DNA from: Acidimicrobiia bacterium
GTDB taxonomy: Bacteria; Actinomycetota; Acidimicrobiia; Spongiisociales; ZC4RG35
NCBI GenBank assembly: GCA_035250485.1
Contig: DATFFB010000214.1
Coordinates: 8,197-72,196, forward strand
Length of the DNA: 64,000 nucleotides
Reading direction: 5' to 3'
Positions within the stretch are counted from its first letter, which is position 1. Each line of letters opens with the position of its first letter. The position numbers were made by a program, and so were the translations under genes. Below, piece by piece: positions 1-64,000 of the stretch. Under the pieces are notes generated by a model. The model was not told the origin of the DNA, ran no database searches, and saw nothing but the letters and a program-made list of their open reading frames with translations.

Positions 1-1489
1 CCTCGTCGGGGATGATGACGCTTCGCCGGGGATTGGCGAACTTCTCTTTGATCTCTCTGAGGTCGCTCTTGATGATCTCCCGCCGCCGGGCCGGGTCGGC
101 GAGGATTGCCTTGAGGTCGGCGATCAATTCGACCAGGGCGGCGTGTTCCTCGCGGAGCTTGCCGACCTCGAGGGCCGTGAGGCGACGCAGCGGCATGTCG
201 AGGATGGCATTGGCCTGGATCTCAGAAAGCTCGAAACGCTCCTGGAGACGGGAGCGGGCGTCGGCGGTGTCCTTCGAGGCCCTGATCATCGCCACCACCT
301 CGTCGATGTTGTCGACGGCGATGATGAGGCCTTCGAGGATGTGGGCCCTCGCTTGCGCCTCTTCCAGGCGATGCTGGGTACGACGCTCGATGACCTCCAT
401 CTGATGGTCGAGGTAGTAGCCGACCATTCCCGCCAGGTTGAGGGTGCGGGGGATGCCGTCGACCAGGGCGACCATGTTGGCGCCAAAGCTCTCCTGGAGC
501 GGAGTGTTCTTGTAGAGCTGGTTGAGGACGACCTGGGGAACCGCATCCTTCTTCAATTCGATAACGAGACGGATGCCCCGCCGGTTGTCCGACTCGTTGC
601 GCACGTCGGCGACGCCCGCGAGCCTCTTCTCGTCGACCAGGATTCGGATCTTCTCCATCACTCGCTCGATCGACACCTGATATGGCATTTGAGTGACGAT
701 GAGAGCGGTCCTCCCCTTCCTCACCTCCTGGGGCTCGGCCACCGCCCGCATCCGGATTGAGCCCCGACCCGAGGCCAGATACTCCCTGATCCCGGTGCTT
801 CCAACCAGGTATCCGCCGGTGGGGAAGTCTGGCCCCTTGACGAACCGCATGAGTTCTTCGGAGTCGGCGTCGGGATTGTCGATCAAGTGGAGACAAGCGT
901 CGATCATCTCCCCCAGGTTGTGGGGAGGAATGTTTGTGGCCATCCCCACCGCGATGCCCTGGCTGCCATTGACCATGAGGTTCGGGAAGCGGGCGGGGAG
1001 AACCGTTGGCTCTTCGGACTCCCCCGCATAGTTCTCGACGAAGTCGACCGTGGACTCGCCGATCCCCTCCAGCAGTCGCATGGAAAGATGGGTAAGCCGG
1101 CACTCGGTGTAGCGATCGGCCCCGGGAGGATCGTCGATGGTTCCGAAGTTTCCCTGGGGATCGATGAGCTGGTGACGCATCGAGAAGTCTTGACCCATTC
1201 TCACGAGGGCGTCATAGATGGCCTGATTGCCGTGGGGGTGGTAGTTCCCCATCACCTCGCCGACCACCTTGGCGCACTTGCGGTGCGGCGTGGTGGGCCC
1301 GATGTTGTTCTCGAACATCGAGTAGATGATCCGCCTCTGCACCGGCTTCAAGCCGTCGCGCACATCCGGGAGAGCGCGCGAGACGATGACCGACATGGCG
1401 TAGTCGACGAAGGACTGCTCCAGCTCGGCATTGATGTCGATCGCCCCGATGCCGTGGCCGTTTCCGTTGCTGGGGATGCGGTCAGTCAT
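1..1489 (-). CDS. gyrA: DNA gyrase subunit A (N-terminal ~496 aa; C-terminal part lies beyond window start)
   Basis: Reverse-complement translation from ATG at 1489-1487 reads MTDRIPSNGNGHGIGAIDI...YHPHGNQAIYDALVRMGQDF...FPTGG...; the ORF has no stop before position 1. Directly downstream of gyrB on the same strand. Confidence 0.95.
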   Translation of the reverse strand, partial: MTDRIPSNGNGHGIGAIDINAELEQSFVDYAMSVIVSRALPDVRDGLKPVQRRIIYSMFENNIGPTTPHRKCAKVVGEVMGNYHPHGNQAIYDALVRMGQDFSMRHQLIDPQGNFGTIDDPPGADRYTECRLTHLSMRLLEGIGESTVDFVENYAGESEEPTVLPARFPNLMVNGSQGIAVGMATNIPPHNLGEMIDACLHLIDNPDADSEELMRFVKGPDFPTGGYLVGSTGIREYLASGRGSIRMRAVAEPQEVRKGRTALIVTQMPYQVSIERVMEKIRILVDEKRLAGVADVRNESDNRRGIRLVIELKKDAVPQVVLNQLYKNTPLQESFGANMVALVDGIPRTLNLAGMVGYYLDHQMEVIERRTQHRLEEAQARAHILEGLIIAVDNIDEVVAMIRASKDTADARSRLQERFELSEIQANAILDMPLRRLTALEVGKLREEHAALVELIADLKAILADPARRREIIKSDLREIKEKFANPRRSVIIPDE

Positions 1490-1492
1490 GGC

Positions 1493-3439
1493 TCAAATGT
1501 CGAGGAAGCGAACGTCCTTGGCGTTCTGTTGGATGAACAACTTCCGCTGGGCGACATCGTCGCCCATCAGCACCGAGAAGAGCTCGTCGGCGGCCAGAGC
1601 ATCGTCGACGTCCACCCGCAACAGGGTGCGGGTCTCGGGATCCATGGTCGTGACCCGAAGCTCCTCGGCGTCCATCTCTCCCAACCCCTTGAAGCGAGCC
1701 GCCTTCACCTTCGGGTGCTCCTTACGGAACTCGGCCAATTCGGCATCGTCCTTCAGGTAATGGACCTTGGAGCCAACCTTGACCCGATACAGGGGCGGCT
1801 GCGCCAGATAGACATAGCCAGCCTCGATCAGCCCGCGCATATGGCGGAAGAGAAAGGTAAGGAGGAGGGTTCGGATGTGTGACCCGTCGACATCGGCGTC
1901 GGCGAGGATGATCACCTTGTGGTACCTGGCCTTTTGGAGGTCGAACTCGTCTCCGATCCCGGTCCCCACGGCGGTGATGAGGTCGATGATTTCGGTGTTC
2001 TGGAGGGCCTTGGCCAGTCGGGCCTTCTCGACGTTGAGGATCTTTCCGCGGATCGGCAGGACGGCCTGGGTATGTGAATTGCGGCCCTGCTTGGCCGGGC
2101 CGGCGGCCGACTTTCCTTCGACGATGAATAGCTCCGCCTCCTCGGGGTTGCGGGTGGAGCAATCGGCCAGCTTGTCGGGGAGTCCTCCCGATTCGAGCCC
2201 CGACTTGCGGCGGGTGACGTCGCGGGCTTTGCGCGCCGCCTCCCGCGCCTTGGCGGCGGTGATGCACTTGTCGACGATCCGGCGAGCCTCGGACGAGTAG
2301 CGCTCGAGCCATTCGGGGAGATGACGGTTCAAGATCTTCTCGACGTAGGAGCGGATCTCGGTGTTGCCGAGCTTGGTCTTGGTCTGGCCCTCGAACTGGG
2401 GAACCCTCACCCGAACCGAGATGATGGCGGTGAGGCCCTCGCGGATGTCCTCGCCGGTGAGGTTCTCTTCCTTCTCCTTCAACAGGCCCTTGGTGCGGGC
2501 GAAGGCGTTGATGGCATTGGTGAGGGCCTTGCGAAAGCCCTCCTCATGGGTGCCACCTTCGTGGGTGTTGATGTTGTTGGCGAAGGAGTGAATCGATTCG
2601 GTGTAGGTCCCGGTCCACTGCATCGCCAGCTCGAGCTCCGCGTCGGTAGAACGGTCGATGATCTCGATGACGTGAGGATGGACCGGTTCCCTGGTGGAGT
2701 TGAGATGCTTGACGAAATCGAGTAGGCCTCCTTTGAAGAGGTAGGTTTCCGAGCGGGGATCGGGCTGTCCGTCTAAAGCCCGCTCATCGGTCAGCACGAT
2801 CTCGAGGCCGCGGTTGAGATAGGCCAATTCCCGGAGCCGGGTGGAGATGGTGTCGTAGTCGAAATCGGTGGTATCGGTAAAGATCTGTGTGTCGGGCCAG
2901 AAATTGATCGTGGTTCCGCTGTTCTTCTTCCAGGGCTTTAGCTTTTCGACCTTGGACAGCGGCTTGCCACGGGCAAAGCTCTGGCCCCAGACAAATCCGT
3001 CGCGGCGGACCTCGGCATCGAGCTTTTGAGAAAGGGCGTTAACTACCGAGACGCCGACACCATGTAATCCGCCCGAAACGGTGTAGGCCCCCTGCTCGAA
3101 TTTTCCCCCGGCGTGGAGGGTCCCCAGAACCACCGTGAGGGCCGATTGCCGGGTCTTGGGATGGATGTCGACGGGGATGCCGCGGCCGTTGTCGATCACC
3201 CGCACGCCGCCGTCGGCCAAAAGCGTCACCTCGATTCGGGTCGCAAAGCCGGCCATGGCTTCGTCGACGGCGTTGTCGACCACCTCCCAGACCAGGTGGT
3301 GGAGGCCCCGGGGACCGGTCGTGCCGATGTACATGCCCGGCCGTTTGCGTACCGCTTCGAGACCCTCGAGGACGGTGATGTCCCGAGCGTCATACGAGGA
3401 ATTTCCGTTGGTAGCGGCCAAATCAGCTCCTGGCGACAA
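1493..3439 (-). CDS. gyrB: DNA gyrase subunit B
   Basis: 648-aa ORF with GyrB hallmarks (GHKL ATPase segment [20 protein letters not shown], Toprim/EGDSAGG-like region, C-terminal [18 protein letters not shown]). Confidence 0.97.
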
Positions 3440-3654
3440 CGTCTGGTCGGGGGCAATCGGGGCGGCGGCGAAGGCCGGAAAATTGGCCCGATTGCACGCT
3501 TGTAATTATAGCCGTTCGACCCGCCCCCGGACAGCCTCTTGGAGGCTCGAAAAGCTCGTTTCGCGGCGTCGCTTCCCCCCTCCCGGCTTCGCCGGCTCTC
3601 CCGCCTGCGGGGGGAGAAACAAGTCGTGTCAGCGCGCTGGAGTACCGTCCCCTG

Positions 3655-4740
3655 GTGCGTCTCTCCTGGCTCCAACTGCACAGCTTTCGCTCCTACCCCG
3701 CGCTCGAGTGGCGTCCCGATCCCGGGGTCAACATTCTCGTCGGCCGCAACGGAGCGGGAAAGACGAACGTCCTCGAAGCGATTGGGTTCTTGGCGAATCT
3801 GCGCTCCTTTCGCGGCGCTCCTGAGGAAACACTGATTGCCCACAATGCTGAGGCCGCGGTACTCCGTGGTGAAGAGTCTGATGCCGAGGCGCTGGTTGAA
3901 GTGGAGATCACACGCAAGGGTGGAAGGAGAACGCGGATCGGTCAGAAGTCGATTGGGCGCACCTCCGATCTGCGATCGGCATTACGGACGGTTGCCTTCC
4001 TTCCCGACGACCTCGACCTCGTCAAGGGCTCCCCGGCCGGCCGGCGCGAGCTCCTAGACGATGTCGCCACCCAGATCTGGCCCGGAGCGGCCCTCGATCA
4101 AGCCGAGTTCGATCGCACCCTTCGGCAGCGCAACGCCTTCCTCAAGCAGGGCGACCGCGATACAGCCACGCTCGAGGTATGGGACACCCGCCTGGCGCAA
4201 GCTGCCGCCAAGGTCATGGGTCGGCGGGCGCGGGCGGCAGCGGCGCTGGAAGAGACCCTGGTCGAGTCATACGGAAGGATCGCCGGCGAAGAGACCAGCG
4301 TGCGATTCGCCTATCAGTCAGATTGGGGGGGAACCCTCGACCCCACCACTCCGGCCAGCGAGTGGGCGACAAGCTTGACGGGGGCCCTGCGCGAGCGCCG
4401 ACGCCTCGACTTCGAGCTAAGGACAACCGGAAGCGGTCCCCACCGCGACGACCCGGCCATCTCCCTTGGTGGGCAAGGCAGCCGCCATCAGGCCAGCCAG
4501 GGGGAGCAACGAACCCTGGCCCTGGCGCTGCGCCTTGCTACTCACCGCGCCGTTTCCCTGCAAACCGACCGCATGCCGCTGCTGCTTCTTGATGATGTTT
4601 ACTCCGAGCTCGACCCCGAGCGTGCGAAAGCACTCACCGATGCCCTTCCTGAAGCCCAGACCTTCGTCTCCACCACACGCCTCGATGAGGTTCCGGTACC
4701 AGGTCGGGCGTGGCAGGTCTCGGAGGAAGACATCCGATGA
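3655..4740 (+). CDS. recF: DNA replication and repair protein RecF
   Basis: GTG start; N-terminal Walker A segment VGRNGAGKTNVLEAI and a C-terminal SMC/RecF signature. Orientation is opposite to the flanking gyrB and dnaN genes. Confidence 0.93.
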   Translation: MRLSWLQLHSFRSYPALEWRPDPGVNILVGRNGAGKTNVLEAIGFLANLRSFRGAPEETLIAHNAEAAVLRGEESDAEALVEVEITRKGGRRTRIGQKSIGRTSDLRSALRTVAFLPDDLDLVKGSPAGRRELLDDVATQIWPGAALDQAEFDRTLRQRNAFLKQGDRDTATLEVWDTRLAQAAAKVMGRRARAAAALEETLVESYGRIAGEETSVRFAYQSDWGGTLDPTTPASEWATSLTGALRERRRLDFELRTTGSGPHRDDPAISLGGQGSRHQASQGEQRTLALALRLATHRAVSLQTDRMPLLLLDDVYSELDPERAKALTDALPEAQTFVSTTRLDEVPVPGRAWQVSEEDIR

Positions 4741-5036
4741 GCGGTAAGCCTGAGGCCTTGGACTCCGTCCTCTCCCGGATACTCGGAAACCTTGGGCTTC
4801 CGCCGCCCGATCTCCTCCCCCGCCTCCAGCAGTCCTGGGACGATCTCGCCGGACCCCCTTGGGCCGGTCAGTCCTCACCCCTTCTGCTGCGGCGGGGCGA
4901 ATTAGTGGTCGAGTCGGCTTCCTCGCAGCTGGTCTCGATCCTGCGCTATGCCAGCGGCGAGCTCTTACGACGCCTCGACGAGGAGCTGGGGCCAGGGAGA
5001 GTCGACACCATTCGAGTGATCTCGTCGCGGCGGTAG
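4737..5036 (+). CDS. DUF721-domain protein (RecF-associated; Rv0004 / DciA-like family)
   Basis: ATG overlaps the recF stop (ATGA). About 100 aa, small basic protein; this is the conserved position of the DUF721 gene after recF in actinobacterial origin regions. Confidence 0.7.
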   Translation: MSGKPEALDSVLSRILGNLGLPPPDLLPRLQQSWDDLAGPPWAGQSSPLLLRRGELVVESASSQLVSILRYASGELLRRLDEELGPGRVDTIRVISSRR

Positions 5037-5073
5037 ACGCCATCTCCGCGATCCCCCCTTGGAGCTTTGAAGG

Positions 5074-6153
5074 CTAGATCCGGACTGGCATCAGCAGGTA
5101 GAGGAAGCCACCTTCGCCGCCGTCGTCGAGGACGCTGGCCTTCAGGGAGTCGATCATGCGAATACGAACCTTGTCCCCCGCGATCACCGACACCCCATCC
5201 GACAGGTACCGGGGATTGAAGGCGATCAGGATCTCTTCCGGTCCCACGAATTCAGCGTCGAGATGCTCCACCTCGCCGCCCACGTCCTGGCGGGTGACAT
5301 TCACCTCGACCCCACCATTGCCGATCTTGAGACGAACCGGAATGTGATCCTCGGCGACGAGCGTGACCCGTCCGAGGGCCTCGAGAAGCGCCTCTTTCTC
5401 CATCAACACCTGGGCGGGATAGCTCTCCGGGAGAAGGGAGCGATACTTCGGAAAGGACCCCTCGATGAGCCGCAGCCGCAATGATCCGCGGTCAGAGGAG
5501 AAGACAGCCTCCCGACTAGCCATACCTGCTTGCACTTTCGGAGCCCCAATGGTGCGTGCCAGTTCTCGCAAGCCCCGCGCTGGCACCAGACCCGATCCGA
5601 TGGATCCCATCCCCGGTAGGTCTCGCACCGAAAGTCGGTAGGAGTCCGTTGCCACCAGTCGTAGCCCTTCGTCAGAGGGCTCGAACAAGACCCCGGTCAG
5701 GATGGGCCGGGCGCTATCCGACGACGAGGCCACCACTACTTGGTTAAGGCCGTTAACTAATTCCTCACCGTCGACCTCGACGCCATCGACTGGGCTCATG
5801 TCCAGATTCGGATAATCATCGAGGGTGAGCGTGCGAAGGGTGAAGCGAGGTCCTTTGCCTTGAATCTCGGCATCGCCACCGCCGACCGACATGGTCACCA
5901 CCCCGGGCGGCATCTTCCGCACTGACTCGGCCAGGAGTCGCCCCGGGACCACCGCCCGTCCTTCCTCCATCACCTCCACCGGACCCGACGTGGTCACCGT
6001 GACCTCGAGGTCGGTTCCGGTGACGGTCAGGACCCCCCCGCTCGCCTCGCACAAGAGCCCTTGCAGGACCGGAAGCGCCGATCGCGCCGCGACCGCCCGA
6101 TTCGCGCGGCTGAAGATGTCGGCGAGGTCGTCGCGCTCACCCCTGATTTTCAC
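5074..6153 (-). CDS. dnaN: DNA polymerase III beta sliding clamp
   Basis: 359-aa ORF with three-domain beta-clamp architecture and the conserved C-terminal LYLLMPVRI. Lies downstream of dnaA on the same strand. Confidence 0.95.
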   Translation of the reverse strand: MKIRGERDDLADIFSRANRAVAARSALPVLQGLLCEASGGVLTVTGTDLEVTVTTSGPVEVMEEGRAVVPGRLLAESVRKMPPGVVTMSVGGGDAEIQGKGPRFTLRTLTLDDYPNLDMSPVDGVEVDGEELVNGLNQVVVASSSDSARPILTGVLFEPSDEGLRLVATDSYRLSVRDLPGMGSIGSGLVPARGLRELARTIGAPKVQAGMASREAVFSSDRGSLRLRLIEGSFPKYRSLLPESYPAQVLMEKEALLEALGRVTLVAEDHIPVRLKIGNGGVEVNVTRQDVGGEVEHLDAEFVGPEEILIAFNPRYLSDGVSVIAGDKVRIRMIDSLKASVLDDGGEGGFLYLLMPVRI

Positions 6154-6342
6154 AACGGTTTCTTCCTTCCTGGTTCTACTAAAGAATTCTTATAAGAAAC
6201 TTAGAAGAGGTAGTAGGGGTTGGGGAAACCGGGGAAAAAGCCGTTTCGCCTTCTGGCAAGGGGCTTTTGGTGCCAACAGCGCCTGGGGATTGTCTTCCAA
6301 CTTCTCCCCCGGTGCCGGCGACGCATTTCACATGGGGTCAAC
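6154..6342. promoter_or_regulatory. dnaA-dnaN intergenic region, candidate oriC / DNA unwinding element
   Basis: 189-bp non-coding gap containing the most AT-rich stretch in the vicinity (ctactaaagaattcttataagaaacttagaag). Weak DnaA-box-like 9-mers are present (TTATCCCCC, TTGTCTTCC). This is the canonical oriC location in Actinobacteria. Confidence 0.4.
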
Positions 6343-7983
6343 TTATCCCCCTCTTTTCCGCAGCTGCTGGAGGAGGCTGTGGACACGATCGAACACCGCT
6401 CGATCGGATCGGATCACCCGCTTGACCTTGTCTAAGGAGTGGATGACGGTGGTGTGATCGCGTCCCCCAAACACCTCTCCGATCTTGGGGAGAGAGAGAT
6501 CGGTCAGCTCCCGGCAGAGATACATGCCCACCTGACGACACATCACGAGTGGTTGGCGGCGGCTAGGGCCCTGCACCTCCGCCACCGAAAACCCATAGGA
6601 ATCCGCGGCGGCGGCGATGATGTCGAGTGCCTGCAATGGAGCCCCGCTCTTCTTGCCGTGGTCCCCGAGGACCTTCTCGGCCATCGGGAGGTCGATCTCG
6701 CGGTGGGTGAGGGCTGCAAAAGCAGTGACTCTCGTTAAAGCTCCCTCCAGCTCGCGGATGTTGTCTGAGACGGTGCTGGCGATGTACTCGAGCACTTCCT
6801 GCGGCACCCGCTTTGGTGCGAATTCAGCGCCCCGCCTCAGTATCGCAAGGCGAGTCTCGAGAAGTGGGGGCTGAATATCGGTGACCAGACCCCATTCGAA
6901 CCGAGAGCGAAGCCGATCCTCGACGGTGAAATTCCGGGGATGGCGATCTGAGGTGATCACGAGCTGCTTACCGAGTTGGTGAAGGGTGTTGAAGGTGTGG
7001 AAGAACTCCTCGAGGATTTGCTCCTTGCGTTCGAAGAACTGGACATCGTCGAGGAGGAGGACGTCGGTGCTCCGGTAGCGATGCTTGAAATCATCGACCC
7101 GCTTCCGCCGAATGCAATCGATGAAGTCGTTGAGGAACTTCTCTGAGGTGACATAACGGACCAAAAGATTCGGATAGAACTCGTGGACGTGGTGGCCGAC
7201 GGCATGGAGGAGGTGGGTCTTGCCGAGGCCGGCTCCGCCGAAGATGAAAAGGGGGTTGTAGGAGACTCCCGGTTGATCCGCCACCGCTTGGGCGGCCGCC
7301 AGGGCGAATTGGTTTGATTCTCCCTGGATGAAGTTTTCGAAGCGGTATCGCCCAAACAGGGGTGAAGGATTGGTCTCGTATCGAGGTTCGACTTCGGAGG
7401 CGGACGGATGAGAAGGGCTCACGCTGGGCTCGAGCAATGCTGAAGGAGGGTCGGCCTCCTCCTCCGAGCCCGGGAGATAGGGCGACAGACTGACCAGCGA
7501 GAAAGTCATTTCCGAGCCGAAGATCTGGTGAAAGATGGATTCGATCTGCTTTCCGTGCTTCTCCTCGACCCATGTGCGGTGGAACTCATTGGGGGCGATC
7601 AACGTCAGCTGCGTCGCCCCCAGCTCCGGTTGAAGTTTGCCCAGCCATTTCTGCCAGTTGGCAGGAGAGACGGAGCCCCGCAAAGTCGTTTGAAACTCCT
7701 CCCACTGACGCGATGTCGCCTCCTCGAGCGTAAATCCGTGCACTCGTCCCTCCCTCCGGAGACCGGTTTCCCACAAAACCTTCCACAGCTGTGGAAATCG
7801 ATCCCAACCAAAAAAACTCGGCGACCTCGCGGCCGCGAAACGGCTCCTCACTCCCTGCCGGCGAGCCGGCGTTCCCACCGCGGACGCGTCGAACCAAGAC
7901 TCCTCTAGGGGAAGTGAGTCGGTCTGCGTACGCAGCGGCGAGCGATTGTGCAGGGGTTGACAGGAGGCGTCAAGAGCGCGCAA
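6343..7983 (-). CDS. dnaA: Chromosomal replication initiator protein DnaA
   Basis: AAA+ motifs ([13 protein letters not shown]; sensor/box VII), domain I ([10 protein letters not shown]...) and the C-terminal DNA-binding domain. The true start is probably internal, for example the in-frame GTG near 7851; the longest ORF adds about 45 aa of non-conserved N-terminus. Confidence 0.93.
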
Positions 7984-7992
7984 TCCGCGCTT

Positions 7993-8001
7993 GTGGATAC
8001 T
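7993..8001. promoter_or_regulatory. DnaA box (TTGTGGATA, reverse complement of TATCCACAA)
   Basis: 8/9 match to the TTATCCACA consensus, located in the dnaA-rpmH divergent region. It is followed by an AT-rich segment (tcgatcgtatctatatagg) and a putative TTGACA -35 element for rpmH. Confidence 0.5.
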
Positions 8002-8185
8002 GTCAATGCCCTCAATCGATCGTATCTATATAGGTTTTTCAGGCGACGAGATCCCCGGTGTCACGTCTTTTGCCCATGACGGGGAAACTGCTTTTTTTTC
8101 GCGAGAGCCTTGCTTTGACACAAATTCCGTCGGCGCAATATCCTTGACCCGTCCGCCCACCCCGTATGTCGGGGTGATTGCCACT

Positions 8186-8320
8186 ATGAAAAGAACCTTC
8201 CAACCCAAAGTACGCCGCCGGAAAAGGAACCACGGATTTCGTCACCGTATGGCCGATCGAGCCGGGCGGGCGATCCTCAAGGCTCGTAGGGCCAAGGGTC
8301 GCAAGCGGCTCGCCGCCTGA
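8186..8320 (+). CDS. rpmH: 50S ribosomal protein L34
   Basis: [44 protein letters not shown], 44 aa, canonical L34. Divergent from dnaA. Confidence 0.95.
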
Positions 8321-8322
8321 CG

Positions 8323-8649
8323 CGGCCCCCCGTCGTCCGGCCCGTTTCGCTTAAGAACAGGGCCGATTTTCGCCGGGTTCTCGATACCGGTCGGCGTCGC
8401 AAGGTAGGCGGGCTTTTGGTTGTCCGCAGCCCTGGCGAACCCGACCAGATCCGCATCGGGTTGGTGGCAGGGAAACGAATAGGAAATGCAGTGCAGCGAA
8501 ATCGAATCAGGCGCCGCCTTCGGGCGGCGGCAGGCGACGCCGAGGTGCCAGTCGGTTTCGACTATGTGTTGATCCCGGAACGGGAGGCTGCCGACGTCCC
8601 CTACCCGCGGCTGGTCGAATGGGTGACCGCCGCCTGCCGACTCGACTGA
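8323..8649 (+). CDS. rnpA: Ribonuclease P protein component
   Basis: Translation from immediately after rpmH gives ...SLKNRADFRRVLDTGRRRKVGGLLVVRS...RIRRRLRAAAGD... (RnpA RNR motif). No canonical ATG/GTG/TTG lies upstream of the conserved N-terminus; the first in-frame TTG is at 8416. Start is unresolved, hence lower confidence on boundaries. Confidence 0.75.
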   Translation, partial: RPPVVRPVSLKNRADFRRVLDTGRRRKVGGLLVVRSPGEPDQIRIGLVAGKRIGNAVQRNRIRRRLRAAAGDAEVPVGFDYVLIPEREAADVPYPRLVEWVTAACRLD

Positions 8650-8654
8650 CTCAC

Positions 8655-8921
8655 ATGGCAATTTCAGGGACCCGCACATCAACTCAACAGCGCCCCCTTT
8701 CCGCGCTGGCGGTTTTTCTGATCGTTGTCTATCAGCGATTGCTGAGTGTCCGCCTGGGCCGCAATTGTCGCTATTTCCCGAGCTGCTCGCAGTACGCGAT
8801 CGAGGCGATCGATCTTCACGGCGTTTTCCGCGGGGGCCTGATGGGTCTGCGACGCCTGAGCCGGTGCCACCCATTACATCCTGGGGGGCTTGACCCGGTC
8901 CCTCCCGCCAGGACGCGGTAA
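8655..8921 (+). CDS. yidD: Membrane protein insertion efficiency factor YidD
   Basis: Conserved motif CRYFPSCSQYAIEAIDLHG, about 88 aa. Overlaps the rnpA end and abuts yidC. Confidence 0.8.
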   Translation: MAISGTRTSTQQRPLSALAVFLIVVYQRLLSVRLGRNCRYFPSCSQYAIEAIDLHGVFRGGLMGLRRLSRCHPLHPGGLDPVPPARTR

Positions 8922-9773
8922 ATGGGCGAAATCTTCAACGGTCTCCAGAACGCCCTCGGCAGCGCCCTGGCGTTCTTCTACGACCTAGTTCCCTCCTATG
9001 GGCTGGCGATCATTCTCCTGACCGTGGCGGTGAACCTCCTCTTGTTCCCGCTGACGCTCAAGCAAACCCGTTCGACTAGGGCGTTCACCGCGATTCAGCC
9101 TGAGATTCGTCGCATCCAGAAGGAGTACAAGGACCGGCCCGAGGAGATGCAAAAGGAGTTGATGCGCGTCCAGCGGGAGGCCGGTGCCACTCCTGGGGGG
9201 TGTCTCCTTCCACTCATCGTCCAGTTTCCGATCTGGTTGGCGCTTTTCCAGGTCCTCAACGCCCCGGGCCATATCCCGGAGGGATCGGCTCTGGCGAATG
9301 CCATCGCCGCCGGCGAAAACCGCTTCCTAGGCATGAATCTTGGCACCCGCGTCTCTGAGGCGGTCTCGGCGGGCATCGGCTCAGCCCTTCCATATCTGGG
9401 CATGCTGGCGGTGATGGTGGCCAGCCAGTACATCCAGACCTGGCACGCCACCTCCGGCCAGGCCCGTCCCGACAATCCCCAGGCCGCCGCCGGTCAGGCG
9501 GTCAGTCGGATCATGCCGCTCTTCATCGGGATCGTCTCCTACAACTTTCCGGCCGGATTGGTCCTCTATTGGATGACTGGAAATATTTTCCGGCTACTCC
9601 AACAAATTGTGATCTTCAAGATCGACGGCAGGCCGCAGCTTGTGCCCGCCGATACGGGCCGTCAGGTTGCCGGCAAGGAGGCAACGCGGAGCAAGGCGGA
9701 TAACAAGGAGCCGGAGATCCGAAAGGCGCAGCAGGGTGCGGTCGACAAACGGCGTCGCCGCCGGCGGAAATAG
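8922..9773 (+). CDS. yidC: Membrane protein insertase YidC (short Gram-positive/actinobacterial form)
   Basis: 283 aa with multiple TM helices and YidC/Oxa1 core motifs (…NLLLFPLTLKQ…, …YNFPAGLVLYW…). ATG is adjacent to the yidD TAA stop. Confidence 0.93.
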   Translation: MGEIFNGLQNALGSALAFFYDLVPSYGLAIILLTVAVNLLLFPLTLKQTRSTRAFTAIQPEIRRIQKEYKDRPEEMQKELMRVQREAGATPGGCLLPLIVQFPIWLALFQVLNAPGHIPEGSALANAIAAGENRFLGMNLGTRVSEAVSAGIGSALPYLGMLAVMVASQYIQTWHATSGQARPDNPQAAAGQAVSRIMPLFIGIVSYNFPAGLVLYWMTGNIFRLLQQIVIFKIDGRPQLVPADTGRQVAGKEATRSKADNKEPEIRKAQQGAVDKRRRRRRK

Positions 9774-9791
9774 CAAGAACGAGGAAGTGAA

Positions 9792-10676
9792 ATGGTCGAG
9801 TGGGTAGAGGTTCGCGGAAAGAGCATCGAGGTGGCAGTGGCGGCGGCTATGAACGAGCTGGGGGTAACCGACCGCTCGGACGTCGACGTGGAAGTAGTAC
9901 AGGAACCCGAAAAGGGATTTCTCGGTTTGGGGGGTAGAGACGCCATTGTCAGGGTCAAGCCCCGGGCACGGCGGGCCCGGGGTCGGGACCGGGATCGTCG
10001 GCCCCGTACCGGCGCCAGCCGGACTGGTGGTTCGCGTCCCGAAGGTCGGAGTCGGGAGGCCCCTTCCCGCAGTGGCGGTCAACGGGGCAGTAATGCCCCT
10101 CGTTCCCAGGGTCGCAGCGGTGGAAACGCGCGCTCGGGCGCTCCCAGGACCAGAAGTCCAGAGGCGGCCAGCCGCAGCGAGCGGCCCCCGGTCGATGTCA
10201 ACCCCGCCGAGCAGGCGCCCGTGGTAGAGCAGTTCCTCCGGGGATTGGTTGAATCGTTCGGGCTCGAAGGCTCGGTGCGGGTGGAAATCGAGGAAGACGT
10301 CATCATTGCCACGGTCGAGGGAGAACAAACCGAGGCCCTGGTGGGGGTAAGGGGCTCGGTGCTCGACGCCGTCCACGAGATCACGAAAACCACCCTTCAC
10401 CGCCAGTTCAAGGACACCGCCCGGGTCCGCCTCGACATTGCCGGCTATTCGGAACGACGCCGTCAGGCTCTCAGTATCTACGCCGGCCAGCTCATCGAGC
10501 AGGTGATGAGCGAGGGTGGCGAGATCATGCTCGAACCAATGAGCGCGGCCGATCGGAAAGTCATCCACGACTCGGTGGCCGCGGTCGACGGCGTGCGGTC
10601 CTATTCCGAGGGCGAACCGCCACGGCGATATGTGGTGATCTCTCAGGTCGAAGACGAGGCCGACGACGAGGCTTAA
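9792..10676 (+). CDS. jag: Jag/KhpB-family RNA-binding protein (Jag_N, KH and R3H domains, with an Arg/Ser-rich linker)
   Basis: Conserved post-yidC position. The C-terminal KH/R3H region (…ATVEGEQTEALVGVRGSVLDAVHEITKTTLHRQ…) is recognisable. Confidence 0.9.
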   Translation: MVEWVEVRGKSIEVAVAAAMNELGVTDRSDVDVEVVQEPEKGFLGLGGRDAIVRVKPRARRARGRDRDRRPRTGASRTGGSRPEGRSREAPSRSGGQRGSNAPRSQGRSGGNARSGAPRTRSPEAASRSERPPVDVNPAEQAPVVEQFLRGLVESFGLEGSVRVEIEEDVIIATVEGEQTEALVGVRGSVLDAVHEITKTTLHRQFKDTARVRLDIAGYSERRRQALSIYAGQLIEQVMSEGGEIMLEPMSAADRKVIHDSVAAVDGVRSYSEGEPPRRYVVISQVEDEADDEA

Positions 10677-10691
10677 ACCCTCTAGTTTCAC

Positions 10692-11282
10692 GTGAATCCT
10701 CGCCTGGAGGCTGCCGCCAGGGCCGTCGGGGTCACCCTTGATGACGGCATGAGGCAGCGCCTGGCGACCTTGGGAGGGTGGTTGACGACCGAGGCTCTGG
10801 CGGGCGGTGGGGTCGGCCCCAATGAGGCCGCCAAGATCGAGGAGAGGCACCTGGTGGATTCGATCCTCTTCGCGGCCGGGTGGGCGAGTGCCCCTCCGGT
10901 ATGCTGGGATCTGGGTTCGGGCGCCGGGCTCCCGGGGTTGGTGCTGGCTTGCATCTGGCCCGGCACCAGGCTGGTGCTGGTCGACTCTTCTGCCAAGCGC
11001 TGCGAGCTCGCCCGACGTGGAGGCCGTGTGGTGGGCGTCGATGTTGAAGTGCAGCAGTCCCGGATCGAGGATTTGACCGGGCCTTATTCCGCCATTGTCA
11101 GTCGGGCGACGATCCCCGCGGCGCGATTTGGTGGGATACTGAAACGGTTGCTGGCTCCCGGCGGGGTGGCTGTCATCTCGGGAAGTAGCCACGGCCATCC
11201 TCCGGGTTTTGAGCGCCTGCAGTTCCCGGGCGAGGAATTCTTTGATCGAACCTCCCGGCTTCTTATCATGCGCTCACCTTGA
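10692..11282 (+). CDS. rsmG: 16S rRNA (guanine527-N7)-methyltransferase RsmG (GidB)
   Basis: GTG start; SAM-binding motif DLGSGAGLPGLVLA and conserved synteny jag-rsmG-parA. Confidence 0.9.
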   Translation: MNPRLEAAARAVGVTLDDGMRQRLATLGGWLTTEALAGGGVGPNEAAKIEERHLVDSILFAAGWASAPPVCWDLGSGAGLPGLVLACIWPGTRLVLVDSSAKRCELARRGGRVVGVDVEVQQSRIEDLTGPYSAIVSRATIPAARFGGILKRLLAPGGVAVISGSSHGHPPGFERLQFPGEEFFDRTSRLLIMRSP

Positions 11283-12109
11283 ACGGCTCCTCCGCCATTA
11301 GCCCGGTCGAAGTCGGCTCCGAAACCCCGACGTCCGGCGTCGCCACCGTAGTTGCGCTGGCGAATCAAAAGGGTGGGGTGGGGAAGTCGACCACCGCCAT
11401 CAACCTGGCCGCGGCCCTGGCGATGCAGGGTCAGCGCTCGTTGATCGTCGACCTGGATCCGCAGGGCAATGCCACCTCAGGCCTCGGCATTGATCGGAGC
11501 GGGATCGCCGCTTCGATATATGACGTTCTTTTAAAGGACGTAGCAGTCGAGGACGCTATTGAACCGACCTCGGTCAAGAGCCTCTTTGTCCTCCCCGCCA
11601 CGATCGATCTGGCCGGGGCGGAAATCGAGTTGGTCCCGCTTCTGTCCCGAGAACAGCGGCTCCGTCAAGCCTTCGCTCCGATTCTCGAGGACTATCAGGT
11701 CATCTTTATCGACTGCCCTCCCTCACTTGGACTCCTGACGGTGAACGCCCTCACCGCTGCCCACGAGGTCCTTATCCCGATTCAGTGCGAGTACTACGCC
11801 CTCGAGGGCTTGAGCCAGTTGCTCAACAATGTGGACCTGGTCCGGCGGCAGCTGAATCCTCAACTGGTGATCGAAGGTGTGGTACTGACCATGTACGACT
11901 CCCGGACCAACCTTTCTCGCGACGTCGCCACCCAAGTGCGAAGTCACTTCGGGGATAAGACGTACCGGACCGTGATCCCGCGCTCGGTGCGGATTTCGGA
12001 GGCTCCCTCATATGGGGAGCCGATCGAGGCGCTCGACCCCATGGCTCGGGGGGCGATTGCCTATCGCGAGCTAGGTCGAGAGTTTCGGAGGCGTCATGGT
12101 CTCGACTAG
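11279..12109 (+). CDS. parA: Chromosome partitioning ATPase ParA (Soj)
   Basis: TTG start overlaps the rsmG stop by 4 nt. Deviant Walker A KGGVGKSTTAINLAAAL. Confidence 0.93.
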   Translation: MNGSSAISPVEVGSETPTSGVATVVALANQKGGVGKSTTAINLAAALAMQGQRSLIVDLDPQGNATSGLGIDRSGIAASIYDVLLKDVAVEDAIEPTSVKSLFVLPATIDLAGAEIELVPLLSREQRLRQAFAPILEDYQVIFIDCPPSLGLLTVNALTAAHEVLIPIQCEYYALEGLSQLLNNVDLVRRQLNPQLVIEGVVLTMYDSRTNLSRDVATQVRSHFGDKTYRTVIPRSVRISEAPSYGEPIEALDPMARGAIAYRELGREFRRRHGLD

Positions 12110-12118
12110 GAGGTTCCG

Positions 12119-12964
12119 ATGAGTCAGAAGCGCGGCCTGGGCAGAGGACTGGAAGCGCTGATCCCTTCGACCCCCGATCCCGAGCAAGGTTTCGCCGAGA
12201 TCGAGATCGACGAGATCCGGCCTAACCCGCAACAACCCCGGGGAGATTTCGACGACGAAGCGCTCTCCGGTCTGGCGGAGTCGATCAGGAGCCTCGGCCT
12301 TCTCCAGCCGGTGGTGGTCCGCCCCGATCCCGAGGGGGGCTATTTCCTGGTCGCCGGGGAACGCAGATGGCGGGCGGCTCGCAAGGCAGGGCTCAGTCGG
12401 ATTCCGGCCGTGATCCGGACGAGCGATGATCGGGAATGGCTTACCGCTGCCCTGGTCGAGAACCTGCAGCGGGCCGATCTCAATCCGTTGGAAGAGGCGG
12501 CCGCCTTTCAACAACTTCTGGAAGATTTTGGCTTAACGCACGAGGAGGTGGGTCGGAGAGTTGGGCGAAGCCGGGCGGCGATCACCAATTCGATTCGTCT
12601 ACTCGGGCTCCCTGCCTCGATCCAATCCCGGTTGGCGAGCGGAGAGCTCAGTGCCGGCCACGCCCGGGCTTTGGCGGCGATCGACGACCGGGCCTTCGCC
12701 GAGCACGTCGCCAAGCGGGCGGTGGCAGAAGGTTGGAGCGTTCGTCAGGTCGAGGAGGCGGTGCGTCTGCGGCGAGGTGAAGCCACGTCAGCGCCCCGTC
12801 TGCGCGAGGTTCGCCCCGCCGAGATCATCGAACTCGAGATGCGGCTTGCCGAGCGCTTGGGAAGCAAGGTCCGAGTCGACTTCCGCCAGGGCAAGGGGGC
12901 CCTACGAATCGACTATCGATCCCTCGAAGAGCTGGAGAAGATCTACCGAAGACTAATGAGCTGA
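12119..12964 (+). CDS. parB: Chromosome partitioning protein ParB (Spo0J)
   Basis: ParB box GERRWRAA and HTH region, 281 aa. Confidence 0.93.
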   Translation: MSQKRGLGRGLEALIPSTPDPEQGFAEIEIDEIRPNPQQPRGDFDDEALSGLAESIRSLGLLQPVVVRPDPEGGYFLVAGERRWRAARKAGLSRIPAVIRTSDDREWLTAALVENLQRADLNPLEEAAAFQQLLEDFGLTHEEVGRRVGRSRAAITNSIRLLGLPASIQSRLASGELSAGHARALAAIDDRAFAEHVAKRAVAEGWSVRQVEEAVRLRRGEATSAPRLREVRPAEIIELEMRLAERLGSKVRVDFRQGKGALRIDYRSLEELEKIYRRLMS

Positions 12965-12986
12965 GCACTCTCCGGCCCTCCTAACT

Positions 12987-13985
12987 TTGAGGTCACACAT
13001 GAGGCTTTATCGCCGGAGCGACACCGGAGACGCCGTGCGCGACATCCAGGGCCGCCTGCTCGCGCTTGGCTACCACCCCCAGAGCGATCCGGGGGGAGAG
13101 TTCGGGGCCGCCACCGAAGCGGCCGTGCGGGAATTTCAAAGCGATCGCGGCCTCACCGCCGACGGCGAGGTTGGACCCGAGACCTGGCGAGTGCTTTACG
13201 AAGCCGGTTACCGGTTGGGGGATCGGCTGCTTTTTCTGCGGCGCCCAATGTTGCGGGGAGAGGATGTGGCTGAGCTGCAGGGACGCCTCAGCCAACTCGG
13301 ATTCGATCCCGGCAAGGTGGATGGAATCTTTGGCCTCGAGACCGAGCAAGCGGTCCTCGAGTTTCAGCGCAATCGAGTCCTAACCGAGGATGGGATCGCC
13401 GGCCCCGAGGTTCTCACCGAGCTCCGACTGTTGGTCCGCGGAAAGATGCGAGCCGGACGAGAAACGGTGAGGGAGCGGGAATGGCTGCGGAGCTTGCCCG
13501 ACAGTGTCGTCGGGTCCCGGGTGTTCTTTGATGCAGCCTGTCGCACCCCGGAAGAAGCCCGGGCGACGTGGGTGGCGGCGAGCTCGGCGGCGATGGAGCT
13601 GCAGGCGCGAGGTGGCCAGCCGATTCTGGGTCGTGCCGCCGACACGCGGCTCCCGGAACGAGTACGGGCCGGGCGGGCCAATCGCCTGGGGGCGGAACTG
13701 GTGGTGTCATTTCAGGTTCGGGCGGATGGGGGCCCGGCGGCGGTCTTTTACTTCGCCAGCGATCGGGGAGTCTCACGGGCAGGGGAGATGCTCGCCAACC
13801 GAATCGCCGAGACCGCCGGGGGGCTTGTGGAGGGGCGCGCTACCGCCATCCTGCGCGATACCAGGGCGCCGTCGGTGATCGTTTCACATCCCGAGCTCGG
13901 AACCGAAATCGGACGCCTGGTGGTTGACGGCCTGGCGCAGTTCTTCGCTACGGCAGCCTTGGAAACCTCAGATTCGAAGACTTAA
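12987..13985 (+). CDS. cwlM: N-acetylmuramoyl-L-alanine amidase with two peptidoglycan-binding domains (CwlM-like)
   Basis: Two PG_binding_1 repeats (…GDAVRDIQGRLLALGY…, …GEDVAELQGRLSQLGF…) followed by an amidase_3-like C-terminus. Same neighbourhood (parB / trx / sigM) as mycobacterial cwlM. Confidence 0.8.
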   Translation: MRSHMRLYRRSDTGDAVRDIQGRLLALGYHPQSDPGGEFGAATEAAVREFQSDRGLTADGEVGPETWRVLYEAGYRLGDRLLFLRRPMLRGEDVAELQGRLSQLGFDPGKVDGIFGLETEQAVLEFQRNRVLTEDGIAGPEVLTELRLLVRGKMRAGRETVREREWLRSLPDSVVGSRVFFDAACRTPEEARATWVAASSAAMELQARGGQPILGRAADTRLPERVRAGRANRLGAELVVSFQVRADGGPAAVFYFASDRGVSRAGEMLANRIAETAGGLVEGRATAILRDTRAPSVIVSHPELGTEIGRLVVDGLAQFFATAALETSDSKT

Positions 13986-14058
13986 GACAAGAGACAAAAG
14001 ACGAAAGACAAAAGAAAAAAGAGTCTCTGGTCTTTCAGCCCGCCGAAGGCGGGCGATC
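13986..14058. repeat. Dispersed AT-rich heptamer-repeat element, copy A: (RAAAGAC)n tract plus GC hairpin
   Basis: gacaagagacaaaagacgaaagacaaaagaaaaaagag followed by gtctctggtctttcagcccgccgaaggcgggcgatctt. Sits between convergent cwlM and trxA stops; the hairpin GCCCGCC-gaag-GCGGGC could act as a bidirectional terminator. Confidence 0.6.
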
Positions 14059-14385
14059 TTAAGCCAGAAATTCCGACAGTTCGGAGACGAGGTTGTGCTT
14101 AGGGCGGGCGCCGATGATTCGCTTCTTCTCGACTCCATCCTGAAAGAGGATCAGGGTCGGGATGCTCATCACGTCATACTCGCCGGAAATCTGCGGATTC
14201 TCGTCGACATTGAGCTTGCCGATTCGAAGCTTGCCGTCGTACTCGGTGGCCATCTCGTCGAGGATGGGGGCAATCAACCGACAGGGTCCGCACCACTCGG
14301 CCCAAAAATCGACCAGGATGGGAGTTCCTCCCGCAATGGTCTGATCGAAGCTCGACTTGTCGAGGATGACGGTGTTTTCAGTCAT
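14059..14385 (-). CDS. trxA: Thioredoxin
   Basis: WCGPC active site, 108 aa. Confidence 0.93.
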   Translation of the reverse strand: MTENTVILDKSSFDQTIAGGTPILVDFWAEWCGPCRLIAPILDEMATEYDGKLRIGKLNVDENPQISGEYDVMSIPTLILFQDGVEKKRIIGARPKHNLVSELSEFLA

Positions 14386-14444
14386 GTGTTTCCTTTCCTA
14401 CCAAAGGCCAACCCATACCCGGTCGGCCTCATTCCAACACTGGT

Positions 14445-15374
14445 CTATTCCGCCAGCGATTCGAGGTAATGCTGAGCATCCAGGGCCGCCATACAGCCGG
14501 TGCCGGCGGCGCTGACTGCCTGGCGATACCGGGAATCGGCCACGTCACCGGCCGCGAATACACCCGGGACATCGGTAGCCGTGGTTCCGTCCCCTTTCAG
14601 GATCAGGTAGCCGCGCTCGTCGAGGCGGAGGCTGTCGGCGAAGATGGCGGTGTTGGGGATGTGACCGATAGCTACGAACACCCCATCGGCGGCCAGGCGC
14701 TCCTTCTCACCGGTCTCGGTGTTGACCAGCGTGACCGCCTGAACGCCCTTGTCTCCCAGGATCTCTTCGACCAGTGAGTTCCATCGGACTTTGATCTTGG
14801 GGTGGTCGAGCACCCGTTGAGCCATGATCGCCGAGGCCCGGAACTCATCCCGCCGATGGACGACTGTCACTTGAGAGGCGAAGCGGGTGAGGAACAGCGC
14901 CTCCTCCATGGCCGAGTCACCCCCGCCGACCACGACCAGTTCCTTGTCCCGGAAGAAGAATCCATCGCAGGTGGCGCACGAGGAAACCCCGCGGCCGGTG
15001 AGGCGCTCTTCACCGGGAATGCCTAGCCATTTCGCCGCCGCCCCGGTGGCGATGACGACGGATCGAGCTTTATGACCGTTGTCGCCGGTGAAGACCTCGA
15101 AGGGATCGGAGGAAAGGTCCACCGCGGTGACGTCGGTGGCAACGAGGCGCGCCCCAAATCTCTCGGCCTGCTTGCGAAACTGGTCCATGAGCTCAGGCCC
15201 AAGAATGCCGCCCGGGAAACCTGGATAGTTCTCAACGTCGGTGGTGATCATGAGCTGGCCGCCGGGTTGAGTGCCTTCGAAAACGAGCGGCTTCAAGTCG
15301 GCTCGGGCCGCGTAGAGGGCGGCAGTGAGGCCGGCGGGCCCGCTGCCGATGATGATGACGTTTTCGGTTGTCAC
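14445..15374 (-). CDS. trxB: Thioredoxin-disulfide reductase
   Basis: FAD/NADPH motifs (GSGPAG…) and the CATC redox-active site, 309 aa. Confidence 0.95.
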
Positions 15375-15646
15375 GAAGCCTTTTTCCTATTGCCCCACAA
15401 GATGAACCCGAAGATGAGCACGACGAGGCCGAGGACACCGAAGGCCCCATCGGAACCGAGCGGAATGGCCAGGGCGCCGTAAATGGAAAGCACAAGAAAC
15501 ACCAGCGCCAGCAACCCCAGAGTGAGAGCTGCCATTCCCAACGAAGAGAGGCGGATCCAGCGGCTGATTCGATCGACGGTGAGCGACCGAATCCGGGTAG
15601 CGACCATCTCCAGAAAATCGGCAAACCGGGCTGGAAAGTCGTCCAC
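15371..15646 (-). CDS. Small hypothetical membrane protein (2 predicted TM helices)
   Basis: GTG start; 91 aa with two hydrophobic helices. Overlaps the trxB start by 4 nt, suggesting translational coupling. Confidence 0.5.
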
Positions 15647-15654
15647 CTGTTCAG

Positions 15655-15745
15655 ATTAGATCTGAGACAAAAGACGAAAGACAAAAGACGAAAGATCGGA
15701 GATGTCTTGGGGTCCTTCAGCCGCCGGAGGCGGGCGATCTTCTGT
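15655..15745. repeat. Dispersed AT-rich heptamer-repeat element, copy B
   Basis: gagacaaaagacgaaagacaaaagacgaaagat followed by gtcttggggtccttcagccgccggaggcgggcgatctt. The tail is about 85% identical to the tail of copy A. Lies between the anti-sigma stop and the small membrane protein start. Confidence 0.6.
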
Positions 15746-15753
15746 CGGTCGCC

Positions 15754-16473
15754 CTATGGCAACACGATTTCGGAGCAGTCGTCGAGGAAGAACGCGCGCG
15801 GGGAGAGTTCGCCGTCGTCTTCCACCAGGAGCAACAACACCTGCCGGCCCTGATAGGTGCTTTCCCCTCGTTCCTCGATGGCGAGGTCCTCGGTCTCCTC
15901 GACGCAGGAGACCGACGCGTCTCCTGCGGGCGTACCTTCGTCAGCCAGCGCCTCGGCCTCGGCTTTGAGCTCGTCGAGGTCCCCTCCAGCTTCAAGTTGC
16001 GCGAGTGTGGCCGAGGCGGCGGTGGTGGCGGTCGCTCGTTCCGTATTGGTGGCGCCGCCAGCGGCGAACTCGGGAGCGGCCGCGTCGGCGGCCATGGACG
16101 TGGTGGCGGCATTGCCCGATCCCTGCTGGCTAGCGATGGTCGCGCCCACCCCAACCACAACCGCCAGTGCAGCGGCGGCGGCCATCATCCGGCCCCAGAT
16201 CGGGCTCATGGGTTTGGTCTCGGTCTTGCGCCGCATCGGAACCGGCAGGGCGGCGGTGATCGCTGTCGCCATTTGTGACTGCTCGCGCTCGGTCAATTGG
16301 GCGGAGCCGACCCCCGCCAGAAGCGAGCGCAGCTGCAATTGCTCTTCGAACAACACCCGGCACTCCGCGCACCCCGAGATCAGGGCTTCGGCCGCGACTC
16401 GATCGGGTTCATAGCCTGAGGCATGAGCCGCCAAAAGCTCGAGATCGTGCGCGTCGTGATTCATCCTGCTCAT
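15754..16473 (-). CDS. Anti-sigma factor (membrane-spanning, RsmA-like)
   Basis: Immediately downstream of the ECF sigma with a 4-nt overlap. N-terminal cytoplasmic domain with a C-x2-C motif (GCAECRV), a central TM segment (…AAAAALAVVVGVGATIA…) and an Ala/Thr-rich extracytoplasmic tail. Confidence 0.6.
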   Translation of the reverse strand: MSRMNHDAHDLELLAAHASGYEPDRVAAEALISGCAECRVLFEEQLQLRSLLAGVGSAQLTEREQSQMATAITAALPVPMRRKTETKPMSPIWGRMMAAAAALAVVVGVGATIASQQGSGNAATTSMAADAAAPEFAAGGATNTERATATTAASATLAQLEAGGDLDELKAEAEALADEGTPAGDASVSCVEETEDLAIEERGESTYQGRQVLLLLVEDDGELSPRAFFLDDCSEIVLP

Positions 16474-17048
16474 AGTTCGTCGGTAAGACTTTGATGCCCC
16501 GACCCCCCCGAAAGGTTCCCTAACTCGGCCGCCAGTTGGCGCCGGGCCCGAAAAAGGCGCGACTTGACGGTCCCGATCGGCAAGTCGAGACGCTCGGCCA
16601 CCTCCGGAAGGCTGAAGCCCTCGATGTCGGAGAGCACGACGACCGAGCGAAAGTCGACGCTGAGGTTGGCCAGGGCAGCAGCGATCGGGGCGGCCAGCTC
16701 AACGGAAGTGAAGGGATCGGTCGCGGTGGGATCGACGGGGTCGAGGTAGTCGGGCATCGGCTCTGAGGGCCGGCGGCGCTCGCGACGCAGGTGGTCATAG
16801 CAAGTGTTGATGGCGATGCGATAGAGCCACGTTCCGACGGCCGCCCCCGCCCGGTATTGGCCGGCCTTGCGATAAAGAGTGAGAAACGTCTCCTGAGTGG
16901 CGTCAAGGGCGGCAGCTCGGTTCCCCATCATTCGTAGGCAAACCGAGAAGATCCGGTCCTGATGCCGCCGCATGAGGGCGGTGAAGGCATCGTGATCTCC
17001 CCCGACCACTCGCTCGATCAAAACCGCATCGTCGAGTGAAGCGGTCAT
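16470..17048 (-). CDS. ECF RNA polymerase sigma factor (SigM-like)
   Basis: Sigma-70 region 2 and 4 motifs (…FTALMRRHQDRIFSVCLRM…, …TVKSRLFRARRQL…). ATG at 17048 overlaps the stop of the upstream pseudokinase gene (ATGA). Gene order with trxB/trxA matches mycobacterial sigM. Confidence 0.85.
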   Translation of the reverse strand: MTASLDDAVLIERVVGGDHDAFTALMRRHQDRIFSVCLRMMGNRAAALDATQETFLTLYRKAGQYRAGAAVGTWLYRIAINTCYDHLRRERRRPSEPMPDYLDPVDPTATDPFTSVELAAPIAAALANLSVDFRSVVVLSDIEGFSLPEVAERLDLPIGTVKSRLFRARRQLAAELGNLSGGSGHQSLTDEL

Positions 17049-18349
17049 GCGTGAAAGCGTATCTCCCCAATGGTGATCCAATAATCACCGTCTCCGTGGC
17101 GTGGCAGCGACGTGAACCACATGAGCCAGTTGCCGTCGCTGCGCTCGGGCAGCTGAAAGGTCAGGGGCCCTCCCTCCGTTCTGCCGGTGGCGATGACCTC
17201 CCATCCGCTGGGGTCATCGGGTCGTTCCGTCGACCAGCGCACGCTGATGTCTGCTCCGCCGGGGATTCCCACGATCTCGAGCACGTTCGGGGTGCCGGTG
17301 ACGGCGATGGTTAGGCCGACGCCGGGTTTGAGCAGCTCCATGGGATCGCGGTACCGCTCGGTTCGCCACGACGTGTCGATATCCCCATCGATGGTGGCGC
17401 CGACGTTCTGATCGTTCTCGCCTCCCTCTCCGAATGGGTCGAAGGTGGCGACGCCCGTGATCTCCGGCGGCGGGCGATCGGCCGCCGCGCTAACACTGGG
17501 AGCAAGTGTGGTGACGACCACGGTCGGGGTCAGAATGGTGGCGGCCGACCCCGGCACCACCGGAACCCCGGTGTCGCCCGCCAGGACTCGGCCGATGGCG
17601 ATCAGACCGGCCGCGAGCACTGTGAGGACTCCCGCGAGAACCAGGGTTCGCCAGCTGCGGGCAGGTATCTCTGTGGGCGGCCGGGGACGGGGAATGGCCT
17701 CCAACGCATGCGAGAAGGCGTCCGCGTTGAGTTCGCCCTGCTGGGCGGCCTGGAGAGCCCGATCCACCTCGATCGGGACTCCATCGACAACTTCGGAGGG
17801 CGGCGGTCCACCGGGCGCAAAACCGGTCAGGGCCTGTTCCAAAACTCCGGCGAGGTCGGAGACATCGCCCGCGGTTGAAGCCAGATAACGGCGGGCCCGT
17901 CCGAAACCGCCCAGACGGGCGGGGCGAGAAACGGTGTAAAGAATGGCTCCCGGGTCGATGGCGGCGTGAAACACGCCAGCCTCATGCAACGCCGCCAGTG
18001 CTCCTGCCAGACCGGCGGCGTTGGCGCAGAACTCGGGGTAGTCCATGGTCTCGCCGGACTCGAGACGGCTCTGCAGCGTCATTCCGCCGTTCCATTCCGA
18101 GACGAAGTAGGCGCCATCGGTGACCTCCTCGGCCTCAAAGATCGGCTCCAGATGCGGGTGGCGAACCGCGGCCGCCCCCCGCACCGCCTTGAGGAAGTCC
18201 GAGCGCCGCTTCTCACTGGCATCCGGGCCAAGCAGCCGGATCAGGACCGGGCGATCGAGGTGTTCGTCGGTCGCCAGCCACTCTTCGATGTCCTGATCGC
18301 GACCGAGGCGAACCTCGAGGCGATAGCGAGTTGGAAGGGGCGGGGGCAT
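17045..18349 (-). CDS. Membrane-anchored pseudokinase-domain protein (resembles the C-terminal module of mycobacterial MviN/MurJ; no flippase domain)
   Basis: N-terminal protein-kinase-like fold lacking the catalytic HRD / Lys motifs (…AGLAGALAALHEAGVFHAAIDPGAI…), one TM helix (…TLVLAGVLTVLAAGLIAIG…) and a ~150-aa extracytoplasmic C-terminal domain. Confidence 0.7.
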   Translation of the reverse strand: MPPPLPTRYRLEVRLGRDQDIEEWLATDEHLDRPVLIRLLGPDASEKRRSDFLKAVRGAAAVRHPHLEPIFEAEEVTDGAYFVSEWNGGMTLQSRLESGETMDYPEFCANAAGLAGALAALHEAGVFHAAIDPGAILYTVSRPARLGGFGRARRYLASTAGDVSDLAGVLEQALTGFAPGGPPPSEVVDGVPIEVDRALQAAQQGELNADAFSHALEAIPRPRPPTEIPARSWRTLVLAGVLTVLAAGLIAIGRVLAGDTGVPVVPGSAATILTPTVVVTTLAPSVSAAADRPPPEITGVATFDPFGEGGENDQNVGATIDGDIDTSWRTERYRDPMELLKPGVGLTIAVTGTPNVLEIVGIPGGADISVRWSTERPDDPSGWEVIATGRTEGGPLTFQLPERSDGNWLMWFTSLPRHGDGDYWITIGEIRFHA

Positions 18350-19075
18350 TCAGAAAGCGGTGCCGAACGCGGCCATGATCACCAGGCCGTCTCGAACCGG
18401 ATGGAATCCGTTGCGCAGATACAAGGCTTTTGCTCGGTCGTTGTTCTGCTGGGTGTTGACGAGGAGCGTTGCTGCCCCCTGACGGCGGGCCCACAGGAGA
18501 GCTGCCGCCACCAGGGATCCTCCGCCGCCCTGTCCTTGGGCCCGCGGGGAAACGGCGAGGCGCTGCAGGTAGCCGATCCCGAGGCCGACTCCGGCGATGG
18601 CGAACCCGGCGAGACCGGCGTGGTCGCTAAAGGTGTAAATCACGTGGCGAGGGGTGGCTTCGAGGCTCTCTCGCAAACCCAGGAGGCCCATTCTCCATCG
18701 AACTGGAAACGCCTCGCGGTCCAGAAGGTTCAATTCCTCCAAAGCGGCTGACTTCTCGACTGGGATCTGAGGGCGGGCGAGATGTCGCAGGTCGTGCTCG
18801 AAGAGGGCGAGCGGCTCGGCGACTTCGTATCCCGCCTGCCTCCAAAGCTCGCTGCGGTGTCGGAGTACGGCGGGAGAAAGGACGGGCTTGGACCATTCGC
18901 TCACCAGGGAACTGGCCTCGGCGAGAAACTTGGCCCCGCCTCGTTCCAGCCGGAGGGTGGCGGCGACGACGTCATCGTTCCAGGGACGGGCGTGCGCACG
19001 GCCCCAGCCATGCGTAAGCAGCACCGGTTGCGGCCAGCTTCCTCTGGTCCTAACTCCGTAGGAGGTGGCGGTCAC
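18350..19075 (-). CDS. GNAT-family N-acetyltransferase
   Basis: C-terminal acetyl-CoA binding motif (…LAVSPRAQGQGGGGSLV…ALYLRNGF…). Its stop abuts the pseudokinase start. Confidence 0.8.
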   Translation of the reverse strand: MTATSYGVRTRGSWPQPVLLTHGWGRAHARPWNDDVVAATLRLERGGAKFLAEASSLVSEWSKPVLSPAVLRHRSELWRQAGYEVAEPLALFEHDLRHLARPQIPVEKSAALEELNLLDREAFPVRWRMGLLGLRESLEATPRHVIYTFSDHAGLAGFAIAGVGLGIGYLQRLAVSPRAQGQGGGGSLVAAALLWARRQGAATLLVNTQQNNDRAKALYLRNGFHPVRDGLVIMAAFGTAF

Positions 19076-19088
19076 TGTGTGGGAGAGT

Positions 19089-20099
19089 ATGGGTGTGGAG
19101 GTCGTCTACCTGTCGCACGACGTCTTCTACAAGCACTTCGCTGGCGCCCGCCACATCGAGCGTCCCGAACGTCTGCGGGCGGTCGAGGAAGGCGTCTTCC
19201 GCTCGGGACTTGACATCCAGGCGGTAGTCCCGGATCCGGCGGATCGGGCGGCGTTGTCGACGGTGCACGACCCCACCTACATCGACGCCCTGAGGGAATT
19301 CTGCTTGTCGGGGGGTGGGTCGATCGATTCTGACACCCACGCCGTGACAGAGACCTGGGAGGCTTCGATTAGGGCCGCAGGATCGGGCTTGACCGCGATC
19401 CCCTTGCTTGGGGGAGGGGGCGTGGCGATGGCAGCGGTGCGACCACCGGGACACCACGCCACCGCCAACCGGGCGATGGGGTTTTGCTTTCTCAACAACG
19501 TGGCGGTGGCGGTCGCCCATCTGCGAGGTCAGGGTCGGAAGGTGGCTGTCGTTGACTGGGACGTCCATCACGGCAACGGGACCCAGGAGATGTTCGGGGA
19601 TGATCCCGATGTGCTTTACGTCAGCATCCATCAGTCACCGTTCTATCCGTTGACGGGGCACATCGAGGACATCGAGGCGGGAGCGGGAACCATTGTCAAC
19701 CTCCCGGTGCCCATTGGGACCGGTGGCGACCTCTATCGACGCGCCTTCTCCGAATTGATCGAGCCAATCATCACTCAGTTTCAGCCCGATTGGCTCTTGA
19801 TCAGCGCTGGTTACGACGCCCACGCCTCCGATCCTTTGGGAGGGCTCCGGCTTGCGGCCGCGGACTACGGGTACATGTCTGCCCGTCTGCGAGAGCTGCT
19901 TCCCGATGTCCCGGCAATCGTCTTCCTGGAAGGGGGCTACGACCTCGAGGCCCTGGCTTCGGGAGTTGACGCCACGCTTCGGGGACTGCGTGGAGTCGAT
20001 CGGTTCTCCGATGAGACCGACGGCACCAGCTCTCCCGATGCTGCCTTTTGGGCGCTGGAGGTGGCCAAGGAGTACGCCGCTCGCTTCTGGTCGCTGTGA
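19089..20099 (+). CDS. Histone deacetylase-family protein (acetoin utilization AcuC / acetylpolyamine amidohydrolase-like)
   Basis: HDAC motifs (…RPPGHHA…, …VVDWDVHHGNGTQ…, …GGYD…). Likely start is MGVEVVYLSHD at 19089. Confidence 0.88.
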   Translation: MGVEVVYLSHDVFYKHFAGARHIERPERLRAVEEGVFRSGLDIQAVVPDPADRAALSTVHDPTYIDALREFCLSGGGSIDSDTHAVTETWEASIRAAGSGLTAIPLLGGGGVAMAAVRPPGHHATANRAMGFCFLNNVAVAVAHLRGQGRKVAVVDWDVHHGNGTQEMFGDDPDVLYVSIHQSPFYPLTGHIEDIEAGAGTIVNLPVPIGTGGDLYRRAFSELIEPIITQFQPDWLLISAGYDAHASDPLGGLRLAAADYGYMSARLRELLPDVPAIVFLEGGYDLEALASGVDATLRGLRGVDRFSDETDGTSSPDAAFWALEVAKEYAARFWSL

Positions 20100-20101
20100 G
20101 A

Positions 20102-20827
20102 AACCGGGGATACCCAACCTCTTCGAATCGAGCGTCGTCTTTTCATCTCCACTGGCTCCCCCGAGCCGAGCTGGGAAGCCTCGGGGTCACGATCACCATC
20201 CCGCAGAATCCGGTGTCGTCCGACCTTTACTTCTGGGCCCTTCAGGCCAGCTTCGCCGGACGAGAAGGAGTCAGCGGCGGCGCGCATCTCGGACTGCAAT
20301 GGCATAACCAGTACCCGGGTGGAACCGCGGTGAACTGGGGCGGGTACGACGCCAGGGGGATGATCCTCTCGGGGACCGATTCGGATCTCCCCTCCCCGAT
20401 CGGGAATCCGCACACGCGGGCCTATCCCTGGCGGCAGGGAGGCTCATATCGGTTGACGATCGAAGGGGACCGCAACCTGGGACCCGGCTGGTGGAGAGGG
20501 GCAGTCACCGATCTCGAAACCGGAGAGGAGCAAGCGGTCCGCAGCCTCCACAGTCCGGGGGATCGACTGATGGCGGCGATGACCTGGACCGAGGCGTTCT
20601 GCCGCTGCGACGCCGAGCCGGTGGCGGCGATTTGGTCGAACCCGAGCGGCGTCACCACCAACGGAGACCATTACGTGGCCGAGTCCTGCTCGACCACCTA
20701 TCAGCTGGAAGCGGACGGAGGATGCTCCAACACCGACAGTCGCGTCCTGCCGCATGGAATCACCCAGATCACCGGTGTGCCTCGAACCAATCCCCCCGGC
20801 ACGCTTTTGCCGTGGACTTCGATCTAG
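20102..20827 (+). CDS. Hypothetical protein (start unresolved; possibly a truncated remnant)
   Basis: The reading frame looks protein-like (…YFWALQASFAGREGVSGGAHLGLQWHNQYPGG…GSYRLTIEGDRNLGPGWWRGAVTD…). The only ATG making a long ORF (20048) would overlap the deacetylase gene by 52 nt in another frame; the next in-frame ATG is at about 20353. Convergent 4-nt overlap with pilT. Confidence 0.35.
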   Translation, partial: NRGYPTSSNRASSFHLHWLPRAELGSLGVTITIPQNPVSSDLYFWALQASFAGREGVSGGAHLGLQWHNQYPGGTAVNWGGYDARGMILSGTDSDLPSPIGNPHTRAYPWRQGGSYRLTIEGDRNLGPGWWRGAVTDLETGEEQAVRSLHSPGDRLMAAMTWTEAFCRCDAEPVAAIWSNPSGVTTNGDHYVAESCSTTYQLEADGGCSNTDSRVLPHGITQITGVPRTNPPGTLLPWTSI

Positions 20828-21900
20828 AGCTCGAGACCTGCCTCAAGGGCGCGAGCGCGCAGCTCGTGAGGATTGCGGGAGTGGGGGAGAGCCGAGCGGA
20901 CCGAGATCCTCCGGGTAAGAACCAGAGACTGCAGGGTCTGATCAAAGGTGTGCATGCCGCTGAACTCCGACTCCTTCAACACTTCGTCGATAGTCCCGGT
21001 GAGATTTCCGTCGACAATTCGATCGCGCACCCGTTCGTTGTTGGTCAAGAGTTCCGTCGCCAGCGCGCGGGACCCGCCGTCGGCGGTCTCGAGGAGACGT
21101 TGGCTGAGGATGGCTTTGAGGTGGGCAGAGAGCTGGCGGCGGGCAAGCGCCTGCTCGGGCACCGGGTAGTAGCCCACCAGGCGGGTGATGGTGTCGGCGG
21201 GGTCGACGGTGTGCATGGAGGAGATGACGAGGTGTCCCGTCTCGGCGGCACCGATCGCCGCGCGGGCAGTTTCGTAGTCATCGATGTGAGAGATAGCTAT
21301 GACGTCAGCGTCCTGGCGTACCGCTCGCTCGATCGCTTCGGCAAATGTGGCCGTGTCCACTCCTACCTCTCGCTGCGCGACGATTGCCATCTTGTCCGGA
21401 TGAAGCACCTCGATCGGATGTTCCACCGTGACGATCGATACCGGCCGGGTGCTGTTGATGTGATCGATCATGGCCGACATGGTCGATGTCTTTCCCGATC
21501 CAGACGGTCCGGTCACCAGGAGCAAACCCATTTGCTCGTTGGAGAGTCTCCGCAAGATGGGCGGGAGCCCCAACTCCTCGAATGAGATCGTGTCGTTGGG
21601 CACCCGGCGCATGACGAGGCTGATCGAGCCGCGCTGGCGAAATGCCGTGACTCGAAAGCGACCAAGCTCTGGTCGGCCGAAGGCAAAGTCGGCGTCGCCC
21701 TTCTCCTTGAACTCTTTCACCGCCCTTTGGGTGAAGATCGACTGGGCGAAGGTTTCGGTATCGTCGGGCCGCAGGCTGGGGACTCCGTGAAGCCGTCTTA
21801 GTTCGCCGGCCACCCGCACCACGGGCGGGGAACCGACTTTGAGGTGGAGATCGGACGCTCCCGCCGAGACTGCTCGATGCAGTAGTTCCTCTATTGCCAT
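20824..21900 (-). CDS. pilT: Type IV pilus twitching-motility / retraction ATPase PilT
   Basis: Walker A (GPSGSGKTST), Asp box and Walker B, 358 aa from MAIEELLHRAV…. Likely start at 21900; the longer ORF to 22017 adds a non-conserved leader. Confidence 0.9.
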   Translation of the reverse strand: MAIEELLHRAVSAGASDLHLKVGSPPVVRVAGELRRLHGVPSLRPDDTETFAQSIFTQRAVKEFKEKGDADFAFGRPELGRFRVTAFRQRGSISLVMRRVPNDTISFEELGLPPILRRLSNEQMGLLLVTGPSGSGKTSTMSAMIDHINSTRPVSIVTVEHPIEVLHPDKMAIVAQREVGVDTATFAEAIERAVRQDADVIAISHIDDYETARAAIGAAETGHLVISSMHTVDPADTITRLVGYYPVPEQALARRQLSAHLKAILSQRLLETADGGSRALATELLTNNERVRDRIVDGNLTGTIDEVLKESEFSGMHTFDQTLQSLVLTRRISVRSALPHSRNPHELRARALEAGLEL

Positions 21901-22016
21901 GTCCACGATTAACGAGTTCCTTTGATCCGAGGGATGCTGGTTGTATCGGTTCGGGCCGATGCTCCCTTGAGCGGGCCGCCGGACGGTTCCAGAGCCCGCT
22001 CCTAATCTCGACGGCA

Positions 22017-23396
22017 ATGACCCCCAACCGGTTCTTCTGGCTGGTGGAGCCAGGCAGCCCGAGCTTTGAGCTGGCAGAGCGCTTTCGAGCAGCTGGTCAC
22101 TCGCTCTTCCTGGTGGGGGGATCGGTTCGAGACGCTTTGCTGGAGCGACCCCACACCGATCTGGACTTCACCACCGATGCTCGGCCCCACCAGATCAGGG
22201 AAATCGTCGATGCCTGGGCCGATGCGGTTTACCGGGTGGGGGAGGCGTTCGGAACGATTGGGCTGCGGAAGGCAGGCTTGGGGGCGGAGATCACGACCTT
22301 TCGCTCCGAGGTTTATCGCGACGACAGTCGCAAGCCGAAGGTCTCCTTCTCCGACGACCTGGAAGAGGATCTCTCGCGTCGTGACTTCACTATCAATGCC
22401 ATTGCCCTCCGCCTGCCCGAGCTCGAGGCGGTCGACCCCTTTGGAGGCTTGACCCATCTTGCCGCGGGGCGTCTCGATACCCCTCTCGATCCGGAGGTTT
22501 CATTCACCGACGACCCGTTGCGGATGCTGCGTCTGTTCCGCTTTCAGGCCACCTTGGGTTTCGCCATCGAGCCACGGGTCAGGGAGGCCGCTTCGCGCCT
22601 GGCCTCGCGAATCGAGATCGTCTCCGCCGAGAGGATTCGCGATGAGCTCTCGCGACTTCTCGTCGCCCCACTCCCCGGACCAGCTCTGCTCGACGTCGTC
22701 GCCACTGGCCTCTCGGCCTACTTTCTCCCCGAACTCGATTCCCTCGCCATGGCCCAGGACCCGGTCCATCAGCACAAGGACGTGCTCGCCCACACCCTGG
22801 CCGTAGTCGACAAGACCCAGCCCGAGCTCGTGATCCGCCTGGCGGCGTTGTTCCACGACGTCGGCAAGCCCGAGACCCGGGCCATCGGACCTGAGGGGGT
22901 CAGCTTCCACCACCATGAAGTGGTCGGCCAGCGCATGACGCGGGAGCGGCTCCGAGCTCTTCGTTATCCCCGCGAGATAGTGGATGACGTCTCCCGTTTG
23001 GTCTTCCTTCATCTCCGACCTCACACGCTGAAGTTGGGGTGGACCGATGCTGCGGTGCGTCGCTATGTGCGCGATGCTGGCGACCTTCTCGAATCCCTCA
23101 ACGAGTTGGTGCGATGCGACGTCACCACGGCCAACCCCCGCAAGGCGGCCGCCATCAGTGGGGGAATCGATGAGCTGGAGGAGAGGATCACCGAGCTTCG
23201 GGCCCGAGAGGCGCTTGATGCGCTGCGGCCTCCCATCGACGGTCATCGGGTGATGGAATTTCTCGGCATCAAGCCCGGTCCGCTGGTCGGAGAGATCATG
23301 GACCTCCTTTATGAGCGTCGGATCGAGGAGGGACCTTTCAGCGAGGAGGAGGCCCTGGCCATGGTCAAGGAATGGTGGGAGGGGCGGACCAACTGA
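22017..23396 (+). CDS. cca: CCA tRNA nucleotidyltransferase (PcnA/Cca family, with HD domain)
   Basis: PolyA_pol head motif (…LFLVGGSVRDALL…DLDF…), HD domain (…LFHDVGKP…). Start MTPNRFF at 22017. Confidence 0.9.
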   Translation: MTPNRFFWLVEPGSPSFELAERFRAAGHSLFLVGGSVRDALLERPHTDLDFTTDARPHQIREIVDAWADAVYRVGEAFGTIGLRKAGLGAEITTFRSEVYRDDSRKPKVSFSDDLEEDLSRRDFTINAIALRLPELEAVDPFGGLTHLAAGRLDTPLDPEVSFTDDPLRMLRLFRFQATLGFAIEPRVREAASRLASRIEIVSAERIRDELSRLLVAPLPGPALLDVVATGLSAYFLPELDSLAMAQDPVHQHKDVLAHTLAVVDKTQPELVIRLAALFHDVGKPETRAIGPEGVSFHHHEVVGQRMTRERLRALRYPREIVDDVSRLVFLHLRPHTLKLGWTDAAVRRYVRDAGDLLESLNELVRCDVTTANPRKAAAISGGIDELEERITELRAREALDALRPPIDGHRVMEFLGIKPGPLVGEIMDLLYERRIEEGPFSEEEALAMVKEWWEGRTN

Positions 23397-23405
23397 CGGG
23401 AGGTC

Positions 23406-23424
23406 GATGCGCATATGCGTATAC
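23406..23424. promoter_or_regulatory. Palindromic candidate ArgR operator (ARG box-like) upstream of argC
   Basis: gaTGCGCATATGCGTATAc contains the perfect palindrome CGCATATGCG, 10 nt upstream of the argC ATG. It resembles actinobacterial TGCATA-type ARG half sites. argR is encoded within the same operon. Confidence 0.4.
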
Positions 23425-23434
23425 TCCCCTCTCG

Positions 23435-24445
23435 ATGTCGATCAGAACCGCCGTCCTTGGAGCCAGCGGGTATGCGGGTGGCGAGCTCGTTCGTTTGCTC
23501 GACTCGCACGACGGTTTTGACGTCGTCTTCCTCGGAGCTCACTCCCACGCTGGGGGAGTGTTGCGCGATGTTCATCCCCAACTCGAGGGGGGAGACCGCC
23601 CTCTGGGCTCGAATGAGCTGGTGACGGAGGTCGAGTTCGCCTTCCTCGCTCTTCCCCACGGCTCCTCGGCATCGCTTGGTCACCAGCTCCGCCAGCAGGG
23701 GATCAAAGTTGTTGATCTCGGTTCGGACTACCGGCTGGATTCTGCGGCCCGCTATGGCGAGGCCTACCCGAACCCCCACCCTTTTCCCGACGAGTTGGCC
23801 GATTGGCGGTATGGGCTCCCCGAGCTTTTTGACGTCAAAGGGGCGACCGCCGTGGCCAGCCCCGGTTGCTATCCCACCGCGGTCCTGCTGGCAGTGGGCC
23901 CACTGCTCGCTCAAGGACTGATCGAGCCGCAGGGAATCGTCGCCGACTGTCTGTCCGGGGTCTCGGGCGCCGGCCGAGCGCTGGCGGAGGAGTTCCTCTT
24001 CGGCGAGGTGGCCGATGGAGTGCGTGCCTACGCGGTCGGGAAGCACCGCCATGGCCCCGAGATCGAGATGGGCCTGGAACAGCTTGCAGGGAAGCAGGCG
24101 ACCGTGACCTTCACCCCTCATCTGGTCCCCATGCCCCGGGGTCTCCTCGCCACGGTTACCGCCTCCTTGACGGGGGAAGGTGATCCGGGCGAGGCACTCG
24201 CCCACGCCTACCGGGAGTCACCCTTCGTCGAGGTCATCGATCGACCGCCCCAAACTCGATGGACGGTGGGTTCCAACAAGGCCCTGGTGGCAGCGGTGGT
24301 CGATCATCGACAGAATTTTGTGATCGCCCAGTGCGCGATCGACAACCTTCTCAAGGGGGCTGCCGGCCAGGCGGTGCAAGCGGCCAACTTGATGGTTGGT
24401 TACGACGAAGCCGACGGTCTTCCCCGATCGGGCTGGATGCCGTGA
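23435..24445 (+). CDS. argC: N-acetyl-gamma-glutamyl-phosphate reductase
   Basis: MSIRTAVLGASGYAGGEL… NAD-binding N-terminus and catalytic Cys region (…SPGCYPTA…). Confidence 0.95.
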   Translation: MSIRTAVLGASGYAGGELVRLLDSHDGFDVVFLGAHSHAGGVLRDVHPQLEGGDRPLGSNELVTEVEFAFLALPHGSSASLGHQLRQQGIKVVDLGSDYRLDSAARYGEAYPNPHPFPDELADWRYGLPELFDVKGATAVASPGCYPTAVLLAVGPLLAQGLIEPQGIVADCLSGVSGAGRALAEEFLFGEVADGVRAYAVGKHRHGPEIEMGLEQLAGKQATVTFTPHLVPMPRGLLATVTASLTGEGDPGEALAHAYRESPFVEVIDRPPQTRWTVGSNKALVAAVVDHRQNFVIAQCAIDNLLKGAAGQAVQAANLMVGYDEADGLPRSGWMP

Positions 24446-25581
24446 GCGTCACCGCCCCCGCTGGGTTTGTGGCCGCCGGTGTCGATGCCGGGATCAAGGG
24501 ACCCGGCCGCCTCGACCTGGCGGTTGTCGTTGCCGAGGACGGAGCGGTCCCCGCGGCTGGAGTCTTCACCCAGAACCGGGCGGCGGCGGCTCCCGTGCTC
24601 CTTTCCCGCCGTCGACTGGCGGCCGGGAGAGCACGGGCGATCCTCCTCAACTCCGGCTGCGCTAACGCCGCCACGGGCGAACGCGGCTGGAAGGCGGCGG
24701 AGGCCACCACCGGCGCAGTAGCTGCAGCCCTCGGCTGTCCGCCCACCGAAGTCCTGGCGATGTCGACGGGGCCGATCGGTTCCTATCTCGATGTGAATGC
24801 CATCACTGCCCGGGTTCCCGAACTGGTGGGCCAGGCTACGAAGGATGGCGGAACGACTGCCGCCGAAGCGATTCTCACCACCGATTCCCGGACCAAGACC
24901 GTGCTCGTCAACGGCCCGAACTTCATCCTCGGGGGAATGGCCAAAGGGGCGGCGATGCTGCGGCCGGACATGGCCACGATGCTGGCTGTGCTCACCACCG
25001 ATGCCGCCGTTGAGGCACCCACCTTGCAGCGGGTCTTGACCGAGGCGGCGGCAGTGACCTTCAACTCCTTGAACGTCGACGGTTGTGAATCAACCAACGA
25101 CTCTTTGGTGGTACTCGCTTCCGGCCGGGCGGGATCGGTGTCGGAGTCAGAGCTCGGTGAAGGCGTGCTGAAGGCCTGCTCGGCCTTGGCAATAGAGATG
25201 GCCGCCGACGCCGAAGGTGCCAGCAAGACCGTTCGCATCCTGGTTACCGGGGCGGCCGAGGACCTTTTGGCACGCCAAGTTGGGAGGGCGGTCTCGGACT
25301 CGGCCCTGGTTCGAGCCTCGTTCTACGGGGCCGACCCCAACTGGGGCCGGATTCTCGCCGCCATCGGCACATGTCCGGTCGATGTCGATCAGGTATCGAT
25401 TTCGTACCAATCGATCCCCGTCTTCCGCACCGGATCGCCGGTGGCGCATGTCGGGCTCGAAGGGCTTCTCGACTCCGATTTTGTGGTTCAGGTCGATCTT
25501 GGCCCAGGGCCGGGGAGGGCGGAGGTCATTACCACCGATCTCACCCCGGAATATGTGCGCTTCAACGGGGAACGATCTTGA
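24442..25581 (+). CDS. argJ: Bifunctional glutamate N-acetyltransferase / amino-acid acetyltransferase
   Basis: GTG overlaps the argC stop (GTGA). ArgJ self-cleavage region (…ATMLAVLTTDA…) is present. Confidence 0.93.
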   Translation: MSVTAPAGFVAAGVDAGIKGPGRLDLAVVVAEDGAVPAAGVFTQNRAAAAPVLLSRRRLAAGRARAILLNSGCANAATGERGWKAAEATTGAVAAALGCPPTEVLAMSTGPIGSYLDVNAITARVPELVGQATKDGGTTAAEAILTTDSRTKTVLVNGPNFILGGMAKGAAMLRPDMATMLAVLTTDAAVEAPTLQRVLTEAAAVTFNSLNVDGCESTNDSLVVLASGRAGSVSESELGEGVLKACSALAIEMAADAEGASKTVRILVTGAAEDLLARQVGRAVSDSALVRASFYGADPNWGRILAAIGTCPVDVDQVSISYQSIPVFRTGSPVAHVGLEGLLDSDFVVQVDLGPGPGRAEVITTDLTPEYVRFNGERS

Positions 25582-25631
25582 CTACAGGTCATTCGAGCCC
25601 CAACCCGACCAAAGGACGCATAGCCAACTCG

Positions 25632-26471
25632 ATGGGGAAGGCTCGCATCCTCATGGAGGCGCTTCCTTACATCAGGGCGTTTCGGGGGAAGATCGTGGTG
25701 GTCAAGTACGGCGGGGCGTCGATGGATGATCCTTCTTTGCATTCAAGCTTTGCCGGGGATGTCACCCTGCTGGCGATGGTGGGGATAAGGCCGGTCATCG
25801 TGCACGGCGGAGGACCTCAGATCTCGGCAGCCATGAGCTCGGCTGGCATCGAAACCAAGTTTGTCAACGGCCTCCGCGTGAGCGGACCCGAGGCGGTTGC
25901 CGTTGTGCAACGAGTTCTCGCCGGTGACATCAACCCACACATCGTTGCCCTCCTCAACGGCCACGGCTGTCCGGCGGTCGGCCTCACCGGCCTCGACGGG
26001 GCCATGCTGAGCGCCCGCCAACTCGACCCCGACCTCGGTCTGGTCGGTGAAGTCGAGCACGTCCGAACGGATCTCGTTTTCGATTTGCTCGAGTCGGGGA
26101 TGGTGCCGGTGATCGCTCCTATCGCGAGCGGCCCCGGTGGCGAGATCTACAACCTCAACGCCGACACGGCGGCCGCGGAGCTGGCGATCGCCCTCAAGGC
26201 CCAGAAGCTCGTCTACCTGACCGATGTCGAGGGGGTTCGGCGAAGCCGGGAAGACCCGGGGTCGGTGGTGTCGCGGATGGATCTCGACGAGCTGGCTGAG
26301 CTGAACGACTCTGCGGAGATCGGCGGTGGAATGAGACCCAAGCTCGACTCGTGCCAGCGGGCACTCAAGGGCGGGGTGGCACAAGCTCACATTCTCGACG
26401 GGCGGGTCCAGCACGCCCTCCTGCTCGAGATCTTCACGCCTGAAGGAATAGGAACGATGGTGGTGCCATGA
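25632..26471 (+). CDS. argB: Acetylglutamate kinase
   Basis: …ALPYIRAFRGKIVVVKYGG… AAK-family motifs. An alternative in-frame TTG at 25578 overlaps the argJ stop and would add 18 aa. Confidence 0.93.
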   Translation: MGKARILMEALPYIRAFRGKIVVVKYGGASMDDPSLHSSFAGDVTLLAMVGIRPVIVHGGGPQISAAMSSAGIETKFVNGLRVSGPEAVAVVQRVLAGDINPHIVALLNGHGCPAVGLTGLDGAMLSARQLDPDLGLVGEVEHVRTDLVFDLLESGMVPVIAPIASGPGGEIYNLNADTAAAELAIALKAQKLVYLTDVEGVRRSREDPGSVVSRMDLDELAELNDSAEIGGGMRPKLDSCQRALKGGVAQAHILDGRVQHALLLEIFTPEGIGTMVVP

Positions 26472-27658
26472 GCAAGACCCGTGAACTGATCGACCAGCGC
26501 CTGATGTCGACCTACCAACGAACCGAGGTGATCTTCGTTAGGGGTGAAGGTTCCTGGCTATTCGACGACCAGGGTCGAAAATACCTCGACTTCCTAGCCG
26601 GGATCGCGGTGGTGTCGGTCGGGCATGCCAACCCGAGGGTCGCCCGCGCCGTCGCCGATCAGATAGCGACCCTGGGCCACGTTTCCAACCTGTTCGGCAG
26701 CGAACCGATGGCGCAACTGGCGGACCGACTCGTCGGACTTTCGGGGCTCGACCGGGTGTTCTTTGCCAACGACGGCGCCACCGCCAACGAAGCCGCAATC
26801 AAACTTGCTCGCCGCCATGGGCAAAACCTCGGGGGCGTCGATCGCTACCGGGTGGTGTCGCTTCTCGATTCCTTTCACGGCCGCACACTGGCGACCCTGG
26901 CTGCCACCGGTCAACCCCAGAAGCAGGCCACTTTCGCCCCATTGCCTCCTGGATTCAGCCAAGTGCCGGCGGGGAACATCGATGCCCTCGCCGCCGAAGT
27001 CGACGGCAGCACTGCGGCAGTGCTTCTCGAGACAGTTCAGGCCGAAGGCGGCGTTTTCCCGATGACCGATGATTATCTGGCCGAGGTCCGGGCCCTTTGT
27101 AACGCCCGCGGCGCCCTGCTGATCATCGACGACGTCCAAGCCGGCCTCGGCCGCACCGGCCAGTGGTACTCCTGGCAGGACCGGGGGATCAAGCCCGACA
27201 TTGCCACCTCCGCCAAAGCCCTGGCCAACGGACTTCCGATTGGAGTTTGCCTGGCGCGCCAGGAGGTGGCCGGCGCTTTCCAACCCGGCGATCACGGAAC
27301 AACTTTCGGAGGAGGGCCCGTGGTCTGTGCGGCAGCGCTCGCTGTCCTCGAGGAGATCCAAGAGCGCGATCTGCTGACCAACTGCCGCAACCGCTCATCC
27401 CAACTCGCAGCGGGCCTAAGCCAGATTGAAGGTGTCCGCGAGGTGCGCGGTCGGGGCCTTCTCCTGGCGGCGGTGCTGGAAGGAGAATCCGCAGTAGAAG
27501 TAGCGGCGCGGGCGCTAGGCGAGGGTCTGATCGTCAATGCGGTGCGGTCGGATGCGATTCGGCTAACACCGCCTTTGACGGTCAGCGCCGCCGAGGTCGA
27601 CCACGCTCTCGAGCTTCTGTCCAAGGCCATGGCTCCGGTGGCCTCGGTGCATGCCTGA
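26468..27658 (+). CDS. argD: Acetylornithine aminotransferase
   Basis: Class III PLP aminotransferase, 396 aa. ATG overlaps the argB stop. Confidence 0.93.
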   Translation: MSKTRELIDQRLMSTYQRTEVIFVRGEGSWLFDDQGRKYLDFLAGIAVVSVGHANPRVARAVADQIATLGHVSNLFGSEPMAQLADRLVGLSGLDRVFFANDGATANEAAIKLARRHGQNLGGVDRYRVVSLLDSFHGRTLATLAATGQPQKQATFAPLPPGFSQVPAGNIDALAAEVDGSTAAVLLETVQAEGGVFPMTDDYLAEVRALCNARGALLIIDDVQAGLGRTGQWYSWQDRGIKPDIATSAKALANGLPIGVCLARQEVAGAFQPGDHGTTFGGGPVVCAAALAVLEEIQERDLLTNCRNRSSQLAAGLSQIEGVREVRGRGLLLAAVLEGESAVEVAARALGEGLIVNAVRSDAIRLTPPLTVSAAEVDHALELLSKAMAPVASVHA

Positions 27659-28091
27659 CACCGCTGCTCGCCGGCGGGCGATCCGGCGGATCATCGAGGC
27701 GGCTCCGGTTCGAAGCCAGGCGCAACTGGTCGCCGACCTCAGCGGTCAGGGCTTCTCGGTCACCCAGGCCACTGTCTCTCGCGACCTCGGGGCGATGGGA
27801 GCGAAAAAGAACGGCGATCGCTACACGTTCCGTCGCGAGCCGCCGGAGGACCGCGATCTCGCCCGCACCATCGCTGAGTACGCCGAGAGCATTGCTTCTT
27901 CGGCCAATTTGGTGGTGATCAAGACCCCACCGGGAGCGGCGCAAGTGGTGGCGGCCGCAATCGATGCCTTCGACCCTCAAGGTGTGCTGGGAACGGTGGC
28001 CGGCGACGATACGGTGCTCATCGTCACCGCCGCCGTCGATGGGGGAGCCGGCCTGCAGACTCAGTTGGAAGCGATCGGAGCGACATCATGA
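27651..28091 (+). CDS. argR: Arginine repressor
   Basis: Winged-helix N-terminus (…[25 protein letters not shown]…) and C-terminal arginine-binding / oligomerisation domain, 146 aa. Follows argD directly, with no argF in between. Confidence 0.9.
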
Positions 28092-29290
28092 GAGTGGTCC
28101 TGGCCTACTCGGGCGGACTCGACACATCTGTGATTCTGGCCTGGCTGATCGAAGAGAAGGGCGCGGAGGTCGTTTGCTACACGGCCGACGTTGGCCAGGG
28201 AGAGGAGTCCGAGGTCGCCCGCCAAAAGGCGCTCGCCACCGGAGCGGTCGAGGCGGTGGTGGAAGATCTGCGTGAAGAGTTCGTGCGCGATGCCGTTTTC
28301 CCGGCCCTCCGGGCAAGCGCGGTGTACGAGTGGTACTACTTGCTTGGCACCTCCCTCGCCCGCCCGATCATCACTCGGGGGTTGATGAGGACCGTCAAGG
28401 CCACGGGGGCGGATGCGATTGCCCACGGGGCAACCGGGAAAGGAAACGACCAGGTTCGCTTCGAGCTCTCCGCCTTCGCCCTGGACCCCGACATCCGGAT
28501 CATAGCCCCTTGGCGGGAGTGGAAGCTGCGGGGTCGGGCCGACCTGGTCTCCTACGCCGCCGCCCGGGGGATTCCCGTGCCGGTCACCGCCGAGAAGCCC
28601 TATTCGATCGACGCCAATCTCCTCCACATATCTTACGAAGGGGGAGTGCTCGAGGATCCCTGGGTGAGTCCGCCCGCACAGATGTTCCGGCTCACCACCG
28701 ACCCCGAAGAAGCGCCGGACGAATCCGAAGTCGTCACCGTTGCCTTCGAGGCCGGCAATCCGGTGGCGATCGACGGTCGCAAGCTGAGCCCGGTGGAACT
28801 CCTCACCGAGGCCAATCGCCTGGCCGGGCGCAATGGCGTAGGACGAGTGGACATCGTCGAGAACCGGTTCGTCGGCATCAAGAGCCGGGGCGTGTATGAA
28901 ACTCCTGGCGGCACTCTTCTCCATCACGCTCACCGGGCGGTGGAGTCGATCACCCTCGACCGCGAGGTCGCCCATCTTCGCGACGAGCTCGTTCCCCGGT
29001 ACGCCGAGATGGTCTACAACGGCTTCTGGTTCTCGCCCGAACGCCGGGCTCTCCAGGCGTTTATGGACGAGGTGCAAAAGCGGGTCAACGGCGAGGCGCG
29101 GTTGCGCCTCTACAAGGGAAACGTCATCGTTGAAGGTCGGCGATCGGAGAAATACGACCTCTACGACCAGGCCACGGCCACTTTTGAAGAGGATGATGTC
29201 TACGACCAGGCCGACGCCGCCGGGTTCATTCGCTTGAACGCTCTCCGCCTTCGGCGTCTCGGCGAGGAGCGCCTCGGGGAGGGCGAGTGA
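28088..29290 (+). CDS. argG: Argininosuccinate synthase
   Basis: [11 protein letters not shown]-loop and conserved core, 400 aa. Confidence 0.96.
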
Positions 29291-30600
29291 CCCTTTGGGG
29301 CGGCCGCTTCTCTTCGACGCCCAATCAGGAAATGTGGGATTTCACCGTCGATCATGCCGATCGACGGTTGCTCTCCTTTGACATCGAGGGTTCGGCTGCC
29401 CATGTCGAGATGCTGACCAAGGTCGGGCTGCTCGACGCTGACGAAGGAGCGGAGCTGGGGAAAGGGCTGCAGGCAATCGCCGAAGAGGCCACCGCCGGTT
29501 CCTTCCAGTTCTTCGACACCGATGAGGATGTCCACACCGCGGTCGAGCGCCGACTCATTGAGCTGGTGGGCGAGGTCGGTGGCAAGTTGCACACTGGACG
29601 CTCCCGCAACGACCAGATCGCCCTCGACCTCCGCCTTTATCTACGGTCCGCGGTTGGTGCTCGCCGCCACGATCTTGCCGCCGTTATCTCCGTGCTGGCA
29701 GACCAGGCTGCACGACACCGCGAGACAGCCGTAGCCACCTATACCCACCTCCAGCAGGCCCAGCGCTCGACTCTGGGGCATCAGTTGCTGGCTCACGCCT
29801 GGGCAATACGTCGCGACCACGAGCGCCTGGCTGATCTCGAGAAGAGGCTTTTGGTATCACCGCTCGGCGCCGGCGCCTCGGCAGGGTCATCCCTTCCGCT
29901 CGATCCCGCCCAGACAGCCGCCCGGCTCGGGTTTGCCACCGTCTTTGAGAACTCGCTCGACGCGGTTTCGAGCCGTGACCTCGTATCCGAGTTTGGCTTT
30001 GTCGCCACTCAGGCGATGGTCCACTTTTCCCGTCTGGCCGAAGAGCTCGTGCTCTGGTCCTCGCTCGAGTTCGGCTGGGTGCAGCTCGCCGACGAGTTCA
30101 CGACCGGCTCGTCGGCTTTGCCGCAGAAGAAGAATCCGGATGTGGCCGAGCTGGTGCGGGGGCGCGCCGCGGGTGCGATTGGCCAGCTGACCGGATTGCT
30201 TGCATTGCAGAAGGGCCTTCCGCTCTCCTACAACCGAGATCTCCAAGAGGACAAGCCGGCGCTCTTCTGGCTCGACGATACGTTGGGGGCAAGCAGCCGA
30301 GCTCTTGCCCGGCTAATCGCTACCGCTACTTTCGACCCGCCCCCACCCTCGGTTTGGACCGACGCCCTCGGCATCGCCGAGAATCTCGTCCGCCGAGGGA
30401 TTGCCTTCCGCGCTGCTCACGAGATGGTGGGAAAACTCGTCGCTCGTCTGCTGGCGGACGGACACAATCTCGCCGATGTCGATCCCGGCGACCTCGCTGC
30501 CACCGGCTTGCAGCCCTCCGATCTCGAGGTGGTCCGCTCTCACGCAGGACTCTCCATCGACGAGCAGATCGCCCGCCTCCGCCAATCCGTTCTTGCGTAG
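29287..30600 (+). CDS. argH: Argininosuccinate lyase
   Basis: Fumarate-lyase signature (…[12 protein letters not shown]…), 437 aa. Confidence 0.96.
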
Positions 30601-30637
30601 ATTTCGCCGCAAAAACCGGTCCATTTCTACGCAAGAA
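30589..30637. repeat. Palindromic element copy 1 (TTCTTGCGTAGA … TCTACGCAAGAA, 12-13 bp perfect arms, 25-bp spacer)
   Basis: The left arm contains the argH TAG stop and the right arm ends at the azlC ATG. The same arms recur at 47368-47419. Confidence 0.6.
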
Positions 30638-31311
30638 TGATTGAGTCCTCTTATCGGCGGGGGTTTCGCGACACCCTGCCACTGATTCCCCCGCTAATTG
30701 TCTTCGGCTTGGTCTACGGGGCACTCGCCGCTCAGGTGGGATTCAGCCCGCTTGTCACCGGACTGTCATCGCTCTTGATCGTCTCCGGGTCCGCCCAGCT
30801 GGCAATGGTGGGCTTGATTCCCTTCGGCGCCGGCCCGGTGCTGGTGGCCACGACCGGGCTGGCCTTGCGACATATACCGATGGGGATTCATCTTTCCGAT
30901 CTCATCGGGCCGGTGTCACCCTGGCAACGCTTTCACCTGTCGTGGATCCTGGTCGACGAGTCTTATGGATTGACGGTGACCGCGGCCGAAAAGGGAGTTC
31001 CCGATCTCGCCGCCTACAAGACCGCAGCCGACTTCACCCTGTTTCCCTCGTGGGTGGTGACCACCGTGATCGGCGCCGTTCTCGGGGCACAGCTCGATCC
31101 CAGCCGATACGGCCTCGATGCCGTCATTCCCTTGGTTTTTCTGGGGTTGGCGGCGGCGATTATTCGGGGCTGGCGACGCTGGCTTGCGGCGGCGTTGGCG
31201 GTTGGCACCACGTTCCTGGCGGTGGCCTTTCTTCCCCCCGCCTGGCAGTTGACCTCGGCTGCTTTTCTGGCGGCAGCGCTGGCCGCGGCATGGCCGGGCG
31301 TTGCGGAATGA
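30637..31311 (+). CDS. azlC: AzlC-family branched-chain amino acid exporter subunit
   Basis: Polytopic membrane protein with AzlC-family topology, 224 aa. Confidence 0.85.
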   Translation: MIESSYRRGFRDTLPLIPPLIVFGLVYGALAAQVGFSPLVTGLSSLLIVSGSAQLAMVGLIPFGAGPVLVATTGLALRHIPMGIHLSDLIGPVSPWQRFHLSWILVDESYGLTVTAAEKGVPDLAAYKTAADFTLFPSWVVTTVIGAVLGAQLDPSRYGLDAVIPLVFLGLAAAIIRGWRRWLAAALAVGTTFLAVAFLPPAWQLTSAAFLAAALAAAWPGVAE

Positions 31312-31598
31312 CTTATCTCCCTCTGATCCTGGCAGTCGCGGTCATCACCTTCAGCTCCCGGTACTTCTCCTTCGCCCACCGATCCATCAGGTTGGGGCGG
31401 TTTCTCGACGTGTTCGCGGTGGCCCTCTTCGTTGCCATCGGAAGTCAGGGCCTGATCGGGGGCGGCGGCGATACCACCCCTCCCAACGTGGCCGCGTTTG
31501 TCGGAGCCGTCGCCGGCGGTTTGCTGTTTCGTCGCTCGATGCTCGGCGTCGTCATCACCGGTCTCGGGTTCTACTGGGGGGCTCGTCTCCTGCTCTAG
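31308..31598 (+). CDS. azlD: AzlD-family branched-chain amino acid transport protein
   Basis: 96-aa hydrophobic protein. ATG overlaps the azlC stop (ATGA); the AzlC/AzlD pair is typical. Confidence 0.75.
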   Translation: MTYLPLILAVAVITFSSRYFSFAHRSIRLGRFLDVFAVALFVAIGSQGLIGGGGDTTPPNVAAFVGAVAGGLLFRRSMLGVVITGLGFYWGARLLL

Positions 31599-31631
31599 GT
31601 AGGCGCTCGCCCCTGCCAACCTGCCGGTTCC

Positions 31632-32534
31632 ATGTTTCTGGTCGCTCTGGTGGCACTGCTGCTGGCCCTCACGTCCCTCCTCGCTTACTTAGGGCGCTTC
31701 TCGTGGGTGCTCGACAACCTCGCCAGCTTCCGCCCCCAACTGACGGTCGCCTTGCTGGTCTTGCTGTTGTTGCTGCTCTTGGGCCGCTGGCCAAGGACGG
31801 CGGCTGCCGTCGGACTGGTGGCCCTGATCAACATCGCCACCCTGATACCGCTCTTCGTGGCTGCCGAGAACACCGGTGGCGACGCCGACGTTCGGATCCT
31901 CTCTTTCAACCTGCTCTCCGACAACGAGAAGTTCGCCCAGGTGATCGACTACATCCGCCGGACTGAAGCCGACCTGGTTGTGCTTCACGAGGCGAGTCTG
32001 CCGTGGGAGGAGGCGATCGCCGAAGCCGACCTCGGTTATGAGATGACGATCACCAAGCCAGACAACGACATCTTCGGTTCCCTGGTTCTGGCCCCACCTG
32101 GAGCAACCGTCCGGTCCTTTGGGTTCCGCATCGCCGATCCCCGCGCCGTCGAGGTGGTGATGCCAGCTGGATTGACGATTCTCGCCATTCATCCGGTTTC
32201 ACCGTCGAACTCCCGGCGGGCGGACTTGCGCAATCAACAACTTGCCCTCGCCTCCGAATGGGTGAAGCGACAGGAAGGTCCCGTTGTCGTGGTCGGGGAC
32301 TTCAACGCCGGTCCCTTCTCCTATCCCTATCGACGCCTGCGGGCGCAGACCGGCCTGGCCGATTCGATCCGAGGCTACGGACTCGAGAACAGCTATCCCG
32401 CCTCGGCACCGGCCGTCCTCCGGGTGTCGATCGATCATCTGCTCTATTCGGAGGGGGTGAGGGTCATCAAGCGGGACTTGGGCCCGGCCCTCGGCTCGGA
32501 TCACTTTCCGCTCATCGTCGACCTCGCCCTGTGA
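31632..32534 (+). CDS. Endonuclease/exonuclease/phosphatase (EEP) family membrane protein
   Basis: N-terminal TM helices followed by an EEP fold (…RILSFNLL…, …GDFNAGPFS…, …SDHFPLIVDL). Confidence 0.75.
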   Translation: MFLVALVALLLALTSLLAYLGRFSWVLDNLASFRPQLTVALLVLLLLLLLGRWPRTAAAVGLVALINIATLIPLFVAAENTGGDADVRILSFNLLSDNEKFAQVIDYIRRTEADLVVLHEASLPWEEAIAEADLGYEMTITKPDNDIFGSLVLAPPGATVRSFGFRIADPRAVEVVMPAGLTILAIHPVSPSNSRRADLRNQQLALASEWVKRQEGPVVVVGDFNAGPFSYPYRRLRAQTGLADSIRGYGLENSYPASAPAVLRVSIDHLLYSEGVRVIKRDLGPALGSDHFPLIVDLAL

Positions 32535-32556
32535 GGTGGCGGGCTAGCGTCGGAGC

Positions 32557-34002
32557 ATGACCGATCGATTCCGACACCACCGCGCCAGTCTGGCGGCGAC
32601 CATCGGCGCTAACGCGGTCGCGCTCATTCCCGCTGCCGACGAGACCATTCGCAACGACGACGTCACCCACGAATTCCGTCAAGACTCCGAGTTCTTCTAC
32701 CTGACCGGATTCCACGAGCCGGAGGCGCTGGCGGTCATCGTGCCAGGTCATCCCGACGGGGAGTATCACCTCTTCGTCCGTCCCCGCGATCGCGACCTCG
32801 AGATCTGGAATGGCTATCGGGTCGGTGTCGACGGCGCCAAGGAGAGGTTCCAGGCAGATCATGCCTACACCCTCGCCGAGATCGACTCCGTGCTTCCCCG
32901 GCTATTGCTCGGCCGCGACATGCTCTACTACCGCGGCGGCCATCCCGGACACGACGCCCGAGTGCGCGGCCTCCTCGTCAAGGCCCGCAACTATCAAAAC
33001 CGCACCGGCAAGGCCATGCCGAGCGGAATTTGCGACCTCACCCCTCTGGTGGCGGACATGCGGCTTCGCAAGTCGGCCAGTGAGATCGAGAGCCTGCGGG
33101 CCGCCTGCGAGCTTTCCGCCCTCGGGCACATGGAGGCAATGCGCTTTGGCCGTCCCGAACTGGCCGAATATCAGGTGCAGGCCGCCATGGAATATATCTG
33201 GAGAGAAGGCGGGTCACCGCGCAACGGCTATCCGTCGATTGTGGCCTCGGGACCCAACGCCTGCATCCTCCATTACACGGAAAACGATCGCATGATCGAG
33301 GACGGCGACCTCGTCCTCATCGATGCGGCTTGTGAGATCGATTACTTCTCCTCCGATATCACCCGCACCTGGCCCGCCAATGGCGAGTTCAGCGCACCTC
33401 AAGCGGCGGTGTATGAGGTGGTGCTCGCGGCGCAGAAGGCCGCCATCGCCGCCACCCGCCCAGGAGCGACGATTCGCGCCACGAACGAGATCGCCAGCGA
33501 GATTCTGACCGAAGGTTTGGTGGAGCTGGGCCTTCTTCCCCGCGGAGTGGAGGACTCCTTGGCCATGAATCACCATCGGGAGTTCTTCATGCATGGCACG
33601 AGCCATTGGCTGGGAATGGACGTGCACGATGCCGGGACTTATCGGGTGGAGGGAAAACCCCGCAACCTCGAGCCGGGAATGGCTTTCACGGTCGAGCCGG
33701 GCTTGTACATCGATCGCCGGGAGGAGATCGAGTTCGCCCTCTTCCCCTATGACCTCGATGAGCACCTGGAAGCCATGCTCATCGACCCCGCCGGCGCCAA
33801 GAAGCGGTTGCAGGAGGGCAAAGAGAAAGCGGAGAAGGTCACGCACAAGGTTCCGGAAGAGTTTCGGGGGATCGGGGTTCGCATCGAAGACGACATCCTC
33901 ATCACCGAGGATGGGCACGAAAACCTCACTCACCTGGTGCCGCGCAAGCTTGACGAGGTCGAAGCCCTTTGTCGCGAGCAGAGCTGGCTGGCGCGAACCT
34001 AA
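32557..34002 (+). CDS. pepP: Xaa-Pro aminopeptidase (M24 family)
   Basis: AMP_N domain and M24 pita-bread metal ligands (…DLVLIDAAC…, …HGTSHWLGMDVHD…, …EPG…). Confidence 0.9.
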   Translation: MTDRFRHHRASLAATIGANAVALIPAADETIRNDDVTHEFRQDSEFFYLTGFHEPEALAVIVPGHPDGEYHLFVRPRDRDLEIWNGYRVGVDGAKERFQADHAYTLAEIDSVLPRLLLGRDMLYYRGGHPGHDARVRGLLVKARNYQNRTGKAMPSGICDLTPLVADMRLRKSASEIESLRAACELSALGHMEAMRFGRPELAEYQVQAAMEYIWREGGSPRNGYPSIVASGPNACILHYTENDRMIEDGDLVLIDAACEIDYFSSDITRTWPANGEFSAPQAAVYEVVLAAQKAAIAATRPGATIRATNEIASEILTEGLVELGLLPRGVEDSLAMNHHREFFMHGTSHWLGMDVHDAGTYRVEGKPRNLEPGMAFTVEPGLYIDRREEIEFALFPYDLDEHLEAMLIDPAGAKKRLQEGKEKAEKVTHKVPEEFRGIGVRIEDDILITEDGHENLTHLVPRKLDEVEALCREQSWLART

Positions 34003-34003
34003 G

Positions 34004-34666
34004 TCAGGCCGCAGGGAGCGGCATCACGTACCACCAGACGGCCAGAAAGTGGCAGACGGATCCCACTATGACAAGCACATGGAAGAGCTCGTGATGGGAG
34101 AACACTCGGGCCACCAGCCGCGGCCGTTGCAGCGCGAATATCACGGTTCCAGTCGAATAGGCCACGCCACCGGCGAGGAGGAGCCACACCGCTCCTGAGC
34201 CGGCCCGGCTCCAGATCAGGGGCAGGGCGGCGAGCGAGAGCCATCCCATGGTGTGCTGGAGGGCGACCGACAGTCGGGTGCCGACCCGGGACAGCACGAA
34301 CTTGAGCGCGATCCCCACCAGGGCGATCGTCCACACCAGGGTCAAGAGGGCGGTGCGAAGCCAGCCATCGAGCACGACCACTCCGAAAGGGGTGAACGTT
34401 CCAGCCACCAGAAGAAAGATCATCGAATGATCGAGCCGCTGCATGAACGCGCGGCGTCGATCCTGCCAGCCGACCGCGTGATATAGGGCAGAGACGGTAT
34501 ACATCGCAACCAGCGTGAGCGAGTACATCAACCCAGCCAGCAGCTGTCTTCCTCCGGCGGCGCTCCGAGCGAGAAGGGCCGCGCCGATCACGGCCGCCAG
34601 CGCCGCGCCTCCGTGTAGGAGAGCTCGAACGGGGTTCTGAATCCGCCCCCATTCCCACCGATCCAC
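34004..34666 (-). CDS. Hemolysin III / PAQR-family channel protein
   Basis: 7-TM protein with conserved His motifs (…HELFHVLV…), 220 aa. Confidence 0.88.
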   Translation of the reverse strand: MDRWEWGRIQNPVRALLHGGAALAAVIGAALLARSAAGGRQLLAGLMYSLTLVAMYTVSALYHAVGWQDRRRAFMQRLDHSMIFLLVAGTFTPFGVVVLDGWLRTALLTLVWTIALVGIALKFVLSRVGTRLSVALQHTMGWLSLAALPLIWSRAGSGAVWLLLAGGVAYSTGTVIFALQRPRLVARVFSHHELFHVLVIVGSVCHFLAVWWYVMPLPAA

Positions 34667-34685
34667 TCAATCAGACTATCGCTGA

Positions 34686-36464
34686 TTGGTATTTTCCCTC
34701 CCGGTGTTACGCATCGCGAACTGCTCCGGTTTCTACGGTGATCGCCTCGGCGCCGCCCAAGAGATGGTGAGCGGTGGACCAATCGACGTTCTTACCGGCG
34801 ATTACCTAGCCGAGTTGACGATGTCGATCCTCTGGCGATCCCGGAGCCGCGACCCGGATGCCGGCTATGCCACCACGTTCTTCACCCAGATGGAAGAAGT
34901 GCTCGGCACCTGTCTCGATCGGGGGATAAAGATCATCTCGAACGCTGGCGGCCTGAACCCGCGCGGATTGGTGAAGCGACTGGAGAAGTTGGCGGACGAT
35001 CTCGGCCTGGCGCCAAGGATCGCAAGCGTGGAGGGCGACGATCTGATGCCTCGCCTCGACGGACTGATAGACGAGGGTCACGAATTTCTCCATTTCGATC
35101 GCGGCGTCCCGCTTCGGGAAGCGGGAGTCACCCCGCTGACCGCCAACGCCTACCTGGGCGGCTGGGGAATCACGGAGGCGCTCCAGCGCGGAGCCGACGT
35201 CGTCATCTGCGGGCGGGTCACAGATGCGGCCCTGGTGGTGGGCCCGTGCGCGTGGCACTTCGGTTGGCATCGCGACGATTGGGATGCTCTCGCCGGGGCG
35301 GTGGCGGCGGGACACATCCTCGAGTGCGGTCCTCAGGCTACGGGGGGCAACTATTCGTTCTTCCGCGAGCTCGGTGGCCTCGATTCACCGGGCTTTCCGA
35401 TCGCCGAAGTGGAAAGAGACGGCTCGGCGGTCATTACCAAGCATCCCGGCTCCGGGGGGAGGGTGACGGTGGAGACCGTGACTGCGCAGTTGCTCTATGA
35501 GATCGGATCTCCCCGCTACCTCAATCCCGACGTCACTGCTCATTTCGAAACGATTCGGTTATCGGAGGGAGGGGAGGATCGGGTTCGGGTTTCGGGGGTG
35601 AAAGGAAGTGCCCCACCGCCGGATCTGAAAGTGGCTCTCAACTACCTCGGCGGTCACCGGAATGCGATGACCTTCGGCATCTCCGGTCTCGACGTCGAGG
35701 AAAAGGCTTGGTTGCTGGAATCGGCACTCTGGAAGGCAGTGGGAGGTCGTAATCAGTTCGAGACGGCCGAGGTCCAACTCATCAAGTCGGGTCGACCCGA
35801 TCCGCAGACCATCGACGATTCCATGAGTTATCTCCGTTTTACGGTCAAGGACCCGGACCCAAACAAGGTCGGGAGAAGCTTCTCACGGACCGCGGTAGAG
35901 CTCGCTCTCGCGAACTATCCGGGGCTCTTCCTCACCACTCCACCCGGCGATGCCTCGCCTTACGCGATCTATTGGCCTACCACTATTCCGGCCGAATTGG
36001 TGCCCATATCGGTGGTCGTCGACGGCTCTGCCTCTCTGGTCACATCAGTTGCACCTCCAGGACCAAAGGCGGCTGCGCTTCCATCGATGAGTTTCGACTC
36101 CGGCACAGACTCAAAGACGGAGCGGCGGCCGTTGGGGATCTTGGCGGGTGCTCGTTCGGGAGACAAAGGGGGGAACGCCAATCTCGGGGTATGGGTACGC
36201 CACGCCGAGGCGTACCCCTGGCTGGCCTCTTTTCTCACCGTCGACCGGCTCCGCCATCTTTTGCCCGAGGCGGGCTCGCTCTCCATCACCCGCTTCGAGC
36301 TGCCGAATCTCGTGGCGCTCAACTTCGTTATCGAGGGCTTTCTCGGCGACGGTGTCTCGTCGTCGACCAGAACCGACCCGCAGGCGAAGTCGCTCGGCGA
36401 GTTCATACGTGCTCGGATGGTGGATATACCCAGGGATCTCTTGACGAAAATCGACGATCGGTAG
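34686..36464 (+). CDS. AtuA-family protein (acyclic terpene utilization; DUF1446)
   Basis: N-terminal RIANCSGFYGDR…DVLTGDYLAE signature, 592 aa. Confidence 0.85.
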   Translation: MVFSLPVLRIANCSGFYGDRLGAAQEMVSGGPIDVLTGDYLAELTMSILWRSRSRDPDAGYATTFFTQMEEVLGTCLDRGIKIISNAGGLNPRGLVKRLEKLADDLGLAPRIASVEGDDLMPRLDGLIDEGHEFLHFDRGVPLREAGVTPLTANAYLGGWGITEALQRGADVVICGRVTDAALVVGPCAWHFGWHRDDWDALAGAVAAGHILECGPQATGGNYSFFRELGGLDSPGFPIAEVERDGSAVITKHPGSGGRVTVETVTAQLLYEIGSPRYLNPDVTAHFETIRLSEGGEDRVRVSGVKGSAPPPDLKVALNYLGGHRNAMTFGISGLDVEEKAWLLESALWKAVGGRNQFETAEVQLIKSGRPDPQTIDDSMSYLRFTVKDPDPNKVGRSFSRTAVELALANYPGLFLTTPPGDASPYAIYWPTTIPAELVPISVVVDGSASLVTSVAPPGPKAAALPSMSFDSGTDSKTERRPLGILAGARSGDKGGNANLGVWVRHAEAYPWLASFLTVDRLRHLLPEAGSLSITRFELPNLVALNFVIEGFLGDGVSSSTRTDPQAKSLGEFIRARMVDIPRDLLTKIDDR

Positions 36465-36476
36465 CATCTTCGAGCG

Positions 36477-37250
36477 ATGCATGGTCCCCGTTCCCTCGCC
36501 TACTCGATCTACGAGAACCGCCTCTTGCGGAGTCTCGACCGCAGCCGGCTTCCCCATCACATCGGGATCATCCTCGACGGGCATCGCCGGTATGCCCGGG
36601 AATCGGGCCTCGCCTCCTATGTCGACAGCTATCGCGCCGGGATGGCGCGCTTTGAAGATTTCCTGAGCTGGTCGCACGAACTCGACGTCCCGGTGATCAC
36701 TGCCTGGGTGCTCTCGCGCGAGAACCTCGATCGTCCCGAGGCCGAACTGGCCCCCTATTTCGATGTCCTCACCGAGTTGTTCGGCCGACTCCCCGAGAAG
36801 GCCTCCCAACGTCGGCAGCGCATCCGCTTCATCGGGAGCCTCGATCTGCTTCCCGGCGACCTCGTGGGCGCCGCCAAGTCAGCCGAGGCGGCCAGCCCCG
36901 ACGGCGACCATTTGCTCAACATCGCCATGGGCTATGGGGGACGACAGGAGATCGTCGATGCAGCGAAGGACCTTGTCACCAGGCTGGCGGGAGAGGGGGT
37001 CAAAGCCGAAGAGATGGCGGCCCACCTCGATGCGCCCTCGCTGGCGCGACATATGTACTCCGCCGATGTGCCCGATCCGGATCTACTCATCCGCACCAGC
37101 GGCGAGTCACGGCTCTCGGGGTTCCTGCTCTGGCAATCGGCCTACGCCGAGTTTGTCTTCGTGGATGTCTATTGGCCGGCGTTTCGCCGAGTCGACTTCC
37201 TGCGTGCCCTGCGCGATTTCACGCGCCGCAACCGACGCTTCGGCCGCTAG
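36477..37250 (+). CDS. uppS: Isoprenyl transferase (cis-prenyltransferase, UppS family)
   Basis: Motifs …HIGIILDGHRRYA… and …RTSGESRLSGFLLWQSAYAE…. Confidence 0.88.
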   Translation: MHGPRSLAYSIYENRLLRSLDRSRLPHHIGIILDGHRRYARESGLASYVDSYRAGMARFEDFLSWSHELDVPVITAWVLSRENLDRPEAELAPYFDVLTELFGRLPEKASQRRQRIRFIGSLDLLPGDLVGAAKSAEAASPDGDHLLNIAMGYGGRQEIVDAAKDLVTRLAGEGVKAEEMAAHLDAPSLARHMYSADVPDPDLLIRTSGESRLSGFLLWQSAYAEFVFVDVYWPAFRRVDFLRALRDFTRRNRRFGR

Positions 37251-37940
37251 CTATTTCGTAACCATCTCGGGTTCGAGATGGGTCGTCTCGGCAAACGCCC
37301 GCAACGAAAATGCATGGGCATGGGCGATGGGAAGAGTCACGATGCGGGCGACGCCGGTGTGGGGCAGCTCGAAGCGGTCCCACTCCCAGGGGGTCGGGGC
37401 CATCCCCAGAAGATGACCCAGCACCACGGCGTTGGTTCCGCCGTGGGCGACGAGCACGATGCGGTACTCGTCATCGAGATTGTCGATGGTCCAGAGTCGC
37501 GGGTCGGTACCGGCTTCTTTGAGGCCTTTCTCCGCCAGGCTGGCTTCCAGGCCGCCCACCACGCGCTGATGAAAGTCGCGAAAATCCTCCCCGCCCGGCA
37601 TCCCTTCCCAGAGTTCTTTGATCGGTCGCAGGTTGGCGTCGACCCAGGCGCTGCGGATGTCATCGATCGGCATCCCTTCCCAGTCGTCGGGGTTGCGGAT
37701 CTCGTGGGCCCAGTCGAGGGTCTTGATATCGGTCCCGAGGGCCGCCGCCAACGGACTCGCCGTCTCCTGAGAGCGCTTCATCGGCGAAGCCCAGATCTCG
37801 TCGACGTAGCCCCAGGACTCGACGCGGGCCGCCAACCGCTCGGCTTGTTGGCGACCGAGATCGGAGAGGTTGGGGTCGTTGCGGGCGAAGGTGTCGGGGG
37901 CCCAGTCGGGAAGACCGTGCCGGACGAGGATCAGTTCCAC
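37251..37940 (-). CDS. Histidine phosphatase family protein (phosphoglycerate mutase-like)
   Basis: RHG motif (…LILVRHGLPDW…) and catalytic His (…LVAHGGT…). Probable GTG start at 37940; the longer TTG-initiated ORF to 37973 would begin inside the repeat element. Confidence 0.8.
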   Translation of the reverse strand: MELILVRHGLPDWAPDTFARNDPNLSDLGRQQAERLAARVESWGYVDEIWASPMKRSQETASPLAAALGTDIKTLDWAHEIRNPDDWEGMPIDDIRSAWVDANLRPIKELWEGMPGGEDFRDFHQRVVGGLEASLAEKGLKEAGTDPRLWTIDNLDDEYRIVLVAHGGTNAVVLGHLLGMAPTPWEWDRFELPHTGVARIVTLPIAHAHAFSLRAFAETTHLEPEMVTK

Positions 37941-37954
37941 GAGGGGCGACGGTA

Positions 37955-38045
37955 CAAGAAAGACAAAAGACAAAAGACGAAAGACTTCAGATATCAGACA
38001 TCAGAGTGGGAGAAAGGAGTGGCCGCCCGGTAGGGGGCGGCCACT
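37955..38045. repeat. Dispersed AT-rich heptamer-repeat element, copy C (most complete: both heptamer types plus hairpin)
   Basis: aagaaagacaaaagacaaaagacgaaagac + ttcagatatcagacatcagag + hairpin gtggccgcccggtagggggcggccac. Lies in the divergent region between the histidine phosphatase gene and pyrE. Confidence 0.6.
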
Positions 38046-38130
38046 ACTGTCAGCGTCGACCACAGCGGGAGGAGAAACCGACTGTGCGTCGACCTATTAC
38101 ATCGACCGGCGACGCCGAAAAGTTGAGCGC

Positions 38131-38700
38131 ATGAACCAGGCGGACCAGCGACGTGGAGCATCTCTCGAGGGATTGATCCGTCATCTGCGCACCCACTCGC
38201 TGCGAACGGACGGGCCTTTCACCCTCCGCTCGGGTGCCATTTCCTCCTGGTATCTAGACGCCCGCCACACCACCTACGACGGGCGAGGAGCCGTCCTCGC
38301 CGGGACGGCCATCCTCGGTCGCCTGGCGGGCGAGGTGCGAGCCATCGGCGGGATGACCATGGGAGCCGATCCCCTCGCCATTGCCACCGCCGTGCTCGCC
38401 GCCCAGGAGGGTCGTGAGTTGCGAGCCTTCTCAGTCCGGAAGGAAGCGAAGGATCACGGGACCGGCGGACGGCTGGTGGGTCCGGTCGAGGCTGGTGATC
38501 CAGTGGCCATCTGCGACGACACCGTCACCACCGGTGGGGCCGTCTTCGAATCACTCGACGTCCTCGCCGAAGCCGGCATCAATGCCCGGCAGGTGGTGGT
38601 GTTGGTCGATCGCTCGGGAGGTTCGCTCGAACAAGCCTGCCGGGAACGTAACCTTTCCTACGCGGCAATTCTCCGGCCGGCAGATCTTGGAGTCGAATGA
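38131..38700 (+). CDS. pyrE: Orotate phosphoribosyltransferase
   Basis: PRTase PRPP-binding motif (…VAICDDTVTTGGA…) and KEAKDHGTGG segment, 189 aa. Confidence 0.85.
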   Translation: MNQADQRRGASLEGLIRHLRTHSLRTDGPFTLRSGAISSWYLDARHTTYDGRGAVLAGTAILGRLAGEVRAIGGMTMGADPLAIATAVLAAQEGRELRAFSVRKEAKDHGTGGRLVGPVEAGDPVAICDDTVTTGGAVFESLDVLAEAGINARQVVVLVDRSGGSLEQACRERNLSYAAILRPADLGVE

Positions 38701-39278
38701 CCGAGGAAGACAGCCAAGTTGAGGTGCGACGATCTGGCCTGAAAATGTGGCTGTTGTCGCTCGCCGGCGTCCCCTTGCTGGTCCTGGGCGTCGATGTGCT
38801 TCGCAATCGCCGGATCATCTCTTTCTTTCAGAATCTGATCTGGCCAAACGGCAACCCTGAGGTCCTCGAGGCCCGCGACTACATCTGGGCGGTAGCGCTC
38901 GTCATCGTGGGCCTTCTCATCGCCGTTTTCGGGGTAGCCGAACTCATCAACCCGCGCCCGGTGTTGGCGGCATCCGAGGACGGCCTCCGCCTCCGAATCG
39001 GCAATCCGTTCTCATCGCTCGCCTTCATACCCTGGAACGAGGTGACAGACGTTGGTGCAGAGCAGCTCGATGACGAGGGCGACCCGGTTTCGGTCTTCGT
39101 TCTCACCGTTGCCAATCGGGAACGCTTGCCCGCTCACCCCTGGGGGGCACGATGGCTCGACGACAAGACCTTGGCGGTTCTCGCGTCCGATTGGGAGACA
39201 CCGCCCGGCCGCGTGGCGGAACGAGTGGCGGCGGCATCGTTGCGAGCTTCCCGCTACCGCCACCCGGTAGCTACATGA
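38697..39278 (+). CDS. Hypothetical membrane protein (2 TM helices plus soluble domain)
   Basis: ATG overlaps the pyrE stop; 193 aa with no recognisable catalytic motif. Confidence 0.55.
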   Translation: MTEEDSQVEVRRSGLKMWLLSLAGVPLLVLGVDVLRNRRIISFFQNLIWPNGNPEVLEARDYIWAVALVIVGLLIAVFGVAELINPRPVLAASEDGLRLRIGNPFSSLAFIPWNEVTDVGAEQLDDEGDPVSVFVLTVANRERLPAHPWGARWLDDKTLAVLASDWETPPGRVAERVAAASLRASRYRHPVAT

Positions 39279-40066
39279 GCACCGATGGGCTCTTGGTGGG
39301 AGCTCATGTAGATCGCCGGGATCCGCTGCGTGAGGCGCATTCCCGCGCCGCCGACATTGTGCAAATCTTCTTGAGCGATCCCCAAAGCTGGAAGAAGCCT
39401 GACCCGCGTCCGGACGCAGAAGAGCTTCGTCAGCAGTCCCTTCCGCTTTACGTCCATGCTCCCTACTTGATCAATGTCGTGGCGGACGCATCTCGGATCA
39501 GGATTCCCTCGCGGCGTATCTTGAGTGAAACCTGCGAGGCAGCGGTCGAAGTTGGTGCCGCCGCGGTCGTGGTCCACGGCGGTCATATCACCGGAGAGGG
39601 GCCGCTAACGGAGGGCTACTCCCGATGGCGGAAGGCCTTGCTGGAACTCGATACCGAAGTTCCCGTCCTCATCGAGAACACTGCCGGTGGGGACAACGCC
39701 GTTTGTCGGCGCGTGGAATCGATTGCCCGCCTCTGGGAGGTCATTGGCGACCTCGGCCCCGGTTTCGTACTCGACACCTGTCACGCCTGGGCCGGGGGCG
39801 AGCCGGGCGAGGAGCTAGTGGGCCGCGTGCTCCAAGCCACCGGCCGCATCGACCTCGTGCATTGCAACGACTCCCGCGATCCCTTCGATTCGCGTCGCGA
39901 CCGCCATGCCAACCTCGGACACGGGAAGATGCCTACGGAACTCTTGGCGGAAGTGGTTGCCCTGGCTGGCGCACCGGTGATCGTTGAGACCCCGGGCGAC
40001 GCCGTCGAACATCGCGCCGACATGGACTTCGTCCGCCGGGCGGCCAGTCGGGCTCCGGCAGCTTGA
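39275..40066 (+). CDS. nfo: Deoxyribonuclease IV (endonuclease IV, AP endonuclease family 2)
   Basis: …LVGAHV…IVQIFLSDPQSW… and conserved His/Asp/Glu metal ligands. ATG overlaps the upstream stop. Confidence 0.85.
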   Translation: MSTDGLLVGAHVDRRDPLREAHSRAADIVQIFLSDPQSWKKPDPRPDAEELRQQSLPLYVHAPYLINVVADASRIRIPSRRILSETCEAAVEVGAAAVVVHGGHITGEGPLTEGYSRWRKALLELDTEVPVLIENTAGGDNAVCRRVESIARLWEVIGDLGPGFVLDTCHAWAGGEPGEELVGRVLQATGRIDLVHCNDSRDPFDSRRDRHANLGHGKMPTELLAEVVALAGAPVIVETPGDAVEHRADMDFVRRAASRAPAA

Positions 40067-40482
40067 AGCCCCTCACCGGGCTCCTCCTTCTCCTCGCCTT
40101 GAGCTCCTGCTCAATGGCCCAGACCGGGCCCTGGCTCGACGAAAGTGGTCAGCGCCTGGAAGGGAGCCAGCTCATCCAGTATCAGGGGTTCAAGGAATGC
40201 GGTCATGAAGACGTCCAGTTCATCGTCTTCTTCGGTGACATGTATGCCCGCGATCCGGAAGGAGTGCTGGGTCCATTGACCAACACAGCCGGGGAGTCGC
40301 TTTCCTTCGAAATCACCACCGAGATCCCAGAGGGGGTCATGGCCCAAGGTTTCAGTTTTCGGGACCGCGAGATCTATTTCGATCCTGCGACCCGCGAGGA
40401 TTACCTCTACGTTCATTACGAGAACGGAAGCTTGGAGCGCTGGCCACGGGCTGAGTTCGCCTGCGATCGCCCGGGCGCCTGA
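40063..40482 (+). CDS. Hypothetical lipoprotein
   Basis: Signal peptide with lipobox (LLLLLALSSC), 139 aa. Confidence 0.55.
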   Translation: MKPLTGLLLLLALSSCSMAQTGPWLDESGQRLEGSQLIQYQGFKECGHEDVQFIVFFGDMYARDPEGVLGPLTNTAGESLSFEITTEIPEGVMAQGFSFRDREIYFDPATREDYLYVHYENGSLERWPRAEFACDRPGA

Positions 40483-40513
40483 AGAGCTCCTGGCCTAGGC
40501 TGGCTCGGGAGCC

Positions 40514-41137
40514 ATGGATCCGCAGACCTCGAGCACCCTCGACGAACAACGCGTCGAATTCTCCCGGAGCCGGTTCTTGGCGATGCCCATCGCCGGCACT
40601 ATCGCCTGGACGATCATCGGCATCACGGGTGGGTTCGTCTCAGTGGGTCTTGCCTCCTGGATTCTCTTCATCTGTACGGGTTCGATCTTCGGGCTCGGGC
40701 TCATCGTCGCCAGGTTTTTGGGCGAAGACCTCCTTGGAAAAACACGCGACCACAACGAATTTGATCGGCTCTTTTTTGCGTCGGTGCAAATGGCATGGTT
40801 GGTCTTCGCCATTGCGATTCCCTTTTTCATGATCGAGCCCACTTCGCTCCCTCTCAGTGTCGGAATCCTCGCCGGGTTGATGTGGCTTCCGTTCTCCTGG
40901 ATCATTCAGCACTGGGTGGGGATGTTTCACGCCTTCGCCCGTACCGCTTTGGTCACAATCGCCTGGTTCGTGTTTCCCGGCAACCGCTTCGTAGTGATTC
41001 CCGCGGTCATCGTCTTGATCTACCTGATCACCATTTACATTCTCGCCACACGTCCGCTGCCCGAAGGGGTCGGTAGGATGGTTGCACCACGGGCGACCCC
41101 TGATGCGGCGGCCGAGGGACTTTCCGATCCGATTTGA
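40514..41137 (+). CDS. Hypothetical polytopic membrane protein
   Basis: About 6 predicted TM helices, 207 aa. Confidence 0.55.
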   Translation: MDPQTSSTLDEQRVEFSRSRFLAMPIAGTIAWTIIGITGGFVSVGLASWILFICTGSIFGLGLIVARFLGEDLLGKTRDHNEFDRLFFASVQMAWLVFAIAIPFFMIEPTSLPLSVGILAGLMWLPFSWIIQHWVGMFHAFARTALVTIAWFVFPGNRFVVIPAVIVLIYLITIYILATRPLPEGVGRMVAPRATPDAAAEGLSDPI

Positions 41138-41183
41138 CGCTTGAGTTCCCCCTACCCGCGAGGAGGGGAGAGAGGAGCGACTT

Positions 41184-42050
41184 GTGGCCAACGAAGAGAC
41201 CACCGCCGACGCCGAGCGCGTCTCCAAGATCACAGCCCCGATGATCCGCGCCCGCAAGGGCGGGCCTCCCATCACGATGGTCACTGCCTACGACTACTCG
41301 TCGGCTCGCATCGCCGACGAAGGCGGGATGGACATGATCCTGGTGGGTGATTCCGTTGCCAACGTCGTCCACGGACATCCCACCACCATCTCGATCGATC
41401 TCGACACGATGGTGCTCCACACTGCCGCCGTGGCCCGCGCTAAGCCCCGCGCTCTCGTGATTGGCGACATGCCTTGGTTGACGTACCACCTCTCCGAGGA
41501 GACGACCATCAAGAATGCCGGTCGCCTGATACGCGACGGGGGTGCCGAGGCCGTCAAATTGGAAGGGGGCCGCAAGCGATTGCCGATGATCAAAGCGCTG
41601 GTCGAGACGGAAATCCCGGTCATGGGCCATATCGGCCTCACGCCGCAATCGGTCCATGCCATGGGTGGTTATCGAGTGCAGGGGAAGATGGTCGAGGATG
41701 CCCGCGACCTGATCAAGGACGGTCAAGCCCTCGACCAAGCGGGAATCTTCGCTCTCGTACTGGAGGGGATACCGAGCGCCCTGGCCGACATCATCACGAA
41801 GGAGATCTCTGCTCCCACGATCGGAATCGGCGCCGGTCCGGGGACTGACGGGCAGGTGCTCGTCTTCCACGACGTCCTGGGCCTCTCGTATGGTCGCAGT
41901 CCCAAGTTCGTCCGTCGGTTTGCCGACCTCCACGAGGCAGCCGTGGCCGGAATCGACTCCTTCCGGCGGGCAGTGGAGAACGGAAGCTTCCCGAACGAGG
42001 AAGAGAGCTACCACCTTTCCGACGAAGTTGCCCAAGCCTTGCGGGACTAA
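41184..42050 (+). CDS. panB: 3-methyl-2-oxobutanoate hydroxymethyltransferase
   Basis: GTG start; motifs …ITMVTAYDY…, …ILVGDS…, …VKLEGG…. Confidence 0.93.
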   Translation: MANEETTADAERVSKITAPMIRARKGGPPITMVTAYDYSSARIADEGGMDMILVGDSVANVVHGHPTTISIDLDTMVLHTAAVARAKPRALVIGDMPWLTYHLSEETTIKNAGRLIRDGGAEAVKLEGGRKRLPMIKALVETEIPVMGHIGLTPQSVHAMGGYRVQGKMVEDARDLIKDGQALDQAGIFALVLEGIPSALADIITKEISAPTIGIGAGPGTDGQVLVFHDVLGLSYGRSPKFVRRFADLHEAAVAGIDSFRRAVENGSFPNEEESYHLSDEVAQALRD

Positions 42051-42106
42051 ATGCGAACCCTGGGTTGCTGTTCCGAGAAAACCCCCGATGGCGGCCCACA
42101 GAATCA

Positions 42107-42610
42107 ATGAAAGCCCGGCTTTTGGTGCTGATGGTCTCGATGTCGTGCTCGTCGGCGACTCCGTTTGTGTCAGTCGCCTCTACGACGACGGCGAGTTCGG
42201 TCGTTCCCACGACCACCACCGCTCCCGCCTTCGACGCTGGAGATCTCACCTCCTTTGAACCTCACACCATCGCCTTGGGTACGACAGAATTGATCGTCGC
42301 CCTTGCCGACGAGGAGTCTGAGCGCCAGCAGGGTCTGGCGGGGGTCACAGATCTCGGTGGCTTCGAGGGGATGCTGTTCGCTTGGGATGATGAAGTGACG
42401 ACCGGTTTCTGGATGAAAGACACTCCGATCGCCCTCGATCTCATTTTCTTCGATTCTGAAGGTGCCATCGTCGAGCAAACCTCGCTCGAGCCGTGCCTCG
42501 CCGAGCCCTGTCCGGTTTTCGTCGCCGATGGGCTTTTTCGTTGGGTGCTCGAGGCCCCGGCCGGAAGCATCCAGGCCACGGGTAAACTGTCGTTTCCAGA
42601 AGCAGATTGA
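42107..42610 (+). CDS. DUF192-domain lipoprotein
   Basis: MKARLLVLMVSMSC lipoprotein signal followed by a DUF192 core (…GMLFAWD…, …DLIFFD…). Confidence 0.7.
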   Translation: MKARLLVLMVSMSCSSATPFVSVASTTTASSVVPTTTTAPAFDAGDLTSFEPHTIALGTTELIVALADEESERQQGLAGVTDLGGFEGMLFAWDDEVTTGFWMKDTPIALDLIFFDSEGAIVEQTSLEPCLAEPCPVFVADGLFRWVLEAPAGSIQATGKLSFPEAD

Positions 42611-42697
42611 CTGCTTCACACACCCTGCTCCGCAACTCCCCGATGGGTAGAGCGGAGCCTTCCGCGCCGAGAGGCCGGATGTCCACAGGAGGAAAAT

Positions 42698-42994
42698 ATG
42701 CGCACCTACGAGGTGATGACTATCCATCGCCCCGATCTGGGTGAGGACGATGTCGAGAGCCGGGTGGACGGCATCGCAGCGTTCCTCACCGAGCGGGGGG
42801 CCACCGTCAGTGGCAGAGACCTCTGGGGCAAACGCCGGTTTGCCTACGAGATCGACCATCTTCACGACGGCTACTACTCGGTTCTGACTTTTCAGGCGGA
42901 GCCGCCGGCGATCAACGATCTCCATCGGATGCTTACGCTCCAAGACGAGGTGATCAGGCACAAGATCATTCAGCCGGCCGGGGTCAAGCAGTGA
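42698..42994 (+). CDS. rpsF: 30S ribosomal protein S6
   Basis: MRTYEVMTIHRPDL…, 98 aa. Confidence 0.95.
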   Translation: MRTYEVMTIHRPDLGEDDVESRVDGIAAFLTERGATVSGRDLWGKRRFAYEIDHLHDGYYSVLTFQAEPPAINDLHRMLTLQDEVIRHKIIQPAGVKQ

Positions 42995-43058
42995 ACGGGG
43001 GCCTTGATTTGTCCCTCCAGACCTCCATAGTCACGTTATCGATCCAAGGAGGAATTCC

Positions 43059-43505
43059 ATGTCGCTGAACAATGTTGTGCTCGTAGGAAACCTGGTCGAG
43101 GACCCCGAGATGCGGTTCACGCCCTCGGGAGTGCCGATGGTCAAGATCCGCCTGGCGGTGAATCGTCGCTGGCGAGACCAAAACAACGAATGGCAGGAGG
43201 AGACCAGCTTCTTTGGGGGCACCATCTGGCGCGAGCACGCCGAAAACGTCTCTGAGTCGCTCCAGAAGGGCACCCGGGTGATCGTCACCGGTCGTCTCGA
43301 GCAGCGGTCGTGGGAGACGGAGCAGGGCGAGAAGCGCTCAGTGGTCGAGCTGCAGATCGAGGAGATCGGTCCCAGCCTGCGGTGGGCCACCGCCACCGTC
43401 AACAAAACCGCTCGTTCCGGCGGAGAATTCGCCCCGCAAACGAGCGCGGTACCACCAGGACCCGTTGCCCGTGACGACTACGGCCCCGACGAGGCTCCGT
43501 TCTAG
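43059..43505 (+). CDS. ssb: Single-stranded DNA-binding protein
   Basis: OB fold ([24 protein letters not shown]…) and acidic C-terminal tail DEAPF. Confidence 0.95.
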
Positions 43506-43519
43506 AAAGGAATCACGTA

Positions 43520-43792
43520 ATGGCTCGCGCCACCAACCTCGATCGCAAACAAAAAAAGCGCCGACCGGAGGGTCAGTTCCGGCGGATGAAAAAGAAGATC
43601 TGCTACTTCTGCCAGGAGAAGGTCGACTACGTCGACTGGAAGGACGTATCGCTCTTGCGCAAGTACCTGTCAGACCGGGCCAAGATCCGCTCCCGTCGGG
43701 TCAACGGCAATTGCCCTCGCCACCAACGAGAGGTTGCCGTCGCCATCAAGAACGCCCGGGAGATGGCTCTGCTCGGATACATGGGTCGCTGA
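43520..43792 (+). CDS. rpsR: 30S ribosomal protein S18
   Basis: …[33 protein letters not shown]…. Confidence 0.95.
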
Positions 43793-44238
43793 TGAAGCTG
43801 GTGCTCAACGCGGATGTCAGCCCCCTGGGCCAGCGAGGCGACGTCGTCGAGGTGTCCGACGGTTATGCCCGCAATTACCTCCTGCCAAACAAGCTCGCCA
43901 GCAAAGCCACCCCGGCTTCGATTGCCGCCGCCGAGCAGTCGGCGGCCACCCGGGGAGCCGCCGAGCGGAAGCTGCGCCAGGATGCAGAGGATCTTGCTTC
44001 GCAGCTAGGCGGCACCAGAGTGGTGCTGGCTGCGCAGGCAGGTGACGAAGGCCGTCTCTATGGATCGGTGGGAGTCGCCGATGTCGTCGAGGGGATTCGC
44101 AAATTCACTGGCGTCCAGGTTGATCGGAAGCACGTCGAACTCGCCGAGCCGATCAAAGCCATCGGACTTCACGAGATCACCGTCCGCTTTCATCCCGAGG
44201 TGGCTGTACCGGTGACCATCGACGTCATTCCGGCCTGA
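43792..44238 (+). CDS. rplI: 50S ribosomal protein L9
   Basis: [32 protein letters not shown]…. ATG overlaps the rpsR stop by 1 nt. Confidence 0.93.
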   Translation: MKLVLNADVSPLGQRGDVVEVSDGYARNYLLPNKLASKATPASIAAAEQSAATRGAAERKLRQDAEDLASQLGGTRVVLAAQAGDEGRLYGSVGVADVVEGIRKFTGVQVDRKHVELAEPIKAIGLHEITVRFHPEVAVPVTIDVIPA

Positions 44239-44332
44239 ATCGGTGGATATCTCCGTGGAAAGGTATGTGGATTTGCGAGAGCGGTAAATCTCGCTCTTGA
44301 AGTAGCGATTTCTGTCACAGCCGCCTGCCAGA

Positions 44333-45685
44333 TTGCGGGCAATGACAACGCTCACAGAGCGCCCGCGGATCGCAACTCGGGTTCCTCCCCACTCGCGCGA
44401 GGCCGAGGTGTCGGTCCTCGGTGGGATTCTTCTTTCATCCGAAGCGGCGCACGACGTCATGGACGTGCTCGTCCCTGAGGACTTCTACGTCCCCGCCCAT
44501 CAATCGATTTTCGAGGCGATTCTCGCCCTTTACAACAGCAACGAGCCGCTTGACGCGGTGACCGTTTCTGAGGAATTGCGACGACGCGACTATCTCGAGA
44601 AGATCGGGGGCATCGGCTACCTCACCGGCCTCATTGACATGGTGCCGGGAGTATCCAACATCGGCTACTACGCCGCGATCGTCGAAGAGCACGGATTGCG
44701 GCGGTCATTGATCAAGGCCGGCTCGGTGGTATCCGAGCTCGCCTTTCACACCGAAGAAGAGATCGCCACCGTGCTCGATCGAGCCGAGCAGCACGTCTTC
44801 TCGGTGGCGGAGAAGCGTGCAGCCAAAGGCATGGTTTTCATTGGCCCGCTCTTTGGTGAGGTGTTGGGAAAAGTCTCCGAGCTCGACGGCTCCGATCCCG
44901 TCACTGGGCTGGCAACCGGATTCCGCGATCTCGACAAACTGGTGGGAGGCTTGCATTCGGCCAATTTCGTGGTCGTCGCCGCCCGTCCCAGCATGGGCAA
45001 GAGCACCCTGGCGCTGAATATGGCCAGCAATGTCGCCATGAAGGGAAAGACCGTAGCGATTTTCAGCTTGGAAATGTCCAAGGAGGAGATCGTGCAGCGA
45101 ATGCTGTGCTCGGTCGGTGGTGTCGATTCCCGCCAGCTCCGTACCGGCGCCCTCGACGATCGTGGGTGGGAACGGGTTACCAACGCCGCCAACAAGATGT
45201 TCCGCGCCCCGATCTTCGTCGACGACTCTTCCATCGTGAACGTCACCGACATCCGCGCCAAATGCCGCCGGGTCGAAAGGTCGCACAATCTCGATCTGGT
45301 GGTCGTGGACTACCTGCAGCTGATGCAGGGGAACTCCCGCGAGAACCGCCAGCAGGAGATCGCGGAGATCTCCCGGGGTTTGAAGAACCTGGCCATCGAA
45401 CTCGCGGTCCCCATCATCGGTGTATCACAGCTCAACCGTTCGTCCGAGCAGAGGGAGGAGAAACGACCCCGCCTCTCCGACCTCAGGGAGTCGGGAGCGC
45501 TCGAACAGGACGCCGACATCGTCATGTTCATCTACCGCGACGAGTACTACCGCAAGGACACCGATCAGAAGGGTGTGGCCGAGGTGCACGTGGCGAAACA
45601 TCGCTCGGGGGAGACGGGCACCGTGAAGATGACCTTCCAGGCCAACTACACCCGGTTTACCGACATCGGTCGCGACCTCGGCTAG
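44333..45685 (+). CDS. dnaB: Replicative DNA helicase DnaB (no intein)
   Basis: Walker A (GARPSMGKSTLALN), H4 motif and DnaB N-terminal domain, 450 aa. Confidence 0.95.
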   Translation: MRAMTTLTERPRIATRVPPHSREAEVSVLGGILLSSEAAHDVMDVLVPEDFYVPAHQSIFEAILALYNSNEPLDAVTVSEELRRRDYLEKIGGIGYLTGLIDMVPGVSNIGYYAAIVEEHGLRRSLIKAGSVVSELAFHTEEEIATVLDRAEQHVFSVAEKRAAKGMVFIGPLFGEVLGKVSELDGSDPVTGLATGFRDLDKLVGGLHSANFVVVAARPSMGKSTLALNMASNVAMKGKTVAIFSLEMSKEEIVQRMLCSVGGVDSRQLRTGALDDRGWERVTNAANKMFRAPIFVDDSSIVNVTDIRAKCRRVERSHNLDLVVVDYLQLMQGNSRENRQQEIAEISRGLKNLAIELAVPIIGVSQLNRSSEQREEKRPRLSDLRESGALEQDADIVMFIYRDEYYRKDTDQKGVAEVHVAKHRSGETGTVKMTFQANYTRFTDIGRDLG

Positions 45686-45698
45686 TGCCTCTATATGT

Positions 45699-45737
45699 GA
45701 AAAGCGGCCCCGTCGGTGTGGCGGAACCGCTTTTCGG
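45699..45737 (+). terminator. Rho-independent terminator after dnaB
   Basis: gAAAAGCGGccccgtcggtgtggcggaaCCGCTTTTcgg: GC stem flanked by an A-tract and a T-tract, about 15 nt after the dnaB stop. Confidence 0.6.
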
Positions 45738-45927
45738 TCCCTGGCTCCGTCCGATGGAGGATTGGAAGATTCTCTTGGAGGGGGAGAGTCTCGGTCTTCG
45801 CCAGGAGATTCAGTTGTCTGTCTGTTATCGGCGAGGGGCGCAGTAGATAGAGAATCAGAACTTCTCGACACCTAAGAACTAGTCCGCTTGCGTCTGATGG
45901 TGAGCAGACGCTGGTTAAGTTCGGTCC

Positions 45928-46731
45928 ATGACCTGGCGCGAGCTTGCCGACGGAGTCTTCGTCCGTCGATACGACCATCCCTTCGATCACAACGTCGGAC
46001 TGGTCCTCGGGGCCGAGCAGGCCTTGGTGATCGACTCCCGCACGAATCCCCGTGAAGCCGACGAGTTGCTAGCCGAATTGGGCTCGGTGACAAAGCAGCC
46101 GATCGGATGGCTTTTCAACACCCATCATCATTGGGATCACACCTTTGGCAATCAACGCTTTACCGAGTCTCGTATTTGGGGCCATCGTCGATGTGCCGAG
46201 ACCCTGCTCGAATCAGGAGAAGCCACCAAGAAGGAGATCAGCGAGGCCTACCCCGACGAGAAGTCTTATCGAGAAGTGGTCATCACTCCGCCCACGGAGC
46301 TCTTCGAGGAGAGCGCCACCATCGATCTTGGAAACCGCGCGGTCGAGCTCGTCTACTACGGACGTGGGCACACCGACAACGACGCCGTCCTCCATGTCGG
46401 GGAGGTGACCTTTGCCGGCGATTTGGTGGAAGAAGGAAGTCCCCCCTCGTTCGGGGACTCATTTCCGATCGCCTGGGTGGATACGGTCGGGCGCCTCGCT
46501 GAGGCTGCGAGCGAACTGATCGTCCCCGGCCACGGCGCTCCCGTCGATTCCGAGCACCTGGTGGTGGCGCGCTTCGACCTGGCCTGGGTCGGCCGAGCGG
46601 CCAAGGCGGGGAAGGAGGCGGGACTCCGAGTCGAGGAAATCGATCTGGGCGACTCCCCCTATCCCGAGGAGCCGGCGCGGGAGGCGCTGGCGCGCGCCTA
46701 CTCCGAATTGGACTCGAAGTTCTCCCAGTAG
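45928..46731 (+). CDS. MBL-fold metallo-hydrolase
   Basis: HxHxDH motif ([12 protein letters not shown]) and downstream His/Asp ligands, 267 aa. Confidence 0.8.
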
Positions 46732-47273
46732 CGCGACGGCGTCGGCCCTACCTGTTCGAGGTATTTCGACTGCAGTCCGGCGCTCCCATACGGGGAGCGC
46801 GCGGCTGTCGAGAGTCGAAAAAAGCTGATCTGCCCGATTTTCATTCCTGAATAGAGGGTTATCGGGAGGTTGGCCACATTCGACAACTCCAGCGTCAGGT
46901 AACCCCGATAACCGGCATCGACGAAGCCGGCTGTGCTGTGAATCAAGAGTCCGAGACGCCCTAGAGAGCTCTTGCCCTCGAGTCTCCCGACGAGGTCGTT
47001 GGGGAGTTGCACCCGCTCGATCGTGGTGCCGAGTACGAACTCGCCCGGATGGAGAATGAAGGGTTCGTCGCCTTTCGTGGCCACCAGTTCGGTGAGGTCT
47101 TCCATCGGCTGGCGAACATCGATGTACGGATAACGACTGTTGTTGAACACTCGAAACTGATTTCCCACCCTCAGATCGACCGATGAGGGTTGGATGGCGT
47201 TAGGACCGAGTGGCTCGATTATCAGCCGGCCCGAAGCGAGTTCTTTCTCCAGATCGATGTCGGAAAGAATCAT
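46698..47273 (-). CDS. dcd: dCTP deaminase
   Basis: [12 protein letters not shown]… and a dUTPase-like fold, 191 aa. Confidence 0.93.
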
Positions 47274-47275
47274 TG

Positions 47276-47346
47276 AGCGGATGAGGGGAATCGAACCCCC
47301 ACTTCAGGCTTGGGAAGCCCGTGTTCTGCCGTTGAACTACATCCGC
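47276..47346 (-). tRNA. tRNA-Gly (anticodon CCC); CCA not encoded
   Basis: Hand-folded: acceptor stem GCGGATG/CATCCGC, D-arm GTTC-AACGGCA-GAAC, anticodon stem CGGGC/GCCTG with loop TTCCCAA, T-arm GGGGG-TTCGATT-CCCCT. Coordinates +/- 1. Confidence 0.85.
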
Positions 47347-47367
47347 GGGGGCCAGGAGGTTACCAAT

Positions 47368-47419
47368 CCATTCTTGCGTAGAAATGGGCACATTTATGCG
47401 GCCATTTCTACGCAAGAAG
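47368..47419. repeat. Palindromic element copy 2 (CCATTCTTGCGTAGAAATGG … CCATTTCTACGCAAGAAG, 17 bp arms, 14-bp spacer)
   Basis: Same arm sequence as 30589-30637. Lies 22 bp from the 5' end of tRNA-Gly and at the 3' end of a small minus-strand membrane ORF. Confidence 0.6.
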
Positions 47420-47632
47420 CGAGCTCACCCCCCAAATCGTCATCAGGAGGCCCACGACGAGGAGAAATCGCACCCGGCCGGGCCGATAGGAGCCGGACAC
47501 CCCGGCCGGAGTCTCGCCGGCTCGATGCTTGCGCCACGCCAGGAGGTTGCCCACGATCAAGGCCAGACCCAACCCGGTGACCATCTCGGCCACCAGGCTG
47601 TCGAGTCCGAGAATGTCTCTCACCGTTCGCAA
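47408..47632 (-). CDS. Small hypothetical membrane protein (2 TM helices)
   Basis: 74 aa, TTG start; the hydrophobic helices look protein-like, but it competes with an overlapping plus-strand ORF. The palindromic element sits at its 3' end. Confidence 0.4.
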   Translation of the reverse strand: MRTVRDILGLDSLVAEMVTGLGLALIVGNLLAWRKHRAGETPAGVSGSYRPGRVRFLLVVGLLMTIWGVSSLLA

Positions 47633-47663
47633 TTGAACCGCAACGGCCTGGTAAAACCAACCC

Positions 47664-48443
47664 GTGCCCCGTCACTGCTACGTCCTCCGGGTATTCACCC
47701 GCCAAGGCGAGGGGGGCAATTCCCTGGGCGTGGTGACCGACGTCCTCGGACTTGACGACGACAAGATGCAGCGCATCGCTACGGAACTCGGATTCTCGGA
47801 GACGATCTTTCTCCGCTGGTTCGACGAGCCCCGGCCTCACGCCCGGATCTTCACCCCCACCAGCGAGCTTCCCTTTGCAGGACACCCGCTGGTCGGGGCT
47901 GCCTGGCTCTTGCTGAATCTCGGACCTCAAGATCCGGGGGCGATCGAGTGCTCCGTCGGCACGGTTGACATCTCGGCGAGCGGCGACACCACCTGGATCA
48001 GGGCCGCAGGCGGTCAACCGGTGAGCGAGGTGGAGGCCCGGCTCGGTGCCTGGGTGAATCCGAAGGAGACGGTGGTGGTGGAGATGCCACTCCGCTATTT
48101 GCTGGTCGAAGTGGAAACTCCCGCCGAGGTGAGCGCGGCTTCAGTCCCGAGTGACGTCGCCGGTTTCGACTCCATCTACCTATGGGCTTGGTCGGGCCCA
48201 GACAGAGTGAGGGCTCGGTTCTTCATCCCCGATGCCGGTATCCCCGAAGATCCCGCCACAGGGAGTGCGGCGGTGGCACTCGCTTCCTACCTACGCAGCC
48301 AGGGCAGAGCCGAGGGCGAACTCGTCATCGAGCAGGGCGCCGAGATGGGCCACCCCTCGATGATCCAACTGCGCTGGGATCCCTCCCACACCCATCTCGG
48401 TGGCGAGGTGCAAAAGGACGAGGTTCGGTTTCTCAGCATTTGA
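47664..48443 (+). CDS. PhzF-family phenazine-biosynthesis-like isomerase
   Basis: GTG start; N-terminus …VFTRQGEGGNSLGVV… and the PhzF/DapF-like fold, 259 aa. Confidence 0.85.
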   Translation: MPRHCYVLRVFTRQGEGGNSLGVVTDVLGLDDDKMQRIATELGFSETIFLRWFDEPRPHARIFTPTSELPFAGHPLVGAAWLLLNLGPQDPGAIECSVGTVDISASGDTTWIRAAGGQPVSEVEARLGAWVNPKETVVVEMPLRYLLVEVETPAEVSAASVPSDVAGFDSIYLWAWSGPDRVRARFFIPDAGIPEDPATGSAAVALASYLRSQGRAEGELVIEQGAEMGHPSMIQLRWDPSHTHLGGEVQKDEVRFLSI

Positions 48444-49315
48444 CTGCCTCCTCGCCATACCCTCCGCAGGTGGCAGATGCCTCCGCTCCCGCCTCCTCGG
48501 CCAACCTGGGGCCGGGCTTCGACGTGCTGGCACTTGCGCTCGAGCTGCGGTGTCGGGTGCGAGCGGTACCGGCCCCGGAGTGGGCAATCGAACATGTCGG
48601 AGAGGAGCGGCCGGAAGGCTCAGCAGACGCAGTCTTGGTGGCGGCGCAGCGCGCGGTCGGCATCGAACACCCCTTGCGATTGACCGTCGACAACCAGATA
48701 CCGATCGGCAAGGGGCTCGGATCGTCGGCTGCCGCCGCAACCGCCGGCGCAGTCGCCGCGTGGCGGGCGCTCGGAGAGGAACCGGAAGATCGCCAAGTCT
48801 TCGATCTAGTCGCGGCGATGGAGGACCACCCCGATAACGCCGCCGCCTCTGTCTATGGCGGCCTGGTGCTGTGTGCCCACGACGGGTCGGTGCTGCGCCT
48901 TCCGTTGCACCCGGGGCTAATACCGCTGGTGGCGGTTCCCGACTCCACGCTCGCCACCAATGAAGCCCGGGCGGCGCTGCCCGATCGTCTGGAACGAGCG
49001 ACGGTGGTTCGTTCACTCAGCCGGCTGGCGGCTCTGGTGGCCGGGTTGATGAGCGGGGACGAGCATTTGTTGGCTGCTGCGGCCGGCGACGAGATGCACG
49101 AAACCCCCCGCAACTCGCTTCGACCTGAGGCCGGAGAGGCGGTGGCCGCAGCCCGTGCTGCAGGCGCAGCTCATGCTTCCTGGTCCGGTTCGGGGCCGGC
49201 GGTGGTAGCGTTGGTTGATCCAGCAAACGTTGTAAGAGTGGCGCGGGCCCTCGAATCAGCCATCGCCGGTGGCAGGGTGCTGGAGTTGAAAGTGGCCGCT
49301 ACTGGCTACGAGTAA
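48440..49315 (+). CDS. thrB: Homoserine kinase
   Basis: GHMP-kinase motifs (…SSANLGPGFD…, …PIGKGLGSSAAA…). TTG at 48440 overlaps the phzF-like stop; an alternative GTG lies at 48470. Confidence 0.88.
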   Translation: MTASSPYPPQVADASAPASSANLGPGFDVLALALELRCRVRAVPAPEWAIEHVGEERPEGSADAVLVAAQRAVGIEHPLRLTVDNQIPIGKGLGSSAAAATAGAVAAWRALGEEPEDRQVFDLVAAMEDHPDNAAASVYGGLVLCAHDGSVLRLPLHPGLIPLVAVPDSTLATNEARAALPDRLERATVVRSLSRLAALVAGLMSGDEHLLAAAAGDEMHETPRNSLRPEAGEAVAAARAAGAAHASWSGSGPAVVALVDPANVVRVARALESAIAGGRVLELKVAATGYE

Positions 49316-49399
49316 TAACCCAGATGCCTGTTGGTTTTGACCGACTGAGCCTGGGGCGGCCAAGCTAGTTCCGTACTAATCAATCACGTTTGAGGATCC

Positions 49400-49489
49400 A
49401 TGGGTTCATTGATCAAAAAGAGACGCAAGAAGATGTCCAAGCACAAGTATCGCAAGCGTCTCAAGGCCAACCGCCACAAGAAGAAGTAA
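49400..49489 (+). CDS. Ribosomal protein bS22-like micro-protein (29 aa)
   Basis: MGSLIKKRRKKMSKHKYRKRLKANRHKKK: highly basic, MGS(V/L)IKKRRK(R)MSKKK… pattern of actinobacterial bS22. Preceded by gaggatcc (weak RBS). Not in the supplied ORF track because it is under the length cut-off. Confidence 0.6.
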   Translation: MGSLIKKRRKKMSKHKYRKRLKANRHKKK

Positions 49490-49554
49490 CGAATCACCAC
49501 GTTCTCTGGGCGGGAAGGTAGCCAGGGCCGCCCGGCGAGCCCTGGGCTCGGATC

Positions 49555-50289
49555 ATGACGGTGTCGTACCGGCGAGAGGGGCCGGTGGCAATCGTCACCG
49601 TTGATCGGCCGGAGCGGCGGAATGCCATCGATCTGGCGGCTGCCGAGTCGTTGCGGGCTTGTTGGGAGCAATTCGACTCCGACGACGACGCCCAGGTCGG
49701 AATCCTTTATGGCGAGGGGGGTCACTTCTCCGCTGGAGCCGATCTCAAGGCCTTCGATCTGGTCGACAATCCCGATGGTTACCTCGGTTTTACGCGCACC
49801 AACGTGGGCAAGCCCACGATCGCCGCCGTCGAGGGTTATTGCGTTGCCGGGGGCCTGGAGATGGCTCTCTGGTGCGACCTTCGGGTTGCCTCGGAAGCGG
49901 CGGTGTTCGGCTGCTTCGAGCGCCGGTTTGGCGTTCCCTTGATCGACGGAGGAACCCAACGGCTGCCGTTGATCATCGGTCGGGGGCGGGCGCTCGACCT
50001 GGTGCTCACCGGGAGAGAGGTTGATGCCAACGAAGCTTTGGCGATCGGGCTCGTAAATCGCGTGGTGCCGACAGGGAAGGCTCTCGGAGCCAGCATCGCT
50101 TTGGCGGAATCGATCGCTGCTCATCCTCAGATCACAGTTCGCAGCGATCGAGCCGCGCTTTTGCGGGGAGTCGAGCTCCGGCTCGATGTTGAGCGACAGC
50201 TGGGACTCGAAGCGTTAGGGCAACGCGGGGCTGAAGGGATCGAGTGGTTTAGGTCGGGTGATGGTCGGGGCGGGAGACGGGTCGACTAG
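49555..50289 (+). CDS. Enoyl-CoA hydratase/isomerase family protein
   Basis: Crotonase fold motifs (…AIDLAAAESL…, …GEGGHFSAGADL…, …AAVEGYCVAGGLEMAL…). Confidence 0.9.
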   Translation: MTVSYRREGPVAIVTVDRPERRNAIDLAAAESLRACWEQFDSDDDAQVGILYGEGGHFSAGADLKAFDLVDNPDGYLGFTRTNVGKPTIAAVEGYCVAGGLEMALWCDLRVASEAAVFGCFERRFGVPLIDGGTQRLPLIIGRGRALDLVLTGREVDANEALAIGLVNRVVPTGKALGASIALAESIAAHPQITVRSDRAALLRGVELRLDVERQLGLEALGQRGAEGIEWFRSGDGRGGRRVD

Positions 50290-51113
50290 TGGTCTTTGAG
50301 GAACCGCTCGATCTCGTCGACCAGGTCGCCACCGGTGTCCCGCTCGTCTTCGATTTCGGCTTCGAGCTTGCGCACGTACTGGGTTAGCTCTTCGTTACGA
50401 GCCAGAGCCGCATCCACGGAGAGCCGGAACTCGATGCTGGCGGCGGCAAGGTCGGAGGTAGCGATATCTATGCCGAGCACCTCTCCGGCTTTCCGCACCA
50501 GCGCATATGTGGCAGGTGGGTAGTCGGCACCACCTAGGTAATGAGGCACGGCAGCCCAAATTGACATAGTCTCAAAACCGGCTTCGCCGAGTTGCTGGGT
50601 GAGCACTCCGACAATGCCAGTCGGACCTTCGTAGTTGGTCGACGCGATCTCGTGCCCGGCCAGAATCTCTGGGTTAGGGCTTGACCCCACCAGGGGCGTG
50701 GGGCGGCTGTGAGGTACTTGTCCCAAGAAGGCGCCGAGCAGGACGACGCGATCAACACCGATCGACCCCAGGACCTCGGCCACGGCCTCGCCGAATGCTC
50801 GCCACCGCAGGTTGGGCTCTTCTCCCAGGAGGACAACCACGTCGCGGTCGGGAAGGTGCAGGGCGTGAAACTCGTTGCGCGGCCAGTGCACCATGCGCAT
50901 TCCGGAGTCGACAAACTCCACTTGTGGACGGGTGTCGGTGAAGTTATAGAACTCGTCGGGATCGATTAGGGCGAAGGCGTCGCCTTCGATTGTGGCGATC
51001 AAATGAGCAGCTGCTGATGTCGAGCAGTTGCCGGCATCACCCCAGCCGGAAAATGCGATCACCGCTACCGGCGAGCGCAGCTCCGGATGGCGAAACCACT
51101 CGACGCTTGCCAT
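50286..51113 (-). CDS. PAC2-family (proteasome assembly chaperone-like) protein
   Basis: 275 aa resembling the actinobacterial PAC2 family (…VAVIAFSGWGDAGN…). Confidence 0.8.
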   Translation of the reverse strand: MASVEWFRHPELRSPVAVIAFSGWGDAGNCSTSAAAHLIATIEGDAFALIDPDEFYNFTDTRPQVEFVDSGMRMVHWPRNEFHALHLPDRDVVVLLGEEPNLRWRAFGEAVAEVLGSIGVDRVVLLGAFLGQVPHSRPTPLVGSSPNPEILAGHEIASTNYEGPTGIVGVLTQQLGEAGFETMSIWAAVPHYLGGADYPPATYALVRKAGEVLGIDIATSDLAAASIEFRLSVDAALARNEELTQYVRKLEAEIEDERDTGGDLVDEIERFLKDH

Positions 51114-51144
51114 GCGGACACCCTACCGGCCCCGTCGTTTTGCG

Positions 51145-53265
51145 TCACGTGATTGTCGGGTTTGCTCGCCGGAGGCGCAGGCTGTTGATAACCACCGACA
51201 CCGACGACAGCGCCATTGCCCCCGCCGCGATCATTGGATCGAGAAAGCCGAAGGCGGCCAGCGGAATCGCCGCCACGTTGTATGCGAAGGCCCAGAAGAG
51301 GTTCTGGCGAATGACCGCCAGGGTTCTCCGGGCCAACTTCAGCGCCGTGGGGACGAGGGCGGGGTCGCCGGACATCAACACCACGTTGGCGGTCTCAATC
51401 GCGACGTCGGTGCCTGTCCCGATGGCAATTCCGAGATCGGCTGTGATCAGCGCCGGAGCGTCGTTGATGCCGTCGCCGACGAAGGCGACTTGTCCCTGAG
51501 TTTGCCAGCGTCTGATCTCATCAGCTTTCTCGCCCGGCAGGACCTCTGGGACGACGTCGACGATGTCGAGGTCTTCGGCGATGGCGGAGGCAGTTCGGGA
51601 ATTATCACCCGTGAGCATGGCAACCCTCAGGCCCATCGCTCGCAGGGTTGCAACTGCAGCTGTCGAGGTCGGCCTAAGTTCGTCGGCTACTGCCAGAACG
51701 GCTCGCGCCTCACCGCGGTATCCGGCGAGAAACGCCGTCTTTCCCTCCGCTTCGAAGCGGGCCATGGCGTCGAGCCGGTCATCGGAGATCTGGAGCCCAC
51801 GGTCGGCTAGCAGCTTGGGCTTGCCGGCGACGATCTCGATCCCACCGGCCCAACCGATCACTCCCAGGCCGCCCCGGGACTCGACGTCGGTTGCCTCTCC
51901 CACCACCAAGCCCCGCTGCTCCGCGCCCAGAGCGACGGCCTTGCCGATTGGGTGACCGCTGGCGGCCTCGATCGCCGCCACCAGCGGAAGCAGAAAGTCG
52001 GGGTCCTCATCAGTCACCACGTCGGTGAGCGTCATCGCCCCGGTGGTCAAAGTTCCGGTCTTATCGAAGACGAGTGTCTCGATTCGCTGAGCTCGTTCGA
52101 AGACCTCGGGATTCTTGAACAGCACCCCCAGCTCGGCGGCGCGGCCGCTCCCGACCATGATCGCCGTCGGAGTGGCCAATCCGAGAGCACACGGGCAGGC
52201 GATGATCAAAACGGCTACCGCGGCCCGCACAGAGTCTGCGGCCGGATGACCGGTGGCCAGCCAGACAATGAGAGTGATAAGCGCGATTGAGATGACAAGG
52301 GGGACGAAGACCGAAGAGATGCGATCGGCCAGGCGCTGTACTGGAGCCTTTCCTGATTGCGCCTCCTCAACCAGGGCGATGATGCGATGCAGCGCATCTT
52401 CTTCGCCGACCCTGGTGGCCTTGACCAGGACCAGACGTTCTTGGTTGATCGTGGCCCCCAGAACGTCCTCGCCTTCTCCCTTTGAGATGCCGGTGGATTC
52501 GCCGGTGAGCATGGACTCGTCGAACGATGAGTGTCCCTCGATGATGACGCCGTCGGTCGGCACCTTCTCGCCTGGTCGCACCACCATCACGTCTCCGGGA
52601 ATTAGCTCCTCGATGTCCACAATCCGATCGCCCTGGCTGGTGCGGATCGTCGCCTGTTGAGCGCCCAACTCGAGGAGGGCGGTCAAAGCCTGGCCGGCCC
52701 GACCCTTGGCTCGTGCCTCGAGTGCTCGACCGAGCGTGATGAGGGTGACGATGATCGCTGCCGTTTCAAAGAAGACCTCGCCCTGGTTGAAAAGCGCCCA
52801 CACCGACCAGATGAAGGCCACCAGAGAACCGAGCGAGATGAGGGTGTCCATCCCCACCGAAAACGATCGCGCTTGTTTCCAAGCCACACGATGGAATTGA
52901 GCGCCGATGCCAAGCACGACCGGGGCGGTAAGAGCGAGCTGCAGCCAGCGGAGGCCGCTGTCATCCATCCCCCCGACCATGGCGATGATCATCGCCGGAA
53001 AGGAGAGGATGGCCGCGATCCAAAACCGGCGCCACTGAGCCTTCTCCTCGGCGTCGTGTCGCACTCGGGATCGGGTGTGGTCGCCCACGTCGGCCACTGA
53101 GAGGCCGTATCCGATCTTCGAAACCGCTTCGATCAGGTCACCGGGCTGGGATTCCGATAATCGCACCTTGGCTCGGGCGGCGGCCAGGTTGACTGTCGCA
53201 CTCTCCACTCCCGGTTGGCGCGCCAGAACGCGTTCGATACGAGCCGCGCACGAGGCACAGGTCAT
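51145..53265 (-). CDS. copA: Copper-translocating P1B-type ATPase
   Basis: GMTCASC metal-binding site, CPC transmembrane motif, DKTGT phosphorylation site and HP / GDGxND motifs. The first ATG is the Met of GMTCASC; the upstream in-frame region encodes the missing HMA beta-strand but has no canonical start. Confidence 0.93.
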   Translation of the reverse strand: MTCASCAARIERVLARQPGVESATVNLAAARAKVRLSESQPGDLIEAVSKIGYGLSVADVGDHTRSRVRHDAEEKAQWRRFWIAAILSFPAMIIAMVGGMDDSGLRWLQLALTAPVVLGIGAQFHRVAWKQARSFSVGMDTLISLGSLVAFIWSVWALFNQGEVFFETAAIIVTLITLGRALEARAKGRAGQALTALLELGAQQATIRTSQGDRIVDIEELIPGDVMVVRPGEKVPTDGVIIEGHSSFDESMLTGESTGISKGEGEDVLGATINQERLVLVKATRVGEEDALHRIIALVEEAQSGKAPVQRLADRISSVFVPLVISIALITLIVWLATGHPAADSVRAAVAVLIIACPCALGLATPTAIMVGSGRAAELGVLFKNPEVFERAQRIETLVFDKTGTLTTGAMTLTDVVTDEDPDFLLPLVAAIEAASGHPIGKAVALGAEQRGLVVGEATDVESRGGLGVIGWAGGIEIVAGKPKLLADRGLQISDDRLDAMARFEAEGKTAFLAGYRGEARAVLAVADELRPTSTAAVATLRAMGLRVAMLTGDNSRTASAIAEDLDIVDVVPEVLPGEKADEIRRWQTQGQVAFVGDGINDAPALITADLGIAIGTGTDVAIETANVVLMSGDPALVPTALKLARRTLAVIRQNLFWAFAYNVAAIPLAAFGFLDPMIAAGAMALSSVSVVINSLRLRRANPTIT

Positions 53266-53309
53266 CCCCTCGACGTCGAAGGTCAGGGTTTCAGACTGCT
53301 TGGTGTCCG

Positions 53310-53516
53310 TTATGGAGCCACCTCATAGCCGGCTTCGTCGAGGGTGGCGACGATCTCGTTAAGGGTTACCGCGCTGTCGTCGAAGTCGATCGCCACGGTC
53401 CGCTGGTCGATGTCGACTGCAACCGTTCCGATGCCTTGGAGCTGACCCACCGCCCCCTCGATCGTCTTCTTGCAGTGATCGCAGGAGATTCCAGGGACAT
53501 TCAAGGTGGTGTTCAT
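53310..53516 (-). CDS. copZ: Copper chaperone CopZ (HMA domain)
   Basis: MNTTLNVPGISCDHCKKTIE…, 68 aa, CxxC motif. Confidence 0.88.
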   Translation of the reverse strand: MNTTLNVPGISCDHCKKTIEGAVGQLQGIGTVAVDIDQRTVAIDFDDSAVTLNEIVATLDEAGYEVAP

Positions 53517-53806
53517 ATCGCTTCCTTTCCGGGTCCCGTCACGGCCCGGGTGTACTTCAGGGTTTCCATGAGCTCATCGATCATCTCGGCGGACCTGCCA
53601 GAGCGGATCGCCTCGGTGACGCAGGTCTCGAGGTGGTTTTGGAGGACGACCCGGTTCACCTTCTCAAGCGATGCCTGAAGGGCGGAGACCTGTTTCATCA
53701 CCTCCGGGCAGTATCGATCGTCCTCGACCATGCCGATGACGGCGTCGAGGTGGCCCCGCACGGTCCGCAAACGGTTGAGAGCCGAAGTCCGGTGGGAAAC
53801 GTTCAT
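53513..53806 (-). CDS. csoR: CsoR-family copper-sensing transcriptional repressor
   Basis: 97 aa alpha-helical protein with the CsoR/RcnR W-X-Y-Z fingerprint (…YCPEVMKQ…HLETC…). First gene of the cop operon. Confidence 0.88.
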   Translation of the reverse strand: MNVSHRTSALNRLRTVRGHLDAVIGMVEDDRYCPEVMKQVSALQASLEKVNRVVLQNHLETCVTEAIRSGRSAEMIDELMETLKYTRAVTGPGKEAI

Positions 53807-53817
53807 GACCCTTATCC

Positions 53818-53837
53818 TACCCCACCCGGGGTGGGTT
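53818..53837. promoter_or_regulatory. Candidate CsoR operator (GC-rich pseudo-palindrome)
   Basis: taCCCCACCCGGGGTGGGtt lies 12 nt upstream of the csoR start. It resembles known CsoR operators (TACCC-N-GGGGTA-like inverted G/C tracts). Confidence 0.55.
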
Positions 53838-53869
53838 CGGAGAACTCTGGATCCGAGTCTGGCAAAGGC

Positions 53870-53900
53870 GAGGCCCCGGCGGAGGGGACGCCGGGGCCTC
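53870..53900 (-). terminator. Strong hairpin terminator between the small zinc-ribbon gene and the csoR operon
   Basis: GAGGCCCCGGCG-gagggga-CGCCGGGGCCTC: perfect 12-bp stem followed by tctctttct on the plus strand. Confidence 0.55.
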
Positions 53901-53963
53901 TCTTTCTAGGATTCGCAGTGTCGGGGGAGGGGGAGAGAACCTGACCCAGCGCTCCTAGAAGTC

Positions 53964-54158
53964 TCAGGTCCCTTCGGGGAGAATCCGGCCTCGAACCCGA
54001 GGAAAGCGGACGGGGGCATGGGCGTAGCAATAGTCACGACGGTTGTATTGGCTCAGCCTGGTCTCGCACTCCTTGTGGGAGCAGACCCGATCCTGGGCGT
54101 AACGACGCGATGGACGGGTCATCCCCCGTATCGCTGATCCTTTAAGTGTATCTGACAT
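53964..54158 (-). CDS. Small hypothetical protein with Cys/His cluster (possible zinc ribbon)
   Basis: 64 aa, …VCSHKECETRLSQYNRRDYCYAH…. Good RBS (gaaggagg) 8 nt upstream of the ATG. Confidence 0.5.
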   Translation of the reverse strand: MSDTLKGSAIRGMTRPSRRYAQDRVCSHKECETRLSQYNRRDYCYAHAPVRFPRVRGRILPEGT

Positions 54159-54381
54159 AGGTTGGGCCTCCTTCCTGGCGGCCTTAACGGATACAACAGA
54201 TCTATCCGATCAATTCTTCCGCTATGCCAGGTTCCCAACACGCCCCTCTCCCAAACAAAGTGGCCCCTTGTTGGCAGAGGCGCCCACCGGTCCTGGCCCG
54301 GGTCTCCACCAGTCTTACTGCACCTGGTTAAACGCCCCTTAAAGGGCTAAATCCCTTCGGGGAGTTCTCTCCCTTATACGC

Positions 54382-56346
54382 CTAGACCGGGGGTTCGGTT
54401 CCCATCCCGAGTTTGCGGAGAAAGGCTTCGTTGTTGGGTTCGCGGCCGAGAAAGGCCCGTAAGTGCTCCATCCCGTCCCGGCTCCCACCCCGCTCGAGAA
54501 CCTCCCGGCGGTAATCGGCGCCGACCTCGGGATTGGTGACCCCTTCTTTCTCGAACCGGCTCCACATGTCGTCCCCGTACACCTCCGACCAGAGATAGCC
54601 GTAGTAGCCGGCGTCATATCCCCCCAATAGGTGTCCAAAGGACGCCGGATAGAAGGTGTCGGGGTGGACCGGAAAGAGACTGACTTGCGTCGAGCGGACG
54701 TGGATATCGTCGAGGTCCTTTTGCGGTGTCTCGTCGTGCATCCACATGTCGAGCAGCCCGAATTGGGCCTGGCGCAGTGTCAGCAAGGCAATGTTGAGGT
54801 TCTTGGCGGCGGTGAGCTGGGAGACCAGCTCGGGCGGGATCGGTTGACCGGATTGATAGTGACGGGCGAAGCGGGCCAAGACCTGGGGCTGCCAGGTCCA
54901 GTTCTCCATGATCTGGCTGGGGGCCTCGACGAAGTCGCCCTCCGTGGAGGTGCCGGAGAACTTGGTGAGCTCGGCCCTGGTCAGGGTTTGATGGAGAATG
55001 TGGCCGAACTCGTGAAAGAAGGTCTCGACCTCTTGGTGCTGGAGGAGGGAAGGTCGTTCGGTCCCGGGCTTGGTGAAGTTCGCGACGATCGCCGCCATTG
55101 GCTTCTGGTAGCTGCCGTCGGCAAGCCGACGTCCGGGAATCAGCGGGAAGGCGGCGGCATGGCTGAACTTTCCCTCCCGCGGGAAGAGATCCATGAAGAA
55201 ATGGGCGATTTCTTGGCCGGTGGCGTCGTCGTCGATGGCATAGGCGAGAACGTCTGGGTGCCAGGAAGGTCGATCGACCTTCCGATAACGGAGCCCGAAG
55301 ACCTCGCCGGTCAGCTCGAGCATCCCGTCGAGGACTTGCTGGAGAGGGAAGTGAGCCGCCACTTCGGTCGGGTCGACGCCATAGTCGCGCCGGCGAAGCT
55401 GGGTGTCGTAGTAACGGAAGTCGTAGCCCTGGAGCTCGCCGTCGAACCCATCGGCTCGCAGCATCTCGGTGAGCTTTCCGAGCTCGGTTTGGCCGATCTC
55501 GGAAAGACCGGGGAGCAGGGCGGCGTAGAAGGAGCGGACCGCCTCTGGATTCTTGGCCATCTTCTCTTCGAGCTGGTGGTGCGCCCACGAAGGTTGAGAG
55601 AAGATCTCGGCGATCCTCTGACGCGCCGCGATTGCTTCCTCGAGTAGCGGTCGGTTGGGTTCAACTGCTCGACTGTTGAACTTACGGGAGAGCTCCTCGC
55701 GGAGATCGCGGCGGGGTGAGTTCTCCATGAACGGGACCACGTCGGGATACGCCATGGTCACCTTTAACGTGCCCTCGGTGTCTCCGGCTTCAAGTCCCTC
55801 GATATAGGACTCCGGCATCCCCTCGAGATCATCCCGGGTGACCAGTAGGTGGTCTTGATGCTCGTCGATGTTGCGCTGGAAGAGCACTCCCAGCTCAACC
55901 AGTCGCTCGGTGAGCTTTTTGACCTCGGCCCGCGAGTCATCGTCGAGCTCGTGTCCCGCCTTGCGCAGGTCCCGGAGGAGAAACTCGAGCATCCGGCGGC
56001 GCTCACCTGTTAGGCCTGCGGCCTCCGGGGATTCCGAGTAGGACTTGATGGCGCGGTAGAAATCAGGCCGAAAGACCAGCTCCACGGCCCACTTCTGGAT
56101 TCGCTCCTCGGCGGCATTGCCGGCATCGCGGACCTCCTTCTCGGTGTGGACATAACCCATGAATGCTGTCCGGCCATAGGTACGAACCAATAGATCCTCG
56201 ATGTCGTTCAGCGGAGCAAGAACGCTGTCGTAAGTGGCTTCGGCCGTCGGATCCACGACTCCGGCCACGAGTCGATCCGCTTCAGAAAGGGCGGCGTCGA
56301 GATCCTCACTGATCCCCGAAGCGGTCACCTGGGTGTAGTCGAACAT
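54382..56346 (-). CDS. M3-family oligoendopeptidase / peptidyl-dipeptidase
   Basis: HEFGH zinc motif (…FFHEFGHILHQ…) and M3 fold, 654 aa. Confidence 0.9.
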   Translation of the reverse strand: MFDYTQVTASGISEDLDAALSEADRLVAGVVDPTAEATYDSVLAPLNDIEDLLVRTYGRTAFMGYVHTEKEVRDAGNAAEERIQKWAVELVFRPDFYRAIKSYSESPEAAGLTGERRRMLEFLLRDLRKAGHELDDDSRAEVKKLTERLVELGVLFQRNIDEHQDHLLVTRDDLEGMPESYIEGLEAGDTEGTLKVTMAYPDVVPFMENSPRRDLREELSRKFNSRAVEPNRPLLEEAIAARQRIAEIFSQPSWAHHQLEEKMAKNPEAVRSFYAALLPGLSEIGQTELGKLTEMLRADGFDGELQGYDFRYYDTQLRRRDYGVDPTEVAAHFPLQQVLDGMLELTGEVFGLRYRKVDRPSWHPDVLAYAIDDDATGQEIAHFFMDLFPREGKFSHAAAFPLIPGRRLADGSYQKPMAAIVANFTKPGTERPSLLQHQEVETFFHEFGHILHQTLTRAELTKFSGTSTEGDFVEAPSQIMENWTWQPQVLARFARHYQSGQPIPPELVSQLTAAKNLNIALLTLRQAQFGLLDMWMHDETPQKDLDDIHVRSTQVSLFPVHPDTFYPASFGHLLGGYDAGYYGYLWSEVYGDDMWSRFEKEGVTNPEVGADYRREVLERGGSRDGMEHLRAFLGREPNNEAFLRKLGMGTEPPV

Positions 56347-56420
56347 TGCCCGAAGATATCAGACGCCGGATTTCAGAAGACAAAAGCAAAAGACATCAGA
56401 TATCAGATGTCAGACTTCAG
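56347..56420. repeat. Dispersed AT-rich heptamer-repeat element, copy D ((TCAGAY)n-rich, no hairpin)
   Basis: gatatcagacgccggatttcagaagacaaaagcaaaagacatcagatatcagatgtcagacttcagatga. Fills the 70-bp gap between the amidohydrolase stop (which it overlaps) and the M3 peptidase start inside a minus-strand operon. Confidence 0.6.
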
Positions 56421-57868
56421 ATGAAGGTGGGTGGGGTGGTGAGTTCCAGCCGCTGGCCGCGGCGGTACGAGGCGAGGACCCTCGTGCCGGCGACGTCAGC
56501 GGTCCGCAAAGGGTCGCGATCGATGACGATCACGTTGGAAGGTCCGCCCACCTTGAGAGACGGCCCGTAGAGCTCGTAGGCGGATCCGGCGCTGAGGCCA
56601 CCGATTCGCGCCGCCGCCATTCCTTCCCAGGGATTTGGGGTTTCTACCGGGCAGTCCGAGCCTCCCCGCAGCGGTATGCCTTCTTCTTCCATCCGACCCA
56701 GCGCATAGGTGTGTCCGACCCGGCGTCCGAGCCTCTTCTTGAGCCAGGTCACCTCCGATGTGATGAAGCTCGGCTGCACTGAGGCGGTGATGCCGAGGTG
56801 GGCCATGCGCCGGCGGGCGGTGGGGGTGAGCACGGACGCATGCTCGATGCGAAGAGCAGCTTCGTTTGCGCCTGCGACCATCAGGTCACGAAGGAGGTCG
56901 AGAACTGCGTCGTTGGCTCGATCACCAATGGCGTGGATGGCCACCGCCCCGCCGAGGTCGAGAGCCGCTCGTGCCATCTCGTCGGCGTGGGGGCGACGCA
57001 GGCGCATGATGCCCACATTGTCGGGGTCATCGCTGAAGCCTTCATGGAGAGCTGCGGTACGACCACCGAGGGCTCCGTCGGCAAACTCCTTCCACCCGTC
57101 GAACCTCAGGTTGCTGCCTGCACCCTGCAGCGCTGCGGCAGCAGAGCCCAGACTCGGAGGATCGGGTGCCGTCACTAGTACCTCGAAATCAAGAGGCACC
57201 CTGGGGGCCAGGGAGATCAGGGTGGTCAATTCCTCCGGCACCTCGCAAAAGAGCGGGTCGCCCGCCGAAACGATGGCAGTGATCGTCCCCAGCCCCAGGC
57301 TGGCCAGGCCCACGAGCGACTGTTCGACGATTTCAGGGGCCAAGGGGGACTGCCTTGAGCCGACCTCACGCAGAACGGGCGCGATCTCTTCTTCGCGCAG
57401 GATGCCGTCAGGGTGATCGCTGAGGCCGGCCAATGCCAGAGCCGCACTGTTGGCGACGGCGACGTGGACGCAGTAGCGATGGAGCAAGAGCGGCGTCGTC
57501 CCCACCATCTCGTCTAGCTCCCAGCGGTTGGGGAGACGTAGTTCGGAAAGGGCCTCGTCGTCGAGGCGGGTGGCCGTCAATGATTCGCCCGGTTGCAAAC
57601 GCGCTGCCGCCGCCTGCAGCCGCTTTCGGAGGCCATCGAAATCGGGCACATCTTTGAGGGTGAGCCGGGAGACGGCAGCGGCGTAGCCCAGGGGATGGAA
57701 GTGGTGATCGTGACGAGGTGCGCTGAGGAAGCCTTCGTGTTGGCTCACCTCGTAGGTGCCGTCGAACTCGGCGCGACGACCGATGGCCACAATCCGATCA
57801 GCGTCGATCAGGACCGAGTCGGCGTCGGGGATGCCGACGATGCCCGAGGAGGTGAGAAGACGTCTCAT
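56417..57868 (-). CDS. Amidohydrolase-family protein (amidohydrolase_3)
   Basis: Metal-dependent hydrolase motifs (…DHHFHPLG…, …AIHAIGD…, …GSDCP…). Start MRRLLTSSG at 57868 overlaps the upstream stop (ATGA). Confidence 0.85.
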   Translation of the reverse strand: MRRLLTSSGIVGIPDADSVLIDADRIVAIGRRAEFDGTYEVSQHEGFLSAPRHDHHFHPLGYAAAVSRLTLKDVPDFDGLRKRLQAAAARLQPGESLTATRLDDEALSELRLPNRWELDEMVGTTPLLLHRYCVHVAVANSAALALAGLSDHPDGILREEEIAPVLREVGSRQSPLAPEIVEQSLVGLASLGLGTITAIVSAGDPLFCEVPEELTTLISLAPRVPLDFEVLVTAPDPPSLGSAAAALQGAGSNLRFDGWKEFADGALGGRTAALHEGFSDDPDNVGIMRLRRPHADEMARAALDLGGAVAIHAIGDRANDAVLDLLRDLMVAGANEAALRIEHASVLTPTARRRMAHLGITASVQPSFITSEVTWLKKRLGRRVGHTYALGRMEEEGIPLRGGSDCPVETPNPWEGMAAARIGGLSAGSAYELYGPSLKVGGPSNVIVIDRDPLRTADVAGTRVLASYRRGQRLELTTPPTFI

Positions 57869-58659
57869 CGGATGTGTTCCGGAATGGCGAGGCCCACTGC
57901 CGCCACTAAATCGTCGTGGATGCCACCGTTGCTGGCCACGATGCCGCTGTCGTCGAGGCGGTATGGCTTGCCGCGATGATTCGTGACCGTGCCTCCAGCT
58001 TCGGTAATCATCAGTACTCCGGCGCCGGTGTCCCAGGGACTGATCCCGAACTCCCAGTATCCGTCGTATCGACCACACGCGACCCAGGCCAGATCGAGGG
58101 CCGCGCTGCCAAGCCGCCGGATTCCCTGCACCCGGGTGAGTACGTGGCCGAGATTCTCGGCATAAGCCTCTCCATGGACGTTGCGGTCATACGGAAAACC
58201 GGTAGCGATCATGGCGTGCTTGAGGACTCGCTCCTCGGAGACCTTGATCGGATCGGCCTCGATTTCCGATCCCTTCCCGTGTTGGGCGATGAACTCCTCG
58301 TGTCGGGTGACGTCCTCGATCACCCCCACAGCCGGCTGCCCGTCAACCCATAGGGCGACCGAAACCGAGACGTGGGGGATCCCGTGGATGAAGTTGACGG
58401 TCCCATCGAGGGGGTCGACGATCCAGACCCTTCCCTCTTCCCAGCCGGTGCCACCGCTCTCCTCGGCCAGGATGGCGTCGTGAGGCCGGAGCCTCCGCAA
58501 CAATCCGATGATCGCTTCCTCAGCCTGGTTATCGATGTCGGTGACGGGATTGGCGTCGCCCTTGAAACGAGTACCGACAGCCGATCCCAGGGCCGCGAAG
58601 ACGATGGCGGCCCCGGTTCGGGCGGCATCGACGGCAACCTCGAGGTCGGAGGGTCTCAC
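57865..58659 (-). CDS. Inositol monophosphatase family protein (SuhB/CysQ-like)
   Basis: IMPase motifs (…WIVDPLDGT…, …WDTGAG…), 264 aa. Confidence 0.88.
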   Translation of the reverse strand: MRPSDLEVAVDAARTGAAIVFAALGSAVGTRFKGDANPVTDIDNQAEEAIIGLLRRLRPHDAILAEESGGTGWEEGRVWIVDPLDGTVNFIHGIPHVSVSVALWVDGQPAVGVIEDVTRHEEFIAQHGKGSEIEADPIKVSEERVLKHAMIATGFPYDRNVHGEAYAENLGHVLTRVQGIRRLGSAALDLAWVACGRYDGYWEFGISPWDTGAGVLMITEAGGTVTNHRGKPYRLDDSGIVASNGGIHDDLVAAVGLAIPEHIR

Positions 58660-58693
58660 GGGATCAATCTTCGCATTTCGTACACTCCACCTC

Positions 58694-60154
58694 GTGCGGT
58701 CGGTATTGCTCTCTCTGGCCGCGGCTGGGTTGTTGGTCCTGGCGTTTCCCCCGTATGCGATTGCCTTTCTTGTCCCGGTGGCCCTGGCAATTTTTCTTTA
58801 CGCTCTGCGGCGCACTCGCCATCCCTTGCTCTGCGGGGTGATCTTTGGATGGGGATTCTTCGCTGGCCTCGTCTACTGGGTAGGAGAGCTGGGCTTTATC
58901 GCCGTCGCCCCGCTGGTGTTCGTATTCGGGCTTTATCCGGGACTCTATGGGTGGCTCGTCGCCCGGGTCCCCGATGGGCTTCCCTTCTTCGCGGCGGCGG
59001 TGGGAGGGTGGGCGCTACTCGAATTGGTTCGGGTTCGGTTCCCGGTGGGTGGCTTCGAGTGGGGCCTCACCGGCTACCCTATGGGCGAGTACCGCTGGAC
59101 CCGGGCGGCGGCGGCGTTCGTTGGCACCAGCGGTTGGGGAGTGGTGCTCGTGGCGCTGGCGGCGGGATTAGTGCTTACTTGGGAACGACGCCGAATCACA
59201 ACGCCCCTGTTCCTCGCCGGAGGGGCCACCGTAATCCTGGCGCTGTTGGGTGCGTCGGTCCCGGGGCGGGCAACCGGCGATACCGTGCGCGTGGCCATTG
59301 TTCAGGGCTCGACTCCCTGCCCCCTCGAGCACTGCTTTGGTGAGCGCGAGGCGACCTACGAGATGCATCTCGCGCAAACCCGTTCCATCGGAGAAGGGTC
59401 GGTCGATCTCGTCGTTTGGCCGGAGGGATCGACCGGTTCCTTCGATGCCGATCCGGTCTTGGTGCCCGAGGTGGCGGCGGCGATCGGGGCCGAGGCTGCT
59501 CGCATCGGGGCCACGTTCCTCGTGGGAGGCGACCGACCGATCAGCGACACGGAATGGATCAACGCCATTGTCGCCTTCGATGAGGATGGCGAGATTGTCG
59601 GCGAGTATCGCAAGCGGCATCCGGTCCCCTTTGGGGAGTACATCCCGGCTCGGCCGTTGTTCGATTGGATCCCTGCTCTGTCGCAGGTGCCGAGAGACAT
59701 GATCAGAGGTGATCGCAGCGGTGTGTTCGATCTCGCCCGCGGGCGTATCGGCACGGTTATTTCCTTCGAAGGGGCCTTTGCTCGCTATGGCCGCGCTGCG
59801 GCCCGGGCCGGAGCGGAACTCTTGGTGGTGGCCAGCAACGAAGGGAGCTATGAGTTCACGCCAGTCTCGGATCAATTCATTGGCATGACCCGGATGCGGT
59901 CTGCTGAGCTCGGCTTGGACGTCGTCCACGCCGCTGTCACTGGCAAGTCCACATTTATCAAAGGTGGCGGGGTGGTGGGTGACGCCGCCGATTTCCTTGC
60001 GGAAACCGTGATCTATGAGGACCTCGAGCTGGCTACCGGTCCGTTGACTCTGTACACCCGTTGGGGAGAGTGGGTGCAGATCGTCACCGTTTTCGCGGCC
60101 GCCCTTTACTTCTTTTGGAAGCGCCCGTTCTCCAGGCGGGAAATCCCCTCCTAA
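58694..60154 (+). CDS. lnt: Apolipoprotein N-acyltransferase
   Basis: N-terminal polytopic membrane domain plus C-terminal CN-hydrolase domain (…VVWPEGS…, catalytic Cys region). GTG start at 58694, chosen to avoid antisense overlap with the IMPase gene. Confidence 0.88.
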   Translation: MRSVLLSLAAAGLLVLAFPPYAIAFLVPVALAIFLYALRRTRHPLLCGVIFGWGFFAGLVYWVGELGFIAVAPLVFVFGLYPGLYGWLVARVPDGLPFFAAAVGGWALLELVRVRFPVGGFEWGLTGYPMGEYRWTRAAAAFVGTSGWGVVLVALAAGLVLTWERRRITTPLFLAGGATVILALLGASVPGRATGDTVRVAIVQGSTPCPLEHCFGEREATYEMHLAQTRSIGEGSVDLVVWPEGSTGSFDADPVLVPEVAAAIGAEAARIGATFLVGGDRPISDTEWINAIVAFDEDGEIVGEYRKRHPVPFGEYIPARPLFDWIPALSQVPRDMIRGDRSGVFDLARGRIGTVISFEGAFARYGRAAARAGAELLVVASNEGSYEFTPVSDQFIGMTRMRSAELGLDVVHAAVTGKSTFIKGGGVVGDAADFLAETVIYEDLELATGPLTLYTRWGEWVQIVTVFAAALYFFWKRPFSRREIPS

Positions 60155-60163
60155 CGTTGACCG

Positions 60164-61156
60164 ATGCCCAAGTTCGCCTGGCTGGCCTCCCACGAGTCGT
60201 ATCAACCAGAAGTGTTGATCGACCAGGTGATCGCCGCCGACCGCGCTGGATTCGATTGCATCACCGCCTCCGACCATTTCCATCCCTGGGTCGACGATCA
60301 ATCGGCGGCGGGCTTCGTCTGGACGTGGCTAGGAGCGGCTGCGATGCGGGCAGAGCGAATGACGTTCGTGACCTCCGTCACCTGCCCGCTCTTTCATTAC
60401 CACCCTGCCCTGGTGGCCCAGGCTGCCGCCACCGTCTCCCGACTCGCGAAGGGCGGGTTTGTCCTCGGCGTCGGTACCGGGGAAAGCATCAACGAGGGGC
60501 CCTTCGGTTACGAGTTCCCCGGATATGGGGAGCGGATTCGACGCATGAAAGAGGCTCTCGAGATCATCCAACGGCTGCTGAGGGGTGAGAAGCTCGATTA
60601 CGAAGGCACCTACTACCAGGTCCGCAAGGCCAAGCTCTACAGCCCGCCAATCGGTGGGGTCCCGGTGTGGATGGCGGCGGGCGGCGAGCAATCGGCCGCC
60701 TTTGCCGGCAGGAATTGTGTCGGGCTCATCACCTCGGTCAAGGATCCCGCCGAGACCGTGGCCAAAATCATCAAGCCCTTCCTGGCGGAGCGGACCGGCC
60801 CCAGCTCAGTGATGGCGACCCGCTGGCTGGTCCTCGCCGCCTCCAATGACGAGGCCTGGGAGGCACTGGGATCGATGAGAGGCCTGCGCGCCCCCGGTCG
60901 GTCGGAGGCGATCGATCCCATGGTTTTGCGCAAGGCCGCCGACGAGATGGACCCGAAGGAGATCCTCTCTAAATACGCCATCGTCTCCGGTCCCGAAGAG
61001 ATCATCGCCGCCTACCGACCGTTGGTAACAGAGATCGATGCCGACATCATCTCGGTCCAGGTAGCTTCGACCGATGCGCAGCGGGCAATCGACATGATCG
61101 GGTCCGATGTGCTACCCGAGCTGCGCAAGCTCGCGAGCCCCTCGAGACCGGCTTAG
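60164..61156 (+). CDS. LLM-class (luciferase-like) F420/flavin-dependent oxidoreductase
   Basis: TIM-barrel LLM signature (…FDCITASDHFHPW…, …GVGTGESINE…), 330 aa. Confidence 0.85.
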   Translation: MPKFAWLASHESYQPEVLIDQVIAADRAGFDCITASDHFHPWVDDQSAAGFVWTWLGAAAMRAERMTFVTSVTCPLFHYHPALVAQAAATVSRLAKGGFVLGVGTGESINEGPFGYEFPGYGERIRRMKEALEIIQRLLRGEKLDYEGTYYQVRKAKLYSPPIGGVPVWMAAGGEQSAAFAGRNCVGLITSVKDPAETVAKIIKPFLAERTGPSSVMATRWLVLAASNDEAWEALGSMRGLRAPGRSEAIDPMVLRKAADEMDPKEILSKYAIVSGPEEIIAAYRPLVTEIDADIISVQVASTDAQRAIDMIGSDVLPELRKLASPSRPA

Positions 61157-61185
61157 GTCCTTTCTCGGGTCGGAGAGCACTCCGC

Positions 61186-61668
61186 TCAGGTCGGCAGCGC
61201 TCCCATTTGGACCAAGATGCTCAATAGGTTTTCCAGATGCCAGGCTTCCGTAAGCTTGCCATCTTTCACCAGCCAGATGTCGATTGCTTCAAACTCGACT
61301 GGCTGTCCCGTCGGTTCCACGTTCAAGAAGTTGCCATCGTGTGTTCCTCGACCGCGGGAATGGACCGTTACGTAATCGCCGCTAACGAGCACCAGATCGG
61401 GCTCAGATGTCAGATCCGAAAATCCGCTGGCGAACTCTCGCATGGCGGTCTTGAGGCCCCCAAGGCCGGTCGGCTGGCCAGGAACCGCATCGTGATCGAC
61501 GAAGTCAGTGGCTACGAGTTCATCGTATGCGTCGAAGTTGCGAGCGTTCGTCTCCACATAGAATCGTCTGGCAAGCGCTTCTTTGGCATCCACGGGCCCC
61601 TCCTCGGATAGTGCGCGAGAAAATGTTTCATCGTGCGGGGAGGATCGATCATAAGCGGGCATCACCAA
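61186..61668 (-). CDS. SnoaL-like / ester cyclase (NTF2-fold) protein
   Basis: 160 aa with a conserved cyclase-like segment (…NARNFDAYDELVATDFVDHD…). Confidence 0.7.
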   Translation of the reverse strand: MVMPAYDRSSPHDETFSRALSEEGPVDAKEALARRFYVETNARNFDAYDELVATDFVDHDAVPGQPTGLGGLKTAMREFASGFSDLTSEPDLVLVSGDYVTVHSRGRGTHDGNFLNVEPTGQPVEFEAIDIWLVKDGKLTEAWHLENLLSILVQMGALPT

Positions 61669-62283
61669 TCAAGTCTCGGCCGAGGAGACTCCCCGCCTCC
61701 CTGAACTTGTGCCTTTGAGGTACGCGTCACCTCGCGGTGAGAGCCGGTATCCGATCTTGAGGCTGAGCGTCAATCCCATGTTCTTGAGTTTGCGAACGTC
61801 GGTCTTAAAGGGCTGAGTTTCTCGACCGAACCATTCAGCCAGATCGGGCGCTCGCCTGCCCGGATTGGCGGCGATGGCTTGGAGTACCTCTCGCGTCCAG
61901 GGACCGTGCCTCGAAGCACGGTCGAGACGGCCTAGTCGGCGGGAAATTTGAAAGATCTCCTCTGGGGTCAGCTGGTCGTTCTCGGCGAGCAAAGTCCGCG
62001 GGTCCGGTTCGTTCACAAGGTGAAACCGCACCCGGTATAGGGGAAGACCCTCGCGCTCGGGGAGATCGGAAACGAGAGAAGCGGCGTCGGCATGTCCCGC
62101 CGCCCGCGCTTGGTCATCGTCGATATCAGTGGGGTCGATCACGCCCACCTCATCGACTTCGATGATTCCCGCTGCAGTCCGGTAGCGGCGCCCGGCGATG
62201 ACCTGTTGGGTCTTCCAACGTCGAAAAGCCATCGTCACCCGGCCGTCGGCGATTGGCTGCCAGTAGCGCTTGAGAAACCTCAT
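61669..62283 (-). CDS. Hypothetical protein with N-terminal ASCH-like (PUA-fold) domain and C-terminal helical domain
   Basis: N-terminus …KRYWQPIADGRVTMAFRRWKT… resembles ASCH; the C-terminal ~90 aa could form a winged helix. 204 aa. Confidence 0.55.
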   Translation of the reverse strand: MRFLKRYWQPIADGRVTMAFRRWKTQQVIAGRRYRTAAGIIEVDEVGVIDPTDIDDDQARAAGHADAASLVSDLPEREGLPLYRVRFHLVNEPDPRTLLAENDQLTPEEIFQISRRLGRLDRASRHGPWTREVLQAIAANPGRRAPDLAEWFGRETQPFKTDVRKLKNMGLTLSLKIGYRLSPRGDAYLKGTSSGRRGVSSAET

Positions 62284-62299
62284 CTCACCTGGATAAAGG

Positions 62300-63226
62300 T
62301 CAGTCGCCGTAGAGCAGGTCAGCCATCAAATAGGCCGACTTGATTCCGAGATCGGCATAGCAGTTGTTCATCAGCACGGAGACGGTTTCGGCCCGATCGG
62401 ATAGCTCTCGCACCCGCGGCACCCACTCGGCCAGTTCCTTCTTCGAGTAGTCGTAGCGGAAGCGCTCGGCGGCGGAGATTCCCCTCTTCTCCCACGTGTC
62501 CTCATTGCGCCCATGAAACCGTATCTCGGCGATGGGGGCGGTGACGGCCGTCACCGGTGGCACCGAGCTCTTGAAACCCTGGGGCTCGTCGACGCATACA
62601 TAAGCGAGCTGGTGACGCTCCAAGAAGTCAAGGGTGTCCTGGCGGTTCGCTTCGTCGAGCCAGCGCCCATTTCGAAACTCGACTGCAATCTGAAAGTCGG
62701 CTAGGTGCTCGGCGGCCCACTTCAGATATCCGAAGCTCCCCCGGGTGGGATAGACGAAGGGCGGCATTTGGAAGAGCACGACGCCCAGCTTCCCAGCCGA
62801 ATGCAACGGCATGAGTGCCTCTCGAAAGCGCGCCACCGCATCGGCTTGGAGAGTCCTTGGCAGGTCACGCATGTAGATGTTGCGTTTTTCGGAGAGCTCC
62901 GGAGGCAGTTCCTCCCGAAAGTCCTTCCACAACGCTGAAGGGGGCGTGGGATGCTGGGTCAATAGCCGGAACGCCTTGATGTCGAATGTGAAGCCGGGTG
63001 GGGTTCTCTCCACCCATAGGCCGGCGGTCTTCTCGACGGGCGGGGCGTAGTACGTCGAATCCACCTCGACGATGGAGAAATGGTCGGCATAGAAAGAGAG
63101 CCTCTCTTCGGCGGTCATCTTCTCCCGGGGATAGAACGCATCGCTCTTGATCAGCGTCGGATCGGTCCATGAGCAGGTCCCGATGCGGATATTGTCGGAG
63201 CCCAGCGCCTCGATTGATTTCTTCAT
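62300..63226 (-). CDS. DUF72-domain protein (YecE family)
   Basis: Conserved DUF72 segments (…IGTCSWTD…, …FYAPP…), 308 aa. ATG overlaps the stop of the WYL regulator gene. Confidence 0.85.
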   Translation of the reverse strand: MKKSIEALGSDNIRIGTCSWTDPTLIKSDAFYPREKMTAEERLSFYADHFSIVEVDSTYYAPPVEKTAGLWVERTPPGFTFDIKAFRLLTQHPTPPSALWKDFREELPPELSEKRNIYMRDLPRTLQADAVARFREALMPLHSAGKLGVVLFQMPPFVYPTRGSFGYLKWAAEHLADFQIAVEFRNGRWLDEANRQDTLDFLERHQLAYVCVDEPQGFKSSVPPVTAVTAPIAEIRFHGRNEDTWEKRGISAAERFRYDYSKKELAEWVPRVRELSDRAETVSVLMNNCYADLGIKSAYLMADLLYGD

Positions 63227-64000
63227 GATGCCTCCAGCGAACGAGCCAAACGGGAGGTCAGGCCGGCGACATAGTTTCTCAGCTCCGGAGGCTCGTGAAT
63301 CACGAACTCAACACCGAGCCAGGTGATCTGGAATGCGAGCCACTCGAGCTGATCACCCTCGAGTCGTAGCAAGCAATGGCCCTCATCGATGGCCTCGACA
63401 TCGACCTCCCGTAGCTGGCTGGTGACTTCTTCCGCTGGGGCGGCGATGGTGGCCGACACCCGATAGCGAGTGGGAATCGAACGCAGCGACTCGGTGACGT
63501 AGCTGGCGGCATCTCCCCCGGGGATGGCCCGAGGCTTGAAGTCGAACTTGGTGGCATGGGGGGATTTGATGCGATCGAGCCGAAAGGTTCGCCAGTCATC
63601 GCGCTCGCGATCAAAGGCAACGAGATACCAGCGCTGGCGCAGGGAAACGAGCTGGTGCGGCTCGACGTGGCGCTCGGTGTCTTCACCCTGGCGACTGGTG
63701 TATTCGAAACGAAGCCGCTCGTGATCCCGACAGGCCTGGGCAATCGTGGTCAAGACTTCGGCATCGACTTTGACCCAGGCGCGGATCATGGGTACGACTG
63801 CCGACTGCAGCATGTTTATGCGTCGCCGAATTCGGGGAGGTAGGACGTTCTCCAACTTTGAGAGAGCCCGCAGGGACGTTTCCTCGATGCCGATGATGGT
63901 TCCCCCGGCAGCCGTCAAGAGCCCCATGGCGATGGCAACGGCTTCATCGTCGTCGAGGAGAAGGGGTGGGATGTCTCTGCCCGCTTCCAGTTGGTAGCCG
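63223..64000 (-). CDS. WYL-domain transcriptional regulator (5' end / HTH beyond window end)
   Basis: WYL domain (…YTSRQGEDTERHVEPHQLVSLRQRWYLVAFD…) and WCX-like C-terminus. The reading frame stays open to position 64000 (…YQLEAGRDIPPLLLDDDEAVAIAMGLL…), so the N-terminal HTH lies outside the window. Confidence 0.7.
   Translation of the reverse strand, partial: GYQLEAGRDIPPLLLDDDEAVAIAMGLLTAAGGTIIGIEETSLRALSKLENVLPPRIRRRINMLQSAVVPMIRAWVKVDAEVLTTIAQACRDHERLRFEYTSRQGEDTERHVEPHQLVSLRQRWYLVAFDRERDDWRTFRLDRIKSPHATKFDFKPRAIPGGDAASYVTESLRSIPTRYRVSATIAAPAEEVTSQLREVDVEAIDEGHCLLRLEGDQLEWLAFQITWLGVEFVIHEPPELRNYVAGLTSRLARSLEAS

Follow-up and report, generated by a model that had tools for sequence, protein, structure and literature searches.

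Tandem repeats of seven nucleotides are a known and poorly understood class of bacterial DNA. According to PMC4692102, an excess of heptameric repeats in the intergenic DNA of bacteria has been on record since 2007, and their role in bacteria is unexplained (PMC4692102; PMC4679880). Known members are the cyanobacterial STRR, GGGAATC of Xanthomonas and GGGGAYT of Nostoc (PMC4692102), and the TAACTGA heptamer of Beggiatoaceae, cyanobacteria and Bacteroidetes (PMC4679880). TAACTGA repeats lie immediately upstream of gene starts, and binding by S1, Csp or CsrA has been proposed for them (MacGregor 2015, PMC4679880). The four arrays (A to D) in the stretch of 64 kb analyzed here, hereafter the window, consist of at least three head-to-tail units, are non-coding and change quickly, and so fit the heptanucleotide SSR or STRR-like class. 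What is new is this variant and its occurrence in this lineage, the Acidimicrobiia. Like the known heptanucleotide SSRs, the arrays repeat a 7-nt unit in tandem, with 2 to about 10 copies, are intergenic and often only a few nt from starts or stops, sometimes form inverted pairs between convergent genes, and vary in length and sequence between close relatives. Unlike them, they are found in Acidimicrobiia, use the units AAAGACR and TCAGAYN, form palindromic arrays with a conserved GC stem-loop in one arm, have one U-rich strand, which would let the array serve as the U-tract of a terminator as well, and have no G-quadruplex potential. The TCAGAYN heptads of the window (56361-56425) and of one relative (site B of locus L215) read NNTCTGA in the sense of the genes, one base from TAACTGA (PMC4679880).

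A scan of a genome collection with AGACRAAAGACRAAAGACRAA returned more than 120 loci in many phyla, mostly Bacteroidota, Fibrobacter and Chloroflexota; relatives of the window were not among the matches listed. Arrays of AAAGACR heptads (L006-L125) are present in more than 120 genomes, including cyanobacteria, Myxococcota and Acidobacteriota, often mixed with other heptads, in inverted pairs and near GGGGGA-N4-TCCCCC hairpins; in Bacteroidota the A-rich array strand frequently reaches up to an ATG. Across 618 kb of Acidimicrobiia loci, non-triplet tandem repeats had a period of 7 in 20 arrays, 14 in nine and 21 in five, with 2-4 arrays for each of the periods 10, 11, 13 and 16. Palindromic heptamer arrays are common in these bacteria, with species-specific units such as TAGGTGG/CCTATAA, CGTTCTA/AACGTAA and TCCGTTG/ACGGAAG, usually as inverted pairs at gene boundaries.

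The window covers the origin-proximal region of the genome, at 63% G+C. dnaN and dnaA are on the minus strand at about 5-8 kb, followed by rpmH, yidC, jag and gidB and then, on the plus strand, by parA (11279-12109), parB (12119-12964) and a CwlM-like gene with two PG_binding_1 domains (12987-13985). The minus strand then carries trxA (14059-14385), trxB (14445-15374), an ORF of 91 aa with two hydrophobic segments and a GTG start at 15646 (15371-15646), a putative anti-sigma gene of 239 aa (15754-16473) and an ECF sigma gene (16470-17081), beyond which there is a pseudokinase gene. Named homologues of the CwlM-like and anti-sigma proteins come only from Acidimicrobiia MAGs, an NCBI MAG contig among them encoding an anti-sigma protein 100% identical to this one, and the relatives compared below are Acidimicrobiia metagenome contigs. 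trxA and the cwlM-like gene follow one another in the same direction in most Acidimicrobiia sampled (loci L135-L210), and the cwlM-like gene is inverted, converging on trxA, in the clade of the window (the window, L126-L133 and L211-L227). In L135-L210 palindromic arrays fill the spacer between the trxA stop and the cwlM ATG right up to the ATG, and the units next to the start often hold TAA, TAG or TGA (AACGTAA, CCTATAA, AACGTGA); given the 7-nt period, these stop-bearing units close all three reading frames. In some relatives both ends of the cwlM-like gene carry heptamer arrays (L128, 6283-6317).

Two of the arrays of the window, A and B, had been singled out in an earlier note on this DNA as copies of one element, and their places are as it gave them. 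Copy A (13968-14060, 93 nt) is found between the stop codons of the CwlM-like gene (13983-13985, plus strand) and trxA (14059-14061, minus strand), while copy B (15651-15741, 91 nt) is between the stop of the 239-aa protein (15754-15756) and the GTG of the 91-aa ORF (15646), its tail 12 nt from the former. On the plus strand copy A begins with the array TCAGATT CGAAGAC TTAAGAC AAGAGAC AAAAGAC GAAAGAC AAAAGAA AAAAGAG (13968-14022), which takes in the last six codons and the TAA stop of the CwlM-like gene. Its tail (gtctctggtctttcaGCCCGCCgaaGGCGGGCgatctt, 14023-14060) opens with the inverted heptads GTCTCTG GTCTTTC A (14023-14037), complementary to the AGAC-type units, followed by the GC stem-loop GCCCGCC-gaa-GGCGGGC (14038-14054; 7 bp, -15.1 kcal/mol on either strand) and, overlapping the trxA stop, the heptad GATCTTA (14055-14061). 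Copy B likewise has a plus-strand array, TCAGATT AGATCTG AGACAAA AGACGAA AGACAAA AGACGAA AGATCGG AGATGTC (15651-15706), and a tail (gtcttggggtccttcaGCC-GCCggaGGCGGGCgatctt, 15704-15741) of degenerate inverted heptads, stem-loop and GATCTT. Its stem-loop, GCC-GCC-gga-GGCGGGC (15720-15735), has one C deleted in the 5' arm, and the stability of the hairpin falls from -15.1 to about -8 kcal/mol. Both copies are identical in five metagenome contigs of the same species.

The likeness of A and B extends over their full length: 75 of the 96 aligned columns of the entire modules are identical, and the array portions include an identical run of 25 nt. In the best local alignment of the tails 29 of 32 positions agree with one 1-nt gap, a score of 47 against a maximum of 27 among 11,586 control windows drawn from both strands of the window. 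The earlier estimate of about 85% identity between the tails is thus a fair one, the figure being roughly 80% by eye over the 38 nt quoted and 91% in the 32-nt core, and the whole-module match together with the tail score bears out the view that A and B are homologous composite modules and not chance low-complexity tracts. They are two copies of one intergenic heptanucleotide-repeat module of about 92 nt. The tail had also been described as a conserved stretch reaching beyond the array, but its anatomy is not that of a separate appendix. In the aligned hairpin instances from the window and its relatives, RTCTNNN heptads flank the stem on both sides, with GTCTCTG GTCTTTC before it and GATCTTN after it, then AGTCTCT in relatives, and when reverse-complemented these flanking heptads give the AGAY-type array units. 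Judged from these sequences, the tail is the right, short arm of a palindromic heptamer array with an embedded GC stem-loop, and the whole module is a long imperfect heptad palindrome with a GC clamp. Pattern and BLAST searches found no third copy of the tail in the 64-kb window, and in about 760 kb of related loci every occurrence of the tail was at an orthologous site A or B; a regular expression for the 3' arm plus GATC with one mismatch returned mostly chance matches in coding DNA. A perfect match of 16 nt to the B tail (GGAGGCGGGCGATCTG, 30566-30581, minus strand) has neither a hairpin partner nor an array and was judged to be due to chance.

All four arrays of the window are in spacers, A overlapping the last codons of its neighbor, and all four read on the plus strand, which is the leading strand (4/4, p = 0.125; the relatives L128 and L130 carry arrays on the opposite strand). 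The period-7 copy numbers from TRF are 5.6 for A, 4.4 for B, 3.9 and 3.4 for C and 4.6 for D, with the AGA register maintained over 5-7 units. Array C (37959-38009), of AAAGACR and then TCAGAYA units, is located where a His_Phos_1 gene (start 37940, minus strand) and a PRTase-like ORF without a Pfam match (ATG 38131, plus strand) diverge. Its layout is like that of A and B, and its tail differs: an 11-bp GC hairpin unrelated to theirs lies beside it (38018-38046, -26 kcal/mol). That hairpin reads GTGGCCGCCC ggta GGGGGCGGCCAC, and a second inverted repeat, GTCGACCACAG...CTGTGCGTCGAC, follows (38018-38095 in all). Array D (56391-56425; element 56355-56425), of TCAGAYN and AAAGAC units, is between two minus-strand genes, Amidohydro_3 (stop 56417) and Peptidase_M3 (ATG 56346). 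On the minus strand it reads GACATCtgatatctGATGTC and UUUUGCUUUU, a terminator-like arrangement 5 nt past the Amidohydro_3 stop, in which GACATC pairs with GATGTC ahead of UUUUGCUUUU. The best canonical terminator-like site in the scanned region is elsewhere, at 53870-53900 on the plus strand, with a 12-bp stem of which 11 pairs are G-C, followed by TCTTTCT.

Conservation of the module at site A, the trxA/cwlM-like junction, which the earlier note had implied, is not what the relatives display. Among eight lineages whose PG-binding protein is 77-95% identical to that of the window, site A has eight different states. In L127 and L128 (82-83% identical) there is no spacer at all, the two stops overlapping at GCTTAAGCC or CCTAGG; L131 has a spacer of 3 nt and L130 one of 22 nt; L126 (92%) has 39 nt with neither array nor stable hairpin; and L214 (95%) has a 16-bp heptad palindrome without a GC stem. 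Long arrays followed by inverted arrays are found in L223 and L225, and AAAGAC units followed by inverted units in L132/L133. L211, L215 and L227 combine TCAGA-type heptads with a GC stem of the same outer pairs and GATCT flank and of differing inner pairs. At site B, which comes after the anti-sigma gene, the module is present as in the window in L224/L225 and L223 (anti-sigma 81-82% identical), with an AAGAYNN array followed by GTCTTTGGTCTTTaA, GCCCGCCggaGGCGGGC and GATCTTCaGTCTCTAG; GCCCGCCggaGGCGGGC is followed by GATCTTC, and in L223 the hairpin part is tandemly duplicated. Site B is remodelled in L215-L222 (91%) and L227 (80%), with TCAGA-type heptads and an oppositely oriented GC stem, and is a spacer of only 44 nt in L127. 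Unit type and number at orthologous sites vary in every lineage examined. In L130 a 2.7-kb NB-ARC/TPR gene is found at site B between inverted heptamer arrays (12642-12679 and 15453-15487) that share CAGATCCGAGTC, as if the gene had been inserted into or between arrays.

The likeness of A and B was likely acquired by copying within the 1.7-kb locus and not through independent conservation of the two. The array and tail of copy A (13993-14058) reach 72-78 when compared with the site-B modules of the window, L224 and L223, but site A of the relatives gives them no more than 17-26. The left end of copy A (13955-13992), which encodes the C-terminal ...SDSKT*, behaves in the opposite manner, with scores of 26-34 against site A of L225, L223, L126 and L214, 18-25 against four other site-A sequences and 14-20 against any site B. 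Judged from these scores, copy A is a chimera whose left end is of site-A type and whose array and tail are of site-B type. Because the array and tail match site B, and a B-type module is present at site B also in lineages without one at site A, the simplest reading is that B was copied onto A. The module would thus be old at site B, and in the lineage of the window its array and tail would have been copied onto site A by ectopic recombination or gene conversion primed on arrays already at both sites.

A different origin for copy A, insertion of a MITE at TTAA, might be read from the CTTAAG that brackets it on each side (13981-13986 and 14058-14063) and from the apparently empty site in L127 and L128, L127 having a single GCTTAAGCC at its overlapping stops. 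Copy B and the relatives explain this apparent target-site duplication and largely refute the idea, which we regard as very improbable. The sequence to the left of the left CTTAAG is not the flank of the empty site, and the right CTTAAG is the end of the module overlapping the conserved trxA ...CTGGCTTAA. In copy B GATCTT is part of the module, and TTCTG and not TTAAG comes next. Furthermore, apart from the palindromic CTTAAG/AGATCT sites the module has no terminal inverted repeats, and the 64 kb hold only two copies, both in one locus.

The earlier note had proposed compensatory change in the stem as a check on structure, and here the outcome is moderately positive. Stem pairs were counted by script from arms defined by hand, as MAFFT misplaced gaps with loops of 3 and 4 nt. 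Neither the GATCT flank nor the four outer pairs (GCCC/GGGC) vary over 11 hairpin instances, while the inner three pairs are GCC/GGC in window A and B, L224, L223, the second L215 hairpin and L227 B, GGC/GCC in L211 A and the first L215 hairpin, and CGG/CCG in L227 A. Changes on both sides thus affect three of the seven pairs, and there are two T.G wobbles in addition. In the first ten instances 92.9% of cells are paired, against 17.6-54% with slid partner columns, and the covariation score was reached by 31 of 500 shuffles. Counter-examples are window B, which lacks one C, the irregular 3' arm of L215 A and one of the tandem L223 hairpins, which lacks the outer pair; the two wobbles, both in L223, are compatible with pairing only on the antisense strand of the genes. 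Taken together, these comparisons point moderately to structural maintenance of the GC stem. Compensatory changes in quasi-palindromes can, however, arise by template switching without selection, and covariation is accordingly not proof of function.

This possibility is central to the main rival of any reading in which the module marks transcript ends, namely that it is neutral or selfish repeat DNA. Slippage would expand the heptads, template switching would perfect the quasi-palindromes, and proximity to stop codons would reflect the intergenic DNA available, so that hairpin and "covariation" alike would be mutational by-products. The very fast turnover at site A, the dominance of period 7 and its multiples among non-triplet tandem repeats and the differences in unit between species all favor such a view, as does the hairpin itself, tandem in L223, inverted in L215 and L227 and decayed in window B and L215 A; the bacterial over-representation of heptamers has likewise been put down, tentatively, to polymerase slippage (PMC4692102). 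What it accounts for less well is that lineages with an anti-sigma protein just 80% identical still have, at A or B, a GC stem of unchanged outer pairs and flanks, that three different inner stems occur among them, and that in copy A the inverted heptads pair with the 3' coding end of trxA in a stem that stops exactly at a U-tract. Neutral turnover seems to us possible, if on the whole unlikely.

We hold with medium confidence, as the best explanation when combined with copying from B to A, that the module would serve as a transcript-end hairpin. The minus strand is the sense strand of both the sigma/anti-sigma and the smallORF-trxB-trxA units, and the modules begin 0-17 nt from a stop codon on that strand. 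Minus-strand copy A is predicted to fold into an extended hairpin of 22 bp (14074-14020; -27.2 kcal/mol, 51% of the ensemble, z -3.1), a composite stem with an internal loop and bulges, in which the GC stem is enclosed by pairing between the final codons of trxA (AAUUUCUGGCU) and the inverted heptads (AGACCAGAGAC). Directly after it comes UUUUUCUUUU (14019-14010; U5CU4, nine U in 10 nt). By sequence criteria hairpin and UUUUUCUUUU (14010-14074) make copy A a predicted canonical intrinsic terminator of the smallORF-trxB-trxA operon, on the minus strand only. The earlier note had suggested a bidirectional terminator; the minus strand is indeed terminator-like, but in the plus-strand direction GACAGUUCGG, which has no U-tract, comes after the hairpin, and a bidirectional role in the canonical sense is not supported. 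Since mycobacterial RNA polymerase, according to PMC3993855, needs a U-tract, the minus-strand reading fits actinobacterial enzymology. Intrinsic terminators of the canonical kind have a U-tract of 7-9 nt immediately 3' of the stem. Like them, copy A has a GC-rich stem running from the stop of the last gene directly into a 10-nt tract; unlike them, its stem is part coding sequence and part repeat units, its U-tract is the opening unit of a repeat that runs on much further, and its sister copy B is degenerate.

As a transcript-end hairpin, the nascent RNA would form the GC stem first, the inverted heptads would then extend it, and the long (YGUCUUU)n array would supply a U-rich 3' tail. Transcription would probably stop at the module, copy A acting as a factor-independent terminator for the trx operon, and copy B and its intact relatives ending or insulating the sigma/anti-sigma transcript upstream of the start region of the trx operon. 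In copy B a U-tract would directly follow the stem only if an 8-bp outer stem (AGAAGAUC/GAUCUUUC) closed just before GUCUUUUGUC, and such folds are no better than those of shuffles (z -0.7 to -1.9). The intact module at site B of L224 is predicted to fold on its sense strand as a single long hairpin with U-rich tails (-38 to -53 kcal/mol). At the trxA end a different hairpin with a U-rich tail was found in L214, L132 and L223, and none in L126, L211, L127, L128 or L130, in a progressive-fold scan of the relatives that is crude and gives a qualitative indication only. A terminator scan of the window called neither A nor B, because it allowed only uninterrupted stems and their GC stem is not beside the T-run; a promoter scan gave nothing at either, and terminator-like sites in this genome are not enriched over shuffles. 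Against termination, close relatives do without the module at site A (overlapping stops in L127 and L128, no hairpin in L126), the hairpin is flipped relative to the genes at site B in L215 and L227, and array C with its hairpin occupies a divergent spacer where no gene end requires one.

The same features could in principle serve RNA processing or stability. An endonuclease would cut in the single-stranded (GUCUUUY)n, the GC stem would shield the resulting 3' end, and the sigma/anti-sigma and trx messages would gain different stabilities. The order on the sense strand, stop codon, hairpin and long unstructured pyrimidine-rich tract, would suit such an element, and so would the position of the GC stem at site B, which is not beside the U-run (24 nt away in the window), and the C/G ratios of 1.1-1.8 in the minus-strand arrays. 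A preference for RN|CNU has been reported for mycobacterial RNase E, and GU|CUU conforms to it. A reading as a rut site for Rho was likewise considered. We nevertheless consider this improbable, as copy A has no downstream gene on the minus strand whose message would need separating.

A role at the other end of the transcription unit is suggested by the arrays B, C and D, which end 9-19 nt upstream of minus-strand starts that have no Shine-Dalgarno sequence. The arrays could then be promoter-proximal or translation-start elements for the downstream minus-strand gene, acting as an AT-rich upstream element or as a platform for protein or ribosome binding, with the tail no more than a neighboring insulator. 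The TAACTGA repeats upstream of start codons (PMC4679880) have a comparable placement. Before the 91-aa ORF, CTAATCTG N5-6 GTG is kept in the window, L215, L223 and L224. In minus-strand reading the left end of copy B, AGATTA (15653-15658), gives TAATCT, with the GTG (15646) 6 nt further on, and since the actinobacterial -10 element is TANNNT, TAATCT fits at leaderless spacing; CTAATCTG (15647-15659, minus strand) therefore looks like a -10 box for a leaderless transcript. Similar candidate -10 boxes are TATCTTcgggcaATG (56346) and TACCGTcgcccctcGTG (37940). Copy A, however, has no downstream gene on the minus strand, the shared tail is left unexplained, and L127, where the CTAATCTG motif is 9 nt before an ATG, retains motif and gene without any array, so that a start element has little likelihood as an account of the module.

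Repeated terminator hairpins have been reported in mycobacteria, and the module also invites comparison with REP/BIME elements. Like these it is an imperfect palindrome, short and rich in GC, whose flanks are conserved and which occurs after stops in either orientation and sometimes in tandem; its stem is maintained while the sequence drifts. Unlike these it has two copies in 64 kb, at one locus, and is always embedded in heptamer arrays. The many dispersed copies of a REP/BIME family were absent from the 64-kb window and about 760 kb of related loci, with no evidence for a genome-wide family or a RAYT-type transposase. Rfam returned only a tRNA for the window at the gathering score, and for 13800-15900 at E<=10 the best hit had an E-value of 0.73 (21 bits against a gathering score of 57).

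A broader proposal, which we put forward as speculative and rather doubtful, is that palindromic heptamer arrays are self-renewing, register-tolerant makers of gene-boundary hairpins that exchange by conversion and mediate rearrangements, with the 7-nt period as a common molecular ruler. If they are register-tolerant, any number of units in the long arm would still give a stem and a single-stranded pyrimidine tail; if they exchange by conversion, the proposed copying of B onto A would be a case in point; if they mediate rearrangements, examples may be the gene between inverted arrays in L130 and the inversion of the cwlM-like gene in this clade. The strict 7-nt period is common to Beggiatoaceae, cyanobacteria, Bacteroidota and Chloroflexota, and if it is a ruler it would reflect a polymerase footprint or a nucleic-acid-binding protein that reads heptads, rather than chance.

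Most likely, the module of this locus does an ordinary job, that of a transcript-end hairpin, by means of an unusual and fast-evolving repeat. The locus suggests a testable role for heptamers, in which the repeat supplies both terminator arms and the U-tract, and its series of close relatives displays the birth, copying, inversion and decay of such a structure at two fixed sites. Two intergenic elements of one locus may look alike through local conversion and not shared constraint, which matters wherever covariation serves as evidence of function. For the annotation of GC-rich uncultured Actinomycetota, scans for a stem plus T-run would miss composite terminators of this kind.

What the first reader, a model, noticed from the sequence alone, without database searches (positions are those of the whole stretch)
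30589..30637. Palindromic element TTCTTGCGTAGAAAT/ATTTCTACGCAAGAA present twice; copy 1 spans the argH stop and azlC start
The perfect 12-13 bp inverted arms TTCTTGCGTAGA … TCTACGCAAGAA flank a 25-bp spacer. The left arm includes the argH TAG stop codon and the right arm runs into the azlC ATG. The same arm sequence, extended to 17 bp, recurs 16.7 kb away at 47368-47419. Two identical palindromes with different spacers (25 vs 14 nt) are unlikely by chance in 64 kb. They suggest a REP-like structured element or terminator/attenuator hairpin family, or possibly an operator for a dimeric regulator. Placement over a stop and start codon would couple argH termination to azlC initiation.
Basis: seen in the sequence. 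Interest (0 to 1): 0.6.

Follow-up and report, generated by a model that had tools for sequence, protein, structure and literature searches.

The report
Dispersed palindromic repeat family in Acidimicrobiia
The two palindromes are copies of an apparently undescribed family of ~48-bp hairpin-forming repeats scattered through Acidimicrobiia genomes; they were inserted at gene junctions, where they donate stop and start codons, and the same repeats always bracket one nuclease gene, much as REP elements bracket their transposase.

Summary
Both sites (30590-30637 and 47371-47418) are 48-nt palindromes with identical 12-nt outer arms. They are not a local arg/azl operator and not canonical terminators. 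They belong to a dispersed repeat family: 22 loci in five Acidimicrobiia MAGs, plus 114 metagenome stretches carrying the same arms. The family has invariant arms and a variable centre that stays self-complementary. It is mostly placed at gene 3' ends, and the arm's TAG often serves as the stop codon. Relatives with identical synteny lack the element at both window sites, and one carries a deletion remnant. So both copies are derived insertions that now encode ArgH's last residues and stop, AzlC's start, and the last residues and stop of a 74-aa membrane protein. There is no strand asymmetry, so the constraint is on the DNA palindrome, not on one transcript. Unexpectedly, an AbiEi-DUF559 (wHTH plus Vsr-like nuclease) gene is flanked on both sides by family palindromes in 9 of 9 loci, including 4 of 4 chosen without regard to the element. 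This parallels REP-RAYT units, but with a different enzyme. The in-situ function (intercistronic hairpin, translational coupling, or an outward AAGAAT -10 box) is inferred, not shown.

The parts
30590..30637 (+). Copy 1, 48-nt core palindrome (Y-X' type: the left inner arm AGATTTCG does not pair with the right inner arm CCATTTCT)
   Evidence: RNA fold -28.9 kcal/mol, z = -6.3; 74 bits
30582..30645 (+). Copy 1, extended element (CCAATCCG ... TGATTGAG) as matched by covariance model R2
30598..30600 (+). argH stop codon TAG, inside the left arm. The element encodes ArgH's last residues, QSVLA
   Evidence: homologues with >=79% identity end ...LA; those with <=77% do not
30637..30639 (+). azlC start codon ATG. 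Its A is the last base of the right arm, and the extended arm encodes AzlC residues M-I-E
   Evidence: the relative without the element starts MTTAASISSYRQG
47371..47418 (-). Copy 2, 48-nt near-perfect palindrome. Its centre is a hybrid of two perfect types (GGGCACA/TGTGCCC and GGCCGCA/TGCGGCC)
   Evidence: -32.9 kcal/mol; 78.5 bits
47363..47426 (-). Copy 2, extended element
47408..47632 (-). Conserved 74-aa membrane-protein gene whose last codons (LLA) and TAG stop (47408-47410) are supplied by the arm
   Evidence: (80% identical to the L171 orthologue, which ends ...SLIT-TGA with no element)
47275..47346 (-). tRNA-Gly(CCC), starting 24 nt downstream of the element edge (CAAGAAT side)
29287..30600 (+). 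argH (argininosuccinate lyase), the upstream neighbour of copy 1
30637..31311 (+). azlC, the downstream neighbour of copy 1 (azlD follows at 31308-31598)

Best explanation
Both palindromes are copies of a lineage-specific dispersed repeat family of Acidimicrobiia and related Actinomycetota. The kind is REP/MITE-like. Each copy has a 48-bp core (about 64 bp with the extended arms): a sequence-invariant 12-bp stem foot (TTCTTGCGTAGA / TCTACGCAAGAA) and a free-to-vary but self-complementary upper stem and loop.

Shown here: they are derived insertions or replacements at gene junctions, not ancestral regulatory sites. They supply the TAG stop of the upstream gene (argH; the 74-aa gene), and in copy 1 they also supply the ATG and first codons of azlC.

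Inferred: the variable overall length (45-50 nt) combined with invariant arms means the conserved unit is the duplex formed when the arms pair with each other, as a hairpin or cruciform. It is therefore read by a structure- and sequence-specific protein. The best candidate is an AbiEi-DUF559 fusion (winged-helix DNA-binding module plus Vsr-like PD-(D/E)xK endonuclease). Its gene is bracketed on both sides by family palindromes wherever it was examined, paralleling the REP-RAYT 'REPtron'.

Inferred in-situ consequence: any transcript crossing the element folds into a -29 to -33 kcal/mol hairpin between cistrons, acting as a 3' barrier or attenuator. In copy 1 the stem foot contains both the argH UAG and the A of the azlC AUG, and no Shine-Dalgarno is present. 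AzlC translation would then depend on ribosomes finishing argH and melting the stem.
For: Family and anatomy:
- The exact 17-mer arm hits 22 loci in five Acidimicrobiia MAGs and only scattered single sites in other phyla.
- The palindrome pattern finds 114 metagenome stretches.
- 137 copies were catalogued, of 45-50 nt (46-49 in all but two).

Covariation:
- The outer 12 pairs are invariant. The inner 10 pairs show 448 double-sided changes against 177 +/- 13 in shuffles.
- The covariation score is 0.285 against 0.02-0.04 when the partners are slid, and 90.8% of cells are paired.

Placement:
- 153 sides face gene 3' ends and 98 face gene starts.
- 34 genes use the arm's TAG as their stop, and most other stops lie 3-15 nt away.
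- Convergent gene pairs number 40 and divergent pairs 17.
- GTAG-type REPs likewise donate TAG stop codons to flanking ORFs (PMC3733652).

DNA-level symmetry:
- The sense strand folds better in 16 cases, the antisense in 21, with 9 ties. G.T versus A.C is 36 versus 29.

Derived insertion:
- ArgH homologues with >=79% identity end ...LA; those with <=77% do not.
- With identical synteny, L166 has a 13-nt empty junction, L167 and L168 have unrelated spacers, and L169 keeps CCAATCCGTTCTTG followed by a deletion.
- At site 2, L170 and L171 have tRNA-Gly-dcd without the element, and the 74-aa gene lies elsewhere and ends with its own TGA.

Recent copying:
- Identical 48-mers occur at two non-orthologous sites in one MAG (L004:7218 and L030:2603).
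- The two copies flanking the nuclease gene in L172 are identical.

Constraint:
- At orthologous sites the arms are 98% identical, against 84-87% for the flanking CDS.

Partner protein:
- All five independent DUF559 homologues in the element-selected loci lie directly beside an element.
- All four homologues chosen without regard to the element (45-61% identity) are flanked on both sides.
- The protein is a full AbiEi module plus a DUF559/MTES_1575 domain with invariant acidic, His and Lys positions.
- The gene sits at a conserved purB-purC locus across 55-100% protein identity. RAYTs are likewise single-copy, vertically inherited and fixed in position (10.1101/2021.07.10.451892).
Against: - Mobility is not demonstrated. 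No unambiguous target-site duplication was seen: the flanks CG/CG or TCA/TGA are themselves palindromic.
- Copy density is low: 2 per 64 kb in the window, and roughly one strict match per 100-180 kb on long contigs. That is far below classical REPs.
- No AbiEi-DUF559 gene lies in the window or in the 22 loci of the window's own subfamily, so the link to these two copies is by family membership only.
- The flanking of that gene could simply be an autoregulatory operator plus a 3' hairpin.
- Arm conservation is partly a search artefact, because the arms were the query.
- The alignment used for covariation was fitted to the structure and counts both strands.
- Copy 1's centre pairs poorly (Y-type left arm), so hairpin strength is not uniformly maintained.
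- The presence or absence of a RAYT was never tested.
- No transcript or binding data exist.
Confidence: 0.6

Rival explanations
1. Outward-facing promoter, by analogy with Correia elements. In the window's subfamily each element edge plus the next base forms a -10 box, AAGAAT. This would drive transcription starting about 7 nt downstream, giving leaderless mRNAs, and at copy 2 the tRNA-Gly precursor. This can coexist with the repeat-family explanation.
For: - T follows CAAGAA on 25 of 28 sides facing a gene start, against 9 of 22 sides facing a gene end (p = 5e-4). After collapsing orthologous sites by eye this is still about 16 of 17 against 5 of 12.
- On end-facing sides the base drifts freely among orthologues, giving V, I or L codons in ArgH.
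- GTG or ATG lies exactly 8 nt after the element at four independent sites. This places the T at -7 relative to a leaderless start, with no room for a Shine-Dalgarno.
- At copy 2 the element has replaced the tRNA's ancestral upstream region, so the tRNA needs either a promoter in the element or co-transcription with the 74-aa gene.
- Correia MITEs carry functional outward sigma-70-like promoters (PMC10969869).
Against: - No -35 box is present, and no match passes a sigma-70 consensus scan.
- The azlC ATG overlaps the hexamer, so copy 1 cannot serve azlC this way.
- rpmE (L027) and L004:2814 have ordinary Shine-Dalgarno sequences that a +8 start would cut off or leave at the extreme 5' end.
- The broad family has C at this position on both kinds of side.
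- T may simply be the subfamily's consensus, eroded only where coding sequence overlaps it.
Confidence: 0.3
2. Host-selected RNA hairpin as the primary function: a bidirectional terminator, or a 3'-end stabiliser or processing site (for example an RNase III substrate) that separates transcription units. On this view its repeat character is incidental.
For: - The element strongly prefers gene 3' ends and convergent gene pairs.
- The predicted hairpins are very stable on both strands.
- The inner module of perfect copies looks like a bidirectional terminator (GAAAT-GGCCGCA-TTTA-TGCGGCC-ATTTC). It resembles other hairpins in the window, such as 45699-45735.
- A perfect stem of about 22 bp is the size of an RNase III substrate (my own knowledge).
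- Correia elements are cleaved by RNase III at their inverted repeats.
Against: - No U-tract follows the full stem, and the consensus scan finds none.
- There is no excess of G.U over A.C and no sense-strand folding advantage.
- An RNA function would not need 12 invariant base pairs across lineages.
- 17 copies lie between divergent genes.
- Downstream genes start 0-10 nt after the stem.
- The element is absent from syntenic relatives, which use other spacers.
Confidence: 0.3
3. Pure protein-binding sites with no mobility. On this view the palindromes are the genomic operator set of one DNA-binding protein, such as the AbiEi-DUF559 protein acting as a regulator or nucleoid factor. Copies would arise by point mutation or conversion and not by transposition.
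For: - The arms are highly conserved at orthologous sites.
- The AbiEi module is a DNA-binding antitoxin type, and it matches AbiEi models at 1e-23 to 1e-29. That AbiEi proteins bind inverted repeats in their own promoters is my own knowledge.
- The palindrome lies 43-95 nt upstream of the nuclease gene's start.
Against: - The arm spacing varies from 45 to 50 nt, which would rotate the half-sites on B-DNA.
- The centre stays self-complementary, which a two-half-site operator does not need.
- Most copies lie at 3' ends or between convergent genes, away from promoters.
- A de novo origin for 48-bp identical copies at unrelated sites is implausible.
Confidence: 0.12
4. A local regulatory site specific to arginine or branched-chain amino-acid genes (an ArgR- or Lrp-type operator or attenuator), which happens to be duplicated near tRNA-Gly.
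For: argR lies upstream in the same cluster, and the element spans the argH-azlC junction.
Against: - The same element occurs next to dozens of unrelated genes.
- Relatives with the same argR-argG-argH-azlCD cluster lack it.
- By my recollection it does not resemble an ARG box.
Confidence: 0.02

Closest known systems
REP / REPIN elements with their RAYT transposase (REPtrons), Proteobacteria
   Same: - Short dispersed palindromes at gene ends that contain GTAG and donate TAG stop codons to flanking ORFs (PMC3733652).
- Conserved ends with a variable middle.
- A resident gene at a fixed chromosomal position, bracketed by copies of the family it is thought to act on (10.1101/2021.07.10.451892).
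- Copies within a genome resemble one another.
   Different: - The bracketed gene is an AbiEi-DUF559 (wHTH plus PD-(D/E)xK, Vsr-like) protein, not a HUH/Y1 transposase.
- GTAG is internal and present on both arms, and it is replaced by GTAA, GTGG or GTAT in sister lineages.
- Each element is a single 48-bp hairpin, not a doublet of small REPs.
- The copy number is tens per genome, not hundreds.
- The host phylum is Actinomycetota.
Correia elements (CREE/nemis) of Neisseria, and other MITEs
   Same: Inverted-repeat elements at gene junctions that can carry outward promoters at their ends. They fold into hairpins that RNase III processes, and they alter the expression of neighbouring genes (PMC10969869).
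   Different: - Correia elements are about 100-150 bp with 26-bp inverted repeats and a TA target duplication.
- They derive from a transposon lineage.
- No target duplication, parent IS or promoter activity has been shown for the family described here.
AbiE (type IV toxin-antitoxin) AbiEi antitoxin and its operator
   Same: The bracketed protein carries a full AbiEi-like module. AbiEi proteins bind inverted repeats near their own gene (my own knowledge).
   Different: No AbiEii toxin gene is adjacent. Instead the AbiEi module is fused to a DUF559 nuclease domain, and the inverted repeat is dispersed genome-wide and not confined to one promoter.
Sequence-conserved terminator-like hairpins of Actinobacteria (for example the M. 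tuberculosis 'TRIT' motif, recalled from memory)
   Same: A hairpin family at gene 3' ends of a high-GC actinobacterium, conserved in sequence and lacking a canonical U-tract.
   Different: This comparison was not tested here. There is no sequence relationship that I know of, and no Rfam family matches.

Membership tests
REP sensu stricto (RAYT-associated GTAG REP) | Short extragenic palindrome able to form a stem-loop | tested here: met
   48-nt palindromes with z-scores of -4.6 to -7.0 and 90.8% of cells paired across the family. They often overlap the last or first codons of genes, as some REPs do.
REP sensu stricto (RAYT-associated GTAG REP) | Conserved GTAG tetranucleotide at one end of the palindrome | tested here: not met
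   GTAG is present but internal (positions 8-11 of each arm) and symmetric. Sister lineages have GTAA, GTGG or GTAT instead.
REP sensu stricto (RAYT-associated GTAG REP) | High copy number (>100 per genome) | tested here: inconclusive
   2 copies per 64 kb in the window. 4-8 copies per incomplete MAG by the exact 17-mer. 1-2 strict matches on contigs of 176-360 kb. This suggests tens of copies, but no whole genome could be scanned.
REP sensu stricto (RAYT-associated GTAG REP) | Genome encodes a RAYT (HUH/Y1 transposase) flanked by the repeats | not tested
   No search for PF01797-type proteins was run. The gene found flanked by the repeats is a different protein.
REPIN-RAYT-like bipartite system (functional analogy) | A resident gene bracketed on both sides by copies of the dispersed family | tested here: met
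   9 of 9 AbiEi-DUF559 loci have an adjacent element. All 4 homologues chosen without regard to the element are flanked on both sides. This was seen in relatives, not in the window.
REPIN-RAYT-like bipartite system (functional analogy) | The gene is vertically inherited at a fixed locus | tested here: inconclusive
   The purB-[element]-gene-[element]-purC arrangement recurs in L065, L103, L172 and L173 at 55-100% protein identity. Other homologues sit at other loci (L127, L174, L175). No phylogeny was made.
REPIN-RAYT-like bipartite system (functional analogy) | The protein binds or cleaves the repeat | not testable with these tools
   This needs EMSA and nuclease assays.
MITE | Terminal inverted repeats | tested here: met
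   12-25-nt inverted arms.
MITE | Target-site duplication (direct repeats) at the ends | tested here: inconclusive
   The flanks are CG...CG in the broad family and TCA...TGA in the window's subfamily. CG is self-complementary, so a 2-bp duplication cannot be told apart from an extension of the palindrome. Copy 1 replaced about 45 nt and was not a clean insertion.
MITE | A parent IS or transposon with matching inverted repeats | not tested
   None was seen in the loci inspected.
Intrinsic (rho-independent) terminator | GC-rich stem-loop followed by a U-tract | tested here: not met
   The consensus scan finds none at either copy. The stems are followed by AAGAATGA, AAGAAGCG or AAGAACGG.
Sigma-70-type promoter | -35 and -10 hexamers at 16-18 nt spacing | tested here: not met
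   No match at either copy. Only a -10-like AAGAAT sits at the edge.
AbiE type IV toxin-antitoxin system | Bicistronic abiEi-abiEii (antitoxin plus nucleotidyltransferase toxin) | tested here: not met
   No AbiEii-like neighbour appears in the four gene tables. PADLOC matches only the AbiEi part.
Any Rfam RNA family | Match to a curated covariance model | tested here: not met
   Only tRNA passes the gathering threshold. The best match at the element has E = 8.5.

The most novel reading that the evidence does not exclude
A second, independently evolved bipartite 'domesticated nuclease plus dispersed palindrome' system exists in Actinomycetota, analogous to REPIN-RAYT. A resident AbiEi-DUF559 protein (winged-helix plus Vsr-like PD-(D/E)xK nickase) would recognise the conserved stem foot of ~48-bp hairpins and copy or homogenise them across the chromosome. 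The repeats in turn would be co-opted as portable gene-boundary modules that donate stop codons, start codons and possibly -10 boxes.
Probability: 0.35. Interest if true: 0.75.

Novelty: new variant of a known kind. Interest (0 to 1): 0.55.

Why it matters
Dispersed palindromes of the REP/REPIN type are known mainly from Proteobacteria. There they are tied to one enzyme class, the HUH/Y1 'RAYT' transposases.

This work gives a well-defined family in an uncultured actinobacterial lineage. It has filled and empty orthologous sites and strong covariation. It also has a reproducible two-sided association with a completely different protein, AbiEi-DUF559. The very abundant DUF559 'very-short-patch-repair-like' proteins of Actinobacteria have no assigned role, and this association suggests one that can be tested directly by binding and nicking assays on a 48-nt substrate.

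For genome annotation, the family explains why unrelated proteins (ArgH, PurB, a small membrane protein, and the nuclease itself) share a C-terminal ...LA-stop. It also marks sites where start codons and operon boundaries have been rewritten by a repeat.

Tried and rejected
- **Rfam.** At gathering threshold and at E <= 10, nothing matches except tRNA.
- **Literature.** A full-text search for the arm sequences returned only chance primer matches. Nothing was found for DUF559/AbiEi plus palindromes, or for palindromic repeats in Acidimicrobiia.
- **Phage contigs.** No copy was found.
- **tRNA association.** It holds only at the tRNA-Gly site and its orthologues.
- **RNA-strand test.** Sense versus antisense folding and G.U versus A.C show no asymmetry, so I dropped the idea of a strand-specific structured RNA.
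- **Canonical terminator or promoter.** Neither is detected.
- **Promoter inside the palindrome.** I tried TTGCGT as a -35 box and various -10 candidates by eye. None has workable spacing.
- **Model R1.** It was built with a structure mis-registered by two columns and was discarded. R2 was used instead.
- **Further diverged copies.** The covariance model found none in the window or in 684 kb of loci.
- **'Three independent' nuclease genes flanked by pairs.** L065, L103, L172 and L173 turned out to be one orthologous purB-purC locus. The independent support comes from L127, L104, L141, L174 and L175.
- **Resemblance to the HspR HAIR box** (CTTGAGT-N7-ACTCAAG, recalled from memory). Rejected because the spacing and the gene contexts do not fit.
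- **The two window copies as inverted repeats bounding a 16.7-kb invertible or composite segment.** No supporting evidence. Both sites are explained individually by their orthologues.
Full report
**Observation.** The 12-mer TTCTTGCGTAGA occurs four times in the window, as two inverted pairs at 30590-30637 and 47371-47418. Shuffles give 0.1 matches. Both pairs span exactly 48 nt. Copy 1 has 12-nt arms and a 24-nt centre. Copy 2 is an almost complete palindrome, with 23-nt arms that are 91% complementary. The similarity continues about 8 nt outward on each side. Either strand would fold into a hairpin of -29 to -33 kcal/mol, with z-scores of -4.6 to -7.0.

**Gene context in the window.** Copy 1 lies between argH and azlC in an argR-argG-argH-azlC-azlD cluster. 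The argH TAG is in the left arm, and the azlC ATG starts with the last base of the right arm. Copy 2 has the same layout on the minus strand. A 74-aa membrane-protein gene ends ...LLA-TAG in the arm, and tRNA-Gly(CCC) begins 24 nt beyond the other arm, followed by dcd. A covariance-model search with filters off finds no further copies in the 64 kb.

**It is a family.** The exact 17-nt arm hits 22 loci in five Acidimicrobiia MAGs. Elsewhere it gives only scattered single matches in unrelated phyla. Almost every Acidimicrobiia hit is an inverted pair of about 48 nt. A palindrome-specific pattern finds 114 more stretches in metagenomes. In all, 137 copies of 45-50 nt were catalogued, 135 of them 46-49 nt.

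**Anatomy.** Each copy has an invariant 12-bp stem foot. The upper stem and loop differ between copies and lineages but remain self-complementary. On a model-based alignment the 10 inner pairs show 448 double-sided changes against 177 +/- 13 in shuffles. The covariation score is 0.285 against 0.02-0.04 for slid partners, and 90.8% of cells are paired. Two caveats apply: the alignment was fitted to the structure, and the arms were the search key. Rfam has no matching family. The arm sequence does not appear in the searchable literature except in chance primer matches. No phage contig carries the element.

**Where the copies sit.** With a simple gene caller, 153 element sides face a gene's 3' end and 98 face a gene start. 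34 genes use the arm's TAG as their stop codon, and most other stops lie 3-15 nt away. Convergent pairs (40) outnumber divergent pairs (17), and 57 contexts are co-directional. So the family prefers gene ends, as REPs do. The published GTAG-REP survey notes the same donation of TAG stop codons (PMC3733652). The element is nevertheless not a canonical terminator. No U-tract follows the stem. Copies occur between divergent genes. In the window's subfamily, downstream genes start 0-10 nt after the stem.

**DNA or RNA?** Among 46 copies with a single transcription direction, the sense strand folds better in 16 cases, the antisense in 21, and 9 are ties. G.T and A.C mismatches are equally frequent, 36 against 29. 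An element selected as RNA should tolerate G.U but not A.C on the transcribed strand. The symmetry here points to a constraint on the DNA palindrome, or to copying of palindromic masters followed by neutral decay. The overall length varies while the arms stay invariant. This implies that the conserved unit is the duplex made when the arms pair with each other, as a hairpin or cruciform, and not two half-sites on straight DNA.

**Both window copies are derived insertions.** ArgH homologues at >=79% identity end ...(S)LLA...VLA or ...SLA. Those at <=77% identity end differently. Four relatives keep the full argR-argG-argH-azlC-azlD-EEP-M24 synteny.
- L166 has an empty junction...ELRRLV-TAG, 13 nt, then ATG for MTTAASISSYRQG.
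- L167 and L168 have 75-88 nt of unrelated spacer.
- L169 retains CCAATCCGTTCTTG and then jumps into azlC codon 9 or so. It is a deletion remnant.

So in the window's clade the element replaced the natural junction. It now encodes ArgH's QSVLA-stop and AzlC's M-I-E.

At site 2, L170 and L171 have tRNA-Gly-dcd without the element. The 74-aa gene is real: it is 80% identical in L171. There, however, it lies on the other side of phzF and ends ...SLIT-TGA. Copy 2 therefore sits at a local rearrangement. These results exclude an ancestral arg/azl operator.

**Signs of copying and constraint.** Identical 48-mers occupy two non-orthologous sites in one MAG (L004:7218 and L030:2603). The centre of window copy 2 is a hybrid of two perfect types seen elsewhere. 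At orthologous sites the arms are 98% identical, against 84-87% for the flanking coding DNA and 85% for the centre (this is partly search bias).

**A candidate partner protein.** In the metagenome loci, pairs of elements about 1 kb apart bracket a 306-319-aa protein with AbiEi_4 and DUF559/MTES_1575 domains. All five independent homologues in those loci lie directly beside an element. Because those loci had been selected for the element, I then took homologues from a protein search and fetched four on long contigs without regard to the repeat.

All four are flanked on both sides by palindromes of the family, with lineage-specific arm variants: TTCTTGCGTAAC..., TTCTTGCGTGGA..., TTCTTGCGTATC.... 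In L172 the two flanking copies are identical. In L172 and L173 the gene's own TAA stop lies in the downstream arm.

The protein is a full AbiEi-type module fused to a DUF559 endonuclease-like domain. The AbiEi part matches PADLOC models at 1e-23 to 1e-29 and gives weak hits to PDB 6y8q and 9hlo. The DUF559 part gives a weak hit to PDB 3hrl. A conserved D...E.D...H...DR.KQN core is present, and no AbiEii toxin gene is adjacent.

Four of the loci share one conserved position, purB-[element]-gene-[element]-purC, across 55-100% protein identity. This recalls the fixed, vertically inherited position of RAYTs (10.1101/2021.07.10.451892). No such gene lies in the window or in the 22 loci of its subfamily. 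The link to the two window copies is therefore by family membership only. Binding and cleavage are untested.

**What the copies do in place (inference).** Any transcript through them carries a strong intercistronic hairpin.

For copy 1, the stem foot contains the argH UAG and pairs the A of the azlC AUG, and there is no Shine-Dalgarno. Coupling of azlC translation to argH termination is therefore mechanistically plausible. Copy 1 is also a variant whose inner left arm (AGATTTCG) does not pair. This variant is shared by two other sites.

A second reading applies to the window's subfamily only. The base after CAAGAA is T on 25 of 28 start-facing sides, against 9 of 22 end-facing sides. GTG or ATG lies exactly 8 nt beyond the edge at four independent sites, with no room for a ribosome-binding site. 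This fits AAGAAT acting as an outward -10 box for leaderless mRNAs, as in Correia elements (PMC10969869). It could also explain transcription of tRNA-Gly after its ancestral upstream region was replaced. Against this reading:
- the azlC ATG overlaps the hexamer;
- two downstream genes have ordinary Shine-Dalgarno sequences;
- no -35 box exists;
- the broad family has C at that position.

**Verdict.** The element is a new family of a known kind, the dispersed palindromic repeat. Its unusual feature is a reproducible association with an AbiEi-DUF559 nuclease instead of a RAYT. That association is potentially important but is so far only an association.

Noticed in passing
L172:1411-2451; L173:1406-2463; L174:1407-2473; L175:1383-2610; L065:1307-2372; L103:4857-5922; L127:851-1904: An AbiEi(full)-DUF559/MTES_1575 fusion gene of about 305-325 aa is bracketed on both sides by palindromes of this family in every locus examined. 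The arm variants are lineage-specific, and no AbiEii toxin gene is adjacent.
   Followed up: partly
L169:3010-3040: This is a deletion remnant of the orthologue of copy 1. CCAATCCGTTCTTG is retained, and then the sequence jumps into azlC codon 9 or so. This removes the palindrome and the azlC start, and ArgH ends ...VLE-TAA.
   Followed up: partly
window 47408-48443 versus L171:111-1081: The 74-aa membrane-protein gene and phzF are in swapped order between the window's clade and a relative whose dcd is 81% identical. Copy 2 sits exactly at the new junction, so the repeat marks a rearrangement breakpoint.
   Followed up: partly
L167:2520-2575; L168:3805-3852: Relatives that lack the element share a conserved motif, GAAAATCnGCGCAATA, plus TAGACG/TAGCCG about 12-15 nt before the azlC ATG. 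This may be the native azlC promoter or leader that the element replaced.
   Followed up: no
window 30602-30609; L005, L006, L015, L017, L023 (alignment A3): The left inner arm has two forms. X (AGAAATGG) pairs with the right arm. Y (AGATTTCG) does not. Y recurs at three non-orthologous sites, always on the side away from the downstream gene.
   Followed up: no
L004:7273, L033:3563, L030:2595, L047:1726, L014:1178, L016:7331, L026:2881, L043:2156: GTG or ATG start codons lie exactly 8 nt beyond the element edge at four independent sites, with no Shine-Dalgarno. These may be leaderless genes transcribed from AAGAAT.
   Followed up: partly
L065:1307-1317; L103:5912-5922; L116:4345-4352; window 30590-30600: The paralogous lyases PurB and ArgH both end ...VLA-TAG. 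The shared C-terminus comes from the repeat's arm, not from common ancestry.
   Followed up: yes
L106:890-935 and 1882-1927: A flagellin gene of 264 aa is bracketed by two copies with AACTTGCGTAGA arms, 992 nt apart.
   Followed up: no
L131:7080-7125: One copy has an entirely A/T centre (AGGTATAATATTAATATTATCT) and TGCTTGCGTAGA arms, with A/T-rich flanks. It may come from a different lineage or be a chance match.
   Followed up: no
window 45699-45735, 53865-53905, 38012-38051: These are ordinary GC-rich hairpins with A/T-tract flanks, which look like terminators. They show that this genome also uses conventional terminators unrelated to the repeat.
   Followed up: no

Follow-up and report, generated by a model that had tools for sequence, protein, structure and literature searches.

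What is the nature of the AT-rich heptamers in the interval 37955-38045 of a stretch of DNA from an Acidimicrobiia metagenome-assembled genome, and what could keep them there? A first-pass annotation of the 64,000-nucleotide stretch analysed here (the window) had seen in this locus one of four copies of an apparently novel dispersed repeat. Four intergenic arrays with a period of seven are indeed present where it had placed them, as witnessed both by a direct check of the sequence and by Tandem Repeats Finder (13977/13984-14022, 15665-15695, 37959-38005 and 56391-56422, with a copy number of 3.4-5.6 at period 7 at all four loci), and the same program returned no further period-7 array in the whole 64-kb window. 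The phased core spans 5-8 units per locus. The arrays, labelled A to D (Table 1), are AT-rich islands of 40-70 bp sitting in short spacers of 70-110 nt; the surrounding DNA, first thought to be ~67% G+C, measures 63% over the window. The window includes oriC, and the arrays lie near it. All four stand on one replichore in this one window, an observation for which ideas involving primase, replication orientation or an origin-proximal (parS-like) role were weighed and not retained.

Table 1. Coordinates of the heptamer arrays, hairpins and putative promoter cores in the window. Sequences are read on the strand indicated.
Feature	Coordinates	Strand	Sequence and remarks
Array A	13977-14022	−	TTCTTTT GTCTTTC GTCTTTT GTCTCTT GTCTTAA GTCTT
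Locus A hairpin module	14023-14061	+	GTCTCTG GTCTTTC A(GCCCGCC GAAG GCGGGC)G ATCTTAA; hairpin 14038-14054
Array B	15659-15703	−	ATCTCCG ATCTTTC GTCTTTT GTCTTTC GTCTTTT GTCTCAG ATC; abuts −10 box
Locus B hairpin module	15704-15746	+	hairpin 15720-15736, GCCGCC GGA GGCGGGC, then GATCT
Locus B putative leaderless promoter core	15644-15658	−	TAATCT (15653-15658), gaacag, GTG (15644-15646)
Array C (reported locus)	37955-38007	−	CTCTGAT GTCTGAT ATCTGAA GTCTTTC GTCTTTT GTCTTTT GTCTTTC TTG
Locus C putative promoter core, His_Phos_1 gene	37938-37954	−	TACCGT (37949-37954), cgcccctc, GTG (37938-37940; VELILVRHG)
Locus C GC hairpin	38019-38044	.	GTGGCCGCCC-GGTAGG-GGGCGGCCAC
Array D	56353-56423	−	ATCTGAA GTCTGAC ATCTGAT ATCTGAT GTCTTTT GCTTTT GTCTTCT GAAATCC GGC GTCTGAT ATCTTCG
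Locus D putative leaderless promoter core, M3 peptidase gene	56344-56358	−	TATCTT (56353-56358), cgggca, ATG (56344-56346)

Two types of heptamer had been distinguished in these arrays. Both are real, but they are not separate, as they have AGAY in common at a strict 7-nt phase, and they make up a single family in a single register, (NNNAGAY)n when read on the + strand, equivalent to (RTCTNNN)n on the − strand, where GTCTTTY and RTCTGAY are two flavours of the unit 5'-R-T-C-T-N-N-N-3'. Chance is a poor explanation of their number in the window: AAGACRAAAGAC with at most one mismatch matches 11 times for 0.51 expected, TCAGAYDTCAGA 7 times for 1.23, and AGAYNNNAGAYNNNAGAY 15 times for 0.05, a count reached by 0 of 100 shuffles, with all 15 matches to the latter on the + strand and inside the four loci. 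When the 64 trinucleotides were compared at periods 5 to 10, AGA at period 7 was the sole outlier, with 14 run starts; the runners-up (GAC, AAG and AAA, 3-4 run starts) derive from these same arrays, and unrelated cores gave at most 2. We are dealing with a real, dispersed, intergenic and strictly 7-nt periodic repeat family, restricted to a lineage.

Three of the arrays had been described as ending in a GC hairpin, and a miniature mobile or REP-like element had been put forward as one of several options. Hairpins do flank the arrays at A, B and C, but they are heterogeneous, those of A and B being related and that of C different, and there is none at D. Array A is flanked by two convergent genes: a cwlM-like PG_binding gene of the + strand (stop codon at 13983-13985), the final codons of which overlap the first units of the array, and a − strand thioredoxin gene (ORF end at 14059). 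The hairpin there stands 4 nt past the trxA stop codon and is probably the 3' hairpin of this gene; the two + strand RTCT units of its module are inverted with respect to array A and able to pair with it. The akin module of locus B, ~20 nt past the stop codon (15754-15756) of a 239-aa − strand gene, probably carries the 3' hairpin of that gene. The hairpin of locus C falls outside the repeat family, since the array-less relative L264 retains both this hairpin and the leader, with its Shine-Dalgarno site, that belongs to the divergent + gene (GTG near 38085). On this reading the GC hairpins are no part of the unit and probably belong to the 3' ends of the genes nearby. Dispersion and the mosaic of heptamer arrays with hairpins are what one would expect of a mobile element, REP/BIME-like or MITE, as is the inversion of the hairpin module with respect to flanking genes between the window and its closest relative. 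Nevertheless, no terminal inverted repeats bound the four loci, where the inverted repeats found are internal; the ends are inconstant; the hairpin sequences differ, one of them being independent of its array; what varies among copies is whole heptamers, not whether a fixed element is there; and an unsystematic look through the window noticed no transposase or RAYT gene. The REP/BIME elements of Enterobacteria do resemble the present loci as strain-variable intergenic mosaics of hairpins and short motifs, located at 3' ends or between cistrons. They differ in that the present loci possess neither a conserved palindromic unit nor a head of the GTAG type, while heptamer arrays, which REPs lack, are their main component: an imperfect palindrome of 20-40 nt in every copy is not what we see, D being devoid of hairpin, C unrelated, and A and B alone alike. 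An origin in a mobile element is, on this evidence, extremely improbable.

It had further been stated that no described element matches. This cannot be maintained, since tandem heptanucleotide repeats beside start codons have already been described (PMC4679880; bioRxiv 10.1101/2022.06.06.494920). The arrays belong to this known bacterial class: their 7-nt units are contiguous, and B, C and D are intergenic and close to starts. The TAACTGA repeat, known from marine Beggiatoaceae and from some Cyanobacteria and Bacteroidetes (MacGregor 2015, PMC4679880), likewise consists of tandem direct intergenic units, mostly a few nucleotides upstream of start codons, and its downstream genes, too, have no common theme; it has many sets per genome, and cold-shock proteins (Csp) and S1 were proposed as its readers (PMC4679880). 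TAACTGA is not the unit here; the units are RTCTNNN, and the nearest flavour, TRTCTGA (from RTCTGAY), differs from it at one or two positions. Other differences are the lineage, Acidimicrobiia; a degenerate unit in which only TCT is fixed, in place of an exact heptamer; a location that extends to the interval between convergent genes and to mosaics with GC hairpins; and the immediate neighbourhood, as the present arrays abut a leaderless −10 box whereas TAACTGA repeats replace the Shine-Dalgarno site. A separate comparison of genes by their Shine-Dalgarno sites was uninformative, most genes of the lineage lacking such a site anyway. The heptamers of Nostoc PCC 7120 are also contiguous and stand, at many genes, 30-100 nt or less from a start codon or −10 box (bioRxiv 10.1101/2022.06.06.494920); they differ in phylum and in motif (TTTTGAA, GACYAAT, CCCCART and others), and a core of three fixed bases followed by a variable tail is not reported for them. 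Start-codon heptamer repeats as a class have yet to be given a reader protein or a mechanism. Mazel is said to have described, in 1990, cyanobacterial heptanucleotide repeats termed STRR.

The arrays had been noted to share one strand irrespective of gene direction, which is literally correct yet misleading, as three of the four lie directly upstream of − strand genes and have RTCT on the non-template, or sense, strand of the gene that follows; array A is the exception, and the orientation rests on n=3 independent loci. Arrays B, C and D stretch from the end of the upstream gene, or from its hairpin, to a TANNNT −10 box located 6-8 nt ahead of the start codon, so that these genes are probably leaderless. 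The arrays stop 12-17 nt short of the GTG or ATG, and in the related locus L265 the array reaches the ATG itself. At D, the stop codon TGA of an amidohydrolase gene (56417-56419) is included in the first unit, and the final units supply the −10 box. The core at locus B serves an operon comprising a small membrane protein, trxB and trxA. The boxes are conserved in relatives, array present or not: TAAYCT with its 6-nt gap is kept at B in L121/L122 and in the array-less L127; the His_Phos_1 orthologues display TAGCGT with a gap of 7 (L263) or 6 (L264, array-less); and the TATCTT of locus D is kept with a gap of 8 in L140 and 7 in L141, L130 having TATTGT with a gap of 9. Consensus scans for sigma-70 promoters and for intrinsic terminators gave no match at loci A, B and C, where the T-rich array begins 17-25 nt past the hairpin. 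Against Rfam, the only match of the whole window at the gathering score was a tRNA, and permissive scans of the four loci gave matches at chance level (17-21 bits for thresholds of 57-65).

This layout invites a reading of the arrays as double-stranded promoter elements, AT-rich blocks that immediately precede the −10 box in leaderless promoters devoid of a −35 element, where they would behave as an UP-element-like sequence, as an easily melted, supercoil-sensitive region or as a spacer of tunable length, while supplying material for −10 boxes. TANNNT with a gap of 6-9 nt precedes ~30 of the 104 called genes, and the rest of the 40 nt upstream almost never contains it; such a box marks the exact end of arrays B, C and D; array units make up the box at B (TA-ATCT) and at D (T-ATCT-T); and in Nostoc, deletion of heptamers close to a −10 box or start codon changed the activity of regulated promoters in reporters (bioRxiv 10.1101/2022.06.06.494920). 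Yet elsewhere in the lineage leaderless promoters do without an AT-rich region upstream, a promoter is missing at locus A, and a generic effect of AT-richness leaves the 7-bp phase, the invariant TCT and the fixed strand unexplained. The −35-like hexamers TTGTCT, read from the sequence, stand at spacers of 6, 13 or 20 instead of 16-18. We regard a promoter element of this kind as rather unlikely. RTCTGA resembles the −10 elements of E. coli sigma-E; the idea of an ECF-sigma promoter was given up, no GGAAC-type −35 partner being found upstream of any array.

By its own terms, the first-pass annotation would have been contradicted by a motif confined to this window and absent from related genomes. 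Arrays are found in related genomes, and at the same loci, in relatives of ~75-93% DNA identity, with units reshuffled and TCT kept every 7 nt, so that it stands on this point. The orthologous spacer of D carries arrays where peptidase identity is 97%, 93% (a decayed array) and 89%, and that of C where phosphatase identity is 96% and 80%, with different units on the same strand and in the same phase. The 22-kb loci retrieved from relatives contribute orthologous array sets only. Within them, units are gained, lost and replaced quickly while the phase of TCT stays unchanged. A rival account is that the arrays are neutral or selfish simple repeats devoid of function. Slippage during replication would create them and turn them over, in a compact genome that offers few spacers, and they would be near starts only as these spacers are short. 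Mrazek et al. (2007), as related in PMC4679880, found that among long simple repeats with units of 5-11 nt the heptanucleotides are the commonest in many prokaryotes; the repeats are mostly intergenic and occur in free-living bacteria with large genomes, Actinobacteria included, and polymerase slippage was proposed for their origin. The turnover of units is rapid: the B and C spacers break alignments otherwise 92-93% identical, an apparent 7-nt indel separates L124 from L122 (one contig), and some relatives have no array, at C (86% phosphatase identity) or at B (87% and 81% TrxB identity). Microsatellites of the (RTCTNNN)n type are moreover common in metagenomes of all G+C contents, among the matches listed for a fivefold pattern.

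What speaks against slippage pure and simple is found within the heptamer. To avoid circularity, since counting mismatches on hand-cut units presupposes the register, unit statistics were drawn from 37 units of 11 arrays with limits set by Tandem Repeats Finder alone (window, L121/L122, L130, L141, L263 and L265). Positions 2-4 contain 1.7-2.0 bits of information and the others 0.5-1.0 bits; the letters TCT are present there in 35-37 of the 37 units, and a mere 3 of 66 departures from the consensus fall on them. Position 5 is variable (T 11, G 21, C 5), no more than about half of the units have T at position 6, and GTCTTTT and GTCTTTC are among the commonest. That imperfect arrays vary at four positions and keep TCT intact is an argument against slippage noise alone and is not what neutral decay predicts; the retention of the same spacers and strand down to ~75-80% DNA identity points the same way. 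The class of Mrazek et al., as far as the account in PMC4679880 goes, is defined by length statistics only, whereas the present arrays are short, imperfect, constrained in position and kept at orthologous sites. Neutral repeats are a real possibility, if on balance an improbable one.

It is worth emphasizing, at this point, that a heptamer with this pattern of constraint is familiar from another context. One cold-shock domain covers 6-7 nt, and CspB of B. subtilis binds a heptanucleotide ligand of consensus 5'-GTCTTTG/T-3', strongly preferring C at position 3 and T at positions 2, 4 and 6 (PMC1904285); it was co-crystallised with GUCUUUA (3pf4) and binds DNA about 10-fold better than RNA (PMC7825780). 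The unit of the arrays has the same length, the same G, T, C and T at positions 1-4, and its most constrained positions (T2, C3, T4) coincide with those of GTCTTTK. We tentatively favour, as a possibility and not more, a reading in which the arrays are a phased candidate binding platform for a cold-shock-domain protein or another OB-fold protein that binds single strands. Each heptamer would be one docking site, and an array would load a row of such proteins, either on read-through RNA from the upstream gene or on the melted, T-rich non-template DNA strand. Once loaded, the proteins may modulate termination, processing or initiation for the gene next to the array. Arrays C and D are largely unpaired in centroid folds, consistent with a single-strand ligand. 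Several facts weigh on the other side. If the genes of B, C and D are leaderless, the arrays lie upstream of the transcription start and would be present in RNA via read-through only; locus C has no upstream − strand gene, and locus A is upstream of no gene; no cold-shock gene was found in the 64-kb window. The preference of CspB was established in vitro for one Firmicute protein of modest selectivity, cold-shock proteins as a group showing limited sequence selectivity (PMC7825780), and no natural tandem array is known to be a Csp target.

Should the arrays be binding sites, the pattern favours a single-strand-binding protein over a nucleoid-associated binder of double strands. Sites for an AT-preferring nucleoid-associated protein of the Lsr2 type, which was the second option of the first-pass annotation, or for a conventional transcription factor, would suit AT-rich islands of this size close to promoters, and the RTCTGAY units do show dyad symmetry (GAY|RTC). 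Binders of AT-rich DNA nonetheless require neither a fixed TCT nor a 7-bp phase, which sets successive sites 240 degrees apart on the helix, and no regulator gene is linked to the arrays. Direct-repeat operators are known with a spacing of 10-11 bp. A role of this kind appears very unlikely.

Two further explanations deal, as the cold-shock reading partly does, with RNA. The arrays could be clusters of sites for the actinobacterial RNase E, the motif of which is RN|CNU (PMC10641625), lying in intercistronic or read-through transcripts, on the 3' side of a hairpin that protects, so that cleavage would uncouple neighbouring cistrons or destroy read-through or antisense RNA. G-U|C-U-U conforms to the motif, on the sense strand the hairpin precedes the array at A, B and C, and locus A, past trxA and antisense to the convergent gene, would suit the removal of read-through RNA. 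When the units are compared with the motif, R and C are in place in nearly all, while the preferred U at +3 falls on the variable position 5 and is present in 11 of 37; the motif strongly constrains C(+1) only, leaving the invariant U at −1 and +2 and the 7-nt phase without explanation, and D has no hairpin. We see RNase E as an improbable candidate. Rho loading (rut) sites, in which phased UC dinucleotides would occupy the primary binding sites of Rho, might be recognised in the single 5'-YC-3' that each unit offers on an unstructured, pyrimidine-rich RNA, as judged from sequence and folds. The units are neither C-rich nor G-poor, with a C:G ratio of 1:1 in GTCTTTT and 1:2 in GTCTGAT. Predictors of rut sites usually have C or YC spaced by ~11-13 nt, to be set against the period of 7 nt. 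This makes Rho scarcely credible as the reader. The (ARN)n-like spacing once suggested for transcribed motifs does not fit either: the period is 7, and the sense strand of the adjacent genes reads RUCUNNN, which is not A-rich.

What the RTCTNNN family adds to heptamer repeats is a constraint limited to TCT, a match to the preference of CspB and a defined placement with respect to a leaderless −10 box, and with these three the question of the heptamer reader becomes testable. If the link with cold-shock proteins is true, the arrays would be the first natural high-affinity target arrays for these abundant, poorly targeted proteins; if it is false, we still have a clean case of simple repeats that seed −10 boxes in a GC-rich genome. 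A much bolder conjecture, to which we lend little credence, would trace the 7-nt period, that of the most frequent long simple repeats in bacteria, to the footprint of cold-shock or OB-fold proteins, phased UCU arrays being natural loading pads and a cross-phylum cis-regulatory code beside promoters or start codons and at gene ends. A scan of a 596-Gb genome collection with the pattern AGACRAAAGACRAAAGAC was unspecific, the matches listed being mostly from AT-rich Bacteroidota, and the RTCTNNN matches from metagenomes (x5) and viruses (x6), pre-selected by the search pattern, are of descriptive use for the matches listed. On such pre-selected matches, a crude and exploratory count of ORF context gave 56 arrays at sense starts and 30 at antisense starts. 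Arrays of the (GTCTTTY)n flavour are found, among the matches listed, in Sorangium, Kouleothrix, Catenulispora, Acidobacteria, Phycisphaerae and Verrucomicrobium.

The four heptamer stretches that a first-pass annotation had reported were confirmed in place, and Tandem Repeats Finder (TRF) placed period-7 arrays at exactly these intergenic loci, here named A to D (see table), and nowhere else in the window, which measured 63% G+C, not the ~67% first put forward. Matches to AAGACRAAAGAC numbered 11 against 0.51 expected, and those to TCAGAYDTCAGA 7 against 1.23. The two motif types distinguished at first are one family, because AGAY keeps a strict 7-nt phase across their junction: AGAY-N3-AGAY-N3-AGAY occurs 15 times in the window, where 0.05 would be expected, always on the + strand and always within the four loci. 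In a control covering all trinucleotides at periods 5 to 10, AGA at period 7 was the sole outlier, the runner-up counts stemming from arrays A-D themselves. The unit reads (NNNAGAY)n on the + strand and (RTCTNNN)n on the − strand, with GTCTTTY and RTCTGAY as its two flavours; at B, C and D it is the (RTCTNNN)n reading that lies on the sense strand, since the nearest downstream gene there is on the − strand.

While the observation itself stood, its interpretation was supported only in part. No Rfam family matched the arrays. They are not MITEs, as they have neither terminal inverted repeats nor fixed ends, nor are they REP elements, for want of a palindrome conserved in every copy; the mobile or REP-like option offered earlier is thus not supported, and we hold it extremely unlikely. 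The (ARN)n-like spacing suggested at the same time is not displayed either. As for rut sites, the composition of the arrays is unsuited, C being no greater than G, and we give this identity hardly any credence.

The flanking proteins have Acidimicrobiia metagenome-assembled genomes as their top named matches, and synteny with one relative places the chromosome origin region inside the window, in the order dnaN, dnaA, then rpmH through yidC, jag, gidB, parA and parB. Next to parB, on the + strand, lies a cwlM-like PG_binding gene. Beyond it comes a − strand series of trxA, trxB, the gene for a small membrane protein, that for a 239-aa product and an ECF sigma factor gene; this is the sigM-trxB2-trxC-cwlM-parB arrangement of mycobacteria. 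All four arrays share one replichore, 6-48 kb from the origin, and the three genes led by arrays (B, C and D) are head-on to replication. The last codons of the cwlM-like gene (13960-13985, protein ending …LETSDSKT*) are heptamer units, so that array turnover alters the C-terminus of its product; in one relative (contig L122, 1772-1830) the PG_binding protein has a longer repeat-derived tail. The only Rfam match at gathering threshold in the window is a tRNA gene (47276-47346, −).

Arrays, −10 boxes and origin-region features in the window
Feature	Position	Strand	Setting or sequence
dnaN	5074-6153	−	
dnaA	6343-7983	−	
AT-rich stretch	7991-8126		
Origin region through cwlM-like gene	5074-13985		rpmH to parB and cwlM-like gene on +
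Locus A	13977-14022		between convergent ends of cwlM-like gene (+) and trxA (−)
Locus B	15659-15703		between 239-aa gene and small-protein-trxB-trxA operon
Locus B box	15653-15658	−	TAATCT-gaacag-GTG
Locus C	37955-38007		between histidine phosphatase gene (−) and divergent + gene
Locus C box	37949-37954	−	TACCGT-cgcccctc-GTG
Locus D	56353-56423		between amidohydrolase and M3 peptidase genes, both −
Locus D box	56353-56358	−	TATCTT-cgggca-ATG

Of the GC hairpins first noted at the end of three of the four arrays, those at A and B are related through the module RTCTNNG-GTCYTTC-A-[GC stem-loop]-G-ATCT; the hairpin at C is unrelated in sequence and D has none. The A module stands directly past the trxA stop codon and the B module past that of the 239-aa gene, where relatives have hairpins of unrelated sequence, and we read both as the 3' hairpins of these genes. 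In a relative lacking the array the C hairpin is kept, and so is the divergent + gene's leader with its Shine-Dalgarno site. Weak Rfam matches below threshold at 38014-38097 (−), to ar14 and to CcsR1 (18.7 bits, threshold 65.3), run antisense to this leader and hairpin, the + gene starting near 38085; they are probably chance matches, due to CCUCCUCCC, the complement of the Shine-Dalgarno site.

Contigs of relatives were retrieved via the flanking proteins, and are labelled here by protein identity of the peptidase at D, the phosphatase at C or TrxB at B; genomes with ~97% identical proteins are just 92-93% identical in DNA. Related genomes, too, carry the family, at orthologous spacers. All lineages examined at D (97%, 93% and 89%) have an array in the spacer from the amidohydrolase stop to the peptidase ATG, partly decayed in the 93% relative, with different units in the same strand and phase (in L141, gtctcaa atctgtt gtcttga gtctctt gtctgtt gtctttt atctctt). 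At C, (RTCTGAT)n replaces (GTCTTTY)n in the 96% relative, with one additional hairpin; the array is absent at 86%, and at 80% runs up to the ATG itself. In the closest relative the B spacer contains RTCTGAN units, 166 nt in all, which run in either orientation and among which two GC hairpins are embedded; relatives at 87% and 81% have no array there. The A spacer of the closest relative, too, bears arrays of both orientations, and an apparent 7-nt indel distinguishes one contig. The B and C spacers are alignment breaks within otherwise collinear DNA. The arrays thus evolve fast in content yet persist in place. The dCTP deaminase gene of the 93% relative (L140, 18891-20435) encodes 514 aa against 191 aa, with a faint LAGLIDADG_3 match between two DCD halves, probably the mark of an inserted intein or homing endonuclease that the window's lineage lacks.

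Fast unit turnover, array losses in some relatives and short spacers are what neutral slippage repeats would give. To examine the unit in a core-blind manner, arrays were delimited by TRF alone; the window and relatives together yielded 37 units in 11 arrays, some of the arrays being orthologous or slippage-derived and the units hence not fully independent. In 10 of these arrays TCT was the trinucleotide with the strongest phasing; information content over the 37 units reached 1.7-2.0 bits at positions 2-4 against 0.5-1.0 at positions 1 and 5-7, and positions 2-4 accounted for just 3 of the 66 deviations from consensus, where an even spread predicts ~28. (Units cut by hand gave 0 of 75, a count circular as to register and set aside in favour of the TRF one.) This asymmetry is large, and a duplicated unit decaying neutrally would not be expected to show it; together with persistence at orthologous sites it makes slippage a doubtful, if serious, explanation. 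That the arrays are AT-rich sites for a nucleoid protein is very improbable.

For 104 genes called in relatives (L122, L127, L129, L130, L140, L141), the 40 nt ahead of the start codon were scanned: TANNNT occurs 13, 8, 2 and 6 times at gaps of 6, 7, 8 and 9 nt from that codon, and almost nowhere else. This is the geometry of actinobacterial leaderless promoters, and it implies, from about 30 of the 104, that ~30% of genes would be leaderless; most genes of the lineage are missing a Shine-Dalgarno site. The genes led by arrays B, C and D all belong to this set, and orthologues retain their boxes whether or not they bear arrays. The arrays consequently end exactly at the −10 box, spanning roughly −15 to −60/−85, and at B and D the box is itself composed of array units (TA-ATCT, T-ATCT-T). 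The lineage's other leaderless promoters examined have neither an AT-rich upstream region nor an evident −35 element, so that the arrays are an extra, and no generic promoter part. Consensus scans detected no canonical intrinsic terminator or sigma-70 promoter at A, B or C. A double-stranded promoter element would account for arrays abutting so exactly on the −10 boxes, and reporters in Nostoc favour it too: there, contiguous heptamers, which many genes carry close to the −10 box or start codon, influence regulated promoter activity (bioRxiv 10.1101/2022.06.06.494920); the constraints on phase, core and strand, as well as locus A, speak against it, and we hold it unlikely. With leaderless starts, the arrays lie outside the 5' UTR of the downstream gene and enter RNA only via read-through from the upstream gene, which is possible at A, B and D; at C no − strand gene lies upstream.

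What has to be explained is a strand-specific reader measuring 7 nt and caring most for T-C-T at positions 2-4. Among bacterial modules, only the cold-shock domain is known to fit. Bacillus subtilis CspB binds a heptanucleotide of consensus GTCTTTG/T, with strong preference for C at position 3 and T at 2, 4 and 6 (PMC1904285); it has been crystallised with GUCUUUA, and prefers DNA about ten-fold over RNA (PMC7825780). Because ligand length, consensus and preferred positions fit the unit, we tentatively propose, as the best candidate, that a cold-shock-domain or similar OB-fold protein would dock on each unit. Several such proteins would then line up along an array, either on RNA from read-through or, beside the promoter, on the non-template strand when melted. 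The limited selectivity of these proteins weighs against the proposal, as does the fact that the arrays precede the inferred transcription starts and that A has no downstream gene. RNase E might be the reader instead, since the mycobacterial enzyme cuts RN|CNU in intergenic single-stranded RNA (PMC10641625), with which GU|CUU agrees, and the order of hairpin then array suits a processing role. Its motif nevertheless leaves unexplained the phase and the invariant U residues on both sides of C, and the units vary at +3, where the enzyme prefers U, making such cleavage sites decidedly improbable.

No described element had been recognised at first, and yet heptanucleotide tandem repeats adjoining start codons are a described class of unexplained function. 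A Beggiatoaceae genome holds 169 TAACTGA repeat sets, most of them lying a few nucleotides ahead of a start codon, with ribosomal protein S1, cold-shock proteins or CsrA as suggested readers (MacGregor 2015, PMC4679880); in many prokaryotes, Actinobacteria among them, long simple repeats are, as that paper relates it, most often heptanucleotides (Mrazek et al. 2007). The RTCTNNN arrays are a variant of this class, differing from the TAACTGA and Nostoc repeats in coming from a new lineage, in a degenerate unit with a fixed three-base core, in a defined relation to leaderless −10 boxes and in forming mosaics with hairpins. The old question of what start-codon heptamer repeats do becomes a specific, cheap experiment. 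Among the matches listed in a genome-collection scan, high-GC genomes from other phyla also carry GTCTTTY-flavour arrays, written (GTCTTTY)n or (CGTCTYT)n: Sorangium cellulosum So ce26 (two loci, L036 and L111), Catenulispora (L092), Kouleothrix (L003/L105), Chloroflexota MAGs (L054/L059), Acidobacteriota (L021/L030), Phycisphaerae (L013) and Verrucomicrobium (L007). Several of these listed arrays are inverted pairs that would form long hairpins. Among the metagenome (RTCTNNN)x5 matches listed (L143-L262), a heterogeneous, pattern-selected sample with crude ORF calling, gene boundaries adjoin the 3' side of the RTCT strand roughly twice as frequently as its 5' side (132 arrays; sense start 56 and antisense stop 67, against sense stop 38 and antisense start 30).
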